Shown: positions 1-64,000 of the stretch, one piece after another
Position numbering within the stretch: position 1 is the stretch's first letter
Layout: every line of letters starts with the position of its first letter
IMG/VR virus record: IMGVR_UViG_3300027996_002186
Location: 62,001-126,000 of that record
Direction: 5' to 3' (one strand)
DNA length: 64,000 bases
Translations under genes and position numbers: made by a program
The notes under the pieces: model-generated
Databases searched by the model: none
Told to the model about the DNA's origin: nothing
What the model saw: the letters and a program-made list of their open reading frames with translations, nothing else

Positions 1-2140
1 TTGTTTGTGTTGGCTTACCACCCTTTTGGTTGATAAAAGTACCATTCTTTATCAACTTAGCTGAATTACCAGATGGAATACCAGCGAACATTTTTTGAAT
101 TCTACCTCCTTTACCGGAGCTCTGAGTCAATTCAGATATTAAAAAGGCACATTGTGCCTCAAATAAATAAGGCACTGATTTCAAATATACTTCGAGTTTA
201 TTTAAAGTATCTCTTCCAATCTTAACAGTTCCGCCTCCATGTGGTCTTGGATCTGTATCAAGGAATCCATTCTTCAAAGCTGAAGTCTTAACTCCTTTGT
301 TAGTTAGATACTCACCACAAAATTTCTCCATGTTATATCTCCTTGAATATGTCCATTGAGCTAAGCCGAGACCAGAGAATACTTGACATTTACCTTTCTT
401 ACACGTATAATGTTTTACTGATCCTTGTTTTGCGTTCTCTTTTGACCACCGTTTTGCACCCATCCCACCGGGTACTATGTAATTTGCTTGATTTTCAATA
501 TTCCAAAATTTAAAACTTGATTCTGCATCGATATTACCACAGATACCAGCTGCTTGGTCTTTTGTAAACCCGCCCTCCTTGATTAACAATTCCATCAAAA
601 TATAAATCGCCTGTCGTTTCGTTTGGTTGTTACTAGGTGATGCTGGTGTAGGAGGTTCACCAGTAGCTGGATCAGCGTCTGGATCATTGGATCCATTCTG
701 TTCCCGCGCCTCATCCCGCTCCTCAGCTGCTTCTGCTTCTGCCTCCTCTTGACCTAAGAATGCAGTTTCTCGGTACTCATCGTCCAATTCACCAAGTTGT
801 TCAAAATCATCCTGGAAAACAAACCCACCGGGTTCGATTAGTGTTAATTTACCAATTTTTGAATCTACTATTATTGATAAAGAATCTTCATATGATTTGA
901 GAGAATCGTTACTAGTTGTTCCGCCGCTTGCACTTCCACTTGATAAAGGAAGAAACACTCCCTCAATTTCAACATTGAATGTTATTATATTTTTTTTTGA
1001 TTCTACATCACCGCTTTGTGAACCCGTAATTACAGGCGCGGGCTCTTCTACTTCTTCTTCTGGTAGTAATTTTATGGGGCTTTTATACTCTACTAATTCT
1101 CCTGAATAATATAAACCTTTTTCACTTTTAGCAGGTGTTGAATTAGCCGCCCCCAATCTACCACCACCTTCGGGGTTATATATGTTACAAGCCACACCAT
1201 TACCAAATATTTTATTAGTGTTCCCATCCTTCGCTGGCCACCTACCGAGTGATGTTTCCTGTGGATCTATCAACTCACATTGACCAACATTATAATTAGG
1301 TACTTTTTTATTCCAAGCAGATAGTATATCATTTATGATATCAACATCATCAACATTACCAGTATATTTCTTTTCTTGCTTCTCTAATTTTGTTGTGGTA
1401 GATTTCCCAGTATCGTCATAAGTCGTTTCATATCCAACCTTAGTAGATAATTCTAATAAATTATCCTCTGTTATATAAAGAACAGATTCTTCGGTCTTCC
1501 ATTGTGGATCAAAAGAAGGGTCACTAGGAGTCCGTATGGTTACCGACTTAATTATTCTAGATTTGATACTTTGATAAATTATCAAACCATTACCATCTCC
1601 AATACTACCATCACTATAATAGGATTGTGTGGGTGATACACCATCAGGTAATGCTAATTCATTACCTTCATCATCACTCCATTGTTCACCACCCAACATA
1701 GTATATGGACCAACAGTGCGCCCAAAGTATGTAGTATCTCCATTTTCATCGACCTGACTAGAAGATGCGCCGAAGTCTGGTGATGTCCATCTAATATCTA
1801 CCCTTGTTCCATTATTTAAATGATAATAATCGGATCCGAAGTTTCTTTTTCTAGCTATATTTACTGACCAGGGGTCCTGTATTATTTCAGAGCCTTTGGG
1901 TATTTTACCCGAGGCCGAATTCACATGCAACCAATCAGCTATGATTTCATCGGAACTCATATCTTTATACCTATTACCTTTATAATCCCCTTCACCTAGA
2001 ATAGGACCGGTATCATAATCATTAACGTATCGAGTTAATCCATAAACGATTCTGCTTTTAAGTTTACCGTTATTTTTAAAATTCTCAACCACACGGACCA
2101 TTATATCACCTGTAATTCTAACCTCTTTAACTATTCCCAT
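1..2140 (-). CDS. Virion tail/baseplate protein with phage tail lysozyme domain (partial, runs off the left edge)
   Basis: Not in the ORF track. ATG at 2140 (MGIVKEVRITG...). The same frame near 600-350 reads GFTKDQAAGICGNIDAESSF...GLGLAQW, the GNxxxES / GLxQW signature of phage tail lysozymes. Confidence 0.7.
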   Translation of the reverse strand, partial: MGIVKEVRITGDIMVRVVENFKNNGKLKSRIVYGLTRYVNDYDTGPILGEGDYKGNRYKDMSSDEIIADWLHVNSASGKIPKGSEIIQDPWSVNIARKRNFGSDYYHLNNGTRVDIRWTSPDFGASSSQVDENGDTTYFGRTVGPYTMLGGEQWSDDEGNELALPDGVSPTQSYYSDGSIGDGNGLIIYQSIKSRIIKSVTIRTPSDPSFDPQWKTEESVLYITEDNLLELSTKVGYETTYDDTGKSTTTKLEKQEKKYTGNVDDVDIINDILSAWNKKVPNYNVGQCELIDPQETSLGRWPAKDGNTNKIFGNGVACNIYNPEGGGRLGAANSTPAKSEKGLYYSGELVEYKSPIKLLPEEEVEEPAPVITGSQSGDVESKKNIITFNVEIEGVFLPLSSGSASGGTTSNDSLKSYEDSLSIIVDSKIGKLTLIEPGGFVFQDDFEQLGELDDEYRETAFLGQEEAEAEAAEERDEAREQNGSNDPDADPATGEPPTPASPSNNQTKRQAIYILMELLIKEGGFTKDQAAGICGNIDAESSFKFWNIENQANYIVPGGMGAKRWSKENAKQGSVKHYTCKKGKCQVFSGLGLAQWTYSRRYNMEKFCGEYLTNKGVKTSALKNGFLDTDPRPHGGGTVKIGRDTLNKLEVYLKSVPYLFEAQCAFLISELTQSSGKGGRIQKMFAGIPSGNSAKLIKNGTFINQKGGKPTQT

Positions 2141-2178
2141 ATTGTATATTTATAATTATCTTAACCCCCGCTATAAAA

Positions 2179-4422
2179 TTAATCAGAAACGTCAATTAAT
2201 TCACCTACTACTTCTTTACCATCATCTGATAATGATGAAACTATAAGTTCGTATATTTTACCATTACCATCACTAAGTCTATATGATTCACCAATATTAT
2301 AGACCTCATTTGGTTTAGGTTCCTCAACAGGATTATCATTTGTTTCTGCATTATCAACACCCTCTTTTGCTTTTGTTGGTATGTCTAATTCCTTGTTTAA
2401 TTTACCTAATTCTTTTCTAGCTATTTTAACTTTTTGTGTTAATTTACCAGATCTCCAAGAATATCTAATGTCTATTATTAACCACTCACCGCTCATCCGC
2501 TCATCAAGATATGATTCTGTTGTTTCTGTTTGTGGTGTTCTTTTAGTATTTGTAAAGTTGACTTGTATTTTTTGATATTTATATATGTTAAAATTAGGTT
2601 GTGGTAATTGTAACTCGGCTGTTATTTTAACCATGTTATCTAAGTTAATTCTATTTTGTGTTTCTGAATAGAGATAATTTTCATGAACATTATCCATATC
2701 AACTCTGCCTAAAAAATTAGTTCTATAATTTTCTTTAAATGATTTTTCATCACCAGGTGCTCCCTTTAATGAGACAACATCATCCTTTTTTGTAGTTAAA
2801 GAGTCAATTTTGAATATCTGCATAATTTTTTTATTACTATCATAGTATTTGGTAATAGTAAATTGTCCCTTTTTAAGTGATTGGCTTGTTGAATTATTAC
2901 TTATTTTGTATGATGAAAAATATAAGTTGTTACTTTGATTACTCTGCTCGTTAGATAAAGCGAGGGGTATTATTTTACTCTCATCACTTTTACCCACTGT
3001 TTGTGTAGATAAACCTGATGAATCAACACCAACATCTGATGATATATCTCTATTCCATTCTTTTTCTATATCAACATAGTTAAAACACCAATAATGATCA
3101 ATATAACCTAATACAAAAGAGTCATCTGATATATATGAGTGTTTTATAATATTGGAAACAAAATCTTTAAACAACATACCTGTATTTGTCCATTTCATCG
3201 AATCTTTTGTGTTATTTATATTTGAATTAAATCCTAGTTTTAATTCTTTTGATATCATATCAAATGTATCAAATGATGTTCCGGTATATGATTTATAAGC
3301 TATTTCATAAAATTTGGGTAAGTCAATAGATCCAGATATTGTATAATTTTTCCTCTTTCTTTGAAAGGTTTTAATCTTAAATTTTAGGTGTATTGATTTT
3401 AAATTTTCAGATCCAGAATTAAGAAATATTTCAAACTTAGTATCATCAAGTGGAGCACCTTCAGCTTTCATAATACCGAGCGTATCTTTGAATGTTACAA
3501 TCACCGTTGGTGATATTCCTTCGTGATAAAGTTCAAGTGACTTAATATCCTTTTCAGGTATTTGTAGTGCATTATACCATAAAAACGGCATATAACCTTG
3601 TCCCTGTGAGTCCGTATTCTGTTGTGCGTCCTCGGTGACCTTATATTGAATTGGTGGTAATATTACTTCTGGTTTACGTATCTGTGCAATTATTGGTCTA
3701 TCTCCTTCTACTTTTACTTCATCTGGGCCACTATCATCCTGTTCTATAAGTTCATCCTCCGGTAATACTGTTATTGAAAATTCTGTGCTATCAAGATCTG
3801 GTGATGTTGGTGTTACTGCTATAATATAATCACCTGGTTTATCGAATTGTAACCCAGAAAAGTCTATTTCTCCATTGACAACTTCTTTTTCGGTAATACC
3901 AATTATAACACCTGGTCCACTTTTAACACTTAATGTTATTTTTGTATTTATAGACTTTGGATCTACTATCGCTGATGTTTGTTTATTTGATGGTTCTGGA
4001 TCGCTCTGTGGTGTGCTCTGTGTACCAGTTTGTGGTTCTTCTTCTTCTTGTTTTGGTTCCTCTGGTGCTGGCTCCCAAACCAATCTTGGTCCAATAGTAG
4101 TGCCATAGATATCATCTATGATTCCAGCCATTTCACTTAATAGTATATCAATTGCGTATTTAAGGGATCCTGGACCATCACCCGTGAAAGGAGTAATTGC
4201 TTCTTGGGTTCCCTCTATGGTAAATTCACCAATATCAACTATTTCTTGTGCTGATTTACCATCAATCGTAACACTACTATTTGTTGTGAATGGTTTGGGA
4301 AATCCATTTACGGTACCAAATACTGTTAATTTATTGAATTGGTTTTTATTATCTATTGTTCCGGTTATAGATTTCTCTGCATCTGATACAGGGTTTTTTA
4401 CGAAGAGTGACCAATTTGACAT
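2179..4422 (-). CDS. Putative baseplate hub-like protein with an N-terminal acidic/Ig-like extension
   Basis: 747 aa. C-terminal SGEWLIIDIRYSW...KVKIARKEL resembles the end of myophage hub proteins. Lies directly upstream of the tail lysozyme gene. Confidence 0.45.
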   Translation of the reverse strand: MSNWSLFVKNPVSDAEKSITGTIDNKNQFNKLTVFGTVNGFPKPFTTNSSVTIDGKSAQEIVDIGEFTIEGTQEAITPFTGDGPGSLKYAIDILLSEMAGIIDDIYGTTIGPRLVWEPAPEEPKQEEEEPQTGTQSTPQSDPEPSNKQTSAIVDPKSINTKITLSVKSGPGVIIGITEKEVVNGEIDFSGLQFDKPGDYIIAVTPTSPDLDSTEFSITVLPEDELIEQDDSGPDEVKVEGDRPIIAQIRKPEVILPPIQYKVTEDAQQNTDSQGQGYMPFLWYNALQIPEKDIKSLELYHEGISPTVIVTFKDTLGIMKAEGAPLDDTKFEIFLNSGSENLKSIHLKFKIKTFQRKRKNYTISGSIDLPKFYEIAYKSYTGTSFDTFDMISKELKLGFNSNINNTKDSMKWTNTGMLFKDFVSNIIKHSYISDDSFVLGYIDHYWCFNYVDIEKEWNRDISSDVGVDSSGLSTQTVGKSDESKIIPLALSNEQSNQSNNLYFSSYKISNNSTSQSLKKGQFTITKYYDSNKKIMQIFKIDSLTTKKDDVVSLKGAPGDEKSFKENYRTNFLGRVDMDNVHENYLYSETQNRINLDNMVKITAELQLPQPNFNIYKYQKIQVNFTNTKRTPQTETTESYLDERMSGEWLIIDIRYSWRSGKLTQKVKIARKELGKLNKELDIPTKAKEGVDNAETNDNPVEEPKPNEVYNIGESYRLSDGNGKIYELIVSSLSDDGKEVVGELIDVSD

Positions 4423-4453
4423 GAACTATATATTTGCCATCACATCTTCTGTC

Positions 4454-6058
4454 CTATAAGTTTATTTTAATTGTTTTATATGGGTATTTTCGTTTATCAT
4501 ACATACGTGCTCTCTCTTTGAAATGTCTATATAATATATTATTCATATTCTTCGGATCAAAAACATCTACTAAGTCAAATATCATAGCCTTTGTCTTATC
4601 CGTGTGTAAACGTAAGGCTCTACCAATTGATTGTATTATAATTTGCTCTGATTTGAAAGAATCTACAAATATCACATTAAATATAGCATTAATAGATACA
4701 CCAGTTGATAGTGTACCATAAGAAGCAACTAATACTCTAACTTTACCATCAGTTTCCTCCATTTGTTTCTTAATAACTTCCCTCTTTTTACCCGATACAC
4801 CACCATCAATATAATAAAATTCTTTATCTGGTAATTCCTCTGATAATTTATTCATTATCTTTTGACCATATTCAATCGTGTGAAATAATAAAAGTGTATT
4901 TGATTCACATTTATCAACTATCTTCTTGATAAAGTCTAATCTTTTATCCGAAACATGAATATATTCCTTTTCTATTTGAAAAGCTTCTTTACCATAACCA
5001 CCTTTCCTTATTTGTTCCATTCTATCTGCGAATTCTAAGTCATTATGATTCATAATGACAGCCTTTATTTCCATAGCTGATATTATACCCTTCTTCTTTA
5101 ATTCATCAGCAGAAACTTCTGTTATCTTAGGACCTAAAACTGATTGTATTGTTAGTATTTCACAAGTATCATCCTCAGGGAATGTACCAGATACACCAAA
5201 CCTTGAATATGCTTTACCAAACGTTCTCTTTAATATACTTAACATCGTTTTTGCTTTAGCTCCATGTGCCTCATCAGTAACAACTGTGTGAAATTGGTCA
5301 AAGAATTCTTTCGGCCATTTTTCTAATGATTGATAAGTTCCGATATAAATATTAGCATCTTGTGTACCTGTGTGTTTTCTTGGTCTTTCTGACATAACTT
5401 CCTCAACCCTTAAATCAAAGGGTACATGAGTTCCTTCTATATGGTCTATCTTTTTATCATCCATTTCTATTAAATTATTAACACCATGGTTATATTCTAC
5501 AATATTATCATAAAATTGAGTAACTAATGTTATCGATGGTACTATTATTAGAAATTTAGCTTTAGGAGTATGTTTAAGTGTATAAAACATAACAATTGAT
5601 ATGATTAATGATTTACCACCTGATGTAGCAACCTCAGCCATACAATATCTATTCTTTAATATTTTGTAAGCTGATTCAACTTGGTGGTCATAAGGTATAA
5701 ATGGTATCCAAGTACCATCTTTTTTCTTAACTTTATGTTCTTTAAAAAATTCTTTACAAAAATCATGAACTTTTTCTAAGGTAACATCTCTATTTAATGG
5801 GAAATCTTCTTTATTTTCTAATATAAAAGGTGCTCCGATTTCTTTACAACCTTTCAAAGCTTCTTTCCAAAGACCGATGTTTATTCTACCGTCCTTAAAA
5901 TATGATTGTTGTCCATTCCAAACACCCATCTTGAATGCTGGCATATATCGATAACCTTTAACGTGTCTAGATAACCACAAATCCATTTGGTGGTATTCGA
6001 TTCTCGTAGCTTCACTTACGACAATTTCTTCTGTTTCTTTATCATATCTAAACTTCAT
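4454..6058 (-). CDS. uvsW: UvsW-like SF2 DNA helicase
   Basis: ATSGGKS (Walker A), VPSITLVTQ, DEAH, SGT, STGVSI and QSIGRALR motifs; T4 UvsW-like layout. Confidence 0.9.
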   Translation of the reverse strand: MKFRYDKETEEIVVSEATRIEYHQMDLWLSRHVKGYRYMPAFKMGVWNGQQSYFKDGRINIGLWKEALKGCKEIGAPFILENKEDFPLNRDVTLEKVHDFCKEFFKEHKVKKKDGTWIPFIPYDHQVESAYKILKNRYCMAEVATSGGKSLIISIVMFYTLKHTPKAKFLIIVPSITLVTQFYDNIVEYNHGVNNLIEMDDKKIDHIEGTHVPFDLRVEEVMSERPRKHTGTQDANIYIGTYQSLEKWPKEFFDQFHTVVTDEAHGAKAKTMLSILKRTFGKAYSRFGVSGTFPEDDTCEILTIQSVLGPKITEVSADELKKKGIISAMEIKAVIMNHNDLEFADRMEQIRKGGYGKEAFQIEKEYIHVSDKRLDFIKKIVDKCESNTLLLFHTIEYGQKIMNKLSEELPDKEFYYIDGGVSGKKREVIKKQMEETDGKVRVLVASYGTLSTGVSINAIFNVIFVDSFKSEQIIIQSIGRALRLHTDKTKAMIFDLVDVFDPKNMNNILYRHFKERARMYDKRKYPYKTIKINL

Positions 6059-6167
6059 CTCATGTTTATATATAAAAAAGTAATCTTTGTTTATTTTGGG
6101 TTTTTTCGAGGTTTTTTACAGAGGGAGGGAAAAAATATGAATATATAATAAAAAATAATTTAAAATC

Positions 6168-6542
6168 ATGAAAAGTATAATATCTTTTTTTAAGAGATTG
6201 TTTGGTAAAAAAACTACACAAGTTGTTGTTAAGGCTGAAGTTAAAATAGAAGCTGTTAAAGAAGTTACTAAACCAATCGTAAAGGCTAAACCAATCGTAA
6301 AGGCTAAATCAACAAAGGACAAGTCTAAAGTTGAAAAGCCTGTAACAGCTAAGGATATCAAAGCTAAGGTTAAAAAACCAGTGAGTAAAAAGTCAACGGT
6401 TAAAAAGTCAGATACTAAGAAATCGACTAATAAAAAGTCAACTCCTAAAGTTAAAAAGGAATCGACTAATAAAAAGTCAACGGTTAAAAAGGAATCTACT
6501 AAGAAGAGAGCTCCTAGAAAGTCAACTGCTAAAAAGGATTAA
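6168..6542 (+). CDS. Lys-rich, histone H1-like small basic protein
   Basis: 124 aa with KKST/KKES repeats and an amphipathic N-terminus (IISFFKRLFG). Confidence 0.5.
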   Translation: MKSIISFFKRLFGKKTTQVVVKAEVKIEAVKEVTKPIVKAKPIVKAKSTKDKSKVEKPVTAKDIKAKVKKPVSKKSTVKKSDTKKSTNKKSTPKVKKESTNKKSTVKKESTKKRAPRKSTAKKD

Positions 6543-6559
6543 ATTAATTGATTTTTAAC

Positions 6560-6592
6560 AAAAAACCCACTCAAATATGAGTGGGTTTTTTT
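6560..6592. terminator. Bidirectional rho-independent terminator
   Basis: A6-CCCACTCA-aata-TGAGTGGG-T7 between convergent genes. Confidence 0.85.
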
Positions 6593-6604
6593 ATTCTTAA
6601 TATT

Positions 6605-7276
6605 TTATTTCCTTTTTGTTAAAATTTCATCTATCATACCATATTTCTTAGAATCAGCGGCCGACATCCAATAGTCTCTATCACCATCTTTATAAACTCT
6701 ATCATATGTTTGACCAGTTCTATCTGATATTATCTCATATAATTCTTTTTTAAGTGAGTTAATTTGTTTTGCTTCAATTTCTATATCAGATGCTTGTTGT
6801 GCCCACCCACCACCAAGTGGTTGGTGTATCATAGTTCTACTTCTTTTTAGTGATTTTCTTTTACCTTTTGTCCCAGAACATAATATAATAGCTCCCATGG
6901 AAGCAGCTAACCCGGTATTAACCGTAATTATATCAGGTTTAACAAACTCCATAACATCCAATAATCCTAATCCGGAATAAACTGAACCTCCTGCCGTATC
7001 TATGTATATAGATATATCTTCATCACTTTGGGATTCTAAGTATAGAAGTTGAGCTTTTATTATGTTACATACATAATCATCTATTTGTGTTGAAAGAAAT
7101 ATTATTCTATCATCTAATAATTTAGAGAATACATCTACTGGTATTTCATTATTACTTAATATGTTTGGTGTGTTATTATTTTTCTGTATCTGCTTGAAGT
7201 AGTCATCACTATAATTAGATCCTATTTTATTACTACGTAGATATTTTTGTAAATCTTTGTCGTTATTCATTATCAA
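6605..7276 (-). CDS. clpP: ATP-dependent Clp protease proteolytic subunit
   Basis: DVFSKLLDDRIIFL, GLAASMGA (Ser), MIHQP (His), DRDYWMSA (Asp), YGMIDEI. Confidence 0.95.
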   Translation of the reverse strand: MIMNNDKDLQKYLRSNKIGSNYSDDYFKQIQKNNNTPNILSNNEIPVDVFSKLLDDRIIFLSTQIDDYVCNIIKAQLLYLESQSDEDISIYIDTAGGSVYSGLGLLDVMEFVKPDIITVNTGLAASMGAIILCSGTKGKRKSLKRSRTMIHQPLGGGWAQQASDIEIEAKQINSLKKELYEIISDRTGQTYDRVYKDGDRDYWMSAADSKKYGMIDEILTKRK

Positions 7277-7378
7277 AGTTATTTTTTTGTTTTATGTTAT
7301 AATGTTGTGAATGTTTAGTAAAATTGTATGTAAAGTGGCTTTATATTTTTAATATATAATAAAAAATAATAATATAAT

Positions 7379-7696
7379 ATGAAAACTAAAGTTGAGATTG
7401 CTGGATACGAAATTGAGGTCGAAGAAAAAGACGGCCTTATTATGGTGAAAGCTGAAAAAGATGATGAGGTTGTAGAAGAATTTACGATTGAAACAGAAGA
7501 ATTTGAAGGTGAAGAAGGACAAGAAGAAGTTCAAGGACAAGAAGAAGTTCAAGGATTTGGAGACTTCGAAGGAGGAGCTCAAGAAGAAGGTGACTTTGAA
7601 GAAGGTGACTTTGAAGAAGGTGAACTTGAAGAAAAAGATGATGAGGTTCAATTAGAGTCTTTTCAATCATTTGTTAATAAGAACGCTAAAAAATAA
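7379..7696 (+). CDS. Acidic hypothetical protein
   Basis: 105 aa, Glu-rich with short repeats; preceded by TAATATATA at 7350. Confidence 0.6.
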   Translation: MKTKVEIAGYEIEVEEKDGLIMVKAEKDDEVVEEFTIETEEFEGEEGQEEVQGQEEVQGFGDFEGGAQEEGDFEEGDFEEGELEEKDDEVQLESFQSFVNKNAKK

Positions 7697-7704
7697 AAAT
7701 AAAA

Positions 7705-8772
7705 ATGATTAAGAAGTTTAATCAATTTCTAGAAAATAAAAATTCTAGTTACCTTCTTTACTATGCGTTTGATTGGGATGATAATATATTAAATATGCCA
7801 ACCGTAATACACCTAGATAAAAAAGATGGTGACTCTTGGGTACCTATTAATGTTTCAACATCTGATTTCGCTGATGTCAGAAATGATGAGAATTATAGAA
7901 TGTTGAATAATGATCCTGATGAGGCTTTCTCTGAGTTTAGAGATGGCGGTCCTCGAGGGGTTGAAGCCTTTTTGATTGATACTAAAGCAGCTATTGCTAG
8001 TAACAGTTATGGTCCGGCTTGGGATGATTTTATTGAATGTTTGACAAATGGGTCAATATTTGCTATAATCACCGCTAGGGGTCACGAACCAGAGGCTATA
8101 AGATTAGGTATTGATTGGATACTTGATAATGTTCTAACCGAAGACGAAGTATATGATATGTATAATAACTTATTAAAGTTTGAGTATATGTTTGATAGAG
8201 TTGAAGGTGAGAAAATATTAAAAGGTGATCCATCTAAGAATGAATTGGTTAAGAAGTATTTAGATCAATGTGATTTAGTTGGTGTTTCGGCTCCTTCTAG
8301 AGGTGGTTCTCCTGAGAATCCGGAAAAGGAAAAGGAAAACGCTCTTATGGATTACAAGACTAAGATTAATGACTTTGCTAAAAACCTAGGTATGGAAGCA
8401 AAAGTTGGTTTTTCTGATGATGATTTAGGTAATGTTAAACATATTGAAGATTTAGTTGATAGTTTACATCACGAAAAATTCCCTAATATTGTTGAGTTTG
8501 TAGTTAAAAATACAAAAAACCCAGAAGATGTTACCAAAAAAGTTAGAACAATGAATCTAATAGAGGGTAATGATACCCCAGGTATGGAATCATCTGTTTT
8601 AGCATTCACTCAATTTAATAATATGACAAATAAACTGTATCCAACGGATGATAAAACAAGACAAGATGACTTTGCTAACCAATTCAGAAGACAATCTGAA
8701 TATCTAGCTAAAACTTCTAAAGACATCTTAGGGAAAAAGAAAGTAAAGAAGAAATTTCCTAAAAAGAAATAA
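7705..8772 (+). CDS. HAD-like hydrolase family protein
   Basis: FDWDDN (motif I), ITARG (motif II), FSDDD (motif IV); N-terminal tag MIKKFNQFLE. Confidence 0.55.
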   Translation: MIKKFNQFLENKNSSYLLYYAFDWDDNILNMPTVIHLDKKDGDSWVPINVSTSDFADVRNDENYRMLNNDPDEAFSEFRDGGPRGVEAFLIDTKAAIASNSYGPAWDDFIECLTNGSIFAIITARGHEPEAIRLGIDWILDNVLTEDEVYDMYNNLLKFEYMFDRVEGEKILKGDPSKNELVKKYLDQCDLVGVSAPSRGGSPENPEKEKENALMDYKTKINDFAKNLGMEAKVGFSDDDLGNVKHIEDLVDSLHHEKFPNIVEFVVKNTKNPEDVTKKVRTMNLIEGNDTPGMESSVLAFTQFNNMTNKLYPTDDKTRQDDFANQFRRQSEYLAKTSKDILGKKKVKKKFPKKK

Positions 8773-8788
8773 AAAATTAAAAGTCCTC

Positions 8789-9025
8789 TTAATGAGGATT
8801 TTTTTTATGCTTTATAATTTCATCTATTTTAATATCTCTTAATATAGCTTTTTGATTTTCATTAAACCAACGTTTATAATCGTGATTATAAGCCATATGA
8901 ACACCATCAATAATTGGACCAGCCTGTCCAAACATAAACTCAGTAAAGCTTTTACGCCAATCATCAGGTATATCATCGAATGATACGGGCTCTGTATTTA
9001 AATACATCTCCATTAATTTAATCAT
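8789..9025 (-). CDS. Hypothetical protein
   Basis: 78 aa with C-terminal RDIKIDEI motif; a host-type promoter lies upstream. Confidence 0.6.
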   Translation of the reverse strand: MIKLMEMYLNTEPVSFDDIPDDWRKSFTEFMFGQAGPIIDGVHMAYNHDYKRWFNENQKAILRDIKIDEIIKHKKNPH

Positions 9026-9029
9026 GTAA

Positions 9030-9061
9030 CAAATATAATAAACTTAACTCTATTTTCCTAA
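9030..9061 (-). promoter_or_regulatory. Bacteroidota-type sigma promoter (TTAG-N20-TATATTTG)
   Basis: Minus strand TTAG (9061-9058), 20-nt spacer, TATATTTG (9037-9030), just upstream of the ATG at 9025. Confidence 0.6.
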
Positions 9062-9072
9062 TATATCATGTA

Positions 9073-10269
9073 ATGGATAAGGGATATATAAAAAATATGA
9101 TACAGAAGATTCTTGATAAAGAGTTTTCTCATAAACAGAAGCGTCGTCTTAATGATTATCACGATAGACTTAACATGGCTTGTCCTTATTGTGGTGATAG
9201 TCACCGTCACAAACATTCTAAGAGAGGCAATCTCTATTTCAATAGATTATTCTATATTTGCTTCAACTGTGATAAGAAGACTACCTTAGACAAGATGTGT
9301 AGGGATTTCAATGAGCAAATTGATCCAGGTAAGAAATTAGAAATGATTGAGCACTTAGATAGTGTCATGACTTATAATGATTACGAAAATGAGTTTGTAG
9401 ATGCTCAATTTGATAATCTAATTGATATGGAAGATCTTGAAGCAGCTTTCGCTTCTGATATAACTCCCATAAATGACTTCCAACCTATTAAGGTTAATGG
9501 TGGTATTTATAAGTACCTTATTGGTAGAGGAATAGGTCCCGAATTACATAAAAATATTTATCAAGCAAAGTATCACAAAAACGAAAACGAAAGTGAGTGG
9601 ATAATAGCTATGTTAAATAGAAGAGGTGATAAGATAATTGGAATGCAAGTCAGAAACCTTAAAGGTGGTAGACGAAGAATGTTCAAGATATACAATTATG
9701 AGAATCTATTAGAGTGGGTTAATCATGGTAAAGAAGAGCCTCTTAATATAGATATGGGTGAGATGGTTATTTATAATAAATTATCATACTATTTTAATAT
9801 ATTGAATGTTAACTTCGAAAAAAGAATAACCGTATTTGAGGGTTATTTAGATTCTTTATTCTATCCAAATTCAATAGGTTTGGTTGGTGTAAATACTGAT
9901 TATAGATTTTTGGAGAATAATGGATTTGATATACAATATTTCTTTGATAATGATGAAGCTGGTTTTAATAAGTCAGAAGAAAAAATGAATGATGGGTTTT
10001 CTGTCTTCTTGTGGAGAAAATTATTAAACGATATAGTTGATAAAAAGAATTCGACAGATCCATATAAGCTATTCCATAGAATAGTTAAGGTCAAAGATAT
10101 AAATAAATTGGCTGAGTTAGTACCAAATCCCTATAAGGCTCTTAAATTACCTGATTATTTTAGCACAGATGTTCTTGATGTTAAATGGATACCTAAAATG
10201 AATAAAGGTAAGTGGGTAGAAAGAGAAACTGATTATAACAAGAAATTTGATAATTTTAATAGATTATGA
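9073..10269 (+). CDS. DNA primase (T4 gp61-like)
   Basis: Zn finger CPYCGDS...CFNC, TOPRIM motifs FEGYLDSLF and FFDNDEAG, and KDIN. Confidence 0.9.
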   Translation: MDKGYIKNMIQKILDKEFSHKQKRRLNDYHDRLNMACPYCGDSHRHKHSKRGNLYFNRLFYICFNCDKKTTLDKMCRDFNEQIDPGKKLEMIEHLDSVMTYNDYENEFVDAQFDNLIDMEDLEAAFASDITPINDFQPIKVNGGIYKYLIGRGIGPELHKNIYQAKYHKNENESEWIIAMLNRRGDKIIGMQVRNLKGGRRRMFKIYNYENLLEWVNHGKEEPLNIDMGEMVIYNKLSYYFNILNVNFEKRITVFEGYLDSLFYPNSIGLVGVNTDYRFLENNGFDIQYFFDNDEAGFNKSEEKMNDGFSVFLWRKLLNDIVDKKNSTDPYKLFHRIVKVKDINKLAELVPNPYKALKLPDYFSTDVLDVKWIPKMNKGKWVERETDYNKKFDNFNRL

Positions 10270-10314
10270 ATTGGCATGGTGTGTGTTAATACAGGTAGTT
10301 GAGTTATTTATATA

Positions 10315-10622
10315 TGATAAAAGATGAATTGATACAAATAAAAATATCCAATAAAACACTCTCATATTATTTGAATATTAAAGAGAGGTATCATCAACAT
10401 TAATACAAGATGGATCTGGTATTTTAATAACAGGAATATGTGATTTTTGTGGGAATGAAAAGTTAATAAGTAAGAAAAAATATAACACACAAACCAAGTT
10501 TTCTAAGTTGGGATTCTCCTGTTCCAAACCAAACAGAACATTCTATAATGAACGAAAGGGGTTATTATCGGATATTTGATTGTGGGTCTAAAAAGTGGAT
10601 TAGGAAATTTAAATATCTTTAG
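10315..10622 (+). pseudogene. Decayed homing-endonuclease-like gene
   Basis: Three out-of-frame pieces: MIKDELIQIKISNKTLSYY, then GICDFCGNEKLI...FSCSK, then TEHSIMNERGYYRIFDCGSKKW. These resemble the N- and C-terminal motifs of mobile endonucleases of large phages. Confidence 0.6.
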
Positions 10623-11092
10623 ATAATTATATTACCTTTATTTATATACTTTTTATTTTTAGTAAAAAGAAATGACTTAAATTCTTTATTTCCTCTTTCT
10701 GCATTACAATCTTTACAACAAACAACTAGATTTACTTGACAATTATTACCACCTTCTGATATGGGTACTATATGATCCGCCGTAGCGTTTTCATAACTTA
10801 ACTTTTCTTCACAATATAAACAAAGGCTACCTTTGTTTTTATTTATGAAATCTTTAGCGAATCCGCTAGTTCTTCTTTTAACATTTTTACCGCTATATTT
10901 TAGTCCGACCACAACAAAGTCTTTCATATATTTGAATTTTTTCCTATATATCTCACAAGATTTATAGTTCTTATTTACAATGACTACCAACTTTATTAAA
11001 AATTTCCATCTGTTGTATGTTTTCTTTTCTACTGAGAGAAAATGTGGGTGTTCCGATTTTACTAGGAATTTTATTACTTTTATTACTTTCAT
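10619..11092 (-). CDS. HNH endonuclease
   Basis: CLYC...TADHIVPISEGG...NLVVCCKDCNAERGN. Confidence 0.85.
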   Translation of the reverse strand: MKVIKVIKFLVKSEHPHFLSVEKKTYNRWKFLIKLVVIVNKNYKSCEIYRKKFKYMKDFVVVGLKYSGKNVKRRTSGFAKDFINKNKGSLCLYCEEKLSYENATADHIVPISEGGNNCQVNLVVCCKDCNAERGNKEFKSFLFTKNKKYINKGNIII

Positions 11093-11163
11093 ATTTTATC
11101 AATTTATATATTGAATTTTCTCATTTTCCTCGTTTAATATATACCTAAAATAAAATAACCACT

Positions 11164-11475
11164 ATGCGTAAATTTAAATTACCAAAAACTTTCTTTGGAT
11201 GGTCTAACATTAAATGGGCTATTAAAGAGCTTACAAATGTTTATTCAACAAACAAATCTTTCTTTTCTAAGAAAAGACTAGAATCTGGAATGGCTTTTTT
11301 AGTTGGTCAATTCGGGATGGTGTATTTCATGATACAAAATCATTCTACAATGACTGCATCTGACTTAGCTATCTGGGCTGGGATAGAGTTTGCTATATCT
11401 GGGTATATGGTTACTCAAATACAGAAAGAAAAGAAAAAGGGTGATCCGGAAGGAAGTCACGAAGAACAAGTTTAA
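11164..11475 (+). CDS. Small membrane protein, possible holin
   Basis: 103 aa, two hydrophobic segments, charged C-terminus; late-promoter motif at 11135. Confidence 0.4.
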   Translation: MRKFKLPKTFFGWSNIKWAIKELTNVYSTNKSFFSKKRLESGMAFLVGQFGMVYFMIQNHSTMTASDLAIWAGIEFAISGYMVTQIQKEKKKGDPEGSHEEQV

Positions 11476-11479
11476 AAAC

Positions 11480-11511
11480 AAAAAAGACCATCAATTTGAT
11501 GGTCTTTTTTT
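11480..11511. terminator. Bidirectional terminator
   Basis: A6-GACCATCAA-t-TTGATGGTC-T7 between convergent genes. Confidence 0.85.
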
Positions 11512-11527
11512 GTATCTATTATTTTAA

Positions 11528-12022
11528 TTACTTAAATTTTCTAGTATTCTTATAACTTTTAGATTCACCTACTTTCATAGCATATCTTTCATCCTCATCC
11601 ATTTCATCAAATTCTTTATCAGCTAATTTGTTTGATTCACCTTCTATAAAAGTAACAACTTCATCCGCCGTTTTGAATTTTTTATTACCAACGTGAAACA
11701 TCTCTGTTTCTGATGGGAAAATTATCTTTTGTCCATTATATTCTACTTTACCATTAGTAACCTCTGATCCTAATTTATCAGCAACTTCTTGTAGTTTATT
11801 TGCATAAACATCTCCACCTTCTTCTTCCATTTCTTCTTCCATTTCTTCAGATTCTAAATCTTCAATGGGAGCTTCTTTAACGTCAGATTCTAAATCTTTG
11901 AATTCATGTTCTAAGTCACGAATAGCTAATTCATGTTCTTGTTGGTTTGTATCAAACTCTTCTTCTGATTCAAACTCTTCGTTTACTCTTTCGTTAACAA
12001 ATTGATTATATTTTTTAATCAT
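11528..12022 (-). CDS. Acidic protein, putative internal head protein
   Basis: Likely start ATG 12022 (MIKKYNQFVNE tag); Glu-rich. Confidence 0.55.
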   Translation of the reverse strand: MIKKYNQFVNERVNEEFESEEEFDTNQQEHELAIRDLEHEFKDLESDVKEAPIEDLESEEMEEEMEEEGGDVYANKLQEVADKLGSEVTNGKVEYNGQKIIFPSETEMFHVGNKKFKTADEVVTFIEGESNKLADKEFDEMDEDERYAMKVGESKSYKNTRKFK

Positions 12023-12062
12023 CACTATTACTTATTTTTTGTTGTGTTTATATATATTAAAA

Positions 12063-12557
12063 TTAATTATCAGAATTTTTCAATTCACTTATAACATAAT
12101 CAACAAAACTATCTAACTCATATTCTAATCCATTACAAAATTCGAATATGTCATAATTATCTTGATTCTTTCTCTTTTTTATTGAGAAAAAATCAGGTGA
12201 TGTTGTTCCATTACTAAATAAAACTATTTTTCCCTCTAACCTACCTTCTATTTTCTTCTTACTAGGAAATTCTAAATCAGGAACATACATTGTCCCAATA
12301 TAGTGTATTTCATCACCATAATCTTCTATTTCTTCTAATTCAAATTTGAAATATCCATAATCATCTTCGAAAACTCTTTCACTTTCTTCTTTCACTATCT
12401 CCTTATGAACTTCTTCTTCACCACCAGAAGCGTGAGCGTCCAAAAAATCTTTCTCCAGCTTGGTTATAGAAGGCATACCATATTTAGATATTTTATCTAA
12501 AATATCATCTACCCTTTCTTTGGTAGTATAACCTTCATATCTCATTAAGTGTTTCAT
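12063..12557 (-). CDS. Hypothetical protein with DUF6576-like motif
   Basis: Likely start MKHLMRYE at 12557; contains VDDILDKISKYGMPSITKLEKDFL. Confidence 0.55.
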   Translation of the reverse strand: MKHLMRYEGYTTKERVDDILDKISKYGMPSITKLEKDFLDAHASGGEEEVHKEIVKEESERVFEDDYGYFKFELEEIEDYGDEIHYIGTMYVPDLEFPSKKKIEGRLEGKIVLFSNGTTSPDFFSIKKRKNQDNYDIFEFCNGLEYELDSFVDYVISELKNSDN

Positions 12558-12607
12558 ATTGTTATTAAACATTAAGGTATATATTTCATATTGAATTCCC
12601 TTTTTTA

Positions 12608-13000
12608 TCAGTAAAACTTATGTGTTGGTGTTTTACCTAACCCACTATCAACAAGGTTTCTGTTGTGGTTACCAACTAACCAAGGTTTTCCTATCTTTTT
12701 ATGTATATTTTCCTTTATTGCTTTATATACTATTTCTAAATCCCCGTCTGTCTGATATATACAAATATAATTGTTGTTTACAATATCGATATCAAAATCA
12801 ATAACTTCTTCATCTGATAGTATATTATCTATCTTAGACCCTCTATCGTACTTTTTAACCTCACTTACCCAATTCTCAACGAAGTAGAATATAAATCCAC
12901 CAGATCCGTCCTTAGGATGCTCTTGAGCCATTTTTAGGTCTATACCATCATAGTATTTAACATTAATATCGTCTATTTTTTCCTCAGAAATTAATATCAT
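12608..13000 (-). CDS. Hypothetical protein
   Basis: 130-aa ORF overlapping the upstream ORF; contains RGSKIDNIL. Confidence 0.55.
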   Translation of the reverse strand: MILISEEKIDDINVKYYDGIDLKMAQEHPKDGSGGFIFYFVENWVSEVKKYDRGSKIDNILSDEEVIDFDIDIVNNNYICIYQTDGDLEIVYKAIKENIHKKIGKPWLVGNHNRNLVDSGLGKTPTHKFY

Positions 13001-13217
13001 CGAATATATCGTCTATTTTTTTATCCCTTGTTTCGGATTTATGTAATCCTATTATATTTTTATGGAAAAGTTCATCGGTTTCAAATTTTAGTTTGAAACT
13101 ATCAAATGATGATCGTGACATTCTCAATAAAGAATACTCACCTCTTGATATTTTAGACTCTAAAATCCTGGTATCCAAGTAAGTTATATATTCTAGGTAT
13201 AATTCCTCGTTTTTCAT
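12984..13217 (-). CDS. Hypothetical protein
   Basis: 77 aa with C-terminal RDKKIDDI. Confidence 0.55.
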   Translation of the reverse strand: MKNEELYLEYITYLDTRILESKISRGEYSLLRMSRSSFDSFKLKFETDELFHKNIIGLHKSETRDKKIDDIFDDINF

Positions 13218-13249
13218 AAATTATATATCTATATTTAATATATACCCAT

Positions 13250-14008
13250 ATGCTAAATTATAAAGAGTATTTAAAGGAGGCCCAAGATAATCAAGTCGTT
13301 GTGTTGGATGATGGACAAGGTGGTAATATGTTTAAGACTGTTAAAAATGGTAGTAAGAACTCAATTACTTATCTTAATGCTGTTATAAAAAGGTTTATCG
13401 AAAGTGTTTATGGATCATCTGGGTTTGTTTATGGTAAACATACTGATATATTTATCGATAATAAGATAATTAATGGTGAGTATATATCAAAGATGGTTAA
13501 TAATTACACCATTTTTAAAAATGTGATAAGAATTAATAATATTAAAGAGGAAGAATCTTTTTATAATTTTATGTTATCTAATCTGAATAATATTTATTCA
13601 CCAAATGGTAAATTCTTTTTAGAACAATCATTACCTATTTTAATAAACACAACTAGAAGGGGAAATGTACTTGAAAAAATGGCTAAGGAATCCTTTTTAA
13701 AGTATTCTAAAGAAAAAGATATCGAGATTACTATACAAAACCCTTCTGTTGATGAAGATATAAACGGTGTTGATTTCAAATTCTTATCCAATGGTAGAAG
13801 TTTTACTGTTCAAGTAAAGCCATTTACTGATTATAAGTATATTGGTGATAAAATTTTCATAAAGACAGAAGGATCTTTATCATTGAATACAAACTACTTG
13901 ATACTATGTGATGGTAAGAATTGTATTAAATTAAGAAATACACCCTCTAATCCAGTTAAAATAAAAGGTAATACTTTTATTTCAAGTAAATCTAATCTAC
14001 TTATTTAA
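13250..14008 (+). CDS. Putative PD-(D/E)xK-fold nuclease-like protein
   Basis: G-x2-LE helix followed by DINGVDF...TVQVK; N-terminal tag MLNYKEYLKE. Confidence 0.45.
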   Translation: MLNYKEYLKEAQDNQVVVLDDGQGGNMFKTVKNGSKNSITYLNAVIKRFIESVYGSSGFVYGKHTDIFIDNKIINGEYISKMVNNYTIFKNVIRINNIKEEESFYNFMLSNLNNIYSPNGKFFLEQSLPILINTTRRGNVLEKMAKESFLKYSKEKDIEITIQNPSVDEDINGVDFKFLSNGRSFTVQVKPFTDYKYIGDKIFIKTEGSLSLNTNYLILCDGKNCIKLRNTPSNPVKIKGNTFISSKSNLLI

Positions 14009-15462
14009 ATCCACCGAATATATCCATTACCACACTCAATCTTCTTGTTATTTCTGGCATACCTAATGGTTCAATAATAGAATTAATTGGTGATAGTATT
14101 GATTTCTCAAATTGTATATCATAATCTATCTCAGGAGCAAATTCAATCGGGTAAGACCCTCTAGCATAAGCAAATGTGGAATTAACTGATTTATCTTTAC
14201 AGATATAATATTTAATCTTTGTACCAGATTTCATAAATTCATACTTATCTTGTAATTTCTTATCATTGTTCAATAAGTAATTATGATAAGCGGCCGCTTT
14301 AACAGCAAAGTGAGCTCCACTTATAAATTGTAATGGTAATGTTTTATCATTTAAAACTTTCTCATCATATTTATTACAAGATGATTGCATTGCGATATCA
14401 TCAACATCAGCCAATTCAAATTCCTTTCTAAGACCTTTTACCAATTTAAGTAAATCCTTTATATTGAATGTATCGGGATTCTCAAATAAATACTCTACTA
14501 TCCCAACAATCTTATCACGAGCAAAGGCTGGTGTGGATGACCTAACAAGTTCAACTCCTTTAGGATAAATATATTTCAATCTATCATATGGAATACCATC
14601 CTCATATAAAATATGTTGTATGTATTTTTTCTTAGCAATATTTATAATTGATTCTGATATTCTTTCAAGTTCAAAATCTTCTTTGTTTTCAACACCATAT
14701 GATTCTGCGTGTTTATCTAAACAATCTTTGAAGTAACCCTCATATTTTATTTGGTCAACTCCTAATATAAAATCAACCTCAGTAGACCAGTTCCAGATAA
14801 TATCATTTGTTAAAACTCCATCATCTATCATCTTATTTAACTTCCTATCTTTCACGAAGTTACCATCTATTAAAACTAACCCATAATCTTCTTTCAGAAG
14901 TTCTGTAAATTCCGTGATATCTTTTGACATACCCAAATAATTTGGATTATCTGTTTCTATCAAATCTCTTGATAGTATAATAAATTTCTTATCAATTGAA
15001 GATAGATATTCATCGTTAAATACTTGATCTCTCCAAGTACAATGGTCCATACAAGGTTTGAATGAAACAAAAATTGAATCGGTATCACCATAGATACTAA
15101 CATCCTCTTTCGTATCAATTGGTGTGATATCTTTTATATTTAATTGTTTGTGTAGCTCAGTATCAAGATGCCATTGATTATACCAATAATCTTGGTTATC
15201 ATCATCCATCTTTCTAGTCAATTCTCTACCCTCTGCTGTTATAGTACCTGCAACGTGGTTGTTATAAAGTATGAAGTATGGTGTTGCGAAGGCTCCATAA
15301 GAACCATTCAATACAAGTTTTAGTCATTTACCCCCACTTAAAATAAAGCGGGGGTGATTAAAGAGCGAGTTGAAGGGCATTGTAGTAATCTACTTCCTTT
15401 TTCAACTCGCTCGCTTTAATTTTTAATGACTCGATTTTTTTTATTTTTTCGGTTTTTGTCAT
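14001..15462 (-). CDS. Family B DNA polymerase, C-terminal subunit of a split gene, interrupted by a 40-nt gap at 15321-15360
   Basis: ORF1 15462-15361 (MTKTEK...YYNALQLAL*) plus ORF2 from 15320 (KLVLNGSYGAF...YGDTDS...KKKY...KGVELVRSSTP) together rebuild motif B QLALKLVLNGSYG and motif C. No exonuclease domain or motif A is present in the window. Confidence 0.9.
15321..15412 (-). other. Candidate programmed translational bypass element in polB
   Basis: CTT TAA TCACCCCCGCTT-TATTTT-AAGTGGGGGT AAATGA CTA AAA, plus a perfect 12-bp inverted repeat at 15363-15374 / 15401-15412. Confidence 0.7.
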
Positions 15463-15527
15463 ATTTAATAAATTTGTTATAAAGGGTACTTATACATTTT
15501 GATATATAAATAAACCTCTTAAAGTAT

Positions 15528-15614
15528 ATGATAAAGGAAGAAAAAGTTTCAGTAAAAATCGGACCACGTAACATAAAATATTTTAATATGTGTGGATATG
15601 ATGTTACACTTTAG
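15528..15614 (+). pseudogene. Truncated N-terminus of a homing-endonuclease-like gene
   Basis: MIKEEKVSVKIGPRNIKYFNMCGYDVTL*, similar to the N-terminus of the remnant at 10315. Confidence 0.45.
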
Positions 15615-15664
15615 TCAGGCGCAATTTGGTCAGATAACAGAACTATACGCCTATATGGTATTTG

Positions 15665-15986
15665 TTATGCTGATTGATAACCACTTATATTCTCACCATC
15701 ATAATAGTCGATACCTATCCAATTTTCATAATCTTCTACATTCACGTTTATATAATTCCCATTGTGGTAATAATTCACCAGGTATAATAATAAACAATAT
15801 AGGATCTGCCATTAGCTCTGTACCTCTTTTAACCTTTGTTTGTTTTGATTTTAATTTTACAATATCAACCTTTGATACATTATCAACTCCATATCTCTCT
15901 AAACAGGTTTCTTTTATTTTAGATATGATTGATTTTTTATTTATCTTATATTGATTATAGTAATGGAAATAGTAGTAACCTATCAC
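15665..15986 (-). pseudogene. Frameshifted homing-endonuclease-like remnant
   Basis: KIKETCLERYGVDNVSK repeat motif and WELYKRECRRL, continuing in another frame as YENWIGIDYYDGE before a stop. Confidence 0.55.
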
Positions 15987-16048
15987 TATTTGATTAATCA
16001 GATATATTATATTTTAAATTTAATATATAATAAAAATAACAGTATCAA

Positions 16049-16432
16049 ATGAGGTTAAAGAAGTTTAATAGTTTCAAAATTAATGAATCAGAAGAGTTGA
16101 TGGAAACTCCTGTTGAGACTGGTAGCAAAGCATCTACATTAACTGGTGAGGTTACTCTTTATAGACTCACTTCTCATCCGGTTGTTGATCTTTCTTCACC
16201 TGGTGAGTATTATGTATGTGATAAAGGTGATATCGACCCTTCTATATTAGATAAGAAAGAAAGTTCTGAGTTATATTTAATTACGGTTACTTGTGATTCT
16301 TCTAATATTGACTTAGATAAATCTGAAATGGAGATTGCTAACTTAGGAAACGATTCTATCGTAGCAGTTAAAGATGATAATGTTTGTAAGGTTATTAGTG
16401 TTACTCCTTATGGAAACAATCCAGTAGATTAA
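16049..16432 (+). CDS. Hypothetical protein, putative internal head protein
   Basis: MRLKKFNSFKINE tag; TAATATATA at 16021. Confidence 0.55.
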   Translation: MRLKKFNSFKINESEELMETPVETGSKASTLTGEVTLYRLTSHPVVDLSSPGEYYVCDKGDIDPSILDKKESSELYLITVTCDSSNIDLDKSEMEIANLGNDSIVAVKDDNVCKVISVTPYGNNPVD

Positions 16433-16457
16433 TATGAATCGAATTTAGTTGGATTCA

Positions 16458-17360
16458 TTAATAGATAATTGGTCCATCAAACCCCAAACGAACATTTTGA
16501 CCATCAAACACAATTGTTTCCGTTATCTCAGAAGGCTTAAATGTATTTTTGTGATAAACTTTCATTGGTCTTCTAAAGTCTTCTTCTGGTGGAGTATAGA
16601 CATAATTAAAACACTCACATCCACCACCCGTTCTTTTCCAAGACTTGGTTAAAAAAAAGTTATCACCTATTAATTCCTTTATGTGAAAATAAATATAATT
16701 CTCTTTTGAGTATTCATTGATAGGCATTAAAGATACTAAACCAATATCATTTATCTCAACAGAGTTTGCCCATTCTAAATATTTAAATACTTCTTCTGGT
16801 GTATCTATATAATTCTTTATTAAGTTACATCTGAATTGTACTTGGTGTGGATGTGTTTGTAAATGGCTTATAGCCTTTATCTCTTCTGATGTAGGAGTTT
16901 TGCATTTGAATATCTCATCATTAATCTTATCATCATAGTGGTGACGACTAAGTTGTATATAATCATATCTTTTAGCAATAGGGTCGTTAAATAACTTCTC
17001 CCATCTAAATCCGTCTGTATTCAGTGATAATTCACAATCAGGTGCATATTCCACACCAACATTGGACATTTCCAGAAAATTATCCCAATATAAAGTTGGT
17101 TCTCCACCAGAAATGGCTATTTTTCTAATCTTAATTCTATCTGATATATGTTGTAAGACTTCTTTATATTTTTTACCGTTCCATTTGGATGCGTCTGAGT
17201 GATATGTACAGAATGAGCACTTAGCGTTACAGAATTTAGTTCTAACATAAAGATTTATATAAGGTTCTTCAATGGCGTTTCCCTCCTCCTCTCCAAATAA
17301 GGCACAATTATGAGTTATTAGCTTAATTTCTTTCCCGAATAATTCGATTGATTCTAACAT
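16458..17360 (-). CDS. Radical SAM protein
   Basis: CNAKCSFC (CxxxCxxC), SGGEPTL, NTDG. Confidence 0.9.
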   Translation of the reverse strand: MLESIELFGKEIKLITHNCALFGEEEGNAIEEPYINLYVRTKFCNAKCSFCTYHSDASKWNGKKYKEVLQHISDRIKIRKIAISGGEPTLYWDNFLEMSNVGVEYAPDCELSLNTDGFRWEKLFNDPIAKRYDYIQLSRHHYDDKINDEIFKCKTPTSEEIKAISHLQTHPHQVQFRCNLIKNYIDTPEEVFKYLEWANSVEINDIGLVSLMPINEYSKENYIYFHIKELIGDNFFLTKSWKRTGGGCECFNYVYTPPEEDFRRPMKVYHKNTFKPSEITETIVFDGQNVRLGFDGPIIY

Positions 17361-17370
17361 TATTTATTTA

Positions 17371-17631
17371 TTAACAAGATGATCTTGAATATGATGAATC
17401 ATCGTTTCGAAATCTCGAAATTGATGATTTTGGTGTTGGTGTTACTTTTTTATTAATTCGTGGCTCGATATCATTTTCGATACAAAACTTTATATAAACA
17501 GATCTTTTCAAATCGCCTGTGTTTATTAAATCTTCACAAGCATCATTAAATTTTGATTCAAGGTTAGTACCTTCATATCTACCTTTGTAGAATTGTAAAA
17601 GTTTTGCTAAAAGTTCTAATTGTTGGTCCAT
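17371..17631 (-). CDS. Hypothetical protein
   Basis: 86-aa ORF between nadR and the radical SAM gene, with a Ser/Arg-rich C-terminus ending in Cys. Confidence 0.55.
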   Translation of the reverse strand: MDQQLELLAKLLQFYKGRYEGTNLESKFNDACEDLINTGDLKRSVYIKFCIENDIEPRINKKVTPTPKSSISRFRNDDSSYSRSSC

Positions 17632-17649
17632 TGTGAATTCTTATTTTAG

Positions 17650-18669
17650 TTATATATTAAATTGTGAATTTACAATTTCAATAGATTTGCTTAATCTATC
17701 TCTCCAATTACCACCCACTTCTATATAATTACAATTGTACTTTTCCAATTCTGATTTAATAACATTATAATGTTCCATCCTTTCTTCTAAAAACTGTCGT
17801 GTTCCGTCTTGAACACCATCACAATCAGGTTTCAATAGTAAGTATAAATCATAATTACTATTTTTATATACTTTATCTAGTAATATGTTTTCAATACTTT
17901 TATAACCATTTGGAAAATACATTTTTGAGAAGAGGTATGTTGTTATATCCTCTGTATCACAGAATAATAATTTATTGGATGTCTTTATTTTTTGATTTTC
18001 CAATTCTTGTCGACCAACAGATATTGGGATAAAGTCTTCTATTCCTATTTTATTACCATTTCTTTCAAATACAGTTCTGCCATATTCCTCAACAAAATTT
18101 GTGTTATAGTATTTAGCTAAATTTTCACTCATTGTTGATTTCCCAACAGATTCCGGCCCCATAATAACAATTCTCTTAACGAAGTAGGGTTTTATTTCAT
18201 CCGGTATAAATTCCCAACTATCAAAGGGGTTAGTTCTTACTTTAGTTCCTGATATAGGAAATTTCTTTCTTTCTTTATCAACTAGATAGTGTTTTATACC
18301 CAAATATTTAGCAAAATCATCACCGTAATTCTCAGAAGTGAATACACAATCTAATTTACCAACAAATTTATAAACAAATGGAACCCAATAAGAATAAAAT
18401 TCATCAAGTGATTTACATTCGTGTTCATATTGTGGCATCTCACTATCATCAACAGAGTGTATTATGACATTTGGGTTACTTTCATATATTTCTCGTAAAG
18501 ATTTTACTCTTAATTTACCAGGGATTGTTTGTGTAGGATTATGACAAGCTAAAACATGAACAACTTCCGAATTTTCCAAAGCGGTGTCTATTAAATAAAG
18601 GTGCCCGGTGTGTAATCCGTAGAATTTACCCAATACTAAACTACTTTTGTACTTTTTATCCATTTCCAT
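17650..18669 (-). CDS. nadR: NadR-like NMN adenylyltransferase / ribosylnicotinamide kinase (no HTH domain)
   Basis: GKFYGLHTGH (HxGH), ISGTKVR, P-loop GPESVGKST, EYGR, CDTE, DGTR. Confidence 0.9.
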   Translation of the reverse strand: MEMDKKYKSSLVLGKFYGLHTGHLYLIDTALENSEVVHVLACHNPTQTIPGKLRVKSLREIYESNPNVIIHSVDDSEMPQYEHECKSLDEFYSYWVPFVYKFVGKLDCVFTSENYGDDFAKYLGIKHYLVDKERKKFPISGTKVRTNPFDSWEFIPDEIKPYFVKRIVIMGPESVGKSTMSENLAKYYNTNFVEEYGRTVFERNGNKIGIEDFIPISVGRQELENQKIKTSNKLLFCDTEDITTYLFSKMYFPNGYKSIENILLDKVYKNSNYDLYLLLKPDCDGVQDGTRQFLEERMEHYNVIKSELEKYNCNYIEVGGNWRDRLSKSIEIVNSQFNI

Positions 18670-19184
18670 AATCCAATTGATGCTAATATTAAGAATAAAC
18701 CATATACATATGATGATACGTCTAAGCCATTTGATGAGAATAATACTATTAATAGAATGTCATTTATAATCCAAAGAATCCAAGCTTCTATTTTCTTCTT
18801 CACTAATAGGAATGTAGCCATAACACCCAATGTCATTACAGCAGAGTCTAGAAATGGCATATTACCACCATATTCACTTGTTATACAAAACGTGGTCATG
18901 TATAGAATAATGGTGCTGGTTGTTAGATATCCTAATTGCTTTTTATTTAACCAACTAATAGCCAATTCTTCTTTTGGTTTGCTCCAGTTTATCCAACCTA
19001 GTATAGATTGGACTAGAAATACACCTTGTAAAACTAAATCACCAAGTAAGTTATGGTTGTAAAAGATAACAGAGTAAAAGATAACTCCTACGATACCAAA
19101 TGGCCAACATAATATGTTATCTTTTACTGTTAGAATAACAGCTAGTAACGTGAATAAAACAGCTACTGCCTCAATAATATCCAT
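18636..19184 (-). CDS. pnuC: PnuC-family nicotinamide riboside/vitamin transporter
   Basis: Multi-pass membrane protein with WPFGI, GWINW, PFLDS and EAWILWIIND motifs; overlaps nadR. Confidence 0.9.
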   Translation of the reverse strand: MDIIEAVAVLFTLLAVILTVKDNILCWPFGIVGVIFYSVIFYNHNLLGDLVLQGVFLVQSILGWINWSKPKEELAISWLNKKQLGYLTTSTIILYMTTFCITSEYGGNMPFLDSAVMTLGVMATFLLVKKKIEAWILWIINDILLIVLFSSNGLDVSSYVYGLFLILASIGLWKWIKSTKVV

Positions 19185-21166
19185 TAAATCTTAAATTTAA
19201 TTGTAGCGAAGAAGTTGAATGGTGGATTAACAAAGAAGTGTCTATCTGTACCAACTGCGTATCCATTAGTGTAATAACTTTCATTAGTTATGTTATTTAC
19301 TCTAATACTTAAACTGTGTTGTTTATAGAATTTATAATCAACTTGAGCATTTAATACCACAAAATCTGGTGTTGTGAGTGTGTTCTCCATATCAATATAA
19401 GACTCTGAGTGGTACTTCACATCAAATCCAACTCTTATTCTATCTTTTGAATCTTTAATCACCACACCTTGGTTAATTATCAAATTAGGTGTGTATAATG
19501 GACTAAATTCTTTCCCATCATCATTAATTCTGTTATAAGAGTATGATGATGTATTAACTAATAATAAGTTAATTTTCTTTTTACTAAATAAACTTAAAGT
19601 CATATCTAATTCAATACCACTTCTAAAAGAGTTTTCAACATTAGTCATTAACGGTAAACCATTTGAACCAATTGCTCCTAATAATGTTATTTCATTTTTG
19701 AAATCCATATAGTATAGATTACCTTGTAACTTAAAGTTATCTAATGTTATATTAGTACCTAATTCATAATCAACAACCGATTCTGGTTTAACATCTATGT
19801 AACTAATAGGATCATCTTCTCCCATAAAAATATCATTTCTTGTTGGTTCTCTTTGTGATTGACCAACAGAAGCATAGAAGTTATAGTGTTTACATTTCGT
19901 GAACATTATACCACCTTTTGGGTTGAAGAATGTCCATTCAAATGGTGCCATATCCATAGTACCTTGATACTTGAAATCAACGTATCTAACTTGAGCATCT
20001 CCGAAAAGAGTAAACTTCTTTATATCATATCCGAATTTAACAAATGATGATACTTCGTTTTTAAGTCCTTTATTAGAATATAGTTCATCTGTGTTTGCTA
20101 ATACAGTCATAGCATGTCGTCTATCATACATATTACCACTAACACCAATATTCAATCTATATTTATTACCAGTTAAGTTATAGTTAGAGGTTAATCCATA
20201 GAAGTTAGAACCTAAATTGAAGTTAAGAACATCATCCCCTCCACCAAGTGGTAGTAAATCTAATCCCCAATCTCCATCTAATCTATTATAGAAAGCGGTA
20301 GTCGTTAAATTTGACTTGTTAAAAAAGTGTTTGTGTTTTAAGATAACCATACTTTGTGTAAAGTCGTCATTTTCTCTAGTAGTATTATAGTTAGTTCTTG
20401 GTTCTGATTTTATATCATCTTCTGAAACTGCGAACCAAGCCATTTCATTAGTTGTGTGTCCATTGAATGCTGTTATTTTAACAAAATCCTTTTCTCCATA
20501 ATAACCACCACTTAAAAAGAATGATTGTCCTTCACCACCTGAGTTATATTTGTATCCATCACTCGCGTAATTTGAATATCTAGTATAAAAGGCTGTTTTA
20601 TTTTTTAGTAATCCTGTTGAGTTTTCAATACTAACTCTATAAGTATTAAATGATCCATATCCAATTTGTCCTTCTGTTCCTTTCTTTAATCCCGTTGGTG
20701 ATTCAAAATTAATAGAACCAGCATATGAGGAAACACCGTTTGTTGATGTACCAACACCACGTTGTATCTGCATTGACCTAATTGAGTTTGTAAAATCTGG
20801 GTAATTTGAGAAATATACACCTTGGTCCTCTGGTTCATTAAGAGGAACCCCATCGAGTGTCATATTAATTCTAGTTTGGTCAATACCTCTCAATCTAAAG
20901 TAAGTATATCCCATATTGTGACCGCCATCTGTTGATGATGTTACACTTGGTGTTGTGTTTAATAACAACGGTAATTCTTGTGTATGATACATAACATCTA
21001 TATCATCTTTACTGATTGTTTTCTGAGTGACTGGTGTTTTAGATCCAGCTCTAATTCCTTGTATAGTAACTTCTTCAATTTGCACCATTGATGTGTCAAC
21101 CTTTAGAGTATCCTGTGAATACGATGTTGATGTTGCTAATAAAAATAAAAATAGTAATTTCTTCAT
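19184..21166 (-). CDS. TonB-dependent outer-membrane receptor (Bacteroidota vitamin-receptor type)
   Basis: Signal peptide; plug motifs RLRGIDQTRINMTLDGVPLNEPE and IQRGVGTSTNG; barrel end NNITNESYY...FFATIKFKI; coupled to pnuC by a TAATG overlap. Confidence 0.9.
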   Translation of the reverse strand: MKKLLFLFLLATSTSYSQDTLKVDTSMVQIEEVTIQGIRAGSKTPVTQKTISKDDIDVMYHTQELPLLLNTTPSVTSSTDGGHNMGYTYFRLRGIDQTRINMTLDGVPLNEPEDQGVYFSNYPDFTNSIRSMQIQRGVGTSTNGVSSYAGSINFESPTGLKKGTEGQIGYGSFNTYRVSIENSTGLLKNKTAFYTRYSNYASDGYKYNSGGEGQSFFLSGGYYGEKDFVKITAFNGHTTNEMAWFAVSEDDIKSEPRTNYNTTRENDDFTQSMVILKHKHFFNKSNLTTTAFYNRLDGDWGLDLLPLGGGDDVLNFNLGSNFYGLTSNYNLTGNKYRLNIGVSGNMYDRRHAMTVLANTDELYSNKGLKNEVSSFVKFGYDIKKFTLFGDAQVRYVDFKYQGTMDMAPFEWTFFNPKGGIMFTKCKHYNFYASVGQSQREPTRNDIFMGEDDPISYIDVKPESVVDYELGTNITLDNFKLQGNLYYMDFKNEITLLGAIGSNGLPLMTNVENSFRSGIELDMTLSLFSKKKINLLLVNTSSYSYNRINDDGKEFSPLYTPNLIINQGVVIKDSKDRIRVGFDVKYHSESYIDMENTLTTPDFVVLNAQVDYKFYKQHSLSIRVNNITNESYYTNGYAVGTDRHFFVNPPFNFFATIKFKI

Positions 21167-21182
21167 ATTTTTTGTTATTGAT

Positions 21183-21542
21183 TTATATTGATTGATTTAT
21201 TATTGATTCTCTGTTTTCTGATTTAAGATATTCGAAAAAGTCTTTTAGTAAAATATTTTCTGTTCCATCATACTCATATTCACTACCACTTCCTATATTC
21301 CCATAATTTATATTTGAGTTTTTAAACTCATTAAATTTTTCTTCTAATTTCTTACTCATTTCAGTGGATGTATGGATATCAATTGTATTGTCTCTTTCAT
21401 CTAAGTAAAAAGTGAACAATTTGTTATCTAATCCAGTTCTTTTGTGGTGTACCGAGACGAATCTTTTACCAAGTACCTCAATATGGTCTGAGTTATCACA
21501 TTTAAGTTCAATTCCGTAAAATGGTAAGTATAAATTTATCAT
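21183..21542 (-). CDS. Hypothetical protein
   Basis: 119-aa ORF with C-terminal RESIINQSI. Confidence 0.55.
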   Translation of the reverse strand: MINLYLPFYGIELKCDNSDHIEVLGKRFVSVHHKRTGLDNKLFTFYLDERDNTIDIHTSTEMSKKLEEKFNEFKNSNINYGNIGSGSEYEYDGTENILLKDFFEYLKSENRESIINQSI

Positions 21543-21562
21543 ATTAGATTAAAATTATTTGA

Positions 21563-22351
21563 TTAAATATCATCCTCTTCAAAATCTTGTTCGAAGCTAA
21601 GCATCAAATTAGATTCTTCATCTTTAACTAACATAAAGGTTTCGAATATACTGAATGTGATTTTTTCTCTCTCAGCGTTTATGCAATTTAAAAACCTTTT
21701 ATTAAAAATAAGGTTAGAACTTCTATCATCTTCTAAGTTATCGACTTCTAAATCCCAAGCTGATTTTTCAGAGAAGTTAACAATACCTTTATCGATACCA
21801 ATATTTATAATTCTCTCTGAGTTAATACTTGAAAGTTTTTTAATATCAGTGAAATCATCTTTCGTAAGAGCGAATGACCATTTACTATTTTTTAGATTTA
21901 AGTTCTTAGCTAACATTTCTTTATTGATTTCTCTAGTTTCATTATTGTGTTCTCCACCAACCCAATTAATCTTAAATCGACCACAAGATACTTGGAAATA
22001 TCTTACTTGATAAATGTCTCTATCATCGGCTGATGGTTTATAATTAAATTCTATTGTTACTTTATCCGGATCCTTGATCATACCAAGGTTCTTAACAAAT
22101 TTCTTGATATTAGGTATGACTAAATCTAATTGATAATCTAGGTCATCGTTTTTTATGAGAAATTCATCTGTTGGTATTAAATAGTTTTTGAAGGCGAGTA
22201 ATATATTCTTACCTAAGATAGAATACATTAATACATCATCATTATCTATTTTCAACCTAACACTATCATCAATAGTTGATAAATCACTTAATTTAGAAAC
22301 AAATGTATTAAATGTGTCTCCGTTTATTTTAAATTTTACTTTATTCGCCAT
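21563..22351 (-). CDS. Putative DNA polymerase sliding clamp (gp45-like)
   Basis: 262 aa with a repeated helix/strand pattern and acidic tail; size fits a clamp, and a clamp loader is present in the window. Confidence 0.5.
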   Translation of the reverse strand: MANKVKFKINGDTFNTFVSKLSDLSTIDDSVRLKIDNDDVLMYSILGKNILLAFKNYLIPTDEFLIKNDDLDYQLDLVIPNIKKFVKNLGMIKDPDKVTIEFNYKPSADDRDIYQVRYFQVSCGRFKINWVGGEHNNETREINKEMLAKNLNLKNSKWSFALTKDDFTDIKKLSSINSERIINIGIDKGIVNFSEKSAWDLEVDNLEDDRSSNLIFNKRFLNCINAEREKITFSIFETFMLVKDEESNLMLSFEQDFEEDDI

Positions 22352-22421
22352 TTCGTAGAAATATTATTACTAAGTATATCATGTAAATCTTTTTTTGTTT
22401 AGTTATTTTAATATATATGTT

Positions 22422-22748
22422 ATGGTAAAAAAATGGAATCAATTTATTAGAGAATTCATAGAGAACTCGGATAATGTTATCGATATTAAAATGCAAGAGA
22501 TAAGAACACTTATAAATGGTGTTTCTGATGGCCAGAACATAGTATATGAATGGGAGAATAAAAATGATCATCAATTAATAGTTAATTTCACTAAAGATGA
22601 TTTATCTATTAGATATGAATTTGACATCGATAATTTGATAGTTAAAAAAATAGTTGGTGATACTGTTGATTTCACCAATCAGGCAAAATCCATAAGTGGT
22701 GGGTTAATTAATATTGAAAAGGATATACATATGGTTTTAAGTATTTAA
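22422..22748 (+). CDS. Hypothetical protein
   Basis: Likely start ATG 22422 (MVKKWNQFIRE) just after TAATATATA. Confidence 0.55.
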   Translation: MVKKWNQFIREFIENSDNVIDIKMQEIRTLINGVSDGQNIVYEWENKNDHQLIVNFTKDDLSIRYEFDIDNLIVKKIVGDTVDFTNQAKSISGGLINIEKDIHMVLSI

Positions 22749-23129
22749 GATAGGTTTAACGTGTTCGTTAATTATTCTTTCAACTTCCTTTAACTTCTTT
22801 CTCGTAGTTTTAACATCTAATTGAATTCTCCAATTTCTAACAAGTACATCATCATCATCTGGAATTTCTTCGATTATTATATCGAAGTCTTCATCTTCCT
22901 TTAAAATTTCAAAGAAATTCTCATCACTTTCAAAAGAAGTCTTAAATTCTTTCATTGTCTTTTCATCAATCTGTTGATAAGCACCATAAGGATCTAGAAC
23001 CTCATATGTACCATTTTCGTTTGGTTCAAATATATGACCTTTTTCATAAATGACCTTTTCCTTTGAAAGGCCCATAAAATCAGTCTTTATACACCAATCT
23101 TCTTTTGATATAAATCTAGGATACTTCAT
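22737..23129 (-). CDS. Hypothetical protein
   Basis: 130-aa acidic ORF. Confidence 0.55.
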   Translation of the reverse strand: MKYPRFISKEDWCIKTDFMGLSKEKVIYEKGHIFEPNENGTYEVLDPYGAYQQIDEKTMKEFKTSFESDENFFEILKEDEDFDIIIEEIPDDDDVLVRNWRIQLDVKTTRKKLKEVERIINEHVKPILNT

Positions 23130-23153
23130 TTTTAATTTGTTTTTTATAAAATA

Positions 23154-23651
23154 TTAACTACGACCTAAATAGTTCATTAATTCAATCATATTCTTTATTG
23201 AATATGAAAAGCTTTCAAGATTTCTTACGGTGTCTCTTAAAAATTCTATATATGATTCTATTAATTCCATACATCTATCATTCTCGGCTAGGTGACCGTC
23301 TATTAAAATACCCTTTTCTCCTAAATTGGTTTTCATACCAAAACCCGTTGCATAAAAAACAAATTTATCTTGTCTAAGTTTCTTTATCTTAGTCGTTTCT
23401 CTACTACGTTTATTTAAAAAGAAGTTAATTTGTTCGTTAATTTGTTGTCTGTGTGTGAGAGCGTTAGCTTGAGCATCAAGTAATGGTTTAGCATTTGAGG
23501 GAATACTTAAATCCAAAGAAAGTACTTGAAATAATGGTTCCACATTTTTATTCCAATCTGTTCTTTTGTCATTAAAGAAGTCTTCTAATTTATCATTAGT
23601 CTCCTTTGCTTTTTTGATTCTCTCTAATTCTTCTTGGTTATATGGGTTCAT
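23154..23651 (-). CDS. uvsY: UvsY-like recombination mediator
   Basis: Helical 165 aa; C-terminal IEFLRDTVRNLESFSYSIKNMIEL matches the UvsY-type ending. Confidence 0.6.
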   Translation of the reverse strand: MNPYNQEELERIKKAKETNDKLEDFFNDKRTDWNKNVEPLFQVLSLDLSIPSNAKPLLDAQANALTHRQQINEQINFFLNKRSRETTKIKKLRQDKFVFYATGFGMKTNLGEKGILIDGHLAENDRCMELIESYIEFLRDTVRNLESFSYSIKNMIELMNYLGRS

Positions 23652-23728
23652 ACTTAAATATTTTTTTCATTTGTTAATCATACCTTTTATGTCTTTATCT
23701 ATGTTTTGATTTAAATATTTTTCAAAAT

Positions 23729-24007
23729 TTATTTATTTATTTCATCCATAATCTTTGAGATTTTGAAATCTCTTATGATTTTAATTGTTGAATTATCGAT
23801 ACCCTCATATATATCATTTGATGAGTGACCATTATTATTGATAATATTTAATACTGATATTAATGATTCTCCCATCTCATCTAGATGTTGATTGATAATA
23901 TTCTTCTTATTAATATTATTATTTTTTATATAATCAGAAATTATAATTATATGTGATGTTAGGTAATCAAGGTATTCATTAATTTCTAACTCTGTTGGTT
24001 CTTGCAT
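23729..24007 (-). CDS. Hypothetical protein
   Basis: 92 aa with C-terminal IRDFKISKI. Confidence 0.5.
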   Translation of the reverse strand: MQEPTELEINEYLDYLTSHIIIISDYIKNNNINKKNIINQHLDEMGESLISVLNIINNNGHSSNDIYEGIDNSTIKIIRDFKISKIMDEINK

Positions 24008-24073
24008 ATGTATCGAATTTTATCTAAAAATGGGTATTTTGTTTATTATATATACTAAAAATAAAAGTATCTT

Positions 24074-24805
24074 ATGAGTATAACAATAGGAAACCTTAAA
24101 AGGGTTATGAAAAACAAAGGATATAAATGGTATACAGATAGACCTAATATGATAGGAGTGAGAACCACATTAGATATACCAGATTCGTTTAATGATTTCT
24201 TCTGTATGGTTTATTCTATCCCAGAAATGCCTTCTACTTTATCATTAAAACAAAAACAATCTTTTTTAAATAATTGGGGATTTATAGGAGCCAATGGTAG
24301 AAAATTATCGGAGGATGGTGTTAGTGGTAAAAATACTGATTATGCTATTTCTCAATATGAATCTAAGAAGGGAAAAGAAGATTTAAAAATATTTCCGAAT
24401 ACAACTAACCCTGGGGTTTATTGGTTAAACCACCCTATGAATAAAATGGGATCAGCTGTTCTTAAACCTGGTCAATGGGAAGATTGTTGGTCTCGTGGAC
24501 AACACATAAAGCCTAGTCATAGAGCATTAAGACAAACTGGTAAGATAACAGTTTATAGAGATAATGATAAAGATAATAATTATGACTTGAATGAGTCTAA
24601 TACACAAAATGGTTTATTTGGTATAAATATTCATGGTTCTGGTAGAAAGTACCCTTCTAAACAAATTGGTAAATGGTCTGCTGGTTGTCAAGTTTTCTCT
24701 AATTGGGAACATAAAGAGTTTGTGATGGATGTTTGTGATAATTTCAAAGCACACACTGGTAATAAATTTACTTATACATTAATAGATGAAGTTGATTTAG
24801 TTTAA
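24074..24805 (+). CDS. Putative endolysin / L,D-transpeptidase-like peptidoglycan hydrolase
   Basis: GLFGINIH...WSAGCQV (His...Cys pair); inserted EDGVSGKNT segment resembling a peptidoglycan-binding helix motif. Confidence 0.6.
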   Translation: MSITIGNLKRVMKNKGYKWYTDRPNMIGVRTTLDIPDSFNDFFCMVYSIPEMPSTLSLKQKQSFLNNWGFIGANGRKLSEDGVSGKNTDYAISQYESKKGKEDLKIFPNTTNPGVYWLNHPMNKMGSAVLKPGQWEDCWSRGQHIKPSHRALRQTGKITVYRDNDKDNNYDLNESNTQNGLFGINIHGSGRKYPSKQIGKWSAGCQVFSNWEHKEFVMDVCDNFKAHTGNKFTYTLIDEVDLV

Positions 24806-24819
24806 AACTAAAATAAAGT

Positions 24820-24850
24820 AAAAACCCACTCAGATTTTGAGTGGTTTTTT
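24820..24850. terminator. Bidirectional terminator
   Basis: A5-CCCACTCA-gatt-TTGAGTGG-T6 between convergent genes. Confidence 0.75.
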
Positions 24851-25172
24851 ATGCTTTTTTATTTATTTTGTCATATAACTTTTTGAAATGATCTCTTATC
24901 ATTCTTTTAGTAACTTCTTCTAAAGATAAAATGTTATTAACTTCGTTAAGAAAATCTTCTAATCCTAAATCATCCATGAATTCTTTGGTGAATTCTTTGT
25001 TTAATTCTCTTAGTATTGTTCTTGAATCTATTTTCTTATCCATGTTCAAAAGTATAGAAGTTCTATATTCTTTTAATCTAAATAATAAATTATCATTTAT
25101 CTGTGATAATGTATTTTCATCCAAATCAGACATTTTTAATTCTTCGTTAAACTTTTTGAAATTATAAATCAT
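24849..25172 (-). CDS. Hypothetical protein
   Basis: Likely start MIYNFKKFNEE at 25172. Confidence 0.5.
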   Translation of the reverse strand: MIYNFKKFNEELKMSDLDENTLSQINDNLLFRLKEYRTSILLNMDKKIDSRTILRELNKEFTKEFMDDLGLEDFLNEVNNILSLEEVTKRMIRDHFKKLYDKINKKA

Positions 25173-25176
25173 ATTA

Positions 25177-26079
25177 TTATACTTTTTCGTCAAATAGATA
25201 AAGGTCATATAGTGAATTGCCTTTAACTCTTTTAATATTTTTTAATACATCTCCTGTTATAGAGTCTAATACTTTATAAACTCCTAATTGTGTACCTTTG
25301 TCTGTTAAAACTTTAACTGTATTTCCTGGTTGACCAAGTGCTCCTAAAATAGCAATATATTTATTACCATAAATACTTTTAAGAAAAGACATTCTTAACC
25401 CAACCATATCCTTAATATTATTGATATAAGCATTTTCCATTGGGTTTGTTAAATCTACTTGACTGTCAGCATCTTTAACTTTAATTATAGCGAATTTTCT
25501 ATTTTCATCTCCAATAGTAACCTCTTCTCTACTTTGAATCTTATCTTGTTTAACAAGGTTTTGTTGGTTTCTTCTTATTTCATTGAAATCAGCACGTGCT
25601 ATCATACCACCTCTCATTCCTTTATCATTCATATTGTATCCGTTTGGTGGAAGTCTATAAAATGAACCAGTAAATGTCATTGACAATACTCTATCAGTTC
25701 TAAAAAGTCTCCATATCTTATTAATGTGTCTTTTTTGTGATACTGACCAACCATTTAAGTGCCATCCTCTAAGTAAAGTCTTACCTTTTGATGACCTACC
25801 TAATACCATTGGATATATAACTCTTTCATGGCCAGCAAAATGAGAATCCTTTTCTCCTTTGTAGTTAAGTAAGAATATCATACCATATTTAATAGCTTTA
25901 ATCATTAATTCATCCGAATATTTAACTGGTTCGTTAATAGGAATATTTGCTATATCTCTAACATTCTTTAATGAAAATCTAGGAACAAACTCTTGATTTT
26001 CAATCAAGTCATATTTTTCTTTAATAATAAACTCAACTGGTTTTGTGTTGTAATATGCTCTTACTTGTCTTAAATTCAT
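25177..26079 (-). CDS. WYL-domain protein
   Basis: Y...ERVIYPMVLG...LLRGW...WRLFRTDRV, a WYL-like pattern; no HTH seen. Confidence 0.65.
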   Translation of the reverse strand: MNLRQVRAYYNTKPVEFIIKEKYDLIENQEFVPRFSLKNVRDIANIPINEPVKYSDELMIKAIKYGMIFLLNYKGEKDSHFAGHERVIYPMVLGRSSKGKTLLRGWHLNGWSVSQKRHINKIWRLFRTDRVLSMTFTGSFYRLPPNGYNMNDKGMRGGMIARADFNEIRRNQQNLVKQDKIQSREEVTIGDENRKFAIIKVKDADSQVDLTNPMENAYINNIKDMVGLRMSFLKSIYGNKYIAILGALGQPGNTVKVLTDKGTQLGVYKVLDSITGDVLKNIKRVKGNSLYDLYLFDEKV

Positions 26080-26150
26080 GTCTTATATATTAAAATTAAC
26101 CTTTAGCTAAAAAGGATGAGTTGATGAAATAAATATCTTCCCACTCAGGA

Positions 26151-26237
26151 TCACGACCACTTGTATTTTTTTAGTAGTATATCATAAACATCTGATTTTA
26201 TATCATTACTTTCGTTAAATTTTCTTAGATATTTCAT
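26151..26237 (-). pseudogene. Truncated tagged mini-ORF
   Basis: MKYLRKFNESNDIKSDVYDILLKKYKWS*, with an ATGA overlap to the upstream methyltransferase gene. Confidence 0.4.
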
Positions 26238-26806
26238 GTCTTAGCAACTATTTCTAACCATTTTGATTGATTATCATAAAGAATTCCTTCCTTTATCTCA
26301 GATGAAACTATCTCAAATTCATTTGATACTAAATCTTCCCAAGTTTCTTTATTAAATATTGTTTTACCTGTTTGTATATCATTTACTAACTTAACAGTAA
26401 ATACTAAATACTCTTTTGTGATTCTACTAATGTCTTTGAATATACTTTGTAATTCTGACTCACTGAAATAGTGAAGTCCTAATCTAGAATAAACTAAATC
26501 AAATGAATTATCAGGAAATGGGAATTTGTTTTTGGTGTCGTGTTTAACACAGTTAATCTTCTGATTAACGTGGTCTACATATTGTTGATTGTTTTCTGTT
26601 CCGAATACTACATATCCTCTTTTTAAGAGTTCTAAAGCATCAGCCCCGTTACCACAAGAAATTTCTAAGATAGAACCACTTGAAATAAGTGATTGTATTT
26701 TCTCTACTAACTCAATATCAGCATTGTCATCTAACTTTAGTAGAGTGTCTTGATTATTTAATTCTTCTTGATTCTCGAATATTTTTCTAGTGAGTAAGTG
26801 TTTCAT
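26234..26806 (-). CDS. Class I SAM-dependent methyltransferase
   Basis: ILEISCGNG, FPFPDNSFDLVYSRLGLHY. Confidence 0.85.
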   Translation of the reverse strand: MKHLLTRKIFENQEELNNQDTLLKLDDNADIELVEKIQSLISSGSILEISCGNGADALELLKRGYVVFGTENNQQYVDHVNQKINCVKHDTKNKFPFPDNSFDLVYSRLGLHYFSESELQSIFKDISRITKEYLVFTVKLVNDIQTGKTIFNKETWEDLVSNEFEIVSSEIKEGILYDNQSKWLEIVAKT

Positions 26807-26822
26807 TAGAGTATATATAAAA

Positions 26823-27545
26823 CTACTCTAATCTTTTTTTAGTTAAGTCAATAGCTTTCTGATTTATATCACATCCAATGAAATCCCTCTTTAGCTCCTT
26901 ACAAACAACAGCACATGTACCGCTTCCTAGGTAAAAATCAGCTACCAAATCACCTTCATCTGACGAAGCTCTTATTATTCTATCAATAAGTTCTTTCGGT
27001 TTCTGTGTATCATATCCAACTCGCTCCTTCTTATCGTTTTGTCCTAGAATATTCATTTTCCATACATCACCAATTACTTTACCGTCTTTGTGATAGTACT
27101 TTTCTTTAGCATAACCTCTTGGTGCACTTTTAGCATAAGGTTCTCTGATTGGGTTGAACTTATAATTGTTACTTTTAGTGAATCGGTATATTATATCATG
27201 TCTTTTTCCAAAATCTAATTTCTTTCTGGGAGCTGTATTGTAATTCCATATGATTTCGTTTCTCATATTATCATACCCGAATATGTCTTCCATTATACAA
27301 CGTATCCAGTGATTGATTTTAGTATCCATTTGTAGGTATATGGTTCCTGTATCCTTTAATACGCGGTGCATCTCCTTTAATCTAGGTATATAGTGTTCTT
27401 CTATATCAGATTTTATGGGTTTTAAGTCTTGGTAGTCTTTGAATTTCCTACCAGTCCCATATAAGATATCTACGTATATCAAATCTATTGAGTTGTCATC
27501 TAATGTTTTTAGTAAATCAAGATTATCTTGGCATGATATGTTCAT
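26823..27545 (-). CDS. N6-adenine/N4-cytosine DNA methyltransferase (beta class)
   Basis: DLIYVDILY at the DPPY position, TQKPKELIDRII, DFYLGSGT, FIGCD. Confidence 0.85.
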   Translation of the reverse strand: MNISCQDNLDLLKTLDDNSIDLIYVDILYGTGRKFKDYQDLKPIKSDIEEHYIPRLKEMHRVLKDTGTIYLQMDTKINHWIRCIMEDIFGYDNMRNEIIWNYNTAPRKKLDFGKRHDIIYRFTKSNNYKFNPIREPYAKSAPRGYAKEKYYHKDGKVIGDVWKMNILGQNDKKERVGYDTQKPKELIDRIIRASSDEGDLVADFYLGSGTCAVVCKELKRDFIGCDINQKAIDLTKKRLE

Positions 27546-27593
27546 ATTATGTTTATAGTTAAATTATAATTTTTGTTTTTTATATATAGTGTT

Positions 27594-27914
27594 ATGAATC
27601 ATATTAAAAAATACGAATCTTTCGATTTTAGTAATACTTTACCAATATCATCTAAATCAGACTTAACAATGTATTATAATTGCAATGTTTGTAATGCTCT
27701 TTGGGAATCATTTAATGATCCTTGTGTTAAGTGTAGATTTTGTGATACGGGTAACATTAAAGAATTGGATGAAGATGGTTACTATGATATGGTTGAGTCA
27801 AGGTTAGAGGATGATGAAGTAGAAGATTTGAGAAGTGAGAGGGAAGATAGTAAAGATAAATTTGTTAATTTATTATCATTAAAAGCAAAAGAGAAGAAAA
27901 AGTATGTCAATTAA
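27594..27914 (+). CDS. Zn-ribbon protein
   Basis: CNVC...CVKCRFC; likely start MNHIKKYESF at 27594. Confidence 0.55.
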   Translation: MNHIKKYESFDFSNTLPISSKSDLTMYYNCNVCNALWESFNDPCVKCRFCDTGNIKELDEDGYYDMVESRLEDDEVEDLRSEREDSKDKFVNLLSLKAKEKKKYVN

Positions 27915-28614
27915 TAACAGAGAAGATGCTAATAAGTATTATCAAATAATGAATGAGCTTGTTGATGAGTATATCGATAAGTGGAAAATACGTCCTGCTA
28001 AATTGAAAAAGTATCTTTCTCCTGGTTCTAGTAGGTTTAATAGATTTCTAGAAAGAAATAAATTAGGTGATATTAAAGGTGCTGGTACTATACTAACTGA
28101 TATAATTGATGATAGGTTCAGTATGGAGTCTGATGGTGTTCTTACATTTGAGAATCACAAGTTCTTAGAATCTGCTGAATTTAAAATACAATCATTAAAA
28201 CAATGTCTTTATAAAGGTATTGAGAAGGCTGATATTAAAATGGAAAAAATAATAGCTGATTATCACGATACTAATTTAGGTGAAATAGATGTTGTTGATT
28301 CTGATAAACATTTATTTAAAATTTCTTCTTGGGGAAATGATGGTTCCAATATTGTCATTTATTCAAAAGAGGATATTGATTTAATAGTAAGTAATATGAT
28401 AGACCATTTATTTGATGAATTGTCTAAAAATAAAGTTGAATTAACTGATTCAATTTCTATTGATCTTTCTGATTTGATTAAAAAAGAAAATTTTGAAGAT
28501 AAAATGAATTCAATTTTTAATAAAGAATTTTCAACAAAGGTTATTACTGATTGTTTAGGTGAAGAATGTCAGTTTGATGGTGAATTAAATGGATTTTTAC
28601 TATGGTCTATGTAA
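27904..28614 (+). CDS. Hypothetical protein
   Basis: 236-aa ORF overlapping the previous gene. Confidence 0.55.
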   Translation: MSINNREDANKYYQIMNELVDEYIDKWKIRPAKLKKYLSPGSSRFNRFLERNKLGDIKGAGTILTDIIDDRFSMESDGVLTFENHKFLESAEFKIQSLKQCLYKGIEKADIKMEKIIADYHDTNLGEIDVVDSDKHLFKISSWGNDGSNIVIYSKEDIDLIVSNMIDHLFDELSKNKVELTDSISIDLSDLIKKENFEDKMNSIFNKEFSTKVITDCLGEECQFDGELNGFLLWSM

Positions 28615-28725
28615 AACATGTAACATCATGATACCACTTTAACTATAATTTCGTATTTATATTTATCTTAATATACCATTAATAGATTTAAAATTTAATA
28701 TATAAAAGAAAGAAATTAGTATTTT

Positions 28726-29757
28726 ATGTCTGTCACTGGTACATATAGTCCTCCTGGTGGAGGTCCTCCTTATGGAGGTAGCGCTTCGGCTGAGAGTTGG
28801 TCTGATTTGGATGATTTACTTATTCGTATGCCTGATAATACGGCTAACTTAATAGTAGCTAAGAATATTAGAGATTCTGTTTACACTTTATGGGATAGAA
28901 TTGATACTGTTGAGGTAATAGCAGCTTCTGCGGGTTCGGCATCTTCTTTTTTCCAAAATACAGAATCTACACCAATTACAGTTGGTGGTATACCATCAGG
29001 AACTTCGTTTCCGACACCAACTAATATGCAAGATATGTGGGATCAATTACTTTATCCATATGTTGGACCAAGTTCTGGATTTTCACCATCATCTTTATCA
29101 AGAGAATTTGGTACACCTTTAGCGGTAACATTGAATTGGTCTGTTGTGAAAAATAGTGATCCAATTACAGTTATAACTGTTGATGGTGTTGCTCAAATAC
29201 CCACCGGTAATTCACAAGTTGGTACAAAAACAGATTCAACTGGTACACATAGCTTAACACCCGGAGTTACTGAAACTAATGTATTTGCTATGTCTGCTTA
29301 TGATGGTACATCTACTACAAATTCAAATTATACATTAACATGGAAAAATAGAATATTTTGGGGATATATTGACCTTGCTTCTATTGATAATCCAAATCTA
29401 ACTACAAATCCAGGATCACAGTCAATAGTAGCATCACTTTGTACCGATACTGCTATAAAGTCATTGACTGGAGCAAATGCAAATGGGTCTATGTTAGGTA
29501 GTGAATTAGCAATTAGTAAAAATAAAACATATACGGGAATAGATGGTGATGGTAAATATTTAATATTTGCTTGGCCTAGTAATGTGAGTGGTGCGTTGAT
29601 ACCATCATTTAGTGTTAATGGATTGCCTAATACGGCATTTACGAGAGTTAGGACCGCGTCAGCTTTTGTAAACTCAAATGGATTTAGTGGCACAAATTAT
29701 GAAGTGTGGGTTAGTAATACATTACAAAACTCACCATTAAATATAATAATAAGTTAA
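28726..29757 (+). CDS. Virion structural / tail-fibre-associated protein
   Basis: Ser/Thr/Gly-rich beta protein; first gene of the fibre cluster; late motif at 28696. Confidence 0.55.
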   Translation: MSVTGTYSPPGGGPPYGGSASAESWSDLDDLLIRMPDNTANLIVAKNIRDSVYTLWDRIDTVEVIAASAGSASSFFQNTESTPITVGGIPSGTSFPTPTNMQDMWDQLLYPYVGPSSGFSPSSLSREFGTPLAVTLNWSVVKNSDPITVITVDGVAQIPTGNSQVGTKTDSTGTHSLTPGVTETNVFAMSAYDGTSTTNSNYTLTWKNRIFWGYIDLASIDNPNLTTNPGSQSIVASLCTDTAIKSLTGANANGSMLGSELAISKNKTYTGIDGDGKYLIFAWPSNVSGALIPSFSVNGLPNTAFTRVRTASAFVNSNGFSGTNYEVWVSNTLQNSPLNIIIS

Positions 29758-29768
29758 ATATATAGAAT

Positions 29769-31391
29769 ATGGCACAAAACATAGGTACATTAGTTTCATC
29801 AGCAATCAGACCCAATGATTCATTAGATCCAATTGCGTCAGCTTTTTCTAGTGAGATAAAAGGTGGATTACATACAGTGGTATCAAGTGGTGATAGAGAT
29901 GATACTATATTTGAGAGAAGAGAATGGGGTATGATGTGTTACATTATCAATGATAAAAAAACATATCAATTAGAGTATAATTATGCGGATACTGATATAA
30001 TGAACAACTCTAATTGGATTGAATTTAGTGGATCTGGTGGAGGTGGTGGAAGCGAATGGGTTGATTCTGTGTTTTCAGTTTTGTTAACTGAGCCAACGAT
30101 AGGGCCCGGGTCACCAACAAGTGGTGATAGATATTTAGTAGGTACTAAACCCACCGATGTCGTTTCTGGTACTAATTGGTCAGTTATATCTCCTGGATTT
30201 GTAGCTGAGTGGAATTCAGCTTTAATGTCTTGGGATATCACATATCCAACTGAGGGTATGTCTGTTAGGGTAGATGATGAAGATAATTCCATTTATAAAT
30301 ATGAAACGGATGGTGGATTAAATAATTATCCGAATGGAACTTGGGAAAAGGAAAAATTAGGACAAGTTAGATCAATAGATGCTAATTTCACCGGAGGGTT
30401 TAGTTATTCAACAACATCTGATCCTGAATTTTCAGGATATATAAAAGATATGTTATTCCTTACCAAATTTGATACAGTTAATTCCGGAGTAACAGCTTCA
30501 TTGGATGTAAATGGATTGGGTAATGTTTTAATAAAAAAATCAACATCGGGTGGTGTTATAAACTTAAACCCATTTGATATAAAAACAGACATTGTTTATA
30601 GTTTAGTTTATGATGGTACATATTTTCAATTAAACAAACCTTCAAATGATGATTTATTTAATGTTAAATATTATATAGAACCTACTGATTATATAGTTGT
30701 TCCTCAATATTATCAATATTGGGTTTATGGAGATTTAACCATTGATGGTTGGATGGAAAATTACGGACAAGTTGTTATCGCTAATGGTTCACTTATTAAC
30801 ACTGGAACTTTTTCCAATTTTGGATCCTTATCATTTATTAGTTTTGACTCTGGAACTGGATCAACCCCATCAGTAACATCATATTCTGATACAGACACGA
30901 TAGATTTTGATATTTTTGTAGCACCACTTGGTCCCTCGGTATCAGCTTTCATTAAAAATGATTCACTAACGGCTTCACACTTAAACACTGGATCTTCCGG
31001 TGGAGCAACTGCTGGATATGTATTATCTGTTGATGAATCAGGATTATTTAACTGGAAAGGCGGAGGAGGAGGAGCTTTATCGTATTCTGATAAAAGTTAT
31101 GTAATGAGTACTAATACTAGTGGTGACGGTTCACCTACTGGATTGGTTATATCAAATACACCTCTTGTAAATTCTTATGTTGGTGTTTTTATAAATGGTC
31201 AAGAATTTCAAGTTGGTTTTGGTACAACTTCTAGCGTTCCATGTTATTTTAGTGATGATGGTGGAACAACTGCTAAAACATCAACTTCACCTAATAATGT
31301 ACAGATAGGTGACGAATTATATTGGAATGGAGTTGTAGTTGGAATGGATTTATTCACTACTTGGAGGATTTCATTATTTTATCAAGAATAA
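29769..31391 (+). CDS. Tail fibre / virion structural protein
   Basis: Gly-rich linkers; PTSGDRYLV segment; C-terminal module shared with the next gene. Confidence 0.6.
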   Translation: MAQNIGTLVSSAIRPNDSLDPIASAFSSEIKGGLHTVVSSGDRDDTIFERREWGMMCYIINDKKTYQLEYNYADTDIMNNSNWIEFSGSGGGGGSEWVDSVFSVLLTEPTIGPGSPTSGDRYLVGTKPTDVVSGTNWSVISPGFVAEWNSALMSWDITYPTEGMSVRVDDEDNSIYKYETDGGLNNYPNGTWEKEKLGQVRSIDANFTGGFSYSTTSDPEFSGYIKDMLFLTKFDTVNSGVTASLDVNGLGNVLIKKSTSGGVINLNPFDIKTDIVYSLVYDGTYFQLNKPSNDDLFNVKYYIEPTDYIVVPQYYQYWVYGDLTIDGWMENYGQVVIANGSLINTGTFSNFGSLSFISFDSGTGSTPSVTSYSDTDTIDFDIFVAPLGPSVSAFIKNDSLTASHLNTGSSGGATAGYVLSVDESGLFNWKGGGGGALSYSDKSYVMSTNTSGDGSPTGLVISNTPLVNSYVGVFINGQEFQVGFGTTSSVPCYFSDDGGTTAKTSTSPNNVQIGDELYWNGVVVGMDLFTTWRISLFYQE

Positions 31392-31469
31392 ATTGAGAAT
31401 AAACAAAACATAGATATATAATTAAGTTTCATATTTAATATATAATCTAAGAAAAATTAAAAATGAAGA

Positions 31470-34400
31470 ATGGCATTATTAGATGGTAAGCAAATGAGAG
31501 ATAACTCACTCTCATTAGATAAATTAAATGGATCCAGTGGTTTAGTTACTTTCACTTCTGCAACAATGAGTTTTTCTACGGGTGCTTTTTTAAGAACATC
31601 CGATGATAATATTTTAGATGGATTAGATGTTGTTAATAAAAATTATGTTGATTCTGTTTCATCTGGATTAAATCCAAAAGAATCTTCTACTGCTATTTAT
31701 GAGGATGACGTTGCATCAGAGACAGGATATGTATATAATAATGGTGCTTCTGGAGTTGGAGCTACATTAACATTTACAAACGTTAATAGTCTTGATTTTG
31801 ATGGTGTTACACTATCTGTAACCTCACCACTAACAAGAGTTATTATAAATTCTAACACAGACACATTTGTGAATGGTATTTATGATGTTACTAGTTTGAC
31901 AGTACTTACAAGATCTACTGACTTTGATGGTTCTCCATCTCAAGAGGTTGATGGTGGTGAATATTCATTCGTTACGGAAGGTAGTTTATATGCTGATACA
32001 GGATGGGTTGTTTCCTCTCCTAATAGCACAGCTACAATAGGAACAACTCCAATTATTTGGACTCAATTCTCATCTGCTGGTGTTGTACAAGCTGGATCTG
32101 GATTAACAAAAACCGGTAACACATTAAATGTTGGATCTGGAACAGGATTATCAGCATCATCAACAGAAGTTTTTCTTGAAGATACATCCGTTACTCCTAC
32201 TACTTATGGTGCTGATGATACAATACCAACATTTACAGTAGATCAACAAGGTAGATTAACATCAGCGAGTGATGTTACGATTGATATAACGGCATCTCAA
32301 GTAAATGATTTTACATCCGCTTCAGAAACAGCTATCTTTACAGATGCGAATTTTGTGGATGGTATAACAGTCACATTCTCAGTAACACCTGGGTCCGATA
32401 TTACTGCTGAAGTAGTTGATGGTTCGTTAGGAACTGTTAAACTTGATGCTAGTGGTGGAGCAACTGCTGGTTATTCTTTACTATCAAACGGAACAGGATT
32501 TGATTGGGTTCTTAACGCAGGAGACATATCAGCAGTTACTGCTGGAGCCGGATTAACTGGTGGTGGTTCGTCAGGAGCGGTTTCATTATCTGTTAATGTT
32601 TCTAATGGTTTAAATTTAGATGGCGATGATGTTGAATTAGGTGGTACATTAGATAAGACAACAACAATAGATACTGATGGTAATGTTTTAGATATAACAA
32701 ATGTGGCTGATTCATACACTTTGATGAAAAATCAGAACCTAGCGGATAAATCTGGTACATTTAGTACACTTTCTATTGGTTCTGATATTGATAATGGTAT
32801 TTCGGAACCTTCGACTAATAGAGTTGATGATTTACAAGTGGAAGCAGACTCAGTTTATATCATCGGCGCGAGTGATAGTAGTAATTTAGGATTTTTAAAT
32901 ATAAATAAAGAACAAGGTACTTTAGGCGTAGATGCACCTGGAGGACAATCATCAATTAACATATTGGCAACTCAGATGTTAGTAGGTGATACTTTAAATC
33001 TAACAGGTTTAAAGTATCAAGCTGATTACTCATCTAACTATACTGATCGTTCTTTAGTTGATAAAGAATATGTTGATGATGCTATTTCAATAGTTACTGG
33101 ATCAGATATCGATGAAGTTACTGCTGGTGCTGGTTTAAGTGGAGGTGGTACTCAAGGAGTTGTTACTTTAGATGTTAATGTTAATGCTGACTCTATGGAG
33201 ATAGTAACTGATGTTATTAGATTAAAAAATACTATTACAGGAGATAGAACATTTGCTGATTCGGTTATCGTATCAGGAAACTTAACAATTGCTGGAACAG
33301 CAACTTATGTAAATACAGAAAATCTTTATGTAGTTGATAATACTATTACATTGAACGCTACTTATAGTGGTTCTCCATCAGCAGTACCTTATTCAGGTAT
33401 CGAAATTAACTTAGGTGATGGTACATATTCTACATTTTTACACGAAGAATCAACTGGGTATTTTGTTGGTGGTGTTTCTGGATCAGAATCAGCATTTATA
33501 CAAGAAGCTGGTACAGGATTAACAAAAACTGGTAATGCACTATCTGCTGATTTAACAGAAATTGCTGAATCAACACAAGGTGCTGGATTAACAGCAAGTG
33601 CCGGTGTTATTAATGTTGGTCAAGGAACTGGTATTACAGTAAATGTTGATGATGTGGCAATTGATTTTGTTTCAATCACTGGTAATGGTTTAACACAATC
33701 GGGTGGAGTTATTAATGTTGATGTTGATAATACAACAATTCAAATTGTAAATGGTGAATTAGTCGCTACTACATTGGGTGATATACAAGGAGTTACTGCT
33801 GGTGCTGGTTTAAGTGGAGGAGGTGATTCTGGATTTGTTACTTTAGATGTTAATCTTGGAGTTGATGGTGGTTTAACATTCTCTAGTGATGATATAGTAG
33901 TTGATGAGGCTAACTTTAATTATACGATAATAAATACTAACTTACAAGGAAATGGTTTAACTGCAAATGGTGTAGTTCTTGACGTAAATACTGGAAATGG
34001 TTTAACAATCAATTCTGATGTTGTTGAAGCTGACTTATTATCTAATGGAGGTTTAACATTCTCTAGTGGCCAAATTGAAGTATCTGTTGATAATAGTACA
34101 ATAACAATTATAGATGGTGAATTAGTTGCTTCTGCACAAGGAGATATTACGGGAGTTACAGCCGGATCTGGTTTAAGTGGAGGTGGTAATTCTGGATTCT
34201 TACAGATGGATGCTGATATTACCGCACAAGGTGGTTTAACATTCTCAGGAGTTATTGTTGATAACAACAGCACTTTACAAGTTGAAACTGATGGTACAAC
34301 TATAACAGTTAATGCAAGTGGTCAATTAGAAGCAATTGGTACAACAGCTCAACCAGTTTATAATCAAATGAATGAAACTTCTGTATTAACTACACCAAAC

Positions 34401-34658
34401 ACTGATAATGTTAGTACACAAATTGCTATCGCGAACCCACCATCTAAATATTCAAGAGTACAAGTATTTGTTAATGGACAATTACAAAACTTGGGTGATA
34501 ATAACACAACCAAAGATTGTTACTTTAGAGATTCTGGTAATACAACAACTAGAGCAATAAGTCTTATAGTTGCTACTGATGTTCTTTATTGGAATGGGGC
34601 AATTGCTGGATTTAACTTAACAACTACTGATACAATTTCTCTTTCTTACGAAACATAA
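31470..34658 (+). CDS. Long tail fibre protein
   Basis: 1062 aa with repeated GDIxxVTAGxGLxGGG and GLT motifs; VNKNYVD and TRSTDFD...FVTEG...WTQFS fibre segments. Confidence 0.7.
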   Translation: MALLDGKQMRDNSLSLDKLNGSSGLVTFTSATMSFSTGAFLRTSDDNILDGLDVVNKNYVDSVSSGLNPKESSTAIYEDDVASETGYVYNNGASGVGATLTFTNVNSLDFDGVTLSVTSPLTRVIINSNTDTFVNGIYDVTSLTVLTRSTDFDGSPSQEVDGGEYSFVTEGSLYADTGWVVSSPNSTATIGTTPIIWTQFSSAGVVQAGSGLTKTGNTLNVGSGTGLSASSTEVFLEDTSVTPTTYGADDTIPTFTVDQQGRLTSASDVTIDITASQVNDFTSASETAIFTDANFVDGITVTFSVTPGSDITAEVVDGSLGTVKLDASGGATAGYSLLSNGTGFDWVLNAGDISAVTAGAGLTGGGSSGAVSLSVNVSNGLNLDGDDVELGGTLDKTTTIDTDGNVLDITNVADSYTLMKNQNLADKSGTFSTLSIGSDIDNGISEPSTNRVDDLQVEADSVYIIGASDSSNLGFLNINKEQGTLGVDAPGGQSSINILATQMLVGDTLNLTGLKYQADYSSNYTDRSLVDKEYVDDAISIVTGSDIDEVTAGAGLSGGGTQGVVTLDVNVNADSMEIVTDVIRLKNTITGDRTFADSVIVSGNLTIAGTATYVNTENLYVVDNTITLNATYSGSPSAVPYSGIEINLGDGTYSTFLHEESTGYFVGGVSGSESAFIQEAGTGLTKTGNALSADLTEIAESTQGAGLTASAGVINVGQGTGITVNVDDVAIDFVSITGNGLTQSGGVINVDVDNTTIQIVNGELVATTLGDIQGVTAGAGLSGGGDSGFVTLDVNLGVDGGLTFSSDDIVVDEANFNYTIINTNLQGNGLTANGVVLDVNTGNGLTINSDVVEADLLSNGGLTFSSGQIEVSVDNSTITIIDGELVASAQGDITGVTAGSGLSGGGNSGFLQMDADITAQGGLTFSGVIVDNNSTLQVETDGTTITVNASGQLEAIGTTAQPVYNQMNETSVLTTPNTDNVSTQIAIANPPSKYSRVQVFVNGQLQNLGDNNTTKDCYFRDSGNTTTRAISLIVATDVLYWNGAIAGFNLTTTDTISLSYET

Positions 34659-34678
34659 TAATTAATAATTAATTAATC

Positions 34679-34710
34679 AAAAAGGAGTGAAGAAATTCAC
34701 TCCTTTTTTT
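34679..34710 (+). terminator. Rho-independent terminator
   Basis: A5-GGAGTGAA-gaaa-TTCACTCC-T7. Confidence 0.85.
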
Positions 34711-34779
34711 ATGTACATTTTTAAAATAGAGTATCCTGTTTTAATATATAAGACTAGATAAAAATATTAAATCCATTAA

Positions 34780-35571
34780 ATGGCTCAACAGAATATTAAA
34801 CAAATAAAAGGTGCTTCACAAGGTTCAGTACTTTTCTTAGGTACTAATAGTGTAGTTAGTGAAGATTATAATAATTTAAATTGGGATCAAGGTACCTTTT
34901 CGATAAATGGTAATTTAGTAACATCTGGTATAATAAATGGTATAGATATAGCTACTGATGTAGCAGCGAACACAGCTAAAGTAACTAATGCTACTCATAC
35001 TGGTGATGTTACAGGAGATACCGCATTGACTATTGCAGCAGGATCCGTAGATATACCAATGCTTTCAGCTAGTGGTACATCTGACACTACTACTTTTTTA
35101 GGAGGAGATAATGTTTGGAATGTTGCTCTTAAAAGCTTAACGGTAGGAAGTAGCACATTTGTAAGCTTACAAAATGTAGGTACAGTAAATGTTCCTGATA
35201 TCACTTCTACATTATCTGCTACTGGTACACCGGATTCTACTACATTCTTACGAGGTGATAATACTTGGTCTGTTCCAGCAGGAGGAGGCGGAGCAACAGT
35301 ATCTTTTACATTAAGAAATGTGAGTTCAGGTGATACTTTTTCAACAGCACAAGAAACTATTAACGCTACTGCTGGTACATTTATAGTAAACTTACCAACA
35401 TCAGTAGGTATTCAAGGCGTAACCTATACACTCGTAAACAGTGGTACAGGGATAATAACATTAAAAGGTAATAGTGGTGAGACAATAAACGGTTCCACAA
35501 CTATTACTTTGTCAACTCAATATACAAGTAGAACAGTACAATCAGATGGTGCAAATTGGATCATCATATAA
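34780..35571 (+). CDS. Short tail fibre / adaptor protein
   Basis: Duplicated LSAxGTxDxTTFLxGDNxW motif; C-terminal TING...VQSDGANWII fibre module. Confidence 0.6.
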   Translation: MAQQNIKQIKGASQGSVLFLGTNSVVSEDYNNLNWDQGTFSINGNLVTSGIINGIDIATDVAANTAKVTNATHTGDVTGDTALTIAAGSVDIPMLSASGTSDTTTFLGGDNVWNVALKSLTVGSSTFVSLQNVGTVNVPDITSTLSATGTPDSTTFLRGDNTWSVPAGGGGATVSFTLRNVSSGDTFSTAQETINATAGTFIVNLPTSVGIQGVTYTLVNSGTGIITLKGNSGETINGSTTITLSTQYTSRTVQSDGANWIII

Positions 35572-35601
35572 ACAAGAAGAATAAAAATAAATATATAAGA
35601 C

Positions 35602-37746
35602 ATGAGTTATACACCACCATTAGAAGCAGAAGTAACTGCATTTAAAACTACCGCACTTTTAGCAAATGGAGCGACTTACACTTCATCTGATGTAGATTGG
35701 GATGGAGATGTAAATGGTTGTTCACAAGTTCAAACAGAGATATTAGCCTCTCACGATGGTAATATTGATATTTCATTTTGTGAAGATTCAGCTTTTACAG
35801 ATGTTGTTAGAACTATATCAATTCCTTATACTGCAAGTGGGGGTTATCAATTCTTTGCCGCACCTGCTTTTGCGAACTTTATAAAATATGAGTTTACAAA
35901 TAACGGTGGAGTAACACAAACAGATTTTTATTATACTACTAAGCTTTTAACAACTGCAATATCTCCTCAGTTATTAACAACGGGCGCTTTTATTGCCCCC
36001 GCGATGGTTACTACCCTAAATAGAAGTATAACAGTAGGACAAGACCCAAATGCTGTTTTTACAAATACTCCAAGCGGAGGAATAAGTGATGTAAATTCAT
36101 CAGTTGCACCTCTTGGTGCAGGAGCAACATTTAGCGGAACATTCACCGACACTAGTGGTTATGCTTCAACTTCTATTTTTATGAAATCGGATCAAGATTC
36201 AGCCGCAGATGGACTTAAAATTATACATTCGAGTGATGGTGTTACTGATGAAAGAGTAATAAGTTTTACATATTTAACAGCATCAAATCCACAAGGACTT
36301 GTGTATATGATACCAGCTTCAACTAAATATTTTAGAGTTCAGTATATCAACGGATCCACCCCTCAAAGTTCATTTGTCATGAGTATTAAGAATGAAACAT
36401 CACCACAACAAACAATAGCATTACCTGTTAATTTACCAATTAAAGATGGCACTCTTTCTAATGTAACTAAGTCAGTTATAGTTGGTCAGAATGATGCAGG
36501 TAATTTTGAAAATGTCCCAATAGATACTAAAGGTCATTTAGAAGTAAACGTTACAAATCCTAATACCTCTTATGATGAAGTTCAAGTAGCACAACTTACT
36601 CCAGTATCTCAATTAAGTTTTCCATATAATATTAATGCAGATATAGTAACTACTATTTTAGGAGGAAGTGGAACAGTTACACAAGGTGATAATATGGCTG
36701 TTCTTTCTACAAGCGTAGATCAAACCGCAGTAGAATCAGCAGCATTAGAAAGTAAAGAAACTATTACATTTAGAGCAGGACAAGGATCGTTAGCAAGATT
36801 TTCAGTCTTGTTTACAAACTCATCAAATGGACCAACAAGCATTCAAGGAATGGGAGTAGGAGATGCAAATGATGGATATGGTTTTGCTCTAATAGGTTCA
36901 GTTATGAATATATCGTATAGAACAAACGGAGCAGTTGATACACCTCCTGCTAACCAGACTAACGTAGTACAGACCTTATGGAATAATGATGTGATGGACG
37001 GCACAGGAAGTGTGGATAATCCATCAGGAATGTTATTAGACCCAACACTAGGTAATGTTTACCAAATTAGTTATGGAAGCGGGTTTGGTTGTATTAACTT
37101 TTCTATTGAAAGCGATGTAACAGGAAGAATGATATTAGTTCACGTATTGCATCTTGCAAATATATTGGATGCTCCATCCGCCTACAATCCAACTTTTGCA
37201 TTAAGAGCAGAAGTTTTCAAAGTAGGAACATCAGATGCCAACAATTATGTAATGAAAGTTGCTGATATGTCAAGTTTCGTGGAAGGAAATAACTTACCAA
37301 CTGGTCCTGTTAATGGATTCACAAACATAGAAGATACTAATAATACAACTGACGTACTAATGTTTACACTATATAACAATGCTACCTTCGCAAGTAAAAC
37401 GAATAAAGTATCTTGTTTATTACAAAGTATTAGTATTGCAAGTGGTTCAGGTGAGCCTGGTGTAGTTAAAATAATAGAGGATGGTTCTTTGACTGGAGCG
37501 GGAACACCTAATGATATATCAACTGGAACATCTGTTGTATCTACTGATATTACCGCAACTGCAATAAGTGGAGGTAGAGTACTATGGGTAGGTTCTGTCG
37601 CAAAAGATGGTGGGACCTCTGTTGATATAAGTAATTTAGGTATAAGAATGCGACCTGGTAGCCATTACACTGTTACTACTGCTTTGGTTACTACCGCTCA
37701 AAACAAAAAGATTTCAGCAGGAGTTGTTTGGAAAGAAGATTTTTAA
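35602..37746 (+). CDS. Putative receptor-binding / structural protein
   Basis: 714-aa beta-rich protein with a duplicated N-terminal module (LANGATYT / LGAGATFS) at the end of the fibre cluster. Confidence 0.5.
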   Translation: MSYTPPLEAEVTAFKTTALLANGATYTSSDVDWDGDVNGCSQVQTEILASHDGNIDISFCEDSAFTDVVRTISIPYTASGGYQFFAAPAFANFIKYEFTNNGGVTQTDFYYTTKLLTTAISPQLLTTGAFIAPAMVTTLNRSITVGQDPNAVFTNTPSGGISDVNSSVAPLGAGATFSGTFTDTSGYASTSIFMKSDQDSAADGLKIIHSSDGVTDERVISFTYLTASNPQGLVYMIPASTKYFRVQYINGSTPQSSFVMSIKNETSPQQTIALPVNLPIKDGTLSNVTKSVIVGQNDAGNFENVPIDTKGHLEVNVTNPNTSYDEVQVAQLTPVSQLSFPYNINADIVTTILGGSGTVTQGDNMAVLSTSVDQTAVESAALESKETITFRAGQGSLARFSVLFTNSSNGPTSIQGMGVGDANDGYGFALIGSVMNISYRTNGAVDTPPANQTNVVQTLWNNDVMDGTGSVDNPSGMLLDPTLGNVYQISYGSGFGCINFSIESDVTGRMILVHVLHLANILDAPSAYNPTFALRAEVFKVGTSDANNYVMKVADMSSFVEGNNLPTGPVNGFTNIEDTNNTTDVLMFTLYNNATFASKTNKVSCLLQSISIASGSGEPGVVKIIEDGSLTGAGTPNDISTGTSVVSTDITATAISGGRVLWVGSVAKDGGTSVDISNLGIRMRPGSHYTVTTALVTTAQNKKISAGVVWKEDF

Positions 37747-37818
37747 AATACACAACCATCCATATAATTTATAAACAGAAAAGTCTAGCGTTCTGTTTTT
37801 ATATTTAATATATACTTT

Positions 37819-38565
37819 ATGAAACTTACTAAATATTTAGAATTTGTCCAGTCTGATTTAGAACCTGTTAAATCTTTCTATATTAAAGATGAATTAAACC
37901 CAAAAGTTTGGGAAAATGAAGAGATGATACCTGAGGTAAGAGAACAATTACTTCAAATTGCTCAAGATTTTTACGATGGTACAGATTTAAAGGCTGATGT
38001 TCAAGACATTATACTAACTGGATCTTTGGCTAATTATAATTGGTCGGAAAAATACTCTGATTATGATATACATATATTAATTGATTTCAAGGATGTTAAT
38101 GATGATGAAGAATTGGTTAAGAAATATGCGGATAGTGTTAAGAACATATGGAACGGATTACATGATATTGAGATTGGAGGATATGAGGTTGAAGTTTATA
38201 TACAAGGTATAAAAGAAATACATAAAGCATCTGGGATTTATTCAGTTATGAATGATGAATGGAATGTAAAGCCGAGTAAAAAAGATTTCGAACCAAATGA
38301 AGAATTAATCAAAGAAAAGGCTAAATCAGCTATGATGATGGTTGATGATTTAGAGGGAGATATCGATGAAGATAAATATGAAGAATTTCAAAAGAAGGTA
38401 AAGAAAGTTTGGGATAAGATTAAGAATTATCGTAAGAGTGGATTAGCTACACAAGGTGGTGAATTCTCTACTGGTAATTTAGTATTTAAGTTACTTAGAA
38501 GAAATGGATATATTGGAAAAGTTCTTGTTCTAAAGAGAAAATCTTATGATAATCAATTTAATTAA
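37819..38565 (+). CDS. Pol-beta-superfamily nucleotidyltransferase
   Basis: ILTGSLANYNW...SDYDIHIL (GS + DxD) and EVEVY; N-terminal tag MKLTKYLEF. Confidence 0.75.
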   Translation: MKLTKYLEFVQSDLEPVKSFYIKDELNPKVWENEEMIPEVREQLLQIAQDFYDGTDLKADVQDIILTGSLANYNWSEKYSDYDIHILIDFKDVNDDEELVKKYADSVKNIWNGLHDIEIGGYEVEVYIQGIKEIHKASGIYSVMNDEWNVKPSKKDFEPNEELIKEKAKSAMMMVDDLEGDIDEDKYEEFQKKVKKVWDKIKNYRKSGLATQGGEFSTGNLVFKLLRRNGYIGKVLVLKRKSYDNQFN

Positions 38566-38568
38566 ATT

Positions 38569-39264
38569 ATGGCTAGAATTTCAGAAATAGAAGAATTGCT
38601 TAAAGAAGTATTTGATGAGGAAAAGGGTGTTGTTAACTCTGTTGAATCTATTTATGAGTCACCCGAAGAAGGTGATTTTCTTAAATTGGTTATATCTATA
38701 CATGGTTTAGTAACGGAAGATACTACTATCATACACACAAAGTTTATATTTAAAGTTGATTTAGAAAAAAGAAAAACCGTAGAGGATTCTTTTATTTATT
38801 TATATGATGTTAATTGTGTTTATCATAAATTAGATTTCAAAAATATTATTGACTTGAAAGATAAGATAACTAATATTATAGAATCTAAAGATTTTGGAGA
38901 GGACTTACAAATACTTTCTGACTTCATTGAGGCACCTGCTATGTTCTTAAATTACTACATGAGAAGACACAAGATAACAGATTATTCTATTTTTGATGTG
39001 GTGTATCAACCAAAATTTAAGACTACTCCGTGTGATAAAACAACGTTTGATTTCAAAGTCAATATTAATAATAACTATGATATGGGATTATCTATTAGTA
39101 AGGTAGATCGAGATGAAGAAGAGAATGAAATTGACTCCTATAAATTCCAATTTAGGTTTATGGATGATATAGAAACACTTGAAACAGATTCTTTGTCAAA
39201 TGTTCACTTTTTTATCGGGTCTAATATCGCTAAGATGTTGGATAAAAAGTTAAAGAATAAATGA
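38569..39264 (+). CDS. Hypothetical protein
   Basis: 231-aa ORF in an operon. Confidence 0.55.
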   Translation: MARISEIEELLKEVFDEEKGVVNSVESIYESPEEGDFLKLVISIHGLVTEDTTIIHTKFIFKVDLEKRKTVEDSFIYLYDVNCVYHKLDFKNIIDLKDKITNIIESKDFGEDLQILSDFIEAPAMFLNYYMRRHKITDYSIFDVVYQPKFKTTPCDKTTFDFKVNINNNYDMGLSISKVDRDEEENEIDSYKFQFRFMDDIETLETDSLSNVHFFIGSNIAKMLDKKLKNK

Positions 39265-39911
39265 AACATCTAGAGAAATTTTATAACTATATTACGGAGT
39301 CTGATTCATATTCTAAAGATGAATTGAATGAATTGTTAGTACCTATTAGGGATTTGGGTGTGTCTTGTGATATTGGTGATAAAAGAACAATAACAGAGGG
39401 TAAATTTTATGGTAGTGAATACATTAGTGTTGGATTTTCATTTAATGACTATGAAAAAACACCTGGTTTTGGATACCGAACCGATATTATGTCTGATAAT
39501 AGAATATGGGATTTTTTCGATGAGTTAATTTCTTTGAGAAATAGGTTAGAGAATGATAAAATATTAATACATTTTTATAACACTAAGTATGGTAGTTATG
39601 GTGTTAGTATAATGTTTGTTACTGGTGAGGTAACTGATAATAAATTATTTGAACTAGAAAAGGTTTATAATGTATTAAGAACTAGATCTAATTCTGGTAC
39701 AACAGATTTTTATTATAGTATGTTACTGAAATTAAATAAAGAGGAACCCTCTATAAATATTGAGGTTTCTCAATATACTAGTAGGAAATTCAAATACTTT
39801 ACTAGACAAATTGATATGTCTGGTTTTGATATTAGAATTGTAATTATTGGAGCTGGTAGTTATGGTTATGGCGGTACAAAAGCAGATATTAAGATAACAC
39901 CTAAAGGTTAA
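39261..39911 (+). CDS. Hypothetical protein
   Basis: MKHLEKFYNYITE tag; ATGA overlap with the previous gene. Confidence 0.55.
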   Translation: MKHLEKFYNYITESDSYSKDELNELLVPIRDLGVSCDIGDKRTITEGKFYGSEYISVGFSFNDYEKTPGFGYRTDIMSDNRIWDFFDELISLRNRLENDKILIHFYNTKYGSYGVSIMFVTGEVTDNKLFELEKVYNVLRTRSNSGTTDFYYSMLLKLNKEEPSINIEVSQYTSRKFKYFTRQIDMSGFDIRIVIIGAGSYGYGGTKADIKITPKG

Positions 39912-40101
39912 AACCCTCATCATGTAACCTACTATCTGATAGATTTTTCACAACAATACACTTTTCATATTCTTCATCATTCTCAAATGAAATTAGAACT
40001 CTTTCTAATAAAACTTCTGAATAAGGCTTTAAGTCCTTATCATAAGGTTTACCTGATATAATTCTATTATAAATTTTGTTATTATCTATTATCTTAAACA
40101 T
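39901..40101 (-). CDS. Small protein with UVR (UvrB/C)-like motif
   Basis: FENDEEYEKCIVVKNL. Confidence 0.45.
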   Translation of the reverse strand: MFKIIDNNKIYNRIISGKPYDKDLKPYSEVLLERVLISFENDEEYEKCIVVKNLSDSRLHDEGFNL

Positions 40102-41215
40102 CGTCTTTTTTATTAGTGTAGTTTTCTTTATAAATTTTAATTACTTCATCATACTCGTTTAATATACCATCCTTGAACTTACCATTATCATAGGTTTGTT
40201 TAAGTATGTACTCTTTTACATAGTCTTCGTAGTCTAGTTGTATAGATATATCTAAAGTCTCTTCATCCAATTCTATGATATCATCCTCACTTTTTTCTGT
40301 TATTAATGAAACATCATCTATATACTCAACAGATGCGAAATTACTACTTTCTAATATAACTTCCAATTTTCTTCTCAATTTTCTATTACTCATAAGTAAT
40401 GAATTTGATATAGCTATATCAACATAATCTTTGGTGTTTTTTATCTCATCAAGACTCTCAACATCATCCTCATTTTCTACACGAACTTTCTTAAAACTAG
40501 GTGAATAAGTGTTGTGTATAAATGAAATTTCATCAGTATCTAAATCCAACATTGTTATGCCTTTTTGGTCACCATAGTCATTTCTATCCATTTGATATAA
40601 ACTACCAATAAACATAAAGTTTTTATTTTCTTGTCTTATATGTATGTGTCCAGAGAAAACATTCTTATATCCTTTGAATTCTTCAACATCAATCTTATCA
40701 CCATTTCTATGAGCTATTGAATTTAGGTGCATCTGACACCCATTTAAGTCTGAGTGACACAATAAGTAGTCTCCAGGACTTATACTTATTTGATCAATCA
40801 TATCTCTTCGTCTTTCAATCCAAGGCATTAGAACGAGTTTTTGACCTCCCAATTCTAATGTTGTTGTTTCTTCATACACTTGAATATCTTTATTCATATA
40901 TCCGAATAATCTAACTGAATTAACTTCATTACTACCTTTATTCCATAAATCGTGGTTACCCACCATTATATGTAATGGTAATATATCAGACATTTCTTTA
41001 AGAATTTTCTCTACTTTGTTAATAACAATAATAGGTAAACTATTTCTATTATCAAATAGATCACCTAAATGTATTAGTACATCACCTTCTTTAGCATTTT
41101 CTTTTAGATAAGGTATAACAAAATCATAAAACGTTGATTCCATCATATTTAACCACTTATCTAAATTATTAAGATAGATACCAAAGTGTGTATCTGTTAT
41201 CATGAATACTCTCAT
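40094..41215 (-). CDS. Recombination endonuclease subunit (T4 gp47 / SbcD / Mre11-like)
   Basis: DTHFG, GDLFD, GNHD and SGHIH metallophosphoesterase motifs. Confidence 0.9.
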   Translation of the reverse strand: MRVFMITDTHFGIYLNNLDKWLNMMESTFYDFVIPYLKENAKEGDVLIHLGDLFDNRNSLPIIVINKVEKILKEMSDILPLHIMVGNHDLWNKGSNEVNSVRLFGYMNKDIQVYEETTTLELGGQKLVLMPWIERRRDMIDQISISPGDYLLCHSDLNGCQMHLNSIAHRNGDKIDVEEFKGYKNVFSGHIHIRQENKNFMFIGSLYQMDRNDYGDQKGITMLDLDTDEISFIHNTYSPSFKKVRVENEDDVESLDEIKNTKDYVDIAISNSLLMSNRKLRRKLEVILESSNFASVEYIDDVSLITEKSEDDIIELDEETLDISIQLDYEDYVKEYILKQTYDNGKFKDGILNEYDEVIKIYKENYTNKKDDV

Positions 41216-41262
41216 ATAAAAACATTTCTTTTTTAATTATATGAATATTTAATATATAGTTT

Positions 41263-41421
41263 ATGAAATATATTAAGACTTTTGAATCTTTCTATATTGG
41301 ATGTTGGATGATATTGGACGGTCACCATAGGTTATTGAAAGATATTAATAATGGTATTGTTAATATAAAGGATAGAATTTTGGACTTAAAAAGTTTTTTA
41401 TCAAAAAATGATTTTTGGTAA
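41263..41421 (+). pseudogene. Tagged mini-ORF containing a ParB/Srx-like motif
   Basis: MKYIKTFESF...WMILDGHHRLLK..., 52 aa; TAATATATA at 41250. Confidence 0.45.
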
Positions 41422-41510
41422 TTTATATATACTAATAGAGAAAGGAGAGATTATAATATATAAATTATAATTTAACCAAAACAAATTAATTAAAAAATAA
41501 TAAAAAGATA

Positions 41511-42131
41511 ATGGGATTACCACACTTTACACAAGTAATAAATTCAGGATCACCAGGTGGACCAGGAACCTTACCGGATGAGGTTGTATATTTAAACCTT
41601 TTTGAAATAACTTTTATTTTACCAGTTATTTTACAAGCACAGGGAAGAGACCCAATTTTATTGCTACAAAACGCAACTAAGGTTGATTTAAACTTAACAG
41701 AGTTTGATTCTAGTACTGTACAACAAAGATTTAAATACTCAACTAGAGAGTTTATAACTACACCAACTAAAACTAGTGGTACTATAGCTATACCGATTCA
41801 AGTTAACGTAAATCAACAAGGTTCTATGGAGACTTGGAACACTATGAAATCTTGGTACGATTTAATGTTTAATTCACAAAATGGTGCATTACACTATAAA
41901 AGTGATATGATTGGTACTATTATAGTTAATCAGCATGATAAGAAAGGTGTTGTTTTAAGAAGAGTAACATTTCAGAATTGTCAGATAACAAAATTAGGTG
42001 GATATTCACTCGATTGGTCATCTAATAATATATTAACTGAAGCATCAGCAGATTTTGTTTATGATTACTTTATTGATGAGTATATAGATCAAAACTTTAC
42101 AATTAATCCTCCTTTAGTAACAGGATATTAA
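41511..42131 (+). CDS. Tail tube protein (gp19-like)
   Basis: NLFEITF, W...N...G..YK, LDW...FVYDY patterns; close to the sheath gene. Confidence 0.75.
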   Translation: MGLPHFTQVINSGSPGGPGTLPDEVVYLNLFEITFILPVILQAQGRDPILLLQNATKVDLNLTEFDSSTVQQRFKYSTREFITTPTKTSGTIAIPIQVNVNQQGSMETWNTMKSWYDLMFNSQNGALHYKSDMIGTIIVNQHDKKGVVLRRVTFQNCQITKLGGYSLDWSSNNILTEASADFVYDYFIDEYIDQNFTINPPLVTGY

Positions 42132-42153
42132 AATTAAGATTAATAAGAATAAT

Positions 42154-42188
42154 AAAAAAACCCACTCAAAATTTGAGTGGGTTTTTTT
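42154..42188. terminator. Bidirectional terminator
   Basis: A7-CCCACTCAAA-a-TTTGAGTGGG-T7 between convergent genes. Confidence 0.85.
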
Positions 42189-42221
42189 ATTATTGTCTAT
42201 CCCCAATAGGTCGCCTAGTAT

Positions 42222-42473
42222 TTATAATTTCGGCATTTTCATGTTTTTTGTCATATCAGAAGCACTTTTCATCATAGAATTTGCATCGAAGTTTCCTTGT
42301 TGTCCATCTTCTTGTTTCTTCTGATTAGAATCTTCTTCTTCAAGAATTTCATTTACTAACTTAACATTTTCTTCAAATAACCAATAAGGCCAATTGTCCA
42401 TAGCTAATTCTTGTGTATGGAAATGTTTCTGTAATAATAACTTATTCTTTAAGATATGCTTCAAAGGCATCAT
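42222..42473 (-). CDS. Baseplate/tail assembly chaperone, small partner
   Basis: MDNWPYW...VNEILEEE pattern typical of the small ORF that follows gp26-like genes; overlaps the upstream gene in the +1 frame. Confidence 0.5.
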   Translation of the reverse strand: MMPLKHILKNKLLLQKHFHTQELAMDNWPYWLFEENVKLVNEILEEEDSNQKKQEDGQQGNFDANSMMKSASDMTKNMKMPKL

Positions 42474-43392
42474 GAATAACGAAAATACCTGAGGCTCCGT
42501 TGGGAAACGTCATATCTGTGAGGACCTCCATTCCACACTCACCACATGATTTTTTAAGTTCCTTTATTCCAAATGTCATTTTACCAATTGCTGCGTTTAA
42601 GAATTGAAATGAAATATCATCCATATCTTCAAAATCTACAAGTTTAGATTTTATACCATCATATGATATGCTAGTTCTACCAGCTAACATAAATGGTATT
42701 ATCTTCAAGAAAGCTAGATTAGGAGTTTTCTTTTCATTATTTTCTTTTATGATATAATCAGTAAAAGCTTTTTGTAAACCAATATTAGGTGGTGAAATTT
42801 CATAGTCTTTACCATTAACTGTTTTGAACTGGTATGTTTTTGTTGATAGATTTAAGAACTTAGATAAGTTCTCATCAACTTCGTGATAATTAAAACTATC
42901 TCTTTTCAATTCAACCTGAAATTCACTACCACATCCACATCTTGCTGGTATAGCTAAGCTATTTCCTTGTTGAAATGTTAATTCTCTTATTAAGAATACA
43001 AGATATAATCTATCTTGGTCTTTAATTTCTAAATAAGATCCTACCTTACCATCTGTGTATTTAATCCTAACACATGATTGTAACATATCATTCATCTTCT
43101 CAACAATATCATAGAAGTTATTATCATCAACCATTGAGTATGCTTGTATTTCTCTAACTTGAGCTGGTCTTACCATAAAAAGAGTACCTGTTGGGTAAAA
43201 CTCACCACAAGGTAATTCTTTAACATCAAAATTAAAGTATTGTAAATCATCAACTCTTGATCCTGATTTATTTTCTGAAATAAATGGTGTGTCAGTACTA
43301 GCTGACGCTGCCTCTTTACCAACTTCCAAGTCTGTTAAGTGTCTTTTTAAGTAGTCCTCTTCGGACATCTTATCTTGTTTTTTATCTGACAT
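42442..43392 (-). CDS. Baseplate hub / tail assembly chaperone (gp26-like)
   Basis: LPCGEFY, DRLYLVFLIRELT and two CxC/CxxC Zn pairs; directly downstream of the sheath gene. Confidence 0.6.
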   Translation of the reverse strand: MSDKKQDKMSEEDYLKRHLTDLEVGKEAASASTDTPFISENKSGSRVDDLQYFNFDVKELPCGEFYPTGTLFMVRPAQVREIQAYSMVDDNNFYDIVEKMNDMLQSCVRIKYTDGKVGSYLEIKDQDRLYLVFLIRELTFQQGNSLAIPARCGCGSEFQVELKRDSFNYHEVDENLSKFLNLSTKTYQFKTVNGKDYEISPPNIGLQKAFTDYIIKENNEKKTPNLAFLKIIPFMLAGRTSISYDGIKSKLVDFEDMDDISFQFLNAAIGKMTFGIKELKKSCGECGMEVLTDMTFPNGASGIFVIHDAFEAYLKE

Positions 43393-43479
43393 AAAATTAT
43401 CTTTATTTTTTAATTATATATTCTATATAACTCTTCCTCTATTATAAATAATAATATACACTTTGTTTAGTTTAAAATG

Positions 43480-43508
43480 AAAAAACCCTCGAAATTCGAG
43501 GGTTTTTT
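43480..43508 (-). terminator. Terminator after the tail sheath gene
   Basis: A6-CCCTCGAA-a-TTCGAGGG-T6. Confidence 0.8.
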
Positions 43509-43525
43509 AATTTATTTTGATATTT

Positions 43526-46500
43526 TTATGAGTTTTGAAACCCACCCGCGTTAATAGCTCCTGTTCTAAGTATAGTAATGTTGTTAACAATTATACCCAT
43601 ACCTTTGATTGGTTCTACATAAGTATCAATAACACCAATTTGGTTATCAATAATTTCAGATGTGTTATTCTCTTCATCCATTTTGTTAAAGAAGTTGTAT
43701 AAACCATTCTTACTTACATAAGTTTCACAAATAACATCTGCTCTAAGTTTAATTTCTGCTCTTACATCAGGAGTGTTAAACTTCCATTGGTAGTCTAATA
43801 ACATTCTTGATAATTCTCTTTCAAGTTCAATAAGTACTTCTCTTACGTGTATGTAAGAAAGAGCTGATTTATAAAGAGTTTGAGCTGTATTCTCAGTTTC
43901 AATTTGGTAACCTCTATTTCTCTTGAATACAATTGGATTCATTTGAGCTTGATTCAAGTATTCGATGTCTTCTTGTGTGAAGTCCATTTCTATACCAGAA
44001 GTGTTAGTAATCTTACCATTTGTTACACCAGCTGCTATTGTCCAAGGAGTAACAGATGTTATATTAGAAATATGCTTTCTCATATAAGTTGTTGCTACAA
44101 AGGATGCAGGTGGGAATTCTAATGGTCTACCATTATCATTCACCGTAACATAAGGTGTGAAATAACCAACAGTAGTTGTACCTGCTCCATCACCGAATGA
44201 GTAAAGGAATGCTGGGTTACTTTCTGGGTCACCTCCACTTGCTACATATTTAACTTGTAATGTACCTTCTGAATTAACAAATGATGGAGAAGATGAATTT
44301 TTGAACGATCTAAGTGATGGCATATTTAAGAAACCAAAGGCATCTAATCTATCACCACATATATCAACTAATTGTTGTTTTGATCTTTCGGTTAATCCTA
44401 ATCCAAATGAGTCAATTAAATATCTAAAGTCTAATGCTTCTTTGTTAATTAAAGCTTTGAACATTGGAGTTCCTTTAGCTACTAAGTTAAGTACTTGATT
44501 TTGTTTATCTTCTGTTCCATCAGGTAAAGAAGCTTGTCTAACCTTGAATCCTTTCATAGTGATAGCTTTGTATGTTGTCGCATATTGGTCAACTGATACA
44601 TATCTCATTGTTTGTACATCACCATTAAAAACATAAGTAGCTATTCTAGAATCACAAGATATTTCAGTTAAACTAGCATCACCTACATATTGTCTCTTAC
44701 TAAGAATTCTTGTTAATCTTCTTGGTACTTCACCAACTGCAAGAGTTGTAGGGTCATAATAAGCTTCTAAGAAATCACCAACTTTTATTTCGGTGTATCT
44801 AGAACCATCTATTAATATCTTATTTGGTATTTGAATATATCCAGTAGGTAATTCTACTTCAACTGTTTGTTTGAAGTTTGTTTTACCTGATTGTATATAA
44901 AATGTGTTATTAGCTTGTATATCAACTGCTTCAGTTGCTAGTAATAACTCATCCATAAATTGAACATTCAATACGCCATCGTTATCAAGATATAATTTAA
45001 GGTAGTGTCTTCTAGAAGAATAGTTATAAACTATACTCTGTGAGAATAAAGTTTCAGTCTCTACTTCCTCAGTTACTTGATAAGCGTAGAATGTACCGCC
45101 TAGAATACCATATCCTAATTTTACAGCCAATTCATTTGGAGTATCTCCTGGCTCTACTGAGTTTCCTACTATTGTAAATGTTCCTTTATTTACTTTCGAA
45201 GTAGGGAACAATAATTGCTCAAATGTTTGTAAATCAATTTCATCAGAGAAGGACGCGACACTTGAATCAAATACGATATAATCATATCCAGCGTATGATG
45301 AAGTAGCTGATGTAGCATTTTCACCATCGATAAATGATATATCAACTGTTGTTCCAAGAACATTAGTAGCACTCGCACTATTATCAACATAAAGTCTATT
45401 ATCATAAAAGAAATCTTTTGTGTTAATAACACCATCATAGTATTTACCATAAAGGTTAGAGTATTTAGCTACTACCCCAGAAGCTGGTGTCGAGACTAAA
45501 TCAGTTGTTGTTACTTCGTCAGTACCTAATATAAACTCATTATCTTCTGTATAGAATACTAATAAACCATCAGTTATTACATTTACTAATTCAACTGTTG
45601 TTAATCCAGTATTTAATGTGAATGATTTATTTTCTAATGTAGAAGTAACAATATCAGTTATAGTCATTAATCCCAAACTAACTTTAGTCATTGAATTATC
45701 CAATAACATAGTCATTTTATTTTTATTAGGACTATCAATCAGATTAACCAATCTGTTATACATTTTGAATCTTCTATATTGTTCGTAGTTTTTAACATCT
45801 GATTTTGTATTAGTTCCTAAAAATTCAATTTTTAATGAACCACTTCCTAAATCAGTTATTGAATAATCGGTACCTAATCTAAAATCAAGGTAATCGAATG
45901 TCCCGCTATCACCAACTGTTACATCAGTTACTCCACTCGATATGGCTGTTACGCTATCAATTGAACCTTGATAGACAGTAAAATCTATATACCCAAGTAT
46001 AATATCACTTGTGTTAACCGATGGGTTAACATTAGGAGTTAAGCTATTTACTAATACAACCTCACCAGTAGCGTCTAATACAAATGTTGATGTATAAGAT
46101 GCTGTTGAGCTTGTATATGTATAATCACTAGCACTTATAGTAAGTGATGTAGTTCCTGATACCGGAATATGAGTATCACCTATTACTGCGAATGCGTTTG
46201 TTCCAGTAACATACTCTATTACTAAAGATGCTGATGATCCTGTTATTGGTGTAGATCTAGTAACATTATAAACAGACCCTTCACCGAAAAATCCAGTTCT
46301 ATTATTACCATTCTCCAATATTCCACTTGATAATGGTCCAATAGAACCATTTATCGGACCATCAAATGCATGTGATGCTTGACTTCCGTATGCTGAATAT
46401 GTTCCTAACATAGCAGTTACGTTACCTGGTAAATCAAGAGGTGTATTTGTCATCACCACTGATTCTGCGATTGTTTCCTTATATGATAAGAATTCAATAT

Positions 46501-47458
46501 CAGTTTCGTTAACACCAACTAATGTATTACCTAATAAATCAAGTAATCCTGTATAATAATCTTGTTCAACTAAATCATTGTTAAATGAACAAAATAGCCC
46601 AGTTGAATCTGTATCTCTGTTTATTGATGTTTCAATAAATATATTTCTTCCGTTTAAGTCTCTGAAATAAGGTATTAAAGATAAACCTTCGTAATAAGAA
46701 AGTAAAGTGACATTTCTATCATTAGCAAAATTACTAACTTGGTCTTTTACTAAACCAGAAGCGTTGAAATATTCACTCCATCTTGGATCAACTGCTAATT
46801 CTTGATAGTTTGACCAGTCTCCAGCAATAACAACAACATCAATTAAGTAATCTGATGCAAAATCATTAGCATTTACATAAGTTGGCATTTTCTCAACAGA
46901 ACCATACCATTCTAGTAATGTTCTATCAAAACCATTTAGTTGAGATTTGAACACAAAAGTAGTTATAGGCTTATCCGATAAATTAGTAAGATTAAATGCT
47001 CTTTCAGTATATCCTGTGTTATTTTTTGTTAAGTTGATAAATGATTCGGTATCTCTTTTCCAGAAACCTGTTGTATCAAACATTCTTCTATAAGGTCCTT
47101 CTCTCTTTATATCATTCTTGTATTCAGCAGAAGCAGATAGTGATTTATATTCAATCACATCTAAGTTATCATCTGTTAATAACAAGTTCATAGCATATAT
47201 AGGAGCAGTCTCTAACATTTTAGCAATCGTTCTGTGGAAGAAAGAACCTTTTCTTTCTAAATTACGATCTAATTGTCCAAAGATAGCTTCTAAATCTGTT
47301 ATATTAGTTAGTCTAATCGGTGTGTTAACAGGTCCTTTTCTGGATACACCCATCACAAGATTGGTAATCCCTTCAACAGTTGGACTGCTGATTACAGACG
47401 CGTCAAATTCTTCGATGAAGATTCCTGGTCTTTTGTATTTTCCAATTTGAATTGCCAT
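43526..47458 (-). CDS. Tail sheath protein (gp18-like) with a large central insertion
   Basis: N-terminal PGIFIEEFD...GPVNTP; C-terminal AGVTNG, MNPI, LSYIHVREVL, FNTP, ENNTSEIIDN, VEPIK; 1310 aa. Confidence 0.9.
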   Translation of the reverse strand: MAIQIGKYKRPGIFIEEFDASVISSPTVEGITNLVMGVSRKGPVNTPIRLTNITDLEAIFGQLDRNLERKGSFFHRTIAKMLETAPIYAMNLLLTDDNLDVIEYKSLSASAEYKNDIKREGPYRRMFDTTGFWKRDTESFINLTKNNTGYTERAFNLTNLSDKPITTFVFKSQLNGFDRTLLEWYGSVEKMPTYVNANDFASDYLIDVVVIAGDWSNYQELAVDPRWSEYFNASGLVKDQVSNFANDRNVTLLSYYEGLSLIPYFRDLNGRNIFIETSINRDTDSTGLFCSFNNDLVEQDYYTGLLDLLGNTLVGVNETDIEFLSYKETIAESVVMTNTPLDLPGNVTAMLGTYSAYGSQASHAFDGPINGSIGPLSSGILENGNNRTGFFGEGSVYNVTRSTPITGSSASLVIEYVTGTNAFAVIGDTHIPVSGTTSLTISASDYTYTSSTASYTSTFVLDATGEVVLVNSLTPNVNPSVNTSDIILGYIDFTVYQGSIDSVTAISSGVTDVTVGDSGTFDYLDFRLGTDYSITDLGSGSLKIEFLGTNTKSDVKNYEQYRRFKMYNRLVNLIDSPNKNKMTMLLDNSMTKVSLGLMTITDIVTSTLENKSFTLNTGLTTVELVNVITDGLLVFYTEDNEFILGTDEVTTTDLVSTPASGVVAKYSNLYGKYYDGVINTKDFFYDNRLYVDNSASATNVLGTTVDISFIDGENATSATSSYAGYDYIVFDSSVASFSDEIDLQTFEQLLFPTSKVNKGTFTIVGNSVEPGDTPNELAVKLGYGILGGTFYAYQVTEEVETETLFSQSIVYNYSSRRHYLKLYLDNDGVLNVQFMDELLLATEAVDIQANNTFYIQSGKTNFKQTVEVELPTGYIQIPNKILIDGSRYTEIKVGDFLEAYYDPTTLAVGEVPRRLTRILSKRQYVGDASLTEISCDSRIATYVFNGDVQTMRYVSVDQYATTYKAITMKGFKVRQASLPDGTEDKQNQVLNLVAKGTPMFKALINKEALDFRYLIDSFGLGLTERSKQQLVDICGDRLDAFGFLNMPSLRSFKNSSSPSFVNSEGTLQVKYVASGGDPESNPAFLYSFGDGAGTTTVGYFTPYVTVNDNGRPLEFPPASFVATTYMRKHISNITSVTPWTIAAGVTNGKITNTSGIEMDFTQEDIEYLNQAQMNPIVFKRNRGYQIETENTAQTLYKSALSYIHVREVLIELERELSRMLLDYQWKFNTPDVRAEIKLRADVICETYVSKNGLYNFFNKMDEENNTSEIIDNQIGVIDTYVEPIKGMGIIVNNITILRTGAINAGGFQNS

Positions 47459-47518
47459 AGTATTATCTTTAATTTTTTGATTTAGTATATATATAAAAAG
47501 TAAAAAATGGTATTTTTT

Positions 47519-48079
47519 CTATTTTTGCTCTTGAGATGAGAGATTTTTTACATGATCCCTCATATCTTGCTCCATTTTAACCATTTTTTCTTTGTGGTCT
47601 TTTTCTTTTCCTACTAAATCTTGTTGTATTTCACTTATTTTGCTGGATCTTTCGGACATTCTATTTTTAATATCACTTATTTTGAATTCAACAGCTTTTT
47701 TTGTTTCACTATCCTCTGATAAACCAAGAGATTGTTGTAAATCATCTAATTTTATTTTATCATTTGAATTATCATCTTGTGATTTATTTATATCCTTTTC
47801 TAACTTAGCTAAGTGTGCATATTCTACTAGAAAGGGATTTCTATCCTTTCCGCTCTGAACATCTGTCTCACCTAGTATCTTTTCTAGCTCTGGTTTGATA
47901 TCAGCGCCTTCTTTAGAATATAATGCATCGATTTGTGATTTCTTAGTCTTATAGTCTTTCATATTAGACATAATAGTATTCATCTTCTCTTTAGACATAA
48001 CAACGTCTGGAGTATCAGTATCTCCTATCTCAAATTCATCAGCTTCTAGAAATAATTTATACTTTTTTAGATATTTCAT
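47519..48079 (-). CDS. Coiled-coil protein, putative internal head protein
   Basis: MKYLKKYKLFLE tag. Confidence 0.55.
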   Translation of the reverse strand: MKYLKKYKLFLEADEFEIGDTDTPDVVMSKEKMNTIMSNMKDYKTKKSQIDALYSKEGADIKPELEKILGETDVQSGKDRNPFLVEYAHLAKLEKDINKSQDDNSNDKIKLDDLQQSLGLSEDSETKKAVEFKISDIKNRMSERSSKISEIQQDLVGKEKDHKEKMVKMEQDMRDHVKNLSSQEQK

Positions 48080-50922
48080 TTTTCTAAATAACCTTTTGCT
48101 TTATCAACTGATATATCACCATAAGCATTTTGTGTTGCTGATGTTGGTAGTAAGTATTGTTCACCGGAACCTTCACCTTCTTTTACATAAAATGTGTATA
48201 AATCTTCTATCTTGCCTAAGTCAACTTCTTCTGTTTTCAGTTCTGAGGAACGTTCTTTAAGAGTAGTTAAATTAATAGATTTCAATTTTAAATTGATACC
48301 TTCTTTTAAGAGACCACCTTTAGCATCGAATAATTTATTAGATATTCTAGCATAATGTATAGTAGAGTCATTATCATTTAATGATGATGATAAGTCACCT
48401 TTCATACCCTTAACATTTTCACCTTTAATATATTTACTGATGTATCCAAATGTTTTTGAATATTTCAAATAAGTAAAATCACTATCACCTGCTATTACTA
48501 TCATAAAATATGAATTATTTAGGTTAAAAATACAACCAGGTTTATCATTTACCTCTTTAGACTTTTTGAACTCAGCTATTATATTACCTTTTGTTTCATC
48601 AGCAACTTCAGCATTTCCTTCAACCTCTTTTCCACCCGTATAATCTAATTTATTTGAATCAACATCAACTTTGAAGTATTTGCTGATAAATTTATGTTGT
48701 GCGCCACCACCTTTTCCACCCGAGGACCTGTATAAAGTATCTCCGTCTAACATATCGTTCATAAATTTGAGTAGTACTTTACCACCACCTTCTACTCTAC
48801 CACTTTTCTTACCTTTATCACTAATTGATGTTGGTGAAACATTTACCCTATCATCTGCTTTACCAACTTGTATAATAGTCGATTCATCGAATAAAACTGT
48901 ATATTTTGAATCCTTTATTATATCAAGAACAGCATCTTCCCATTTGGTGAATATTCTTATGTTTCTATAAGGGCCCATTCCAACTTTAAATCCACTTGAT
49001 TCAGTATTAACCTCAGGAGATCCACTACCTATATACTCATACTCTCTGAATTTTTTATTAGATACTTTACCACCACTTCTACCCGTTGGTATTGTCTGTG
49101 ATGTGTGTAATTTATAAGCTCTGTTAAATATCTTAACAATTTCTAGTATAGGATCAATACCGTTTATTTTATATGTAGTACCCTCTTTCTCCATTTTTAC
49201 CAACCTCTGTTCCAGATTTTTAGCATCTTGTTCGGTAACAGACCATTTTCTCAAATATTCTTCACTGAAAAATTTATTCCATGGTATGGATAAATCATAT
49301 CTATTCTCTTTTTCGATAGATTGATCCTCTTTTGAAACATCTCCAGATGGTTTATCTTTTGTTGTATCATCAACCACATCTTCACCTTCCGCTTCAAATA
49401 TTTTTCTGAAACTTTTATATCTTAATAACTTACCTTCGTTTTTCTCTACCTTATCCTCTGGTTTTTCATTTTCTGTAACCTCTGGCTCCTGTTCTAAAAT
49501 AGCACTCATTGTTTCATTAAATGATTTTATTGAATTTTTCAATGCACCATCTATATCTTTCCCCCATTCATCAATTTCGGTTAAATCTCCTGATTTTGAA
49601 ACACTATATAAATTTTTAATATGATTACCAAGTGCCTCACTACCGGATAATAAACTATCTAAATTTTCTGATACTGATGTTTTCTTAATATGATCATATA
49701 GGTTTTTAACAGAAGCATATTTTTGCATCATTTCCGCGTTACCAGCTGATAATTTATTTTTATTGTCATCAGACATTTTATCATAACTTGATATCAATCC
49801 TTGTAATTCTACTAGATTATTAGGATCTTCATTCATAAAATTAAATAATGCCTTTGTAGCATTTAGAATAGGTATATTATCTTGCTTTTTATCATCAGTT
49901 CCCTCATTTAGTGAGAATTTTCTAAAACTATCGTTCATAGACTCGGCATATAATTCGGTATCTGGTACTTTATTCCATGTTTCAGCTTTAGCAACAGATT
50001 TTAGAAAACTTTCTCCTTCTTTGGATTTTTTGAAATCCTCCATAGTACCAGAATTTCCTTTTTCTGACCAAATTTTGTAAGCAACTTCCTGTTTAAATTT
50101 CTTTCTAGTATGTTCTCCTGGTTTAAGATTAGCTCCCTTACCAAGAGCTTTTTGACTTTTTAGCAACTCAGCTAGTTTTTTCTGATAAAGATCTTCACCT
50201 TTAACTCCCCATTCAAAATGAACCTGTTCGGGTTCTTCAACTTCTTTTGGAGCTGGTAATGACCTTACTGATTTAATCTTCTTAAAAGACTCTAATATAC
50301 TAGATATGGATTTTATATTTGCCATATAAAGTTGATAAGGTATTTTTTCACCATCAGTTTCCTCACCATCAGTTTCCTCATCATCAGTTTCCTCATCATC
50401 AGTTTCCTCATCATCAGTTTCCTCCATTTCTTTAAGTTCTGCTAAAAATTCAGTTAACTTTTCTAAAACTTCTTGTCTATCACCTTCACTTTCATCAGAG
50501 TATAATACCACTTCTGTTATTGCATAAATAGTTTCAGTTGTAACTCTTATTATTTCATCTAAATGATTTTTACCTTCCGCTTCAGGTTCTTTTATTGCTT
50601 TTATTAATTTCCCTATTAAAATAGAAATAGACAACATATCAATTTCTTTATTTGTTGCTTCATCAATCTCAGCTCCGTTTAATTTAGCAGTATCTACTAA
50701 ATAATCAAATTGTGTTTTTAGTCTTTTAATAACAGAGTCTATTCTAACTAAATCTATTCCTATTTGAGCCTTTCTAGCAAATGAGTGTAACATTCTTCCT
50801 AATAATGAGTCTCCCCATGCTATATCATTGGCGAATGGTCCTGCTCCTGAAACAACAGCTTCGTTAACGACTTTATATTTTGCTGACTTTAAGTATTCAG
50901 TTCTACTTGATAGATACTTCAT
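48076..50922 (-). CDS. Large putative internal virion protein
   Basis: 948 aa; N-terminal MKYLSSRTEYL...VNE and internal tag-like segments (FRKFSLNE, LLRYKSFRKIFE). Confidence 0.5.
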   Translation of the reverse strand: MKYLSSRTEYLKSAKYKVVNEAVVSGAGPFANDIAWGDSLLGRMLHSFARKAQIGIDLVRIDSVIKRLKTQFDYLVDTAKLNGAEIDEATNKEIDMLSISILIGKLIKAIKEPEAEGKNHLDEIIRVTTETIYAITEVVLYSDESEGDRQEVLEKLTEFLAELKEMEETDDEETDDEETDDEETDGEETDGEKIPYQLYMANIKSISSILESFKKIKSVRSLPAPKEVEEPEQVHFEWGVKGEDLYQKKLAELLKSQKALGKGANLKPGEHTRKKFKQEVAYKIWSEKGNSGTMEDFKKSKEGESFLKSVAKAETWNKVPDTELYAESMNDSFRKFSLNEGTDDKKQDNIPILNATKALFNFMNEDPNNLVELQGLISSYDKMSDDNKNKLSAGNAEMMQKYASVKNLYDHIKKTSVSENLDSLLSGSEALGNHIKNLYSVSKSGDLTEIDEWGKDIDGALKNSIKSFNETMSAILEQEPEVTENEKPEDKVEKNEGKLLRYKSFRKIFEAEGEDVVDDTTKDKPSGDVSKEDQSIEKENRYDLSIPWNKFFSEEYLRKWSVTEQDAKNLEQRLVKMEKEGTTYKINGIDPILEIVKIFNRAYKLHTSQTIPTGRSGGKVSNKKFREYEYIGSGSPEVNTESSGFKVGMGPYRNIRIFTKWEDAVLDIIKDSKYTVLFDESTIIQVGKADDRVNVSPTSISDKGKKSGRVEGGGKVLLKFMNDMLDGDTLYRSSGGKGGGAQHKFISKYFKVDVDSNKLDYTGGKEVEGNAEVADETKGNIIAEFKKSKEVNDKPGCIFNLNNSYFMIVIAGDSDFTYLKYSKTFGYISKYIKGENVKGMKGDLSSSLNDNDSTIHYARISNKLFDAKGGLLKEGINLKLKSINLTTLKERSSELKTEEVDLGKIEDLYTFYVKEGEGSGEQYLLPTSATQNAYGDISVDKAKGYLEK
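50348..50422. repeat. 15-bp tandem repeat x5 (encodes ETD[D/G]E)
   Basis: tca(c/t)catcagtttcc repeated five times. Confidence 0.9.
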
Positions 50923-50998
50923 AAAAGAGTATTATTTTTTATTATATATTATTTCTACATACTCTATTTTTATTTTTATTGATATTTATCTATAAAAA

Positions 50999-51111
50999 TT
51001 AGGTTTATCAATATATAATTACTATATTGTGTATAGAAACAATAATAATGAATTAATAATAAAGAAAAGTAATAAAAAATTAGGTTACTTGGTATATTAT
51101 CCTTATATTGT
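50999..51111 (+). promoter_or_regulatory. Two tandem early-type promoters TTAG-N20-TATATTG
   Basis: TTAG 50999 / TATATTG 51023 and TTAG 51080 / TATATTG 51104, both with 20-nt spacers, upstream of ORF 51141. Confidence 0.55.
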
Positions 51112-51140
51112 ATTATAATCATTAAATAAAACAAACCACT

Positions 51141-51494
51141 ATGAAAAACAACATAATTTGCATCGACCTTACTAAATTCAACAACGAGAAACTTAAAGAA
51201 GTTTCTAATGAATTAAACTTATCTTATGATATTGTTTTAAACAATAAGAAAAAGGGATTCGCTAAAATTTACTTAAAAGGTATTGAAGTTATAGCATTCA
51301 CAACTAAGAAAGATAAAGGAAACATAATCTTTATGGAATCTTTCAAACTTGGATTATTATTTATGGATTCTTTCGAATTAACTGATGAGCCAATTCAGTT
51401 CGAATTAGATTCAGTTTTAGAAAAAATCACAAAGTATGGAATTGATTCTTTGAGTAAAAAAGAGAAATATTACCTTGATAACCTTTCAAAATAA
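51141..51494 (+). CDS. Early hypothetical protein with DUF6576-like C-terminus
   Basis: LDSVLEKITKYGIDSLSKKEKYYLD; stand-alone unit with its own promoters and terminator. Confidence 0.6.
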   Translation: MKNNIICIDLTKFNNEKLKEVSNELNLSYDIVLNNKKKGFAKIYLKGIEVIAFTTKKDKGNIIFMESFKLGLLFMDSFELTDEPIQFELDSVLEKITKYGIDSLSKKEKYYLDNLSK

Positions 51495-51523
51495 GGAAAA
51501 AAACAGGAAATAGTTAATATATT

Positions 51524-51551
51524 AAAAAACCGGGATATTTCCCGGTTTTTT
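51524..51551 (+). terminator. Rho-independent terminator
   Basis: A6-CCGGGA-tatt-TCCCGG-T6. Confidence 0.85.
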
Positions 51552-51663
51552 AATTTTAAATAATTTTTTTTATTTACATAGTCGATTTTATTAAAAAAAA
51601 GAGGGCGGTATAATTTTCTATAAAAAATGTCGAATATATAAAGATGTAAATAATTATTAAATT

Positions 51664-51963
51664 ATGAATTTTCAAGAACTAAAGTATAACGGTAAGACTT
51701 ATACAGAATACAATCAAATCATTAAAATTATTAAAGAAGAAGGATTCTATTGGTTAATAGACTCCGAGACTGATGGTGCTATTTTAGAAATAGAGAATAA
51801 CACTCTTATATGGCACGAAGGTATTTATATGGTTGGTGATTGGGAATATGGTATATTCAAAAATGGAGGTTTCTACGGCAATTGGAAAAATGGTATCTGG
51901 GAGGATGGATATTTTAAGGGCAATTGGGAAAGTGGAATAAATTTATCAAAAAATAATGTTTAG
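51664..51963 (+). CDS. Hypothetical protein with W/F-x-x-G repeats
   Basis: WHEG..WEYGIFKNGGFYGNWKNGIWEDGYFKGNWESG. Confidence 0.6.
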   Translation: MNFQELKYNGKTYTEYNQIIKIIKEEGFYWLIDSETDGAILEIENNTLIWHEGIYMVGDWEYGIFKNGGFYGNWKNGIWEDGYFKGNWESGINLSKNNV

Positions 51964-52420
51964 TATTATGAGAAGAAAAAAAGATTTACTTAAAGAATTA
52001 TCAGAAATGACTTATGTTAATGATAAAGTTGTGATTAATAAAGATAGTGGTGGGTGGTTTTTTGAAATTGGTAAAGAAGTAACAACTGATGTCGCTGAAG
52101 CGGCGGTTATTCTTATGAGAGATTTTGGTTATAATCACCCAGTTTGGGAAACCGATATTATTGATGTTGAAATTGAGGAGCTAACACCTGAGAAAAGTTT
52201 GTTTTGGTTAACAGGTGGTTATAAGGAGTGGAGAAGTTTAGAACATTATAATAGACCTTGGTGTGATTGTTATTTAGACTTTCAGGAAGAATTTGGATTT
52301 TTGATTATAAATATTGTTAAAAAGGCTAATACGATGGGAGATATTAGAGATGGTTTTATTAGATATTTGAATTTGCCTGTCTTGTATGACTTTGCTATTG
52401 GTAAAGATTTTGTGAAATAA
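51956..52420 (+). CDS. Hypothetical protein
   Basis: 154-aa ORF; the start may be at 51968. Confidence 0.55.
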   Translation: MFSIMRRKKDLLKELSEMTYVNDKVVINKDSGGWFFEIGKEVTTDVAEAAVILMRDFGYNHPVWETDIIDVEIEELTPEKSLFWLTGGYKEWRSLEHYNRPWCDCYLDFQEEFGFLIINIVKKANTMGDIRDGFIRYLNLPVLYDFAIGKDFVK

Positions 52421-52423
52421 TAT

Positions 52424-52457
52424 AAAAACCCATCAATTTGATGGGTTTTCTTTTTTT
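52424..52457 (+). terminator. Rho-independent terminator
   Basis: A5-CCCATCAA-t-TTGATGGG followed by a T-rich tail. Confidence 0.8.
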
Positions 52458-52468
52458 ATATATACAAT

Positions 52469-52705
52469 ATGGAATATAAAAGTGTATGTAGAAACCCTTG
52501 GTGTAAAGCACATTTTATCTATAACGATATTGATATACAAGATATTGATGGTAAGAAATTATCACCAAGTCAGTGTAAAAAGTGTGAAAGTTTTGATAGT
52601 GAATTGAGTGGTGGTGTTACTTGGACGGATAAAGAATATGAAGGGCCTCGGGATGATGGAAAACCTCATGAGATGAGCTATAAAGTAACAAATTTTAAAT
52701 TATAA
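52469..52705 (+). CDS. Small Zn-ribbon protein
   Basis: CRNPWC...CKKC. Confidence 0.55.
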   Translation: MEYKSVCRNPWCKAHFIYNDIDIQDIDGKKLSPSQCKKCESFDSELSGGVTWTDKEYEGPRDDGKPHEMSYKVTNFKL

Positions 52706-52706
52706 T

Positions 52707-53558
52707 ATGGGTGCTCATTTTTTCGATATAGATGTATTAGTTGATGTTAATAGTAAGGTTTGGGTTATATCTAAGATAAAACCAGATATTCCTGTTATTA
52801 AAATTTCAAAACATGAATTTAAACTCATAAAAAGGGGCATTTATAAGAAATATAAACAAAACCTTAATATAGGAGGAAAATCATATTGGTTACCAGAAGA
52901 TTTAATGAATAACCTAAAGGTTAGGTGTAAAAATTTAAAATGTGATATAACAGATTTATCATTTTCGATGCAAGAATTTATGAACCCGTTAGTTATAGAT
53001 CACTTAGAATTTAAGGTACTGGTTGAACACTTTCAACAATTGAAAAATACTAAGGATGATATTTATATTATTTGTTCAAAGAACACAGAAAAGAATTATA
53101 AAAAAGTAGTTGATACGTTAATAGAAAAAATGGCTGATTTTGGTTTGGTTATTAAGGATTTCTATTATTTATCAGAAACATTCTATAATAGAGATAAAGA
53201 TAATATATCACATACTAAAGTTAAGTTACTATTACAACACTTGATTGGTTATAGAAGCGAGAGTGATAAATTTATCGATGAGGAAATAACACAATATGAT
53301 AGAGTTTATTTTTATGATGATGACTCTAGTGTGATTTCATTGGCTAATGATTGTAACAAAACATTCGATTTCATTGTTTCAAACACAGAAGATTCAATAA
53401 AATCTAACATAAAAGATGTTGTTAAAGAGGATGATAAAATAATTATTGTTAATAAAGTAACAAATAATAAAGTAAATCCTTTTATAACCAAGGAGGTTTT
53501 AATAGAATGGAGTAATATAAAGAAAACTTTCGAGAGTTTTATCTACAAAAGAGATTAA
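52707..53558 (+). CDS. Divergent HAD-like protein
   Basis: FFDIDV at the N-terminus, IICS, and FYDDD. Confidence 0.45.
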   Translation: MGAHFFDIDVLVDVNSKVWVISKIKPDIPVIKISKHEFKLIKRGIYKKYKQNLNIGGKSYWLPEDLMNNLKVRCKNLKCDITDLSFSMQEFMNPLVIDHLEFKVLVEHFQQLKNTKDDIYIICSKNTEKNYKKVVDTLIEKMADFGLVIKDFYYLSETFYNRDKDNISHTKVKLLLQHLIGYRSESDKFIDEEITQYDRVYFYDDDSSVISLANDCNKTFDFIVSNTEDSIKSNIKDVVKEDDKIIIVNKVTNNKVNPFITKEVLIEWSNIKKTFESFIYKRD

Positions 53559-54209
53559 TTATTTCTTTTTCTTATCTTCTTCTTTACCGGTCATCGCCCT
53601 TTTAATTAAATCATTCAATTTTCTATTATCCATTACTTCACCACCTTCATCCTTTACTCCTTCATCGGCAGCGTGAGCGACTTGTGATTTAAGAACATCT
53701 GGACTTTCAATATCATTCAAGCCTAAATCGCTTCTTAGTGTTTTGTAGAATTTTTCAAGATCTGTTCTTTGTGTTGATAGAAATTTAGAATTTTCTCTTA
53801 TCTGACCAATTGTTTGATTGACAACTTCGTGCATTCTAGCTGAGTTATCACCGTTATCTACCTGCCTTAGTTGATTTAAGAAGTTTTTACGAGTCATTTT
53901 AGAAAGAAATATAGCCTCGGCATAAACTAAAGCATCTTCCCTCATTTTTGTTTTTATGTATGAGTGTTCTTTTAATTGTGGTACATCACTTAGATATAAA
54001 TCTACAAGTGACTCTAAGACTTCCATTGATTGTTGTGATGAAACACTTAAATCTGAATCGTAATCATATATCTCTATTTCTCCTAGATCTGGTAAGTCCT
54101 CGGGTTTAGCTAAGTGGTCAGATATATCAAAATTGAAATCATTACTTTCTGACTGAATTTGGTCAAATTCATCTTGTAATCTATTTCTTTCATTCTCACT
54201 TTTAGACAT
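53559..54209 (-). CDS. Hypothetical protein, possible terminase small subunit
   Basis: Helical; SARMHEVV and C-terminal MDNRKLNDLIK resemble gp16-type features; divergent from the large terminase gene. Confidence 0.4.
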   Translation of the reverse strand: MSKSENERNRLQDEFDQIQSESNDFNFDISDHLAKPEDLPDLGEIEIYDYDSDLSVSSQQSMEVLESLVDLYLSDVPQLKEHSYIKTKMREDALVYAEAIFLSKMTRKNFLNQLRQVDNGDNSARMHEVVNQTIGQIRENSKFLSTQRTDLEKFYKTLRSDLGLNDIESPDVLKSQVAHAADEGVKDEGGEVMDNRKLNDLIKRAMTGKEEDKKKK

Positions 54210-54254
54210 AGAGGTGGTTTTTTACAATATATATAAAAAAAATATGCTTTCTTT

Positions 54255-56387
54255 ATGGCTAAGGAACAAGTACAGAGACAAATGATATTCACAACCATTC
54301 TGGTTGATGATGCTACTGATAAAATAAATGATGGTGTTGTTGTTAAGAGATACCAGAACCCTTGGCTAAAAAGTGAAGTTGGTTTAAGAAGAGCTGGTGT
54401 TACTTTTAAGATGACTACTACTGAACAACAAGAGTATATTAGATGTGCTTTGGATGTTCACTATTTCACTGAAAAATATTGTAAGGTTAAAACAGAGGAC
54501 GGTAGTGTAGGTAATATAAAACTTCGAGATTATCAAAAAGATATGATGGATAATTTTGTTAATAATAGATTTAATATATTAATGGCATCCAGGCAGGTCG
54601 GTAAGACTATATCATCCTCTATTTTTATGTTACATACAATTTTATTTAATAATGATAAGAATGTGATGATAGTTGCGAATAAAGGTGATACTGCGGTTGA
54701 GATTGTTGATAAGATGAAATCTATTTATACTTTATTACCTTTCTTTCTAAAGCCTGGTATAAAAACCTGGAACCAGAAATCATTAACATTTGAGAATGGG
54801 TGTAGGATAAAGACATCTGCTAGAACAAAGACACCTGCGATTGGTTTTACTATTGATGTTTTATATCTTGATGAGTTTGCTCATATACCATCCAATATTA
54901 TAGAACCATACTACACGGCTGTATTTCCAACTGTATCAGCAATTAAGAATTCTAAGATTATAATAACATCAACACCCAATGGTATGAACTTATTCCATAA
55001 ATTACTTACTGATGGTGAGAGACCAGATGGTGATCCTAGAAGGAATAACTTTAAAGCTCATAGGGTTTATTGGTATCAAGTACCGGGTAGGTTTGTTACT
55101 TATGTTAGATTGAATGATCATAAATTATATGAACAGGGTATTGATAAGGAATATATTTTAAAATTTCTTCAAGAAAACCTTGGTGATATTACTAAAGTTG
55201 ATATGTCTTATAATATTGATTTACAAAAAAATATTATAAGTGTACTTAATAATGATAAATGCTCTGATGATGATATTAGATCATTGATGATAGTAAATTC
55301 AAAGGACGAGGAGATTCCTTTATTTTCTGTTGCTGAGTTAACAACTTGGAAAGAAGAAGCTATTAAGGATATTGGTGGAGAAGATGCTTTTAACCAAGAG
55401 TACGGTTTGAGATTTATCAATGCTAGTAAATCTCTATTAAATGAGTCTATTATAGATGATTTATTAAAGTCTAAGAAAAATTATATTCATGAGGAAATTT
55501 CAGAATTTGAAAAACTTAGATTTAGTTATAATGAATTAAGATGGGTTGATGATGATGTTTACCTACCATTAATGAGAAAGGATTATAAAATTGTATTATC
55601 TGTGGATATCGCCGAGGGTTTAGGACAAGATTATTCAATAATAAATATATTCAGAGTTAATAATAAGACAAAGGAAGTCATAGATAACCAAAAGGCAGCA
55701 TATACATCAATTGTTGATTTCTTTAAATTAGAACAAATAGGTATATATAGGAGTAATTTAGTATCTGTTAAGCAATTGGCTGAGATTTTATATCTTATTG
55801 CCTTTGAGTATTTTAATCCAGATAATGTTAAAGTTGTTTTAGAATTAAATAATTATGGCAATACATTATTAGCTGAGCTACCACATGTTTTTGAGGGTAA
55901 TAATGATTATGGTTCTTCTATTTTTGTTAGATATAAACATAGAGCTGATGCTAACGAAGAGAAGGTTGGGTTAAAAGTTGGAGAAAATAAAAATTTATTG
56001 GTTAAGGATTATCAAGACTTAATGATATCTAAGGGATTCTCAATTAATAATGAGGAAACAATTAGAGAGATAACAACCTTTGTTAAACACACAACAACTG
56101 CTGGTAATACCAGATATGCTGCTGATGTAGGTCATGATGATTGCGTTATGACTATTGTTAACTCAACATCTATATTTAAAAAGAGTGAATTTCGTGAAAT
56201 GGTTGAGGAATGGTCGAGTAAATTTACAGATAGAGATCTTATGTCTTATATAAATGGGTGCTTGAAAAACTTTGATTATGTTGAGGGTGTGGATTATGGA
56301 CAAGTACTAAAGGTTAGAAGAAATTTCCAAAATCGTAATAAGAATACTGGATTAGATAATAACATTGGTACTTGGTTTGGTCAATAA
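54255..56387 (+). CDS. Terminase large subunit (T4 gp17-like)
   Basis: LRDYQ, ASRQVGKT (Walker A), LYLDEFA (Walker B), ITSTPNG, VDIAEGLGQDYS, HDDCVM. Confidence 0.95.
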   Translation: MAKEQVQRQMIFTTILVDDATDKINDGVVVKRYQNPWLKSEVGLRRAGVTFKMTTTEQQEYIRCALDVHYFTEKYCKVKTEDGSVGNIKLRDYQKDMMDNFVNNRFNILMASRQVGKTISSSIFMLHTILFNNDKNVMIVANKGDTAVEIVDKMKSIYTLLPFFLKPGIKTWNQKSLTFENGCRIKTSARTKTPAIGFTIDVLYLDEFAHIPSNIIEPYYTAVFPTVSAIKNSKIIITSTPNGMNLFHKLLTDGERPDGDPRRNNFKAHRVYWYQVPGRFVTYVRLNDHKLYEQGIDKEYILKFLQENLGDITKVDMSYNIDLQKNIISVLNNDKCSDDDIRSLMIVNSKDEEIPLFSVAELTTWKEEAIKDIGGEDAFNQEYGLRFINASKSLLNESIIDDLLKSKKNYIHEEISEFEKLRFSYNELRWVDDDVYLPLMRKDYKIVLSVDIAEGLGQDYSIINIFRVNNKTKEVIDNQKAAYTSIVDFFKLEQIGIYRSNLVSVKQLAEILYLIAFEYFNPDNVKVVLELNNYGNTLLAELPHVFEGNNDYGSSIFVRYKHRADANEEKVGLKVGENKNLLVKDYQDLMISKGFSINNEETIREITTFVKHTTTAGNTRYAADVGHDDCVMTIVNSTSIFKKSEFREMVEEWSSKFTDRDLMSYINGCLKNFDYVEGVDYGQVLKVRRNFQNRNKNTGLDNNIGTWFGQ

Positions 56388-56392
56388 AAATA

Positions 56393-56674
56393 CTAATTTA
56401 CTTCCATAGTTACTGATAACCCAGCACTTTCCAATTTATCTTTCATTGTTGAAATAGTTTCTAAGTCTCCGTACTTTACATCACAGATTCCTTTGAAGTG
56501 TACAAGATGAGCACATTGATTAGCTTGTTCTTGTTCATGGTCACAAACCTTCATTAAACAAGTGATTACCCAATCAAATGAATTGTGATCATCGTTATGT
56601 AAATCAAGTCTAAATGGTTTAGAAAGTATTTCATCTACCTTAGTCTCACTTTTTTTCTTTGTAATAGTTGCCAT
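56393..56674 (-). CDS. clpS: ClpS adaptor protein
   Basis: LHNDDHNSFDWVITCL...VHFKGICDV...GLSVTME. Confidence 0.85.
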   Translation of the reverse strand: MATITKKKSETKVDEILSKPFRLDLHNDDHNSFDWVITCLMKVCDHEQEQANQCAHLVHFKGICDVKYGDLETISTMKDKLESAGLSVTMEVN

Positions 56675-56699
56675 TTTTATTATTTCCTTTTTGTATATA

Positions 56700-57215
56700 T
56701 TAATATGTATTTGTTATCTTATTTACTATATCAACAACTGTTACCTCACAATCTTGTTCACTAGCCCATTCTCTGAACTTTACAAGGTGTTCGTGTCTAT
56801 CATCATACATGATGAAATTATCACAGTTTGTTTTTTCAATTAATTTTTCGAAAAGTTTGGTTTTGAATTTGAATGTATCTCCACCATCATTTAAGTGAAT
56901 TTCATCAAATGATAAATTGTGTTTATTTAGAATTTTTTCAACATTTCCTCTCATTCCTGGTGATTTTTCTAATCTACCAGTTGCCATTATTATGTAGTTA
57001 TCCTCATCTGATACTGCTTCAAGATATCTTTGATATACCCATTCATTTTTATCAACTTCGAAAACATCATTATCCAAAGATTCCGATTTACCCCACCATC
57101 CAACATATGGCCATGTCATCTCGGTCTTTTTCAACCAAATATCTTTACCTTCAGTCGGCATTGGTGAGTGTACTAATGTACCATCAAAATCGAAACAGTA
57201 TAATGTTTTTGTCAT
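56700..57215 (-). CDS. HAD-family phosphatase (RNA-repair HAD-like)
   Basis: FDFDGTL, WW, ATGR, FK, YDDR. Confidence 0.75.
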   Translation of the reverse strand: MTKTLYCFDFDGTLVHSPMPTEGKDIWLKKTEMTWPYVGWWGKSESLDNDVFEVDKNEWVYQRYLEAVSDEDNYIIMATGRLEKSPGMRGNVEKILNKHNLSFDEIHLNDGGDTFKFKTKLFEKLIEKTNCDNFIMYDDRHEHLVKFREWASEQDCEVTVVDIVNKITNTY

Positions 57216-57254
57216 GTTGTTATATATTTATTTTGTCATGTTGTTATATATTTA
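57207..57254. repeat. 24-bp perfect tandem duplication covering a promoter motif and start codon
   Basis: ttttgtcatgttgttatatattta x2. Confidence 0.9.
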
Positions 57255-57257
57255 ATA

Positions 57258-57289
57258 CAAATATAAGTAAAATCCTTGAATTTTTCAAA
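57258..57289 (-). promoter_or_regulatory. Canonical Bacteroidota promoter TTTG-N20-TATATTTG
   Basis: Minus strand TTTG 57289-57286, 20-nt spacer, TATATTTG 57265-57258, upstream of the HAD-clpS unit. Confidence 0.65.
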
Positions 57290-57343
57290 TAATACAAGGA
57301 GATAATTTGTTAATTTATATATACACCAAAATAAAAAAGTTTT

Positions 57344-57757
57344 ATGAAGTTAGATATTAAGTCAATTCTCATATTAATACTTCTAGGGTTTACACTTATA
57401 TTTGGGTATAAGTGGTACTTTAGTACTGATGGTGAGATTGGTGAAAAATTAGACCAATTACAGGAAAGGTATGATGAGATTGAATTAAAGAAACAAGAAT
57501 CTAATAAAAGGTTAGAAGATAATTCCTTTATTATAGATTCTTTGATGTTAGTTGATAGTCTAAATGGTGAAAAAATTGCATTACTAGAATTTAATATTAG
57601 AGAAGCTGAGGATAAAGCTACCGAAAGCGCTGATAACCTTAGTAGGATAAAAAGAGAATTAGCGGATACTAGAAAGAAGATAGAAGAATTAAAGAAAAAT
57701 CCACCAAATAGAACAGGAGACGATTTACTTAATTCTATAAAAAATAAAACGAAATAA
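57344..57757 (+). CDS. Membrane-anchored coiled-coil protein (spanin-like candidate)
   Basis: N-terminal transmembrane helix followed by coiled coil. Confidence 0.4.
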   Translation: MKLDIKSILILILLGFTLIFGYKWYFSTDGEIGEKLDQLQERYDEIELKKQESNKRLEDNSFIIDSLMLVDSLNGEKIALLEFNIREAEDKATESADNLSRIKRELADTRKKIEELKKNPPNRTGDDLLNSIKNKTK

Positions 57758-58257
57758 TGAAAAGTTTATTAACATTGTTGGTTGGGTTATTAATTTCTAT
57801 TAATGTACTTTCACAAGAAATAGAATATCCTAGATATGAATTAGATTCTTTGGGTCAAAGTGTTGTTGTTATGACAATAGAACAAGCTCAAAAGCTTGAT
57901 AATAATTCTGATTTATTACAACTATTTGAGCAGTTAAATGTCCAGATTGGTAGTTATGATTCGGTTTGTGTTAAGGCGGTTAATGATAAGAATATTTTGA
58001 TATCAGAACAAAAAGTTTTAATAGAACAATTAAACACTAGTATTGATACTAAGGACACCACAATCGAAACTTTACAAAAACAAGTAACTGAGTATCAGTT
58101 AAGGGAGGTTATGTTTAATGATCAATTGATAAATCTAAAGGATCAGATAGATTTGAAAGATAAACAGATACGTGAGATGAAAACTAAGATGATAATAGGA
58201 GGAGGTCTCGGAGGTCTCGCTATTGTTGGTTTAATAATATCTATATTATTACCATAA
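57757..58257 (+). CDS. Exported coiled-coil protein with C-terminal TM (spanin-like candidate)
   Basis: Signal peptide, coiled coil, C-terminal GGGLGGLAIVGLII; TAATG coupling to the previous gene. Confidence 0.4.
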   Translation: MKSLLTLLVGLLISINVLSQEIEYPRYELDSLGQSVVVMTIEQAQKLDNNSDLLQLFEQLNVQIGSYDSVCVKAVNDKNILISEQKVLIEQLNTSIDTKDTTIETLQKQVTEYQLREVMFNDQLINLKDQIDLKDKQIREMKTKMIIGGGLGGLAIVGLIISILLP

Positions 58258-58319
58258 TTAAGTTGTAAAAAACGGCTTTTAATACTTAATATATAACTTA
58301 TAAAAAAATTCTATTAAAT

Positions 58320-58913
58320 ATGAAGCATATTAGAACGTATGAAAAATATCGTATTGTAAAGAACAGATCTGAAATTATCAAAGAAGCTGTTCTACAAGTT
58401 AATGATATTTATAAAGTAAAGACAATGATTGATATTCCTCAATCTTTGATTAACTCTTATGTTAAGAAAGTTAAAGAAACTACTGGTAAGAACCTAAGAC
58501 AATTTTTTGGTGATGTTGACATCGCTGAGGAAATTGTTAAATATATTAATATGAACAATCTTGATATAGAGAAGATTCCAGGTGGAGCTTTGATGGGTGG
58601 TCAAGAAGAAACACAAGTTCAGCAAGCTCAACCAGAAGCACAACCACAAGCTCAAATGCAACCTCAGGTTCAACCAGAAGCACAACAAACACAACCACAA
58701 GGTGAGTTTGAAGAGCCACAAGCAGATGCTCAAGTACAGGCTCAAGATGGTCAAGTACAAGTTCAAGCAGATGGTCAAACACAAGTACAAGATGGTCAAG
58801 TACAGGCTCAAGATGGTCAAGTACAGGCTCAAGATGGTCAAACACAAGGTCAAGTACAAGGTCAAGCACAAGACGAAGATGAAGAAGAGGACGAAGAAGA
58901 ACTTCCACTTTAA
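58320..58913 (+). CDS. Protein with a Gln-rich repeat tail, putative head/internal protein
   Basis: MKHIRTYEKY tag, QVQAQDG repeats, acidic end. Confidence 0.55.
   Translation: MKHIRTYEKYRIVKNRSEIIKEAVLQVNDIYKVKTMIDIPQSLINSYVKKVKETTGKNLRQFFGDVDIAEEIVKYINMNNLDIEKIPGGALMGGQEETQVQQAQPEAQPQAQMQPQVQPEAQQTQPQGEFEEPQADAQVQAQDGQVQVQADGQTQVQDGQVQAQDGQVQAQDGQTQGQVQGQAQDEDEEEDEEELPL
58725..58870 (+). repeat. Imperfect 21-bp tandem repeats (QVQAQDG)
   Basis: caagtacaggctcaagatggt occurs three times, with degenerate copies between. Confidence 0.8.
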
Positions 58914-58936
58914 TTTATAGAAAATATTAAAAAATG

Positions 58937-58968
58937 AAACCCATCAAATAAACTTTGATGGGTTTTTT
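58937..58968 (+). terminator. Rho-independent terminator
   Basis: AAACCCATCAAA-taaac-TTTGATGGG-T6. Confidence 0.8.
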
Positions 58969-58986
58969 ATTTAATATATACTTACA

Positions 58987-59601
58987 ATGAGATACCTAAA
59001 GGCATATGAGAATTATAATACTGATACAACACTTATAATTGTTGATGTTCAAAAATCATTTAAGAAATTCTTTTCTGAGATGTACATAAATAAATTAAAA
59101 AAGTATTGTAATGAATTTGTCAATGTTTATCAAATCTGGGATAACCATACAGATGGTAAAATTGTTGATAAAGACTACTTATATGATAAAAATCCTGAAA
59201 TTCCAATACATGATGATTTATACCATTTTCCTAACCAAAGTGAGTTAATCGAAAAGAGATATAATTATGATGTAGATGCTGATTTTTATAAAAAAATTCT
59301 AGATAAGGAAGTTTATAAAGAGATTAGTGATAAAGAGGATAATAAACAATTAAAAAAAGGTGACTTTTTCCGAACAAAAGAGGGAACTATTATAGTTTAT
59401 ATTGGTAATAATCATAAATGGTTCCAAGTTCCTATTAAATTATATAAACATCTTGTTGAATTAAGGGGTAAGAGTGTTATTATTGTTGGTGGTTCTGATT
59501 CTGAATGTTTGGAGGATATTATTACATCTGCTGAAAGTCTTGGTGTTAATATTAAAAGAGATTATAAGTATATCTACTCAGCAAATCATTGTCCTATCTA
59601 A
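58987..59601 (+). CDS. Isochorismatase/nicotinamidase-fold cysteine hydrolase
   Basis: TLIIVDVQ (catalytic Asp), WDNH, IIVGGSDSECL (catalytic Cys position); tag MRYLKAYENY. Confidence 0.65.
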   Translation: MRYLKAYENYNTDTTLIIVDVQKSFKKFFSEMYINKLKKYCNEFVNVYQIWDNHTDGKIVDKDYLYDKNPEIPIHDDLYHFPNQSELIEKRYNYDVDADFYKKILDKEVYKEISDKEDNKQLKKGDFFRTKEGTIIVYIGNNHKWFQVPIKLYKHLVELRGKSVIIVGGSDSECLEDIITSAESLGVNIKRDYKYIYSANHCPI

Positions 59602-59975
59602 ATTACTGAAGCATAAACCTCATAGTCTTTGAGATTGAATGTTATAACCATATACTCTTGGTGTCTATCTGGATCTTCGAAAAACTCAACTGTTAGCCCA
59701 TAGTCTATACCATCTATTTCCTCTATATAATCTGATATTTGTGCTCTAATATCTCCTTCGATAGCTTCTGCTGATAATCTTGTTTCATATAATAGAGCTG
59801 GTAAATCTGCTCCGAAGTTTGGATCACCTAATAAATCACCTTTATTAGTGAAAATGACCATTTCGTATTTTTGTACGATCACCCTAATCACATCATCCTC
59901 AATCATTTCTTTATCGGTGAATCTTGGGTGACCAGGGTAACCTATGTAGAAGTCTATAAAATTAATATCTGCCAT
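59598..59975 (-). CDS. Baseplate wedge protein (gp25-like)
   Basis: IFTNKGDLLGDPNFGADLPALLYE. Confidence 0.75.
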   Translation of the reverse strand: MADINFIDFYIGYPGHPRFTDKEMIEDDVIRVIVQKYEMVIFTNKGDLLGDPNFGADLPALLYETRLSAEAIEGDIRAQISDYIEEIDGIDYGLTVEFFEDPDRHQEYMVITFNLKDYEVYASVI

Positions 59976-60007
59976 GTGTTTATATATTAATTTTTATATA
60001 TACTCAT

Positions 60008-60577
60008 ATGAAATATCTGAAATTTTTTGAATCTTATAGAGGAACTGTATCTGTTAATAGAGATATTTTTATAAAGGTTTTATCTGATTATAGTAGTATA
60101 TATGATGATGGTTTGGTTACACAATTAGAGGAATTGGGATTTGAGAGTAGTGATGTAATTGCTGATATGATAGAAGATTCATTGAATAATGGTGATCGTA
60201 TAAGTTTAGAGGCTATAACACTTTTAGTTGATGAGATATCAAGAGGTAATTCTGAGAGGAGCGCAAGTAAGTTACAGGATATTTATAATGAATGTGAATA
60301 TCATTTAAATAATAGTACTGTTGATGTTATTGATAACTTGAAAGATATATTCTCTGAATATGTTGATGATAATAAAGCAATGATATATAAAACTGGTGAT
60401 AAATCTGACAACCGATGTGTCGTTTTACTAAAACAGGTTGATGTTTTGTTAAATATCGATTTCGATGAAGTATTAAATAGGGTTAAAGAATTTGTAAACT
60501 TAAAACATATGGAATATGTTGGTAGTAAAGACCGAATTAAATTTGAGTTTTATGAAAGATATCCTGATGAAGATTAG
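60008..60577 (+). CDS. Hypothetical protein
   Basis: MKYLKFFESY tag. Confidence 0.55.
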   Translation: MKYLKFFESYRGTVSVNRDIFIKVLSDYSSIYDDGLVTQLEELGFESSDVIADMIEDSLNNGDRISLEAITLLVDEISRGNSERSASKLQDIYNECEYHLNNSTVDVIDNLKDIFSEYVDDNKAMIYKTGDKSDNRCVVLLKQVDVLLNIDFDEVLNRVKEFVNLKHMEYVGSKDRIKFEFYERYPDED

Positions 60578-61533
60578 TTCAATATATCTCTTAACTTACC
60601 AATTATAGTCATCCCTAAAACAATAGGATCTGTGTTAGTCTCTAATTTTGACGAATAATCTGATATTATATAATTACACTCGAATAACTTATCAACATTT
60701 TTACCTTGTTCCATAGACCATTTTATAAATGGTGTTCCTAATACTTTAATCATACCATCTATTTTCTCAGGACCGAACATATTCATTAAGAAATGATAGA
60801 TTTTTTCGTAATCCATTGATGTGTCATATATAGTCTTGTATAAATCTAACCTAACCTTATTAGAAACATTAGATGATGATGTCGATTCTCCAGTTTTTAT
60901 GTGTGTTTCAAGATCAACCATTATTTCTCTGAAATCTGGGAACTTCTTATTGATAATAGTAACTAAACTTTCCTTTGATATTTCTTCTTCTTCTGTTGGT
61001 AATACAGTATTATTAATTCTCTTGTATATTGCTTGTTTTAGAAACTTTTCTTCTTCTAAATTCTCACAATCGAAGTTTAATCTAGGTATTCTGGATTTAA
61101 TACCACCATCTATCTTATTTAAGTGATTGGTTGTTATTATAAACCTAACATTTTTACTATACTTTTCTATAAATGCTTTAAACCCATCTTGAAACTGAGC
61201 GGATGTTCTTTCAAACTCATCAAAAAATATATATTTATAATCTGATTCTGTTTCCATCATAGGTGAAAACTTACAAAAATCATCAATTTCATTTCTAAGT
61301 AAATCAATTGATGTCTCGATAGAACTATTTATTTCTAGGAATGGTTTATCCTTGGTGTATTTACCAATGAGTATTCTAGCTAAGCTGGTTTTGCCAGTTC
61401 CATAATTTCCATGAAAAATATAATTTCCATCAATTCCGTTTTCAAAATGCTTTCTGATTCTAGGTAATAGAATCACATCATCCATAGTCTTTGGACGCCA
61501 TCTTTCCCATAATAATAATTTTTTTACGCTCAT
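60574..61533 (-). CDS. Clamp loader AAA+ subunit (gp44/RFC-like)
   Basis: WERWRPKT, GNYGTGKTS, FFDEFE, RFIITTN, SR, FPDFR. Confidence 0.9.
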   Translation of the reverse strand: MSVKKLLLWERWRPKTMDDVILLPRIRKHFENGIDGNYIFHGNYGTGKTSLARILIGKYTKDKPFLEINSSIETSIDLLRNEIDDFCKFSPMMETESDYKYIFFDEFERTSAQFQDGFKAFIEKYSKNVRFIITTNHLNKIDGGIKSRIPRLNFDCENLEEEKFLKQAIYKRINNTVLPTEEEEISKESLVTIINKKFPDFREIMVDLETHIKTGESTSSSNVSNKVRLDLYKTIYDTSMDYEKIYHFLMNMFGPEKIDGMIKVLGTPFIKWSMEQGKNVDKLFECNYIISDYSSKLETNTDPIVLGMTIIGKLRDILN

Positions 61534-61595
61534 AACATGTATATTGATATTTTGTGATAAGTTTTGGAGAAGATTTAGTTTTTATATATACATCT

Positions 61596-62639
61596 ATGAT
61601 AGGTGAAAGATTTAATATGGAGGATGTTTTCTTCCGAGATTTAACAGTTTGTGTTCTTGATACCTTAGAAGGTCAAGTTAATTGGGTTAATAGATTTTCT
61701 TCTGGGGATGTTTATGTAAAAGTACCTTTTTATTACTCATTGACGGGTGATGAGAGGTTTTTATTGGATACATTTCAGGATGATGTGGTTTCTGAAAATA
61801 GATTTGTTGAATTAAACACCGATATTATACCAAGGGGTCACATAACAATGACTGGATTTAATATTAATTCTGATGAATTCTCCAATCCTAATGTTTGGTT
61901 GAGAATGGTTGTCGAGAATGAGGTTGAGATAAGAAAGATTTTAGCTAAAGTTAGAGCAGTTCCTATTACTGTTAGTTATGATTTGGAAATATTACTTTCT
62001 AGTGAAGTAGATACGTTCAAGTGTAGTCAGGCAATAATGGATACTTTATGGTTATATAAATTTATGTATTTTGAGCATAACTTTATGAATATAGATGCTG
62101 TTATATTAATGCCAGATGGTAATTCAATAGAAATGGCACGTGAAAAAAATATGTCTTCTGATAATAATATTAAGATGAAGGTCTCATTTGAGGTACAAAC
62201 ATATTATCCAGCTTTTAGAAAAGATAGATATAATGGTGTGGGTTATCCTAGGAATTATGGTGATGGTATGACTGATTTAAATGGTCATACAATAGTAGAT
62301 GGGTTTTCGGAGGGATTTGGTACTGATAACCCATCGAATTCTCCTGGACCGTTCGCGCCCGGAGGTGGTACTAATAACGTACCGAATTCTCCTTATGATT
62401 ATATTGGTGGTCTAGATCCTAATATTAATACTGGTACTACACCATATGGTGCTACTGGTAATTATACATACATTCAAAATCCTAATGGTTCCGGTGATCC
62501 TGATTATTATATCACACCTAAAAGAACTAGATGGTTTAATAATATACTAAGAGCTAGACAAAAATCTAGTATACCAATAAATAACCCAAATTCACAAGAT
62601 CCTAATAATGGATCATCAGGAAATCCTTACACTCCGTAA
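61596..62639 (+). CDS. Tail completion / sheath stabiliser (gp15-like) with a low-complexity C-terminal tail
   Basis: VPFYY, IIPRG, AVPITVSYDLEI, FEVQTYYP; likely start ATG 61596. Confidence 0.55.
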   Translation: MIGERFNMEDVFFRDLTVCVLDTLEGQVNWVNRFSSGDVYVKVPFYYSLTGDERFLLDTFQDDVVSENRFVELNTDIIPRGHITMTGFNINSDEFSNPNVWLRMVVENEVEIRKILAKVRAVPITVSYDLEILLSSEVDTFKCSQAIMDTLWLYKFMYFEHNFMNIDAVILMPDGNSIEMAREKNMSSDNNIKMKVSFEVQTYYPAFRKDRYNGVGYPRNYGDGMTDLNGHTIVDGFSEGFGTDNPSNSPGPFAPGGGTNNVPNSPYDYIGGLDPNINTGTTPYGATGNYTYIQNPNGSGDPDYYITPKRTRWFNNILRARQKSSIPINNPNSQDPNNGSSGNPYTP

Positions 62640-62740
62640 ATATTTTACGATCTGTTAAAGGAATATATAAAAATGGTAAAAAATGACTTTTTACTATTAA
62701 TATATAATAATAAGTAGAAAAAAAAATAATATTTTAAAGT

Positions 62741-64000
62741 ATGAAGAATCTTAAACTCGAGTTGTTTAACTTCAAGAAAAATCTTTCACTTGATCAAGAA
62801 GACGTTGCACTTATTGTAGAGGGGCATATGAATGCTTGTAATGAGCATGCCGAGAAAGCAATAATTAATTCTCTTAATGAGAAATTAAGATCTTTCACGT
62901 ATGATAGCGCTGTGAAGGGTCTATTGGAGAGTTTAAACGATGATATGTCAAATCACGAACTAATATATGAATTAAAAAGTTTATATAATGTTCTTAATAC
63001 CCAAAACCAAGGAGAGCTTTATAGACAACCAATTAATGTTCTTTTACAAACAATCAATTTAGAATCTGATGAAGATAGAATGTCTAAGGTTTTGAATGAA
63101 TTAGCTATTTATGACTGGGTTCCAGAAATTAAAGTATTTGTTCATAACTTAACAAAGTCTCCGGAGAAAAGAAATAACCTATTGAGTGGTGGTTCTGGTG
63201 AGTCAGTATTCACTATTGTTGAATCTGTTGAAGATGGTCACATCGCTTTAATTAAAGATTCTTGGTTCTTACTTACAGAAAATGTTATTGAAAAAACACT
63301 TTTAGAAAACCATGTTAAAAATGAAGAAGACTTAAAAAGTCTTAGAATGATTGAATCAGCTATGAAATATGCTACTATCAGTGAAGATAGAGTTAATTTC
63401 AGAATATCTGAATATCTAACAATTGGTCTTTCTGTTAGTAAAAAAGGTGGTATCTTTATTAATGAAGATGAATTAAATGAAGAAACTACATTAGAAAGTC
63501 TTTTCTCATCTCCAATTGTTCCTATTGTTAACAAAAACTTTTACCCTATTTTACTTGAGGTATCTCATAATATGGATAAATTTGTTGAATTGGATGTTGT
63601 TAAAAAGATTAATAACTTAATCAACCCTTATTTAGAGTGTTTTGCATTCAATTATAAAAACACTACTTTCTTATATAGATGTGATGAGAGATATGGTAAT
63701 TCATTCTTTAAGTATGAATCAGCTATCGAACTTGTTAATGAAGTAAGAAATGAACTTAATTATGATTTGACATATTTTTATGAAAATAAATTAGATGGTG
63801 AGTTAATCATTAAGAGAAAGCTTGAAGATAAAGAAAGAGAAATCACTCTTAAATTAGAGGATGTCAATTTCAATATTGAAAAGGTTAAAGGTTCTATACA
63901 AATGATTGGTGAATCGGAAGTTTTATCAACAGCTCTTAATAACCTAGAGAAAAGAAAAGTAAATCTTGATGGTGAATTATTGGGTATTAAAGAAGTACAA
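62741..64000 (+). CDS. Large hypothetical protein (partial, runs off the right edge)
   Basis: Not in the ORF track. ATG at 62741 (MKNLKLELFNFKK...), appears open to the window end; TAATATATA at 62698. Confidence 0.7.
   Translation, partial: MKNLKLELFNFKKNLSLDQEDVALIVEGHMNACNEHAEKAIINSLNEKLRSFTYDSAVKGLLESLNDDMSNHELIYELKSLYNVLNTQNQGELYRQPINVLLQTINLESDEDRMSKVLNELAIYDWVPEIKVFVHNLTKSPEKRNNLLSGGSGESVFTIVESVEDGHIALIKDSWFLLTENVIEKTLLENHVKNEEDLKSLRMIESAMKYATISEDRVNFRISEYLTIGLSVSKKGGIFINEDELNEETTLESLFSSPIVPIVNKNFYPILLEVSHNMDKFVELDVVKKINNLINPYLECFAFNYKNTTFLYRCDERYGNSFFKYESAIELVNEVRNELNYDLTYFYENKLDGELIIKRKLEDKEREITLKLEDVNFNIEKVKGSIQMIGESEVLSTALNNLEKRKVNLDGELLGIKEVQ

Follow-up and report, generated by a model that had tools for sequence, protein, structure and literature searches.

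What does a perfect 12-bp stem, embedded in a coding sequence immediately upstream of a stop codon, do in a marine phage DNA polymerase gene, and how can that gene be read across the 40-nt interruption that follows? We addressed this question in a 64,000-nt window (positions 62,001 to 126,000 of IMG/VR virus record IMGVR_UViG_3300027996_002186), in which the interrupted gene lies on the minus strand and encodes the C-terminal half of a split family-B DNA polymerase. The observation made in the first-pass annotation is confirmed: GAGCGAGTTGAA (15412-15401) is the exact reverse complement of TTCAACTCGCTC (15374-15363), with a 26-nt loop, and ATTAAA and TTTAAT (15362-15357) can extend the helix past a 2-nt GC bulge and so over the CTT-TAA site. 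The counting of the site needs one correction, since the 3' arm ends on the C of the take-off codon CTT. When the region proposed beforehand for folding, 15300-15470 on the minus strand (171 nt), was folded, its energy was -51.2 kcal/mol against -24.4 +/- 3.5 for 200 dinucleotide shuffles (z = -7.7, no shuffle as good), and the minimum free energy (MFE) structure contains this stem. The annotation's claim that the stem uses GC-rich codons that are atypical of the genome also holds: in 116 long ORFs of this 29.9% GC genome, AGC makes up 3.4% of Ser codons, CTC 2.2% of Leu codons, and GCG and GCC 8.2% and 6.4% of Ala codons. An assembly artefact was rejected, since 100% of sampled words of the stretch occur in 8 marine/seawater DNA runs from 6 studies, and a contig from a further DNA run (94% of words) covers 13900-15400, including the gap and the 3' arm of the stem, without a difference. 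Two smaller features of the annotation were not confirmed as conserved. The inner GTAG/CTAC hairpin in the loop has 72% of cells paired, and the ATTAAA/TTTAAT extension has 81% paired against 77% in shuffles, neither of which is distinguishable from background.

The features of the element are collected in Table 1. Related polymerase loci, numbered with the prefix L, serve as comparison; L052 is a close gapless relative.

Table 1. Features of the interrupted polymerase gene and its upstream region (positions in the window).
Position	Strand	Feature	Basis
15361..15462	-	ORF1 (leader), ATG 15462 through codon 34, CTT; encodes MTKTEKIKKIESLKIKASELKKEVDYYNALQLAL, the start of the polymerase C-terminal gene	Gapless homologue L001 (4879-6303) reads straight through ...QLAL-KLVLNGSYG
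15425..15431	-	P1, 5' strand (AGUCAUU, codons Glu-Ser-Leu)	MFE fold; covaries with its partner (AGTCTTT/AAAGACT, GTCTCATT/AATGAGAC, GTCACT/AGTGGC)
15415..15420	-	ATTAAA, possible extension of the stem past a 2-nt bulge (G15414, C15413)	Present in the window; data on conservation leave it undecided
15401..15412	-	P2, 5' arm of the 12-bp stem (GAGCGAGUUGAA)	Sequence, fold, comparison of alleles, covariation
15375..15400	-	26-nt loop of P2 with the GTAG/CTAC mini-hairpin	Mini-hairpin not conserved; one pair (33-40) unpaired in 9 of 15 sequences
15363..15374	-	P2, 3' arm (UUCAACUCGCUC); ends on the first base of the take-off codon	Sequence, fold, covariation
15361..15363	-	Take-off codon CTT (Leu34)	All 14 distinct class-A gaps are flanked by CTT...CTA
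15358..15360	-	TAA directly after the take-off codon	Sequence; comparison of gaps
15321..15360	-	40-nt coding gap (37 nt plus the landing codon)	Absent from gapless homologues; alignment to gapless L052 resumes exactly at 15320
15330..15355	-	P3, gap hairpin ACCCCCGCUU / AAGUGGGGGU with loop UAUUUU, 10 bp	MFE fold; hairpin dG -18 here
15330..15335	-	Shine-Dalgarno (SD)-like GGGGGU, 6 nt 5' of the landing codon	Comparison of gaps
15322..15328	-	P1, 3' strand (AAUGACU); overlaps the out-of-frame AUG 15327-15325, the in-frame UGA 15326-15324 and the first two bases of the landing codon	MFE fold; covariation
15321..15323	-	Landing codon CTA	Comparison of gaps
14001..15320	-	ORF2, resumes at AAA (Lys of motif B, KLVLNGSYG) and runs through YGDTDS to the stop; rest of the PolB C-terminal half	Pfam PF00136; alignment to herpesvirus Pol motifs; dN/dS
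15466..15988		About 520 nt specific to the cassette, with scrambled remnants of a DUF7487-type homing endonuclease gene (N-terminal piece 15528-15608 on +; C-terminal pieces 15941-15671 on -, frameshifted)	Absent from L052; Pfam/PHROG hits; tblastn with intact homologues

To determine whether the interruption is functional, we compared about 125 related loci, of which roughly half carry a 36-48 nt gap at one of four positions within motif B. Gapless homologues read QLAL-KLVLNGSYG at exactly the point where the window is interrupted. Among 33 distinct gaps, the flanking codons are mostly matched: CTT/CTA in class A, the class gapped at the window's site, and GCT/GCA or GCT/GCT, GTT/GTA, and, in 5 gaps, TAT/TAC at the others. 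Seven class-B gaps, however, have landing codons (AAC, AGC, AAA) that match TAT poorly, and three more use the stop triplets TAA or TAG. A stop lies 1-2 codons after take-off in 28 of 33 gaps; in 25 it is the second codon, so that a sense codon separates it from the take-off codon and the stalling trigger is unclear, and 5 gaps have no nearby stop. Hairpins are present in all 33 gaps with quite different sequences and a median of -20 kcal/mol, starting 5 nt after take-off in 18, and a G-run lies 5-9 nt before the landing codon in 29. Gap length mod 3 is 11/11/11, so the frame is irrelevant. The downstream ORF is under purifying selection, including between gap-bearing pairs (dN/dS 0.04-0.13), and the genome holds no second copy of the polymerase C-terminal half (PF00136). 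As the annotation had proposed, the gap is clearly functional rather than a random insertion.

We next asked whether the stem belongs to the gap. The annotation had stated that its reading would fail if gapless homologues carried the stem equally, and this comparison came out in favor of the reading. In 16 of 18 distinct alleles gapped at or next to the window's site (classes A and A2), 11-13 of 13 in-register pairs form, whereas 44 distinct gapless alleles lack the stem, with 3-10 pairs (median about 6); median fold energies are -21.2 and -7.6 kcal/mol, respectively. The gapless set includes homologues that encode the identical peptide ASELKKEVDYYNALQLAL with other codons, and gapless relatives such as L074 have synonymous Ser, Glu and Leu codons in place of those of the 5' arm. 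The association is partly inherited, because the class-A cassettes are related, and the Mann-Whitney p-values are not corrected for phylogeny. Within the alignment, 7 of 13 pairs are compensatory and 89% of cells are paired, against 29-45% when partners are slid, and none of 500 shuffles reaches the observed covariation. G-U pairs place the structure on the sense-strand RNA. Natural variants with other arm sequences include L035, L037 and L043. At other gap positions, a different stem abuts that position's take-off codon, and the abutting duplex is strong only at each class's own site: -20.2 kcal/mol for class A, -17.7 for class C and -12.1 for class B, against about -6 for gapless alleles. 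Class-B 5' stems are weak and heterogeneous; a fixed-register test of a class-B stem was unconvincing, and only the energy comparison supports a stem there.

The interpretation given in the annotation is thus partly supported. It had proposed that the stem reflects selection on RNA structure and refolds behind the ribosome or gates translation, by analogy with T4 gene 60, and that a Lys-rich leader may be the nascent-peptide signal. That the stem is a selected RNA structure tied to the gap is supported. Refolding behind the ribosome is plausible, since the 3' arm occupies -11 to +1 of the P-site codon and the 5' arm -49 to -38, but no experiment or RNA data bear on it. The leader is Lys-rich (KIKK at residues 6-9), yet gapless homologues have equally Lys-rich leaders and no gap-specific residue was found that RNA pairing does not already explain; a gap-specific nascent-peptide signal is therefore not supported, and whether take-off needs a nascent peptide is left undecided by these sequences. 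The annotation missed that the stem (P2) is one helix of a three-helix element, and that the whole unit is a mobile cassette linked to a homing endonuclease gene and spread over many phages and four insertion sites.

Several lines of evidence indicate this mobility. Gap state is scattered on the polymerase tree, where class A needs 11 changes for 12 rows and class B 14 for 14. Identity to L052 is 93% downstream of 15320 but 73% in the leader, and 15466-15988 is an insertion relative to it. An upstream DUF7487 (phrog_3339) homing-endonuclease gene occurs in 23 of 34 distinct gap loci against 0 of 41 gapless loci (Fisher p = 2e-11), and the window keeps only a scrambled remnant of it; an intact homologue lies in L027 (323-1423, minus strand). 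Only one element of this type exists in the 242-kb record; the only other C4-G4 hairpin, at genome position 215687, is a bidirectional terminator between convergent genes.

Our preferred explanation, which we consider more likely than not, is that P2 is the conserved 5' stem of an mRNA element that lets ribosomes hop over a 40-nt insertion in an essential gene. In this view, a selfish cassette consisting of a DUF7487 homing-endonuclease gene (decayed in this window), a recoded 34-codon leader and the gap sits at the 5' end of the gene, and the gap interrupts motif B, presumably destroying the endonuclease's own target; cleavage was not assayed. Ribosomes would start at AUG 15462 and translate 34 codons. 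With CUU in the P site, UAA in the A site and the GC hairpin P3 starting 5 nt further on, decoding would stall, peptidyl-tRNA-Leu would let go of CUU and the mRNA would slide forward. The 12 nt just 5' of the P site would leave the exit channel and zip onto the already exposed 5' arm, forming P2 (about -20 kcal/mol), which would favor forward movement and block back-sliding. The tRNA would re-pair at the landing codon and AAA would be read next, giving an uninterrupted QLAL-KLVLNGSYG (junction peptide ...EVDYYNALQLALK). In the untranslated mRNA, P1 and P3 would also hide the internal SD-like run and the out-of-frame AUG. The anatomy, the conservation and covariation, the link to the gap and to the endonuclease gene, the mobility and the purifying selection were all read from the sequences analyzed, whereas each translational step is our inference. 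That one tRNA reads both CTT and CTA is likewise inferred, because the host, and with it its tRNAs and anti-SD sequence, is unknown; the phage encodes only tRNA-Arg(TCT) and no tRNA-Leu that could explain the codon pair. Retention of the gap in mRNA and a single polypeptide are both assumed, as no proteomic data were available and none of the metatranscriptomes searched contains the gap region. They contain only an L052-like gapless relative, whose loose end at 15320 reads ...CAACTAGCTTTG followed by AAA with different codons; this is another allele rather than spliced window mRNA, and it does not settle the matter in either direction. An alternative genetic code is not a solution, because the frame changes across the gap and gap lengths are evenly spread over mod 3.

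Other explanations appear less likely. Of these, the least improbable, though still doubtful, is that bypass occurs but the stem acts as a gate or regulator instead of a driver, slowing or spacing ribosomes on the leader, masking the take-off region, stabilizing the mRNA or tuning how much polymerase is made. In naked mRNA the stem and its A/U extension cover the take-off codon, rare codons cluster in the stem, and ribosome spacing is held to matter for gene 60; however, the 3' arm always abuts the take-off codon, even when the take-off site moves by 3 to 8 codons, which points to a role at take-off itself rather than a general one. About as unlikely is removal of the gap from the transcript by cleavage and ligation, with P1 and P2 as the scaffold that extrudes the gap hairpin and holds the two coding ends together. 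The three-way junction brings the take-off and landing codons to within a few nucleotides of each other, frame-independent gap lengths fit splicing as well as hopping, and there are no RNA data to exclude it. Splicing gives no reason, though, for a duplicated, synonymous codon on both sides of the gap at four different sites, for a G-run at SD spacing before the landing codon, or for a stop 1-2 codons after take-off. At 36-48 nt the gap is far too small for a group I or II intron, a search of Rfam gave no hit better than E = 0.5, and to our knowledge no bacterial mRNA-splicing machinery of this kind is known.

We regard as very unlikely that the stem is a DNA-level or neutral feature of the cassette, such as a recognition or recombination structure or a hitch-hiker inherited with the gap. 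Class-A leaders are related and travel with the endonuclease gene, so co-occurrence alone could reflect common descent, but the seven compensatory pairs occur within class A, G-U pairs would be A-C mismatches on the other strand, non-homologous stems are found at classes C and B, and the loop between the arms diverges freely. Least likely is a broken gene or one expressed as a 34-residue peptide plus a polymerase fragment started internally, for example from TTG 15311, or from AUG 15327 with a +1 slip on AAAA. GGGGGU followed by this AUG looks like a start site, and its frame could reach the polymerase frame through a +1 slip on A-AAA-A. The AUG is absent from L029, L048, L037 and L034, however, no in-frame start is conserved and L024 has none near the site; independent initiation after the gap was rejected on these grounds. 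Furthermore, the motif-B lysine codon directly following the landing codon is invariant, the leader and downstream ORFs are both conserved (dN/dS 0.04-0.13), and P1 sequesters the AUG. An intrinsic terminator formed by the stem plus a T-run was not found in the window.

Efficient programmed bypassing in bacteria and phages rests essentially on one system, T4 gene 60 and its homologues, all of them in topoisomerase genes. Literature searches found no report of a bypass in a DNA polymerase gene, although the collection searched is incomplete and a prior description cannot be excluded. The locus would more likely than not represent a second, independently evolved family of high-efficiency bypass cassettes in phages, linked to a homing endonuclease and widespread in marine and freshwater large phages, and its conserved 5' stem would be the first comparative evidence that exit-side mRNA pairing is a selected driver of the hop. 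With at least 33 natural variants at four take-off sites, in which the 5' stem is conserved, covaries and moves with the take-off codon (subject to the weak class-B stems noted above), it makes testable whether mRNA refolding behind the ribosome drives the hop, how landing is specified (NNU to NNA or NNC codon pairs, SD spacing), and how selfish endonuclease cassettes invade an essential catalytic motif without killing the phage. In practice, gene callers will annotate these polymerases as broken or truncated in many metagenomic phage genomes.

The closest known system is the T4 gene 60 cassette, with a MobA homing endonuclease, an N-terminal extension and a 50-nt coding gap in the topoisomerase II subunit gene, and its homologues (Manning & Atkins, bioRxiv 10.1101/2022.08.31.505936). 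The T4 model, including a 5' stem loop and exit-side pairing as a driver of forward movement, is described in bioRxiv 10.1101/2024.12.09.627546. In both cases an essential replication gene is split and interrupted close to the 5' end of its second ORF (take-off at codon 34 here, 46 in T4), take-off and landing codons are matched and differ at most at the wobble base, a stop follows take-off, a stable hairpin opens the gap, an SD-like run lies about 6 nt before landing, a stem lies 5' of take-off, and a free-standing homing endonuclease gene lies next door, with a patchy, mobile distribution and decayed endonuclease copies. There is no homology between them: the host gene here is PolB rather than topoisomerase, and the endonuclease is DUF7487 / phrog_3339 rather than MobA, so the window does not belong to the gene 60/MobA family itself. 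The gap is also shorter and almost entirely one hairpin, four insertion sites span about 9 codons of motif B against one site (+/- 1 codon) in the gene 60 family, an extra closing helix (P1) joins the leader to the landing site, and take-off codons are NNU with landing codons mostly NNA or NNC. The 5' stem abuts the take-off codon (0 nt against 9 nt in T4) and is conserved and covarying, whereas in the gene 60 family it is not conserved between clades, so its role is debated even there. Mitochondrial 'byp' elements of Magnusiomyces capitatus are likewise short GC-rich hairpin inserts in coding sequences of an AT-rich genome, flanked by matched codons, mobile and tolerated through bypassing, but they occur in many copies per genome and per gene, whereas here there is one element per phage genome, always in one gene and linked to an endonuclease gene and to conserved upstream stems. 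Candidate programmed hops inferred from sequence in other phages, in a terminase gene with strong candidates at two positions (cited in bioRxiv 10.1101/2024.12.09.627546) and as a regulatory bypass in a Streptomyces phage (PMC10732093), involve different genes and signals and were not examined in detail here. Finally, as in split family-B polymerase genes and in homing-endonuclease, intron or intein insertions at polymerase motifs, the polymerase is encoded in two genes (the N-terminal half lies 96 kb away) and a selfish element targets a highly conserved motif, but the interruption here is a 40-nt gap, inferred to be untranslated, and not an intron, an intein or an endonuclease ORF inside the gene.

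To describe the locus, we read the minus strand around the stem and assigned its coding frames (see the table of coordinates). A 34-codon ORF, MTKTEKIKKIESLKIKASELKKEVDYYNALQLAL, ends in CTT followed by TAA, and after 40 nt a 439-codon frame opens at AAA with KLVLNGSYGAF. The downstream frame is the palm/thumb half of a family-B DNA polymerase (PF00136), in which KLVLNGSYG aligns to motif B of herpesvirus polymerases and YGDTDS to motif C. The N-terminal half of the polymerase is a separate gene about 96 kb away on the opposite strand of this 241,918-bp, 29.9% GC virus record. A near-identical polymerase locus lies on two contigs of 483 and 493 kb (L008 and L053 in our set of related loci), twice the size of the record, so the record may be a fragment of a much larger phage genome; it contains only one tRNA gene (Arg-TCT). 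The observation in the first-pass annotation held: the two arms are exactly as it described them, with 12 perfect pairs and a 26-nt loop, and the 3' arm ends on the C of the CTT codon.

Coordinates of the features discussed (window positions unless marked as genome positions of the virus record, G000:C1)
Feature	Position	Strand	Remark
Leader ORF, start codon ATG	15462	-	34 codons
Take-off codon CTT	15363-15361	-	last codon of the leader ORF
Stop codon TAA	15360-15358	-	directly follows CTT
Downstream polymerase frame	15320 to 14001	-	439 codons, opens at AAA
P1, 5' strand (AGUCAUU)	15431-15425	-	
P1, 3' strand (AAUGACU)	15328-15322	-	overlaps the landing codon, the in-frame UGA and an out-of-frame AUG
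P2, 5' arm	15412-15401	-	the reported stem
P2, 3' arm	15374-15363	-	the reported stem
P3, gap hairpin	15355-15330	-	
Region folded	15300-15470	-	
Stretch covered by a contig from a further DNA run	13900-15400		gap and 3' arm of the stem, no difference
Stretch covered by a contig from RNA run X19	15271-15320		gapless relative
Stretch without counterpart in gapless L052	15466-15988		
Two polymerase genes about 96 kb apart on opposite strands, and inverted, frameshifted remnant of a DUF7487 homing endonuclease gene upstream of the C-terminal gene	15466-15988; genome 235508-235909		
Bidirectional intrinsic terminator	genome 215687-215708		outside the window

The structure is more than expected by chance, as the folded region reaches -51.2 kcal/mol against -24.4 +/- 3.5 for shuffles (z = -7.7). 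The arms use codons that are rare in this genome: AGC makes up 3.4% of Ser codons, CTC 2.2% of Leu codons, and GCG and GCC 8.2% and 6.4% of Ala codons. The DNA is real, since eight independent marine DNA runs contain the stretch completely, and a contig from a further run covers the gap and the 3' arm of the stem without a difference. The only other C4...G4 hairpin in the genome is a bidirectional intrinsic terminator between convergent genes.

To establish whether the gap is shared, we compared the gene in related phages. A 634-kb uncultured phage (LR745206.1) has the same gene without the gap and reads ...YYNALQLAL-KLVLNGSYGAF.... Scans of IMG/VR and of metagenome contigs gave about 125 loci (numbered with the prefix L); where the region could be read, 53 loci are gapless and 54 carry 36-48 extra nucleotides, at four positions within about nine codons of motif B.

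Classes of gap by position within motif B
Class	Position of gap	Take-off / landing codons
A2	after QLA	GCT / GCA or GCT
A (the window)	after QLAL	CTT / CTA in all 14 distinct sequences
C	after KLV	GTT / GTA
B	after NGSY	TAT / TAC in five, TAA or TAG in three, AAC, AGC or AAA in seven

Over 33 distinct gaps, length mod 3 is 11/11/11, a stop lies one or two codons after take-off in 28, a GC-rich hairpin (median -20 kcal/mol) starts 5 nt after take-off in 18, and a G-run ends 5-9 nt before the landing codon in 29. Near-identical gaps in L042 against L043, and in L016 against L036, differ by one base in a G-run or an A-run, so that the gap is in frame in one and out of frame in the other; this fits frame-independent decoding, but homopolymer sequencing error is also possible. 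The downstream ORF is intact in every gapped locus that could be read, with dN/dS of 0.04-0.13, including between pairs that both carry gaps, and the genome has no second copy of the C-terminal half. Five relatives with a class-A gap (L042, L043, L044, L123, L124) carry, in addition, a second insertion of about 360-520 nt inside the polymerase C-terminal gene, about 380 nt into it at residues 85-114; no Rfam family matches this insertion, and we did not identify its nature (intron, another mobile element).

Together these are the hallmarks of a peptidyl-tRNA hop. They do not fit a frameshift, readthrough, a pseudogene or an internal start. No start codon is conserved after the gap, and the invariant motif-B lysine codon directly follows the landing codon. 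Some class-B gaps fit less well, since in L016, L017, L023, L033, L036 and L118 the landing-side triplets AAC, AGC and AAA do not match take-off TAT. Short direct repeats (TTAAC, or TTAGC in L017) flank these gaps and covary, but the decoding rule for these elements is unexplained, as is the trigger for take-off wherever a sense codon precedes the stop.

The first-pass annotation had proposed in advance that its reading would fail if gapless homologues had the stem equally, and we therefore scored the pairing in both groups. In the window's register, 16 of 18 distinct class A/A2 sequences form 11-13 of 13 pairs, whereas the 44 distinct gapless sequences form 3-10, with a median of about 6. Two of the gapless alleles, L018 and L066, keep 10 of 13 pairs and may be lineages that lost a gap precisely. 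Folding the 69 nt that end at the take-off codon gives medians of -21.2 and -7.6 kcal/mol, respectively. Several gapless alleles (L067, L074, L076, L087) encode the identical peptide ASELKKEVDYYNALQLAL but use other codons, such as TCT for Ser, and have no stem; selection therefore acts on the nucleotides. On an ungapped alignment of 16 class-A/A2 leaders, 7 of 13 pairs show changes on both sides, for example GAGTTG/CAACTC, GAGCTG/CAGCTC, AAGCT/AGCTT, AGTTTG/CAAACT and TTGCAA/TTGCAA. In this alignment 89% of cells pair, against 29-45% when partners are slid, no shuffle of 500 reaches the observed covariation, and G-U cells put the structure on the sense-strand RNA. The interpretation in the first-pass annotation is thus supported in part: its central stem is tied to the gap, but the inner GTAG/CTAC hairpin that it described is not conserved, the ATTAAA/TTTAAT extension could not be told from A/T-rich background, and it is open whether the Lys-rich leader, proposed as a nascent-peptide signal, contributes, with no specific support for it because the leader is equally Lys-rich in gapless alleles.

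To determine whether the stem follows the take-off codon, we measured the duplex energy between the 15 nt that abut each candidate take-off codon and the upstream leader. The duplex is strong only at each class's own site: -20.2 kcal/mol for class A; -17.7 for class C at its own site, but about -5 at the class-A site; -12.1 for class B at its own site and -6 to -8 elsewhere; and about -6 everywhere for gapless alleles. The class-C and class-B stems use other leader segments, for example AGCTTCAGAG/CTCTGAAGCT in L080 and GAGUCAUUAAG/CUUAAUGGCUC in L090, although class-B stems are weaker and heterogeneous. This positional tracking is the strongest argument that the stem acts at take-off.

The minimum-energy fold is a three-way junction in which the reported stem (P2) is joined by a helix, P1, between the leader and the landing site and by the gap hairpin, P3. 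P1 pairs in about 90% of cells and covaries, for example AGTCTTT/AAAGACT in three sequences, GTCTCATT/AATGAGAC and GTCACT/AGTGGC. Searches for Rfam families and terminator motifs returned no match to this element.

Several lines of evidence indicate that the element is a mobile cassette. On a tree of the downstream protein the gap state is scattered, with class A needing 11 changes for 12 rows and class B 14 for 14. Two contigs, L024 (A2) and L026 (B), have identical downstream proteins but carry gaps after QLA and after NGSY, respectively, which implies very recent cassette exchange. Against the close gapless relative L052, identity is 93% from 15320 downstream and 86% beyond 15989, but only 73% in the leader, and the stretch between leader and 15989 listed in the table has no counterpart. 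Gapped loci carry a divergently transcribed ORF of 285-389 aa just upstream, which matches DUF7487 and PHROGs annotated as homing endonuclease; it is found in 23 of 34 distinct gapped loci and in none of 41 gapless loci. The window keeps only scrambled pieces of this gene.

Whereas the pairing, its covariation and its association with the gap were observed in the sequences, the mechanism that we propose from them is inferred. With CUU in the P site, the 3' arm (-11 to +1) would lie inside the ribosome and the 5' arm (-49 to -38) outside it, so that in this view the stem cannot exist at take-off and can only form as the mRNA slides forward. We propose that it zips up on the exit side, biasing movement forward and preventing return. 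P3 would stall decoding, and its G-rich arm would then position the ribosome on CUA through the anti-SD sequence. None of these steps was tested, because no RNA run contained the gap region; a metatranscriptome contig (RNA run X19) from a gapless, L052-like relative covers the junction, so at least the gapless allele appears in RNA libraries from the sea. The recurrent NNU-to-NNA (or UAU-to-UAC) asymmetry suggests weaker pairing at take-off than at landing, a suggestion that rests on the general rules of wobble decoding since the host is unknown. P1 and P3 may also hide the internal SD-like run and AUG from fresh initiation.

The arrangement of gap and neighbouring endonuclease gene is the architecture described for the MobA/gene 60 cassette, but with unrelated parts. 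All known homologues of the gene 60 bypass are in topoisomerase genes, and our literature searches found no case in a polymerase. In our reading this element works like gene 60 but is not a member of that family. It also differs in having a conserved, covarying 5' stem, whereas the 5' stem loop of gene 60 is not conserved between clades.

What the first reader, a model, noticed from the sequence alone, without database searches (positions are those of the whole stretch)
17650..21166. Phage-encoded TonB receptor-PnuC-NadR operon: a full import-and-rebuild route to NAD+
Seen: three translationally coupled genes encoding an outer-membrane TonB-dependent receptor, an inner-membrane PnuC transporter, and a NadR with both HxGH adenylyltransferase and P-loop kinase domains. 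Established: PnuC plus NadR convert nicotinamide riboside to NMN and NAD+. Some phages (e.g. KVP40) carry pnuC and nadR, and the phage pathways NARP1 and NARP2 rebuild NAD+ against NAD-depleting defences such as Thoeris and SIR2 systems. Inference: adding its own outer-membrane receptor would let the phage scavenge an external precursor, a distinct import-based NAD-rescue strategy. The receptor could also affect superinfection. Caveat: the plug motifs resemble Bacteroidota thiamine receptors, so the substrate is uncertain.
Basis: partly seen in the sequence, partly recalled or inferred. Interest (0 to 1): 0.8.

Follow-up and report, generated by a model that had tools for sequence, protein, structure and literature searches.

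The report
Huge-phage NAD precursor uptake operon
A giant phage of Bacteroidota carries, as one tightly packed unit copied from its hosts, an outer-membrane TonB-dependent transporter, the inner-membrane PnuC transporter and a NadR enzyme, which together should import a vitamin B3 precursor and turn it into NAD+; the two inner parts match the recently published phage counter-defence pathway NARP3, and the outer-membrane part is the new addition.

Summary
Three overlapping minus-strand genes encode an intact TonB-dependent transporter (660 aa), PnuC (182 aa) and an HTH-less NadR with both catalytic domains (339 aa). They sit inside a genuine huge myophage about 80% identical to LR745206.

PnuC plus HTH-less NadR in phages is already published as NARP3, which rescues phage from Sir2-HerA. 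Phage TonB-dependent receptors have also been reported, but read as SusC/carbohydrate uptake or as surface remodelling.

The new points:
- The receptor is not a phage add-on. The same gene order and the same overlapping junctions occur in Bacteroidota genomes (72 of 78 loci have NadR beside the receptor, 60 have both genes).
- Those bacterial loci often lie beside NrtR, Nampt, Prs, ADP-ribosylglycohydrolase or Macro genes.
- Trees of all three proteins recover the same group of phage copies plus four bacterial loci, so the module moved as a unit.
- It is kept under purifying selection (dN/dS 0.09-0.15) and recurs in viral contigs (28 of 31 IMG/VR receptor loci have NadR nearby).
- No TPP riboswitch was found, which argues against thiamine.

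Verdict: a new variant of a known kind. Substrate and counter-defence role remain untested.

The parts
19184..21166 (-). TonB-dependent outer-membrane transporter, 660 aa. It has a signal peptide, a TonB-box-like IEEVTIQG, a plug (about residues 43-150) and a beta-barrel predicted for the rest.
   Evidence: - Pfam Plug and barrel.
- Only sub-threshold siderophore-type NCBIfam hits and no SusC/RagA hit.
- No PHROG family.
- Model pLDDT 82.8; TM 0.83 to PqqU.
- dN/dS 0.09 against LR745206.
18636..19184 (-). PnuC-family inner-membrane transporter, 182 aa. Its ATG overlaps the receptor stop (TAATG).
   Evidence: - PF04973 153.5 bits, full length.
- TIGR01528 88 bits against a cut-off of 42.45.
- phrog_1880.
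- 4QTN E 1.6e-7.
- dN/dS 0.15.
17650..18669 (-). NadR-like bifunctional enzyme without HTH, 339 aa. N-terminal NMN adenylyltransferase (HxGH, ISGTKVR) and C-terminal ribosylnicotinamide kinase (Walker A and B). The start may be the second ATG at 18663.
   Evidence: - TIGR01526 228 bits; PRK08099 positions 61-405 of 411.
- phrog_3462 267 bits.
- 1LW7 E 2e-43, 8X7F E 1.6e-43, 9X6F E 5.9e-39.
- Motifs conserved in all 81 aligned homologues.
- dN/dS 0.11.
21183..21542 (-). 119-aa ORF ending 16 nt upstream of the receptor gene. It is conserved in LR745206. It may be a relic of the Nudix/NrtR gene that occupies this position in LR756502 and in bacteria. This assignment is tentative.
   Evidence: - No Pfam or PHROG hit.
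- 39% identity to the LR745206 counterpart.
- That counterpart matches the C-terminal 50 residues of the LR756502 NUDIX protein at E 4e-4 in a small database.
- The LR756502 protein is NUDIX at 73.6 bits.
17371..17631 (-). 86-aa ORF directly downstream of NadR, function unknown. It is conserved only in LR745206. It is listed as a neighbour, not as a proven part.
   Evidence: No Pfam, NCBIfam or PHROG hit. 60% identity in L001.

Best explanation
This is a three-step module for importing an NAD+ precursor and rebuilding NAD+. A huge phage of Bacteroidota captured it as a whole from a Bacteroidota NAD-salvage operon.

Proposed mechanism:
1. During infection the phage-encoded TonB-dependent transporter is exported and inserted into the host outer membrane.
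2. Energised by the host TonB-ExbBD, it brings a pyridine precursor into the periplasm. The precursor is nicotinamide riboside, or possibly NMN or NAD+ that is trimmed there.
3. PnuC moves nicotinamide riboside across the inner membrane.
4. The HTH-less NadR phosphorylates it to NMN and adenylates NMN to NAD+.

The result is a raised or defended NAD+ pool in the infected cell. This could serve the phage's own long replication cycle, or offset NAD+-depleting defences as shown for the two-gene NARP3 module.

Shown here: the gene identities, intact motifs, predicted fold, operon architecture, bacterial origin, co-inheritance, and purifying selection in phages.

Inferred: the substrate, membrane insertion, TonB coupling, and the physiological purpose.
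For: Identity and intactness of the three proteins.

Phage setting:
- tail sheath, virion protein, helicase, PolB fragment, terminase, gp19-like and gp15-like proteins;
- 80% nucleotide identity to the 634-kb phage LR745206 with synteny;
- 100% protein identity in IMG/VR contigs of 154-483 kb;
- GC of the three genes 0.307 against 0.304 for the window.

Same architecture in Bacteroidota: of 78 bacterial-labelled loci, 72 have NadR next to the receptor, 63 have PnuC and 60 have both. Most have the same 1-4 base and 8-40 base overlaps.

NAD context in bacteria:
- a Bacteroidia contig of 1.0 Mb carries NrtR-Prs-Nampt-ADP-ribosylglycohydrolase-x-receptor-PnuC-NadR;
- NrtR in 13 loci, Nampt in 10, Prs in 7;
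- ADP-ribosylglycohydrolase or Macro directly upstream in the nearest bacterial relatives.

NAD context in other phages:
- NadE upstream and isochorismatase downstream in LR756501 and in IMG/VR loci;
- a NUDIX gene upstream in LR756502.

Other evidence:
- No TPP or other riboswitch.
- Co-inheritance: the receptor, NadR and PnuC trees each recover the same starred group of phage copies plus L016, L043, L062 and L067, at 100, 100 and 98.
- Retention: dN/dS 0.09-0.15; 28 of 31 IMG/VR receptor loci have NadR within 5 kb and 19 have PnuC; contigs of about 350 kb carry the three genes.
- Function of the inner two genes in phage is shown experimentally for a homologous pair (NARP3, PMC13464706). The window NadR is 32% identical to the TrudiRoth enzyme.
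- A Lak-phage receptor homologue is transcribed in gut metatranscriptomes (bioRxiv 10.64898/2026.10.24.761521).
Against: - No experiment bears on this receptor family in bacteria or phage. The substrate is inferred only from gene context.
- Nicotinamide riboside is small (about 255 Da) and might not need a TonB-dependent transporter, so the true ligand could be larger.
- No periplasmic NAD or NMN processing enzyme was found next to the genes.
- Assembly of a beta-barrel and dependence on host TonB within one infection cycle are unproven.
- No phage TonB, ExbB or ExbD was looked for outside the window.
- No NAD-consuming or other NAD-synthesis gene was found in the window.
- Lak phages and 12 of 31 IMG/VR loci carry the receptor without a detectable PnuC nearby, so the receptor may also work in other combinations.
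- No promoter or terminator was defined.
Confidence: 0.7

Rival explanations
1. The receptor mainly remodels the cell surface. It would do this by superinfection exclusion, receptor masking or acting as a decoy, as proposed for phage outer-membrane proteins in general. Its position beside PnuC-NadR would be incidental.
For: - The huge-phage outer-membrane-protein preprint proposes this role for phage beta-barrel proteins and shows transcription of a Lak receptor.
- Some phages of about 350 kb have an OmpA-like gene just upstream of the receptor.
- Lak phages have the receptor without an adjacent PnuC.
Against: - The receptor-PnuC-NadR order with overlapping junctions is inherited from bacteria, where exclusion makes no sense.
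- The three proteins share one tree topology.
- The plug, TonB box and barrel are all conserved under dN/dS 0.09. That fits a working transporter better than a passive decoy.
- The two roles are not mutually exclusive.
Confidence: 0.1
2. The transport pair handles another vitamin or nutrient. Candidates are thiamine (a PnuT-type system), iron-siderophore, or carbohydrate as a SusC-like protein, as annotated for the LR745206 and Mar_Mega_1 receptors.
For:
- The best NCBIfam hits are siderophore and haem receptor subfamilies, far below their cut-offs.
- JGI names homologues 'iron complex outermembrane receptor protein'.
- The Mar_Mega_1 paper calls its receptor SusC.
Against: - No TPP riboswitch in the window or in 10 bacterial loci.
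- No thiamine pyrophosphokinase nearby. The partner is NadR with an intact ribosylnicotinamide kinase domain.
- PnuC passes the NCBIfam PnuC equivalog cut-off.
- No SusC/RagA hit, no SusD neighbour, and 660 aa is short for SusC.
- Neighbours are NAD genes in bacteria and in other phages.
Confidence: 0.07
3. The module is a host-benefit cargo (a moron) for a long-lasting carrier or pseudolysogenic state. It would let an NAD-auxotrophic or precursor-limited host scavenge vitamin B3, and would not be a device for the lytic cycle or for counter-defence.
For: - The genes are unchanged host-type salvage genes.
- The regulator is lost in the phage copies: no NrtR wHTH in the window, and only a Nudix domain in LR756502. 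This suggests constitutive or phage-timed expression.
Against: - No integrase or lysogeny gene was seen in the window among the ORFs scanned.
- The module lies among replication and structural genes.
- NARP3 shows that the two-gene version works in lytic infection.
- This rival shares the biochemical mechanism with the best explanation and differs only in purpose.
Confidence: 0.1
4. The three genes are bacterial DNA wrongly joined to a phage contig (a chimeric assembly), not phage-encoded.
For: The closest cellular homologues are bacterial, at 40-48% identity.
Against: - Phage genes lie on both sides within the window.
- GC equals the window average.
- The same three genes with the same flanking genes occur in LR745206.
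- They also occur in three IMG/VR contigs at 100% protein identity, and in many independent huge-phage assemblies.
- No bacterial genome copy is closer than 48% identity, while phage copies reach 50-88%.
Confidence: 0.02

Closest known systems
NARP3 (phage PnuC-like transporter Bas30_87 plus HTH-less NadR-like enzyme Bas30_86 of Escherichia phage TrudiRoth; Sci Adv 2026, PMC13464706)
   Same: - An adjacent PnuC-family transporter and a NadR-like protein with NMNAT and RNK domains and no HTH, in a phage genome.
- The expected chemistry is NR to NMN to NAD+.
- The window NadR is 32% identical to the TrudiRoth enzyme over residues 8-291. It matches chain 9X6F, named a nicotinamide-nucleotide adenylyltransferase (origin not checked), at E 5.9e-39.
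   Different: - Here a TonB-dependent outer-membrane transporter gene precedes and overlaps pnuC. The NARP3 paper does not mention TonB, outer membrane or Bacteroidota.
- The gene order is transporter then enzyme.
- The module derives from a Bacteroidota operon, not from the enterobacterial T5-like phage lineage.
- The carriers are huge phages (contigs of about 154 to 735 kb), not phages of about 110 kb.
- The counter-defence activity was not tested.
Bacteroidota chromosomal operon: TonB-dependent receptor, pnuC, nadR, often beside nrtR, prs and nadV (seen here in Flammeovirga, Mucilaginibacter, Niastella, Zobellia, Flavobacterium, Prevotella, Dysgonomonas and others)
   Same: - Same three genes in the same order, with the same overlapping junctions.
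- 40-48% receptor identity.
- The same NadR motifs.
   Different: - The phage copies lack the NrtR regulator and the Nampt, Prs, ADP-ribosylglycohydrolase and Macro neighbours.
- PnuC is shorter, 182 aa against about 209 aa.
- The phage copies form their own large clade.
- I found no paper in the library that describes this bacterial operon or the receptor's substrate.
Phage-encoded TonB-dependent receptors reported in megaphages (Mar_Mega_1 and LR745206 'SusC', PMC9723777; the Lak phage 22-stranded receptor, bioRxiv 10.64898/2026.10.24.761521)
   Same: - The LR745206 receptor is the 84-85% identical orthologue of the window's.
- Lak receptors are 29-32% identical homologues.
   Different: - Those reports read the protein as carbohydrate uptake or as surface remodelling, and do not link it to PnuC or NadR.
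- In Mar_Mega_1 the receptor lies beside a tyrosyl-tRNA synthetase.
- In Lak there is no PnuC within 6 kb.
Haemophilus influenzae NR route (OmpP2 porin, NadN and e(P4) periplasmic processing, PnuC, NadR); NadR structure 1LW7
   Same: PnuC plus bifunctional NadR as the inner-membrane and cytoplasmic steps. NadR matches 1LW7 at E 2e-43 over the whole length.
   Different: - The outer-membrane step here is an energised TonB-dependent transporter instead of a porin.
- No periplasmic nucleotidase or phosphatase gene was seen nearby.
- The Haemophilus pathway details are from general knowledge and were not tested here.
NARP1 and NARP2 (phage NAD+ reconstitution from ADPR plus nicotinamide, or through Nampt plus NMNAT)
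   Same: The same end product, NAD+, and the same likely selective pressure.
   Different: - No Nampt homologue in the window by tblastn.
- No ADPR-PP synthetase or Namat family appeared among the ORFs scanned.
- The precursor here comes from outside the cell rather than from breakdown products.

Membership tests
TonB-dependent transporter (outer membrane) | N-terminal plug domain followed by a 22-strand beta-barrel | tested here: met
   - Pfam Plug 46.5 bits and barrel 93 bits.
- Model pLDDT 82.8 with barrel strands from about residue 163 to 659. I did not count the strands exactly.
- TM 0.80-0.83 to PqqU, FecA and YncD over the full length.
TonB-dependent transporter (outer membrane) | Signal peptide and a TonB box near the mature N-terminus | tested here: met
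   An N-terminal hydrophobic leader ends in YSQ. IEEVTIQG aligns with LEEVVI or LxEVxV of the bacterial homologues. Binding to TonB itself is not testable here.
SusC/RagA-type TonB-dependent transporter | SusC/RagA signature model, N-terminal extension domain, about 1000 aa, adjacent SusD-like lipoprotein | tested here: not met
   - No SusC/RagA family among the NCBIfam hits at E up to 0.01.
- 660 aa.
- The neighbours are PnuC and a 119-aa ORF.
PnuC (nicotinamide riboside transporter family) | Full-length match to the family model above the curated cut-off | tested here: met
   PF04973 153.5 bits, positions 2-175 of 175. TIGR01528 88 bits against a cut-off of 42.45.
PnuC (nicotinamide riboside transporter family) | Specificity for nicotinamide riboside rather than thiamine or riboflavin | tested here: inconclusive
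   Context favours NR: the NadR partner, NAD neighbours and no TPP riboswitch. Binding-site residues could not be mapped reliably from the 4QTN alignment.
NadR-type bifunctional NMNAT/RNK | NMNAT domain with HxGH and ISxTxxR motifs | tested here: met
   GKFYGLHTGH and ISGTKVR. H, G, H are invariant in 81 homologues. Aligned to 1LW7 and 8X7F.
NadR-type bifunctional NMNAT/RNK | C-terminal ribosylnicotinamide kinase P-loop domain | tested here: met
   AAA_28 102.9 bits. Walker A GPESVGKST and Walker B FCDTED.
NadR-type bifunctional NMNAT/RNK | N-terminal HTH regulator domain of enterobacterial NadR | tested here: not met
   The match to PRK08099 starts at model position 61 of 411. The protein starts 10 residues before the NMNAT motif.
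NARP3 | Adjacent PnuC-like and HTH-less NadR-like genes in a phage genome | tested here: met
   Phage setting.
NARP3 | NR import and restoration of NAD+ under an NAD+-depleting defence | not testable with these tools
   This needs uptake, NAD+ and plaque assays as in PMC13464706.
NARP3 | Two-gene unit, as defined in Enterobacteriaceae-infecting phages | tested here: not met
   Here it is a three-gene unit with an outer-membrane transporter. It has a separate Bacteroidota origin.
Thiamine uptake system of Bacteroidota (outer-membrane receptor plus PnuT plus thiamine pyrophosphokinase under a TPP riboswitch) | TPP riboswitch upstream and a thiamine pyrophosphokinase partner | tested here: not met
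   No Rfam family at gathering score in the window or in 10 bacterial loci. The partner enzyme is NadR. The system's definition is from general knowledge.
NrtR regulon of NAD metabolism | NrtR (Nudix plus winged-helix) gene adjacent to the operon | tested here: inconclusive
   - Met in 13 bacterial loci.
- Not met in the window. Only a 119-aa ORF is there, with weak indirect similarity to the Nudix gene of LR756502.
- NrtR binding sites were not searched.

The most novel reading that the evidence does not exclude
This receptor family would be a dedicated outer-membrane importer of pyridine NAD+ precursors (nicotinamide riboside, NMN or NAD+ itself). That would be a substrate class not yet assigned to TonB-dependent transporters. 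Huge phages of Bacteroidota would install it in the infected cell's outer membrane to feed a NARP3-type PnuC-NadR route. The phage would then rebuild NAD+ from the environment, across both membranes, when host immunity or its own demand drains the pool.
Probability: 0.45. Interest if true: 0.75.

Novelty: new variant of a known kind. Interest (0 to 1): 0.6.

Why it matters
- It gives phage-encoded TonB-dependent transporters a concrete, testable job. They have so far been annotated as SusC-type sugar uptake or discussed as surface remodelling.
- It extends the import-based NAD+ reconstitution pathway NARP3, known from enterobacterial phages of about 110 kb, to the huge phages of Bacteroidota. 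There the outer membrane is crossed by an energised transporter.
- It points to an apparently uncharacterised bacterial system: an NrtR-linked TonB-dependent transporter for vitamin B3 precursors, widespread in Bacteroidota. This would bear on B-vitamin exchange in gut, soil and marine communities.
- It is a clean example of a whole multi-compartment pathway (outer membrane, inner membrane, cytoplasm) moving as one unit from host to virus and then being kept for a long time.

Tried and rejected
- **Promoters and terminators.** The sigma-70-type promoter and terminator scan of 16000-24500 gave counts equal to the shuffles. The Bacteroidota -7 motif TANNTTTG is not enriched and is absent just upstream of the receptor. 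No transcription unit could be defined.
- **Riboswitches.** Rfam at gathering score found nothing in the window or in 10 bacterial loci. This argues against riboswitch control but leaves regulation open.
- **Structure job.** I left those rows out and used a new alignment. Those sequences were sent to no other remote tool afterwards.
- **Literature.** No paper links a TonB-dependent receptor with pnuC or nadR:
  - pnuC + nadR + TonB-dependent + Bacteroidetes: 0 papers;
  - PnuC + TonB-dependent + nicotinamide riboside: 1 irrelevant paper;
  - NrtR + TonB: none relevant;
  - TonB + PnuC: 16 papers, none relevant.
- **PnuC binding site.** Mapping the residues from the 4QTN alignment and the numbering quoted in PMC13464706 was not reliable. 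It was dropped.
- **NadR extension.** The 528-aa NadR of Flavihumibacter is not a NadR-PnuC fusion. Its extension is soluble and matches no PnuC.
- **Other NAD genes.** None was found in the window (Nampt, Prs, NadE, isochorismatase, ADP-ribosylglycohydrolase, Macro, NrtR) by tblastn or in the Pfam scans.
- **Mar_Mega_1.** The window is not Mar_Mega_1. Its receptor lies beside a tyrosyl-tRNA synthetase.
- **Not done.**
  - A search for phage tonB, exbB or exbD outside the window.
  - An AU test of the number of independent captures.

Full report
**Observation**

The window holds three minus-strand ORFs at exactly the stated coordinates: 19184-21166 (660 aa), 18636-19184 (182 aa) and 17650-18669 (339 aa).

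The first ORF is a TonB-dependent transporter.
- It has Pfam Plug and TonB_dep_Rec_b-barrel domains.
- It has a signal peptide and a TonB-box-like IEEVTIQG that aligns with the LEEVVI of bacterial homologues.
- It has no PHROG family and no SusC/RagA hit.
- An AlphaFold model built from 26 homologues reached pLDDT 82.8 and pTM 0.82.
- The model superposes over its whole length on solved TonB-dependent transporters. The best match is the PQQ transporter PqqU, then FecA and YncD, at TM about 0.8 and about 15% identity.

The second ORF is a full-length PnuC. It scores 153.5 bits on PF04973 and 88 bits on TIGR01528, above the cut-off of 42.45.

The third ORF is a NadR-type bifunctional enzyme without the HTH.
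- It matches PRK08099 from position 61 of 411.
- It matches H. influenzae NadR 1LW7 at E 2e-43.
- Its HxGH, ISxTxxR, Walker A and Walker B motifs are intact.

The receptor stop and the PnuC start share TAATG. PnuC and NadR overlap by 34 nt, or by 28 nt if the second ATG is used.

**The setting is a huge phage**
- The window also encodes a 1310-aa tail sheath, a virion structural protein, a helicase and a PolB fragment.
- It encodes a T4-type large terminase, gp19-like tube and gp15-like proteins, and a clamp-loader-like ATPase.
- It encodes ClpP, an HNH endonuclease and DNA methylases.
- The region around the genes is 80% identical in DNA to LR745206, a 634,780-bp uncultured phage. The flanking genes are in the same order.
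- IMG/VR contigs of 154, 242 and 483 kb encode the three proteins at 100% identity.
- The genomes above 634 kb from the study that produced LR745206 were predicted to infect Bacteroidetes (PMC7162821).
- The three genes have the window's GC content, 0.307 against 0.304.

A chimeric assembly is therefore very unlikely.

**The three genes recur in phages**
- LR745206 and LR756502 carry the same three genes with the same overlaps.
- LR756501 and LR756503 (735 kb) carry NadE-receptor-x-PnuC-NadR-x-isochorismatase.
- Five metagenomic contigs of 73 to 368 kb with phage-type neighbours (GP88, PhageMetallopep, Phage_L5_gp82, ClpP, homing endonuclease, many ORFs with no family) carry the receptor, PnuC and NadR. 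A CCA-adding enzyme lies just downstream, and in two of them an OmpA-like gene lies just upstream.
- In IMG/VR, 31 viral loci encode a relative of the receptor. Of these, 28 have a NadR-like gene within 5 kb and 19 have PnuC.
- In the curated phage collection the receptor occurs in only 24 of 50,697 records: the megaphages, the Lak phages and a few small faecal contigs. NadR-like genes occur in 799 records and PnuC in 485.
- Between the window and LR745206 all three genes are under purifying selection, with dN/dS of 0.09, 0.15 and 0.11 at dS about 1.

**The module comes from Bacteroidota**

A scan of one genome per prokaryotic species returned 80 loci. Of these, 78 are labelled as bacterial, almost all Bacteroidota. 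The genera include Flammeovirga, Mucilaginibacter, Niastella, Zobellia, Flavobacterium, Capnocytophaga, Prevotella, Dysgonomonas and Hymenobacter.
- In 72 of the 78 loci a NadR-like gene follows the receptor. In 63 there is a PnuC, and in 60 both are present.
- The order is always receptor, PnuC, NadR. The junctions are mostly the same small overlaps as in the phage.

So the outer-membrane receptor is not something the phage added to a PnuC-NadR pair. It is part of the native operon.

**The bacterial context is NAD metabolism**
- On a 1.0-Mb Bacteroidia contig the genes upstream are NrtR (NrtR_WHD 91.6 bits plus NUDIX), a PRPP synthetase, Nampt and an ADP-ribosylglycohydrolase.
- NrtR homologues lie by the receptor in 13 loci, directly upstream in six. 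Nampt is present in 10 loci and Prs in 7.
- The nearest bacterial relatives of the phage copies have ADP-ribosylglycohydrolase or Macro genes directly upstream.
- No Rfam family, and in particular no TPP riboswitch, was found in the window or in ten bacterial loci.

I could not obtain a characterised thiamine receptor sequence for a direct comparison.

**Co-inheritance**
- In the receptor tree (133 rows, FastTree), the window, LR745206, the roughly 350-kb phage contigs and all 43 sampled metagenomic best hits form one clade with support 100. Its sister holds LR756502 and six bacterial-labelled loci.
- In the NadR and PnuC trees (IQ-TREE, quick) the same nine phage copies group with the same four bacterial loci: a Fluviicola MAG, the 1.0-Mb Bacteroidia contig, and two uncultured Flavobacteriales-like contigs. 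Support is 100 and 98.
- These four loci also share the GPES Walker A variant with the phage copies, whereas other Bacteroidota have GTES.
- The copies of the 735-kb phage and of the Lak phages fall outside this group on long branches. This suggests separate captures, but I did not test that formally.
- No bacterial genome copy exceeds 48% receptor identity to the window, while more than a hundred metagenomic clusters reach 50-88%. The sampled clusters are phage-like.
- Together with the matching GC, this indicates long residence in phages.

A possible trace of the capture remains upstream. LR756502 has a 176-aa NUDIX gene (73.6 bits) directly before its receptor gene. It is homologous to the Nudix half of the bacterial NrtR found at that position, but lacks the DNA-binding domain. 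The 119-aa ORF at 21183-21542 of the window is only weakly and indirectly similar to its C-terminus. I list it as tentative.

**What is already known**
- PnuC plus an HTH-less NadR in phages was published in August 2026 as NARP3. The transporter imports nicotinamide riboside, the enzyme makes NMN and then NAD+, and the pair restores NAD+ and phage growth against Sir2-HerA. That paper does not mention TonB, outer membrane or Bacteroidota (PMC13464706).
- pnuC-nadR clusters in jumbo phages were noted in 2024, again without any receptor (PMC11662467).
- The LR745206 receptor was mentioned in 2021 as a 'SusC' that might increase carbohydrate uptake (PMC9723777).
- A 2026 preprint catalogues phage beta-barrel proteins, shows that a Lak receptor is transcribed, and discusses superinfection exclusion. 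It does not mention PnuC or NadR.
- The NrtR regulon paper lists no receptor (PMC2330246).
- Four further searches found no paper linking a TonB-dependent receptor to pnuC or nadR.

The link and the bacterial origin therefore appear to be undescribed in the library I could search. That library does not cover subscription journals.

**Mechanism**

The best-supported reading is a three-compartment pathway.
1. The receptor takes a pyridine precursor across the outer membrane, using host TonB-ExbBD.
2. PnuC takes nicotinamide riboside across the inner membrane.
3. NadR converts it to NAD+.

The biochemical roles of PnuC and NadR rest on strong homology and on the NARP3 experiments. The role of the receptor rests on operon architecture, shared phylogeny and NAD-gene context. 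Its ligand (nicotinamide riboside, NMN or NAD+) is open.

The purpose cannot be decided from sequence. It could be counter-defence against NAD+-depleting immunity, supply for a long and costly infection, or benefit to a persistently infected host. No NAD-consuming or further NAD-synthesis gene was found in the window.

Rivals:
- A primary role of the receptor in surface remodelling (confidence about 0.1).
- Another substrate (about 0.07).
- Host-benefit cargo (about 0.1; same chemistry, different purpose).
- A chimeric assembly (about 0.02).

**Verdict**

The import-and-rebuild idea is now a known kind (NARP3). The new element is the outer-membrane leg and the finding that the whole operon was taken from Bacteroidota and is kept across a large group of huge phages.

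I rate it a new variant of a known kind, with interest 0.6. It also predicts a new substrate class for TonB-dependent transporters in Bacteroidota, which can be tested directly.

Noticed in passing
window 14001-15311 (-) and 15312-16460: The family B DNA polymerase ORF covers only the C-terminal part of the enzyme (phrog_262 positions 520-839). No N-terminal part follows in any frame of the next 1.1 kb. That stretch contains a short peptide that reminded me of homing-endonuclease proteins (not tested). An HNH endonuclease lies at 10619-11092. The polymerase gene may be split by a mobile element.
   Followed up: partly
window 16458-17360 (-): A radical SAM protein lies two genes downstream of NadR. 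Its hits to HxsC-type and viperin-type models are weak and sub-threshold. It is conserved in LR745206 (87%) and LR756502 (46%, opposite orientation). Function unknown, and it is not part of the NAD module in other phages.
   Followed up: partly
L002 (LR756502) 5426-5956: A 176-aa NUDIX protein sits directly upstream of the receptor gene. It is homologous to the Nudix half of the bacterial NrtR found at the same position, but has no winged-helix domain. It may be a regulator turned enzyme or a relic.
   Followed up: partly
L003 (LR756501) 5004-11474; also L111, L106, L113: The 735-kb phage and several IMG/VR contigs carry a larger NAD cluster: NAD synthase NadE, receptor, a 205-aa unknown, PnuC, NadR, and an isochorismatase-family (nicotinamidase-like) gene.
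   Followed up: partly
L090 8767-9861 and L092 8772-9854: In two phage-like contigs (360 kb and 73 kb) an OmpA-like beta-barrel gene lies just upstream of the receptor gene. A CCA-adding enzyme gene lies just downstream of NadR in five contigs of this group (73-368 kb). This is a second outer-membrane protein in the same neighbourhood.
   Followed up: no
L073, L081, L085 (Flavihumibacter): Here NadR follows the receptor directly, with no PnuC, and carries a soluble C-terminal extension of about 190 aa (528 aa in total) that matches no PnuC. Twelve bacterial loci in all have the receptor and NadR without a PnuC between them.
   Followed up: partly
L010 and L011: Two contigs are binned in a Deltaproteobacteria MAG and in a Thalassovita (Roseobacteraceae) MAG. 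L010 carries phage-clade copies of the three genes. L011 carries Bacteroidota-type copies of NrtR and the receptor. They are probably misbinned.
   Followed up: no
L004, L005 (Lak-C1, Lak-B1): Lak megaphages have a receptor homologue (29-32% identity) with no PnuC within 6 kb. Lak-C1 has a weak NadR-like match about 5 kb downstream. All 15 Lak records match NadR somewhere in their genomes.
   Followed up: partly
window 6605-7276 (-), 26234-27545 (-): A ClpP protease, a SAM-dependent methyltransferase and an N6/N4 DNA methylase. These are typical huge-phage accessory genes and are unrelated to the finding.
   Followed up: no
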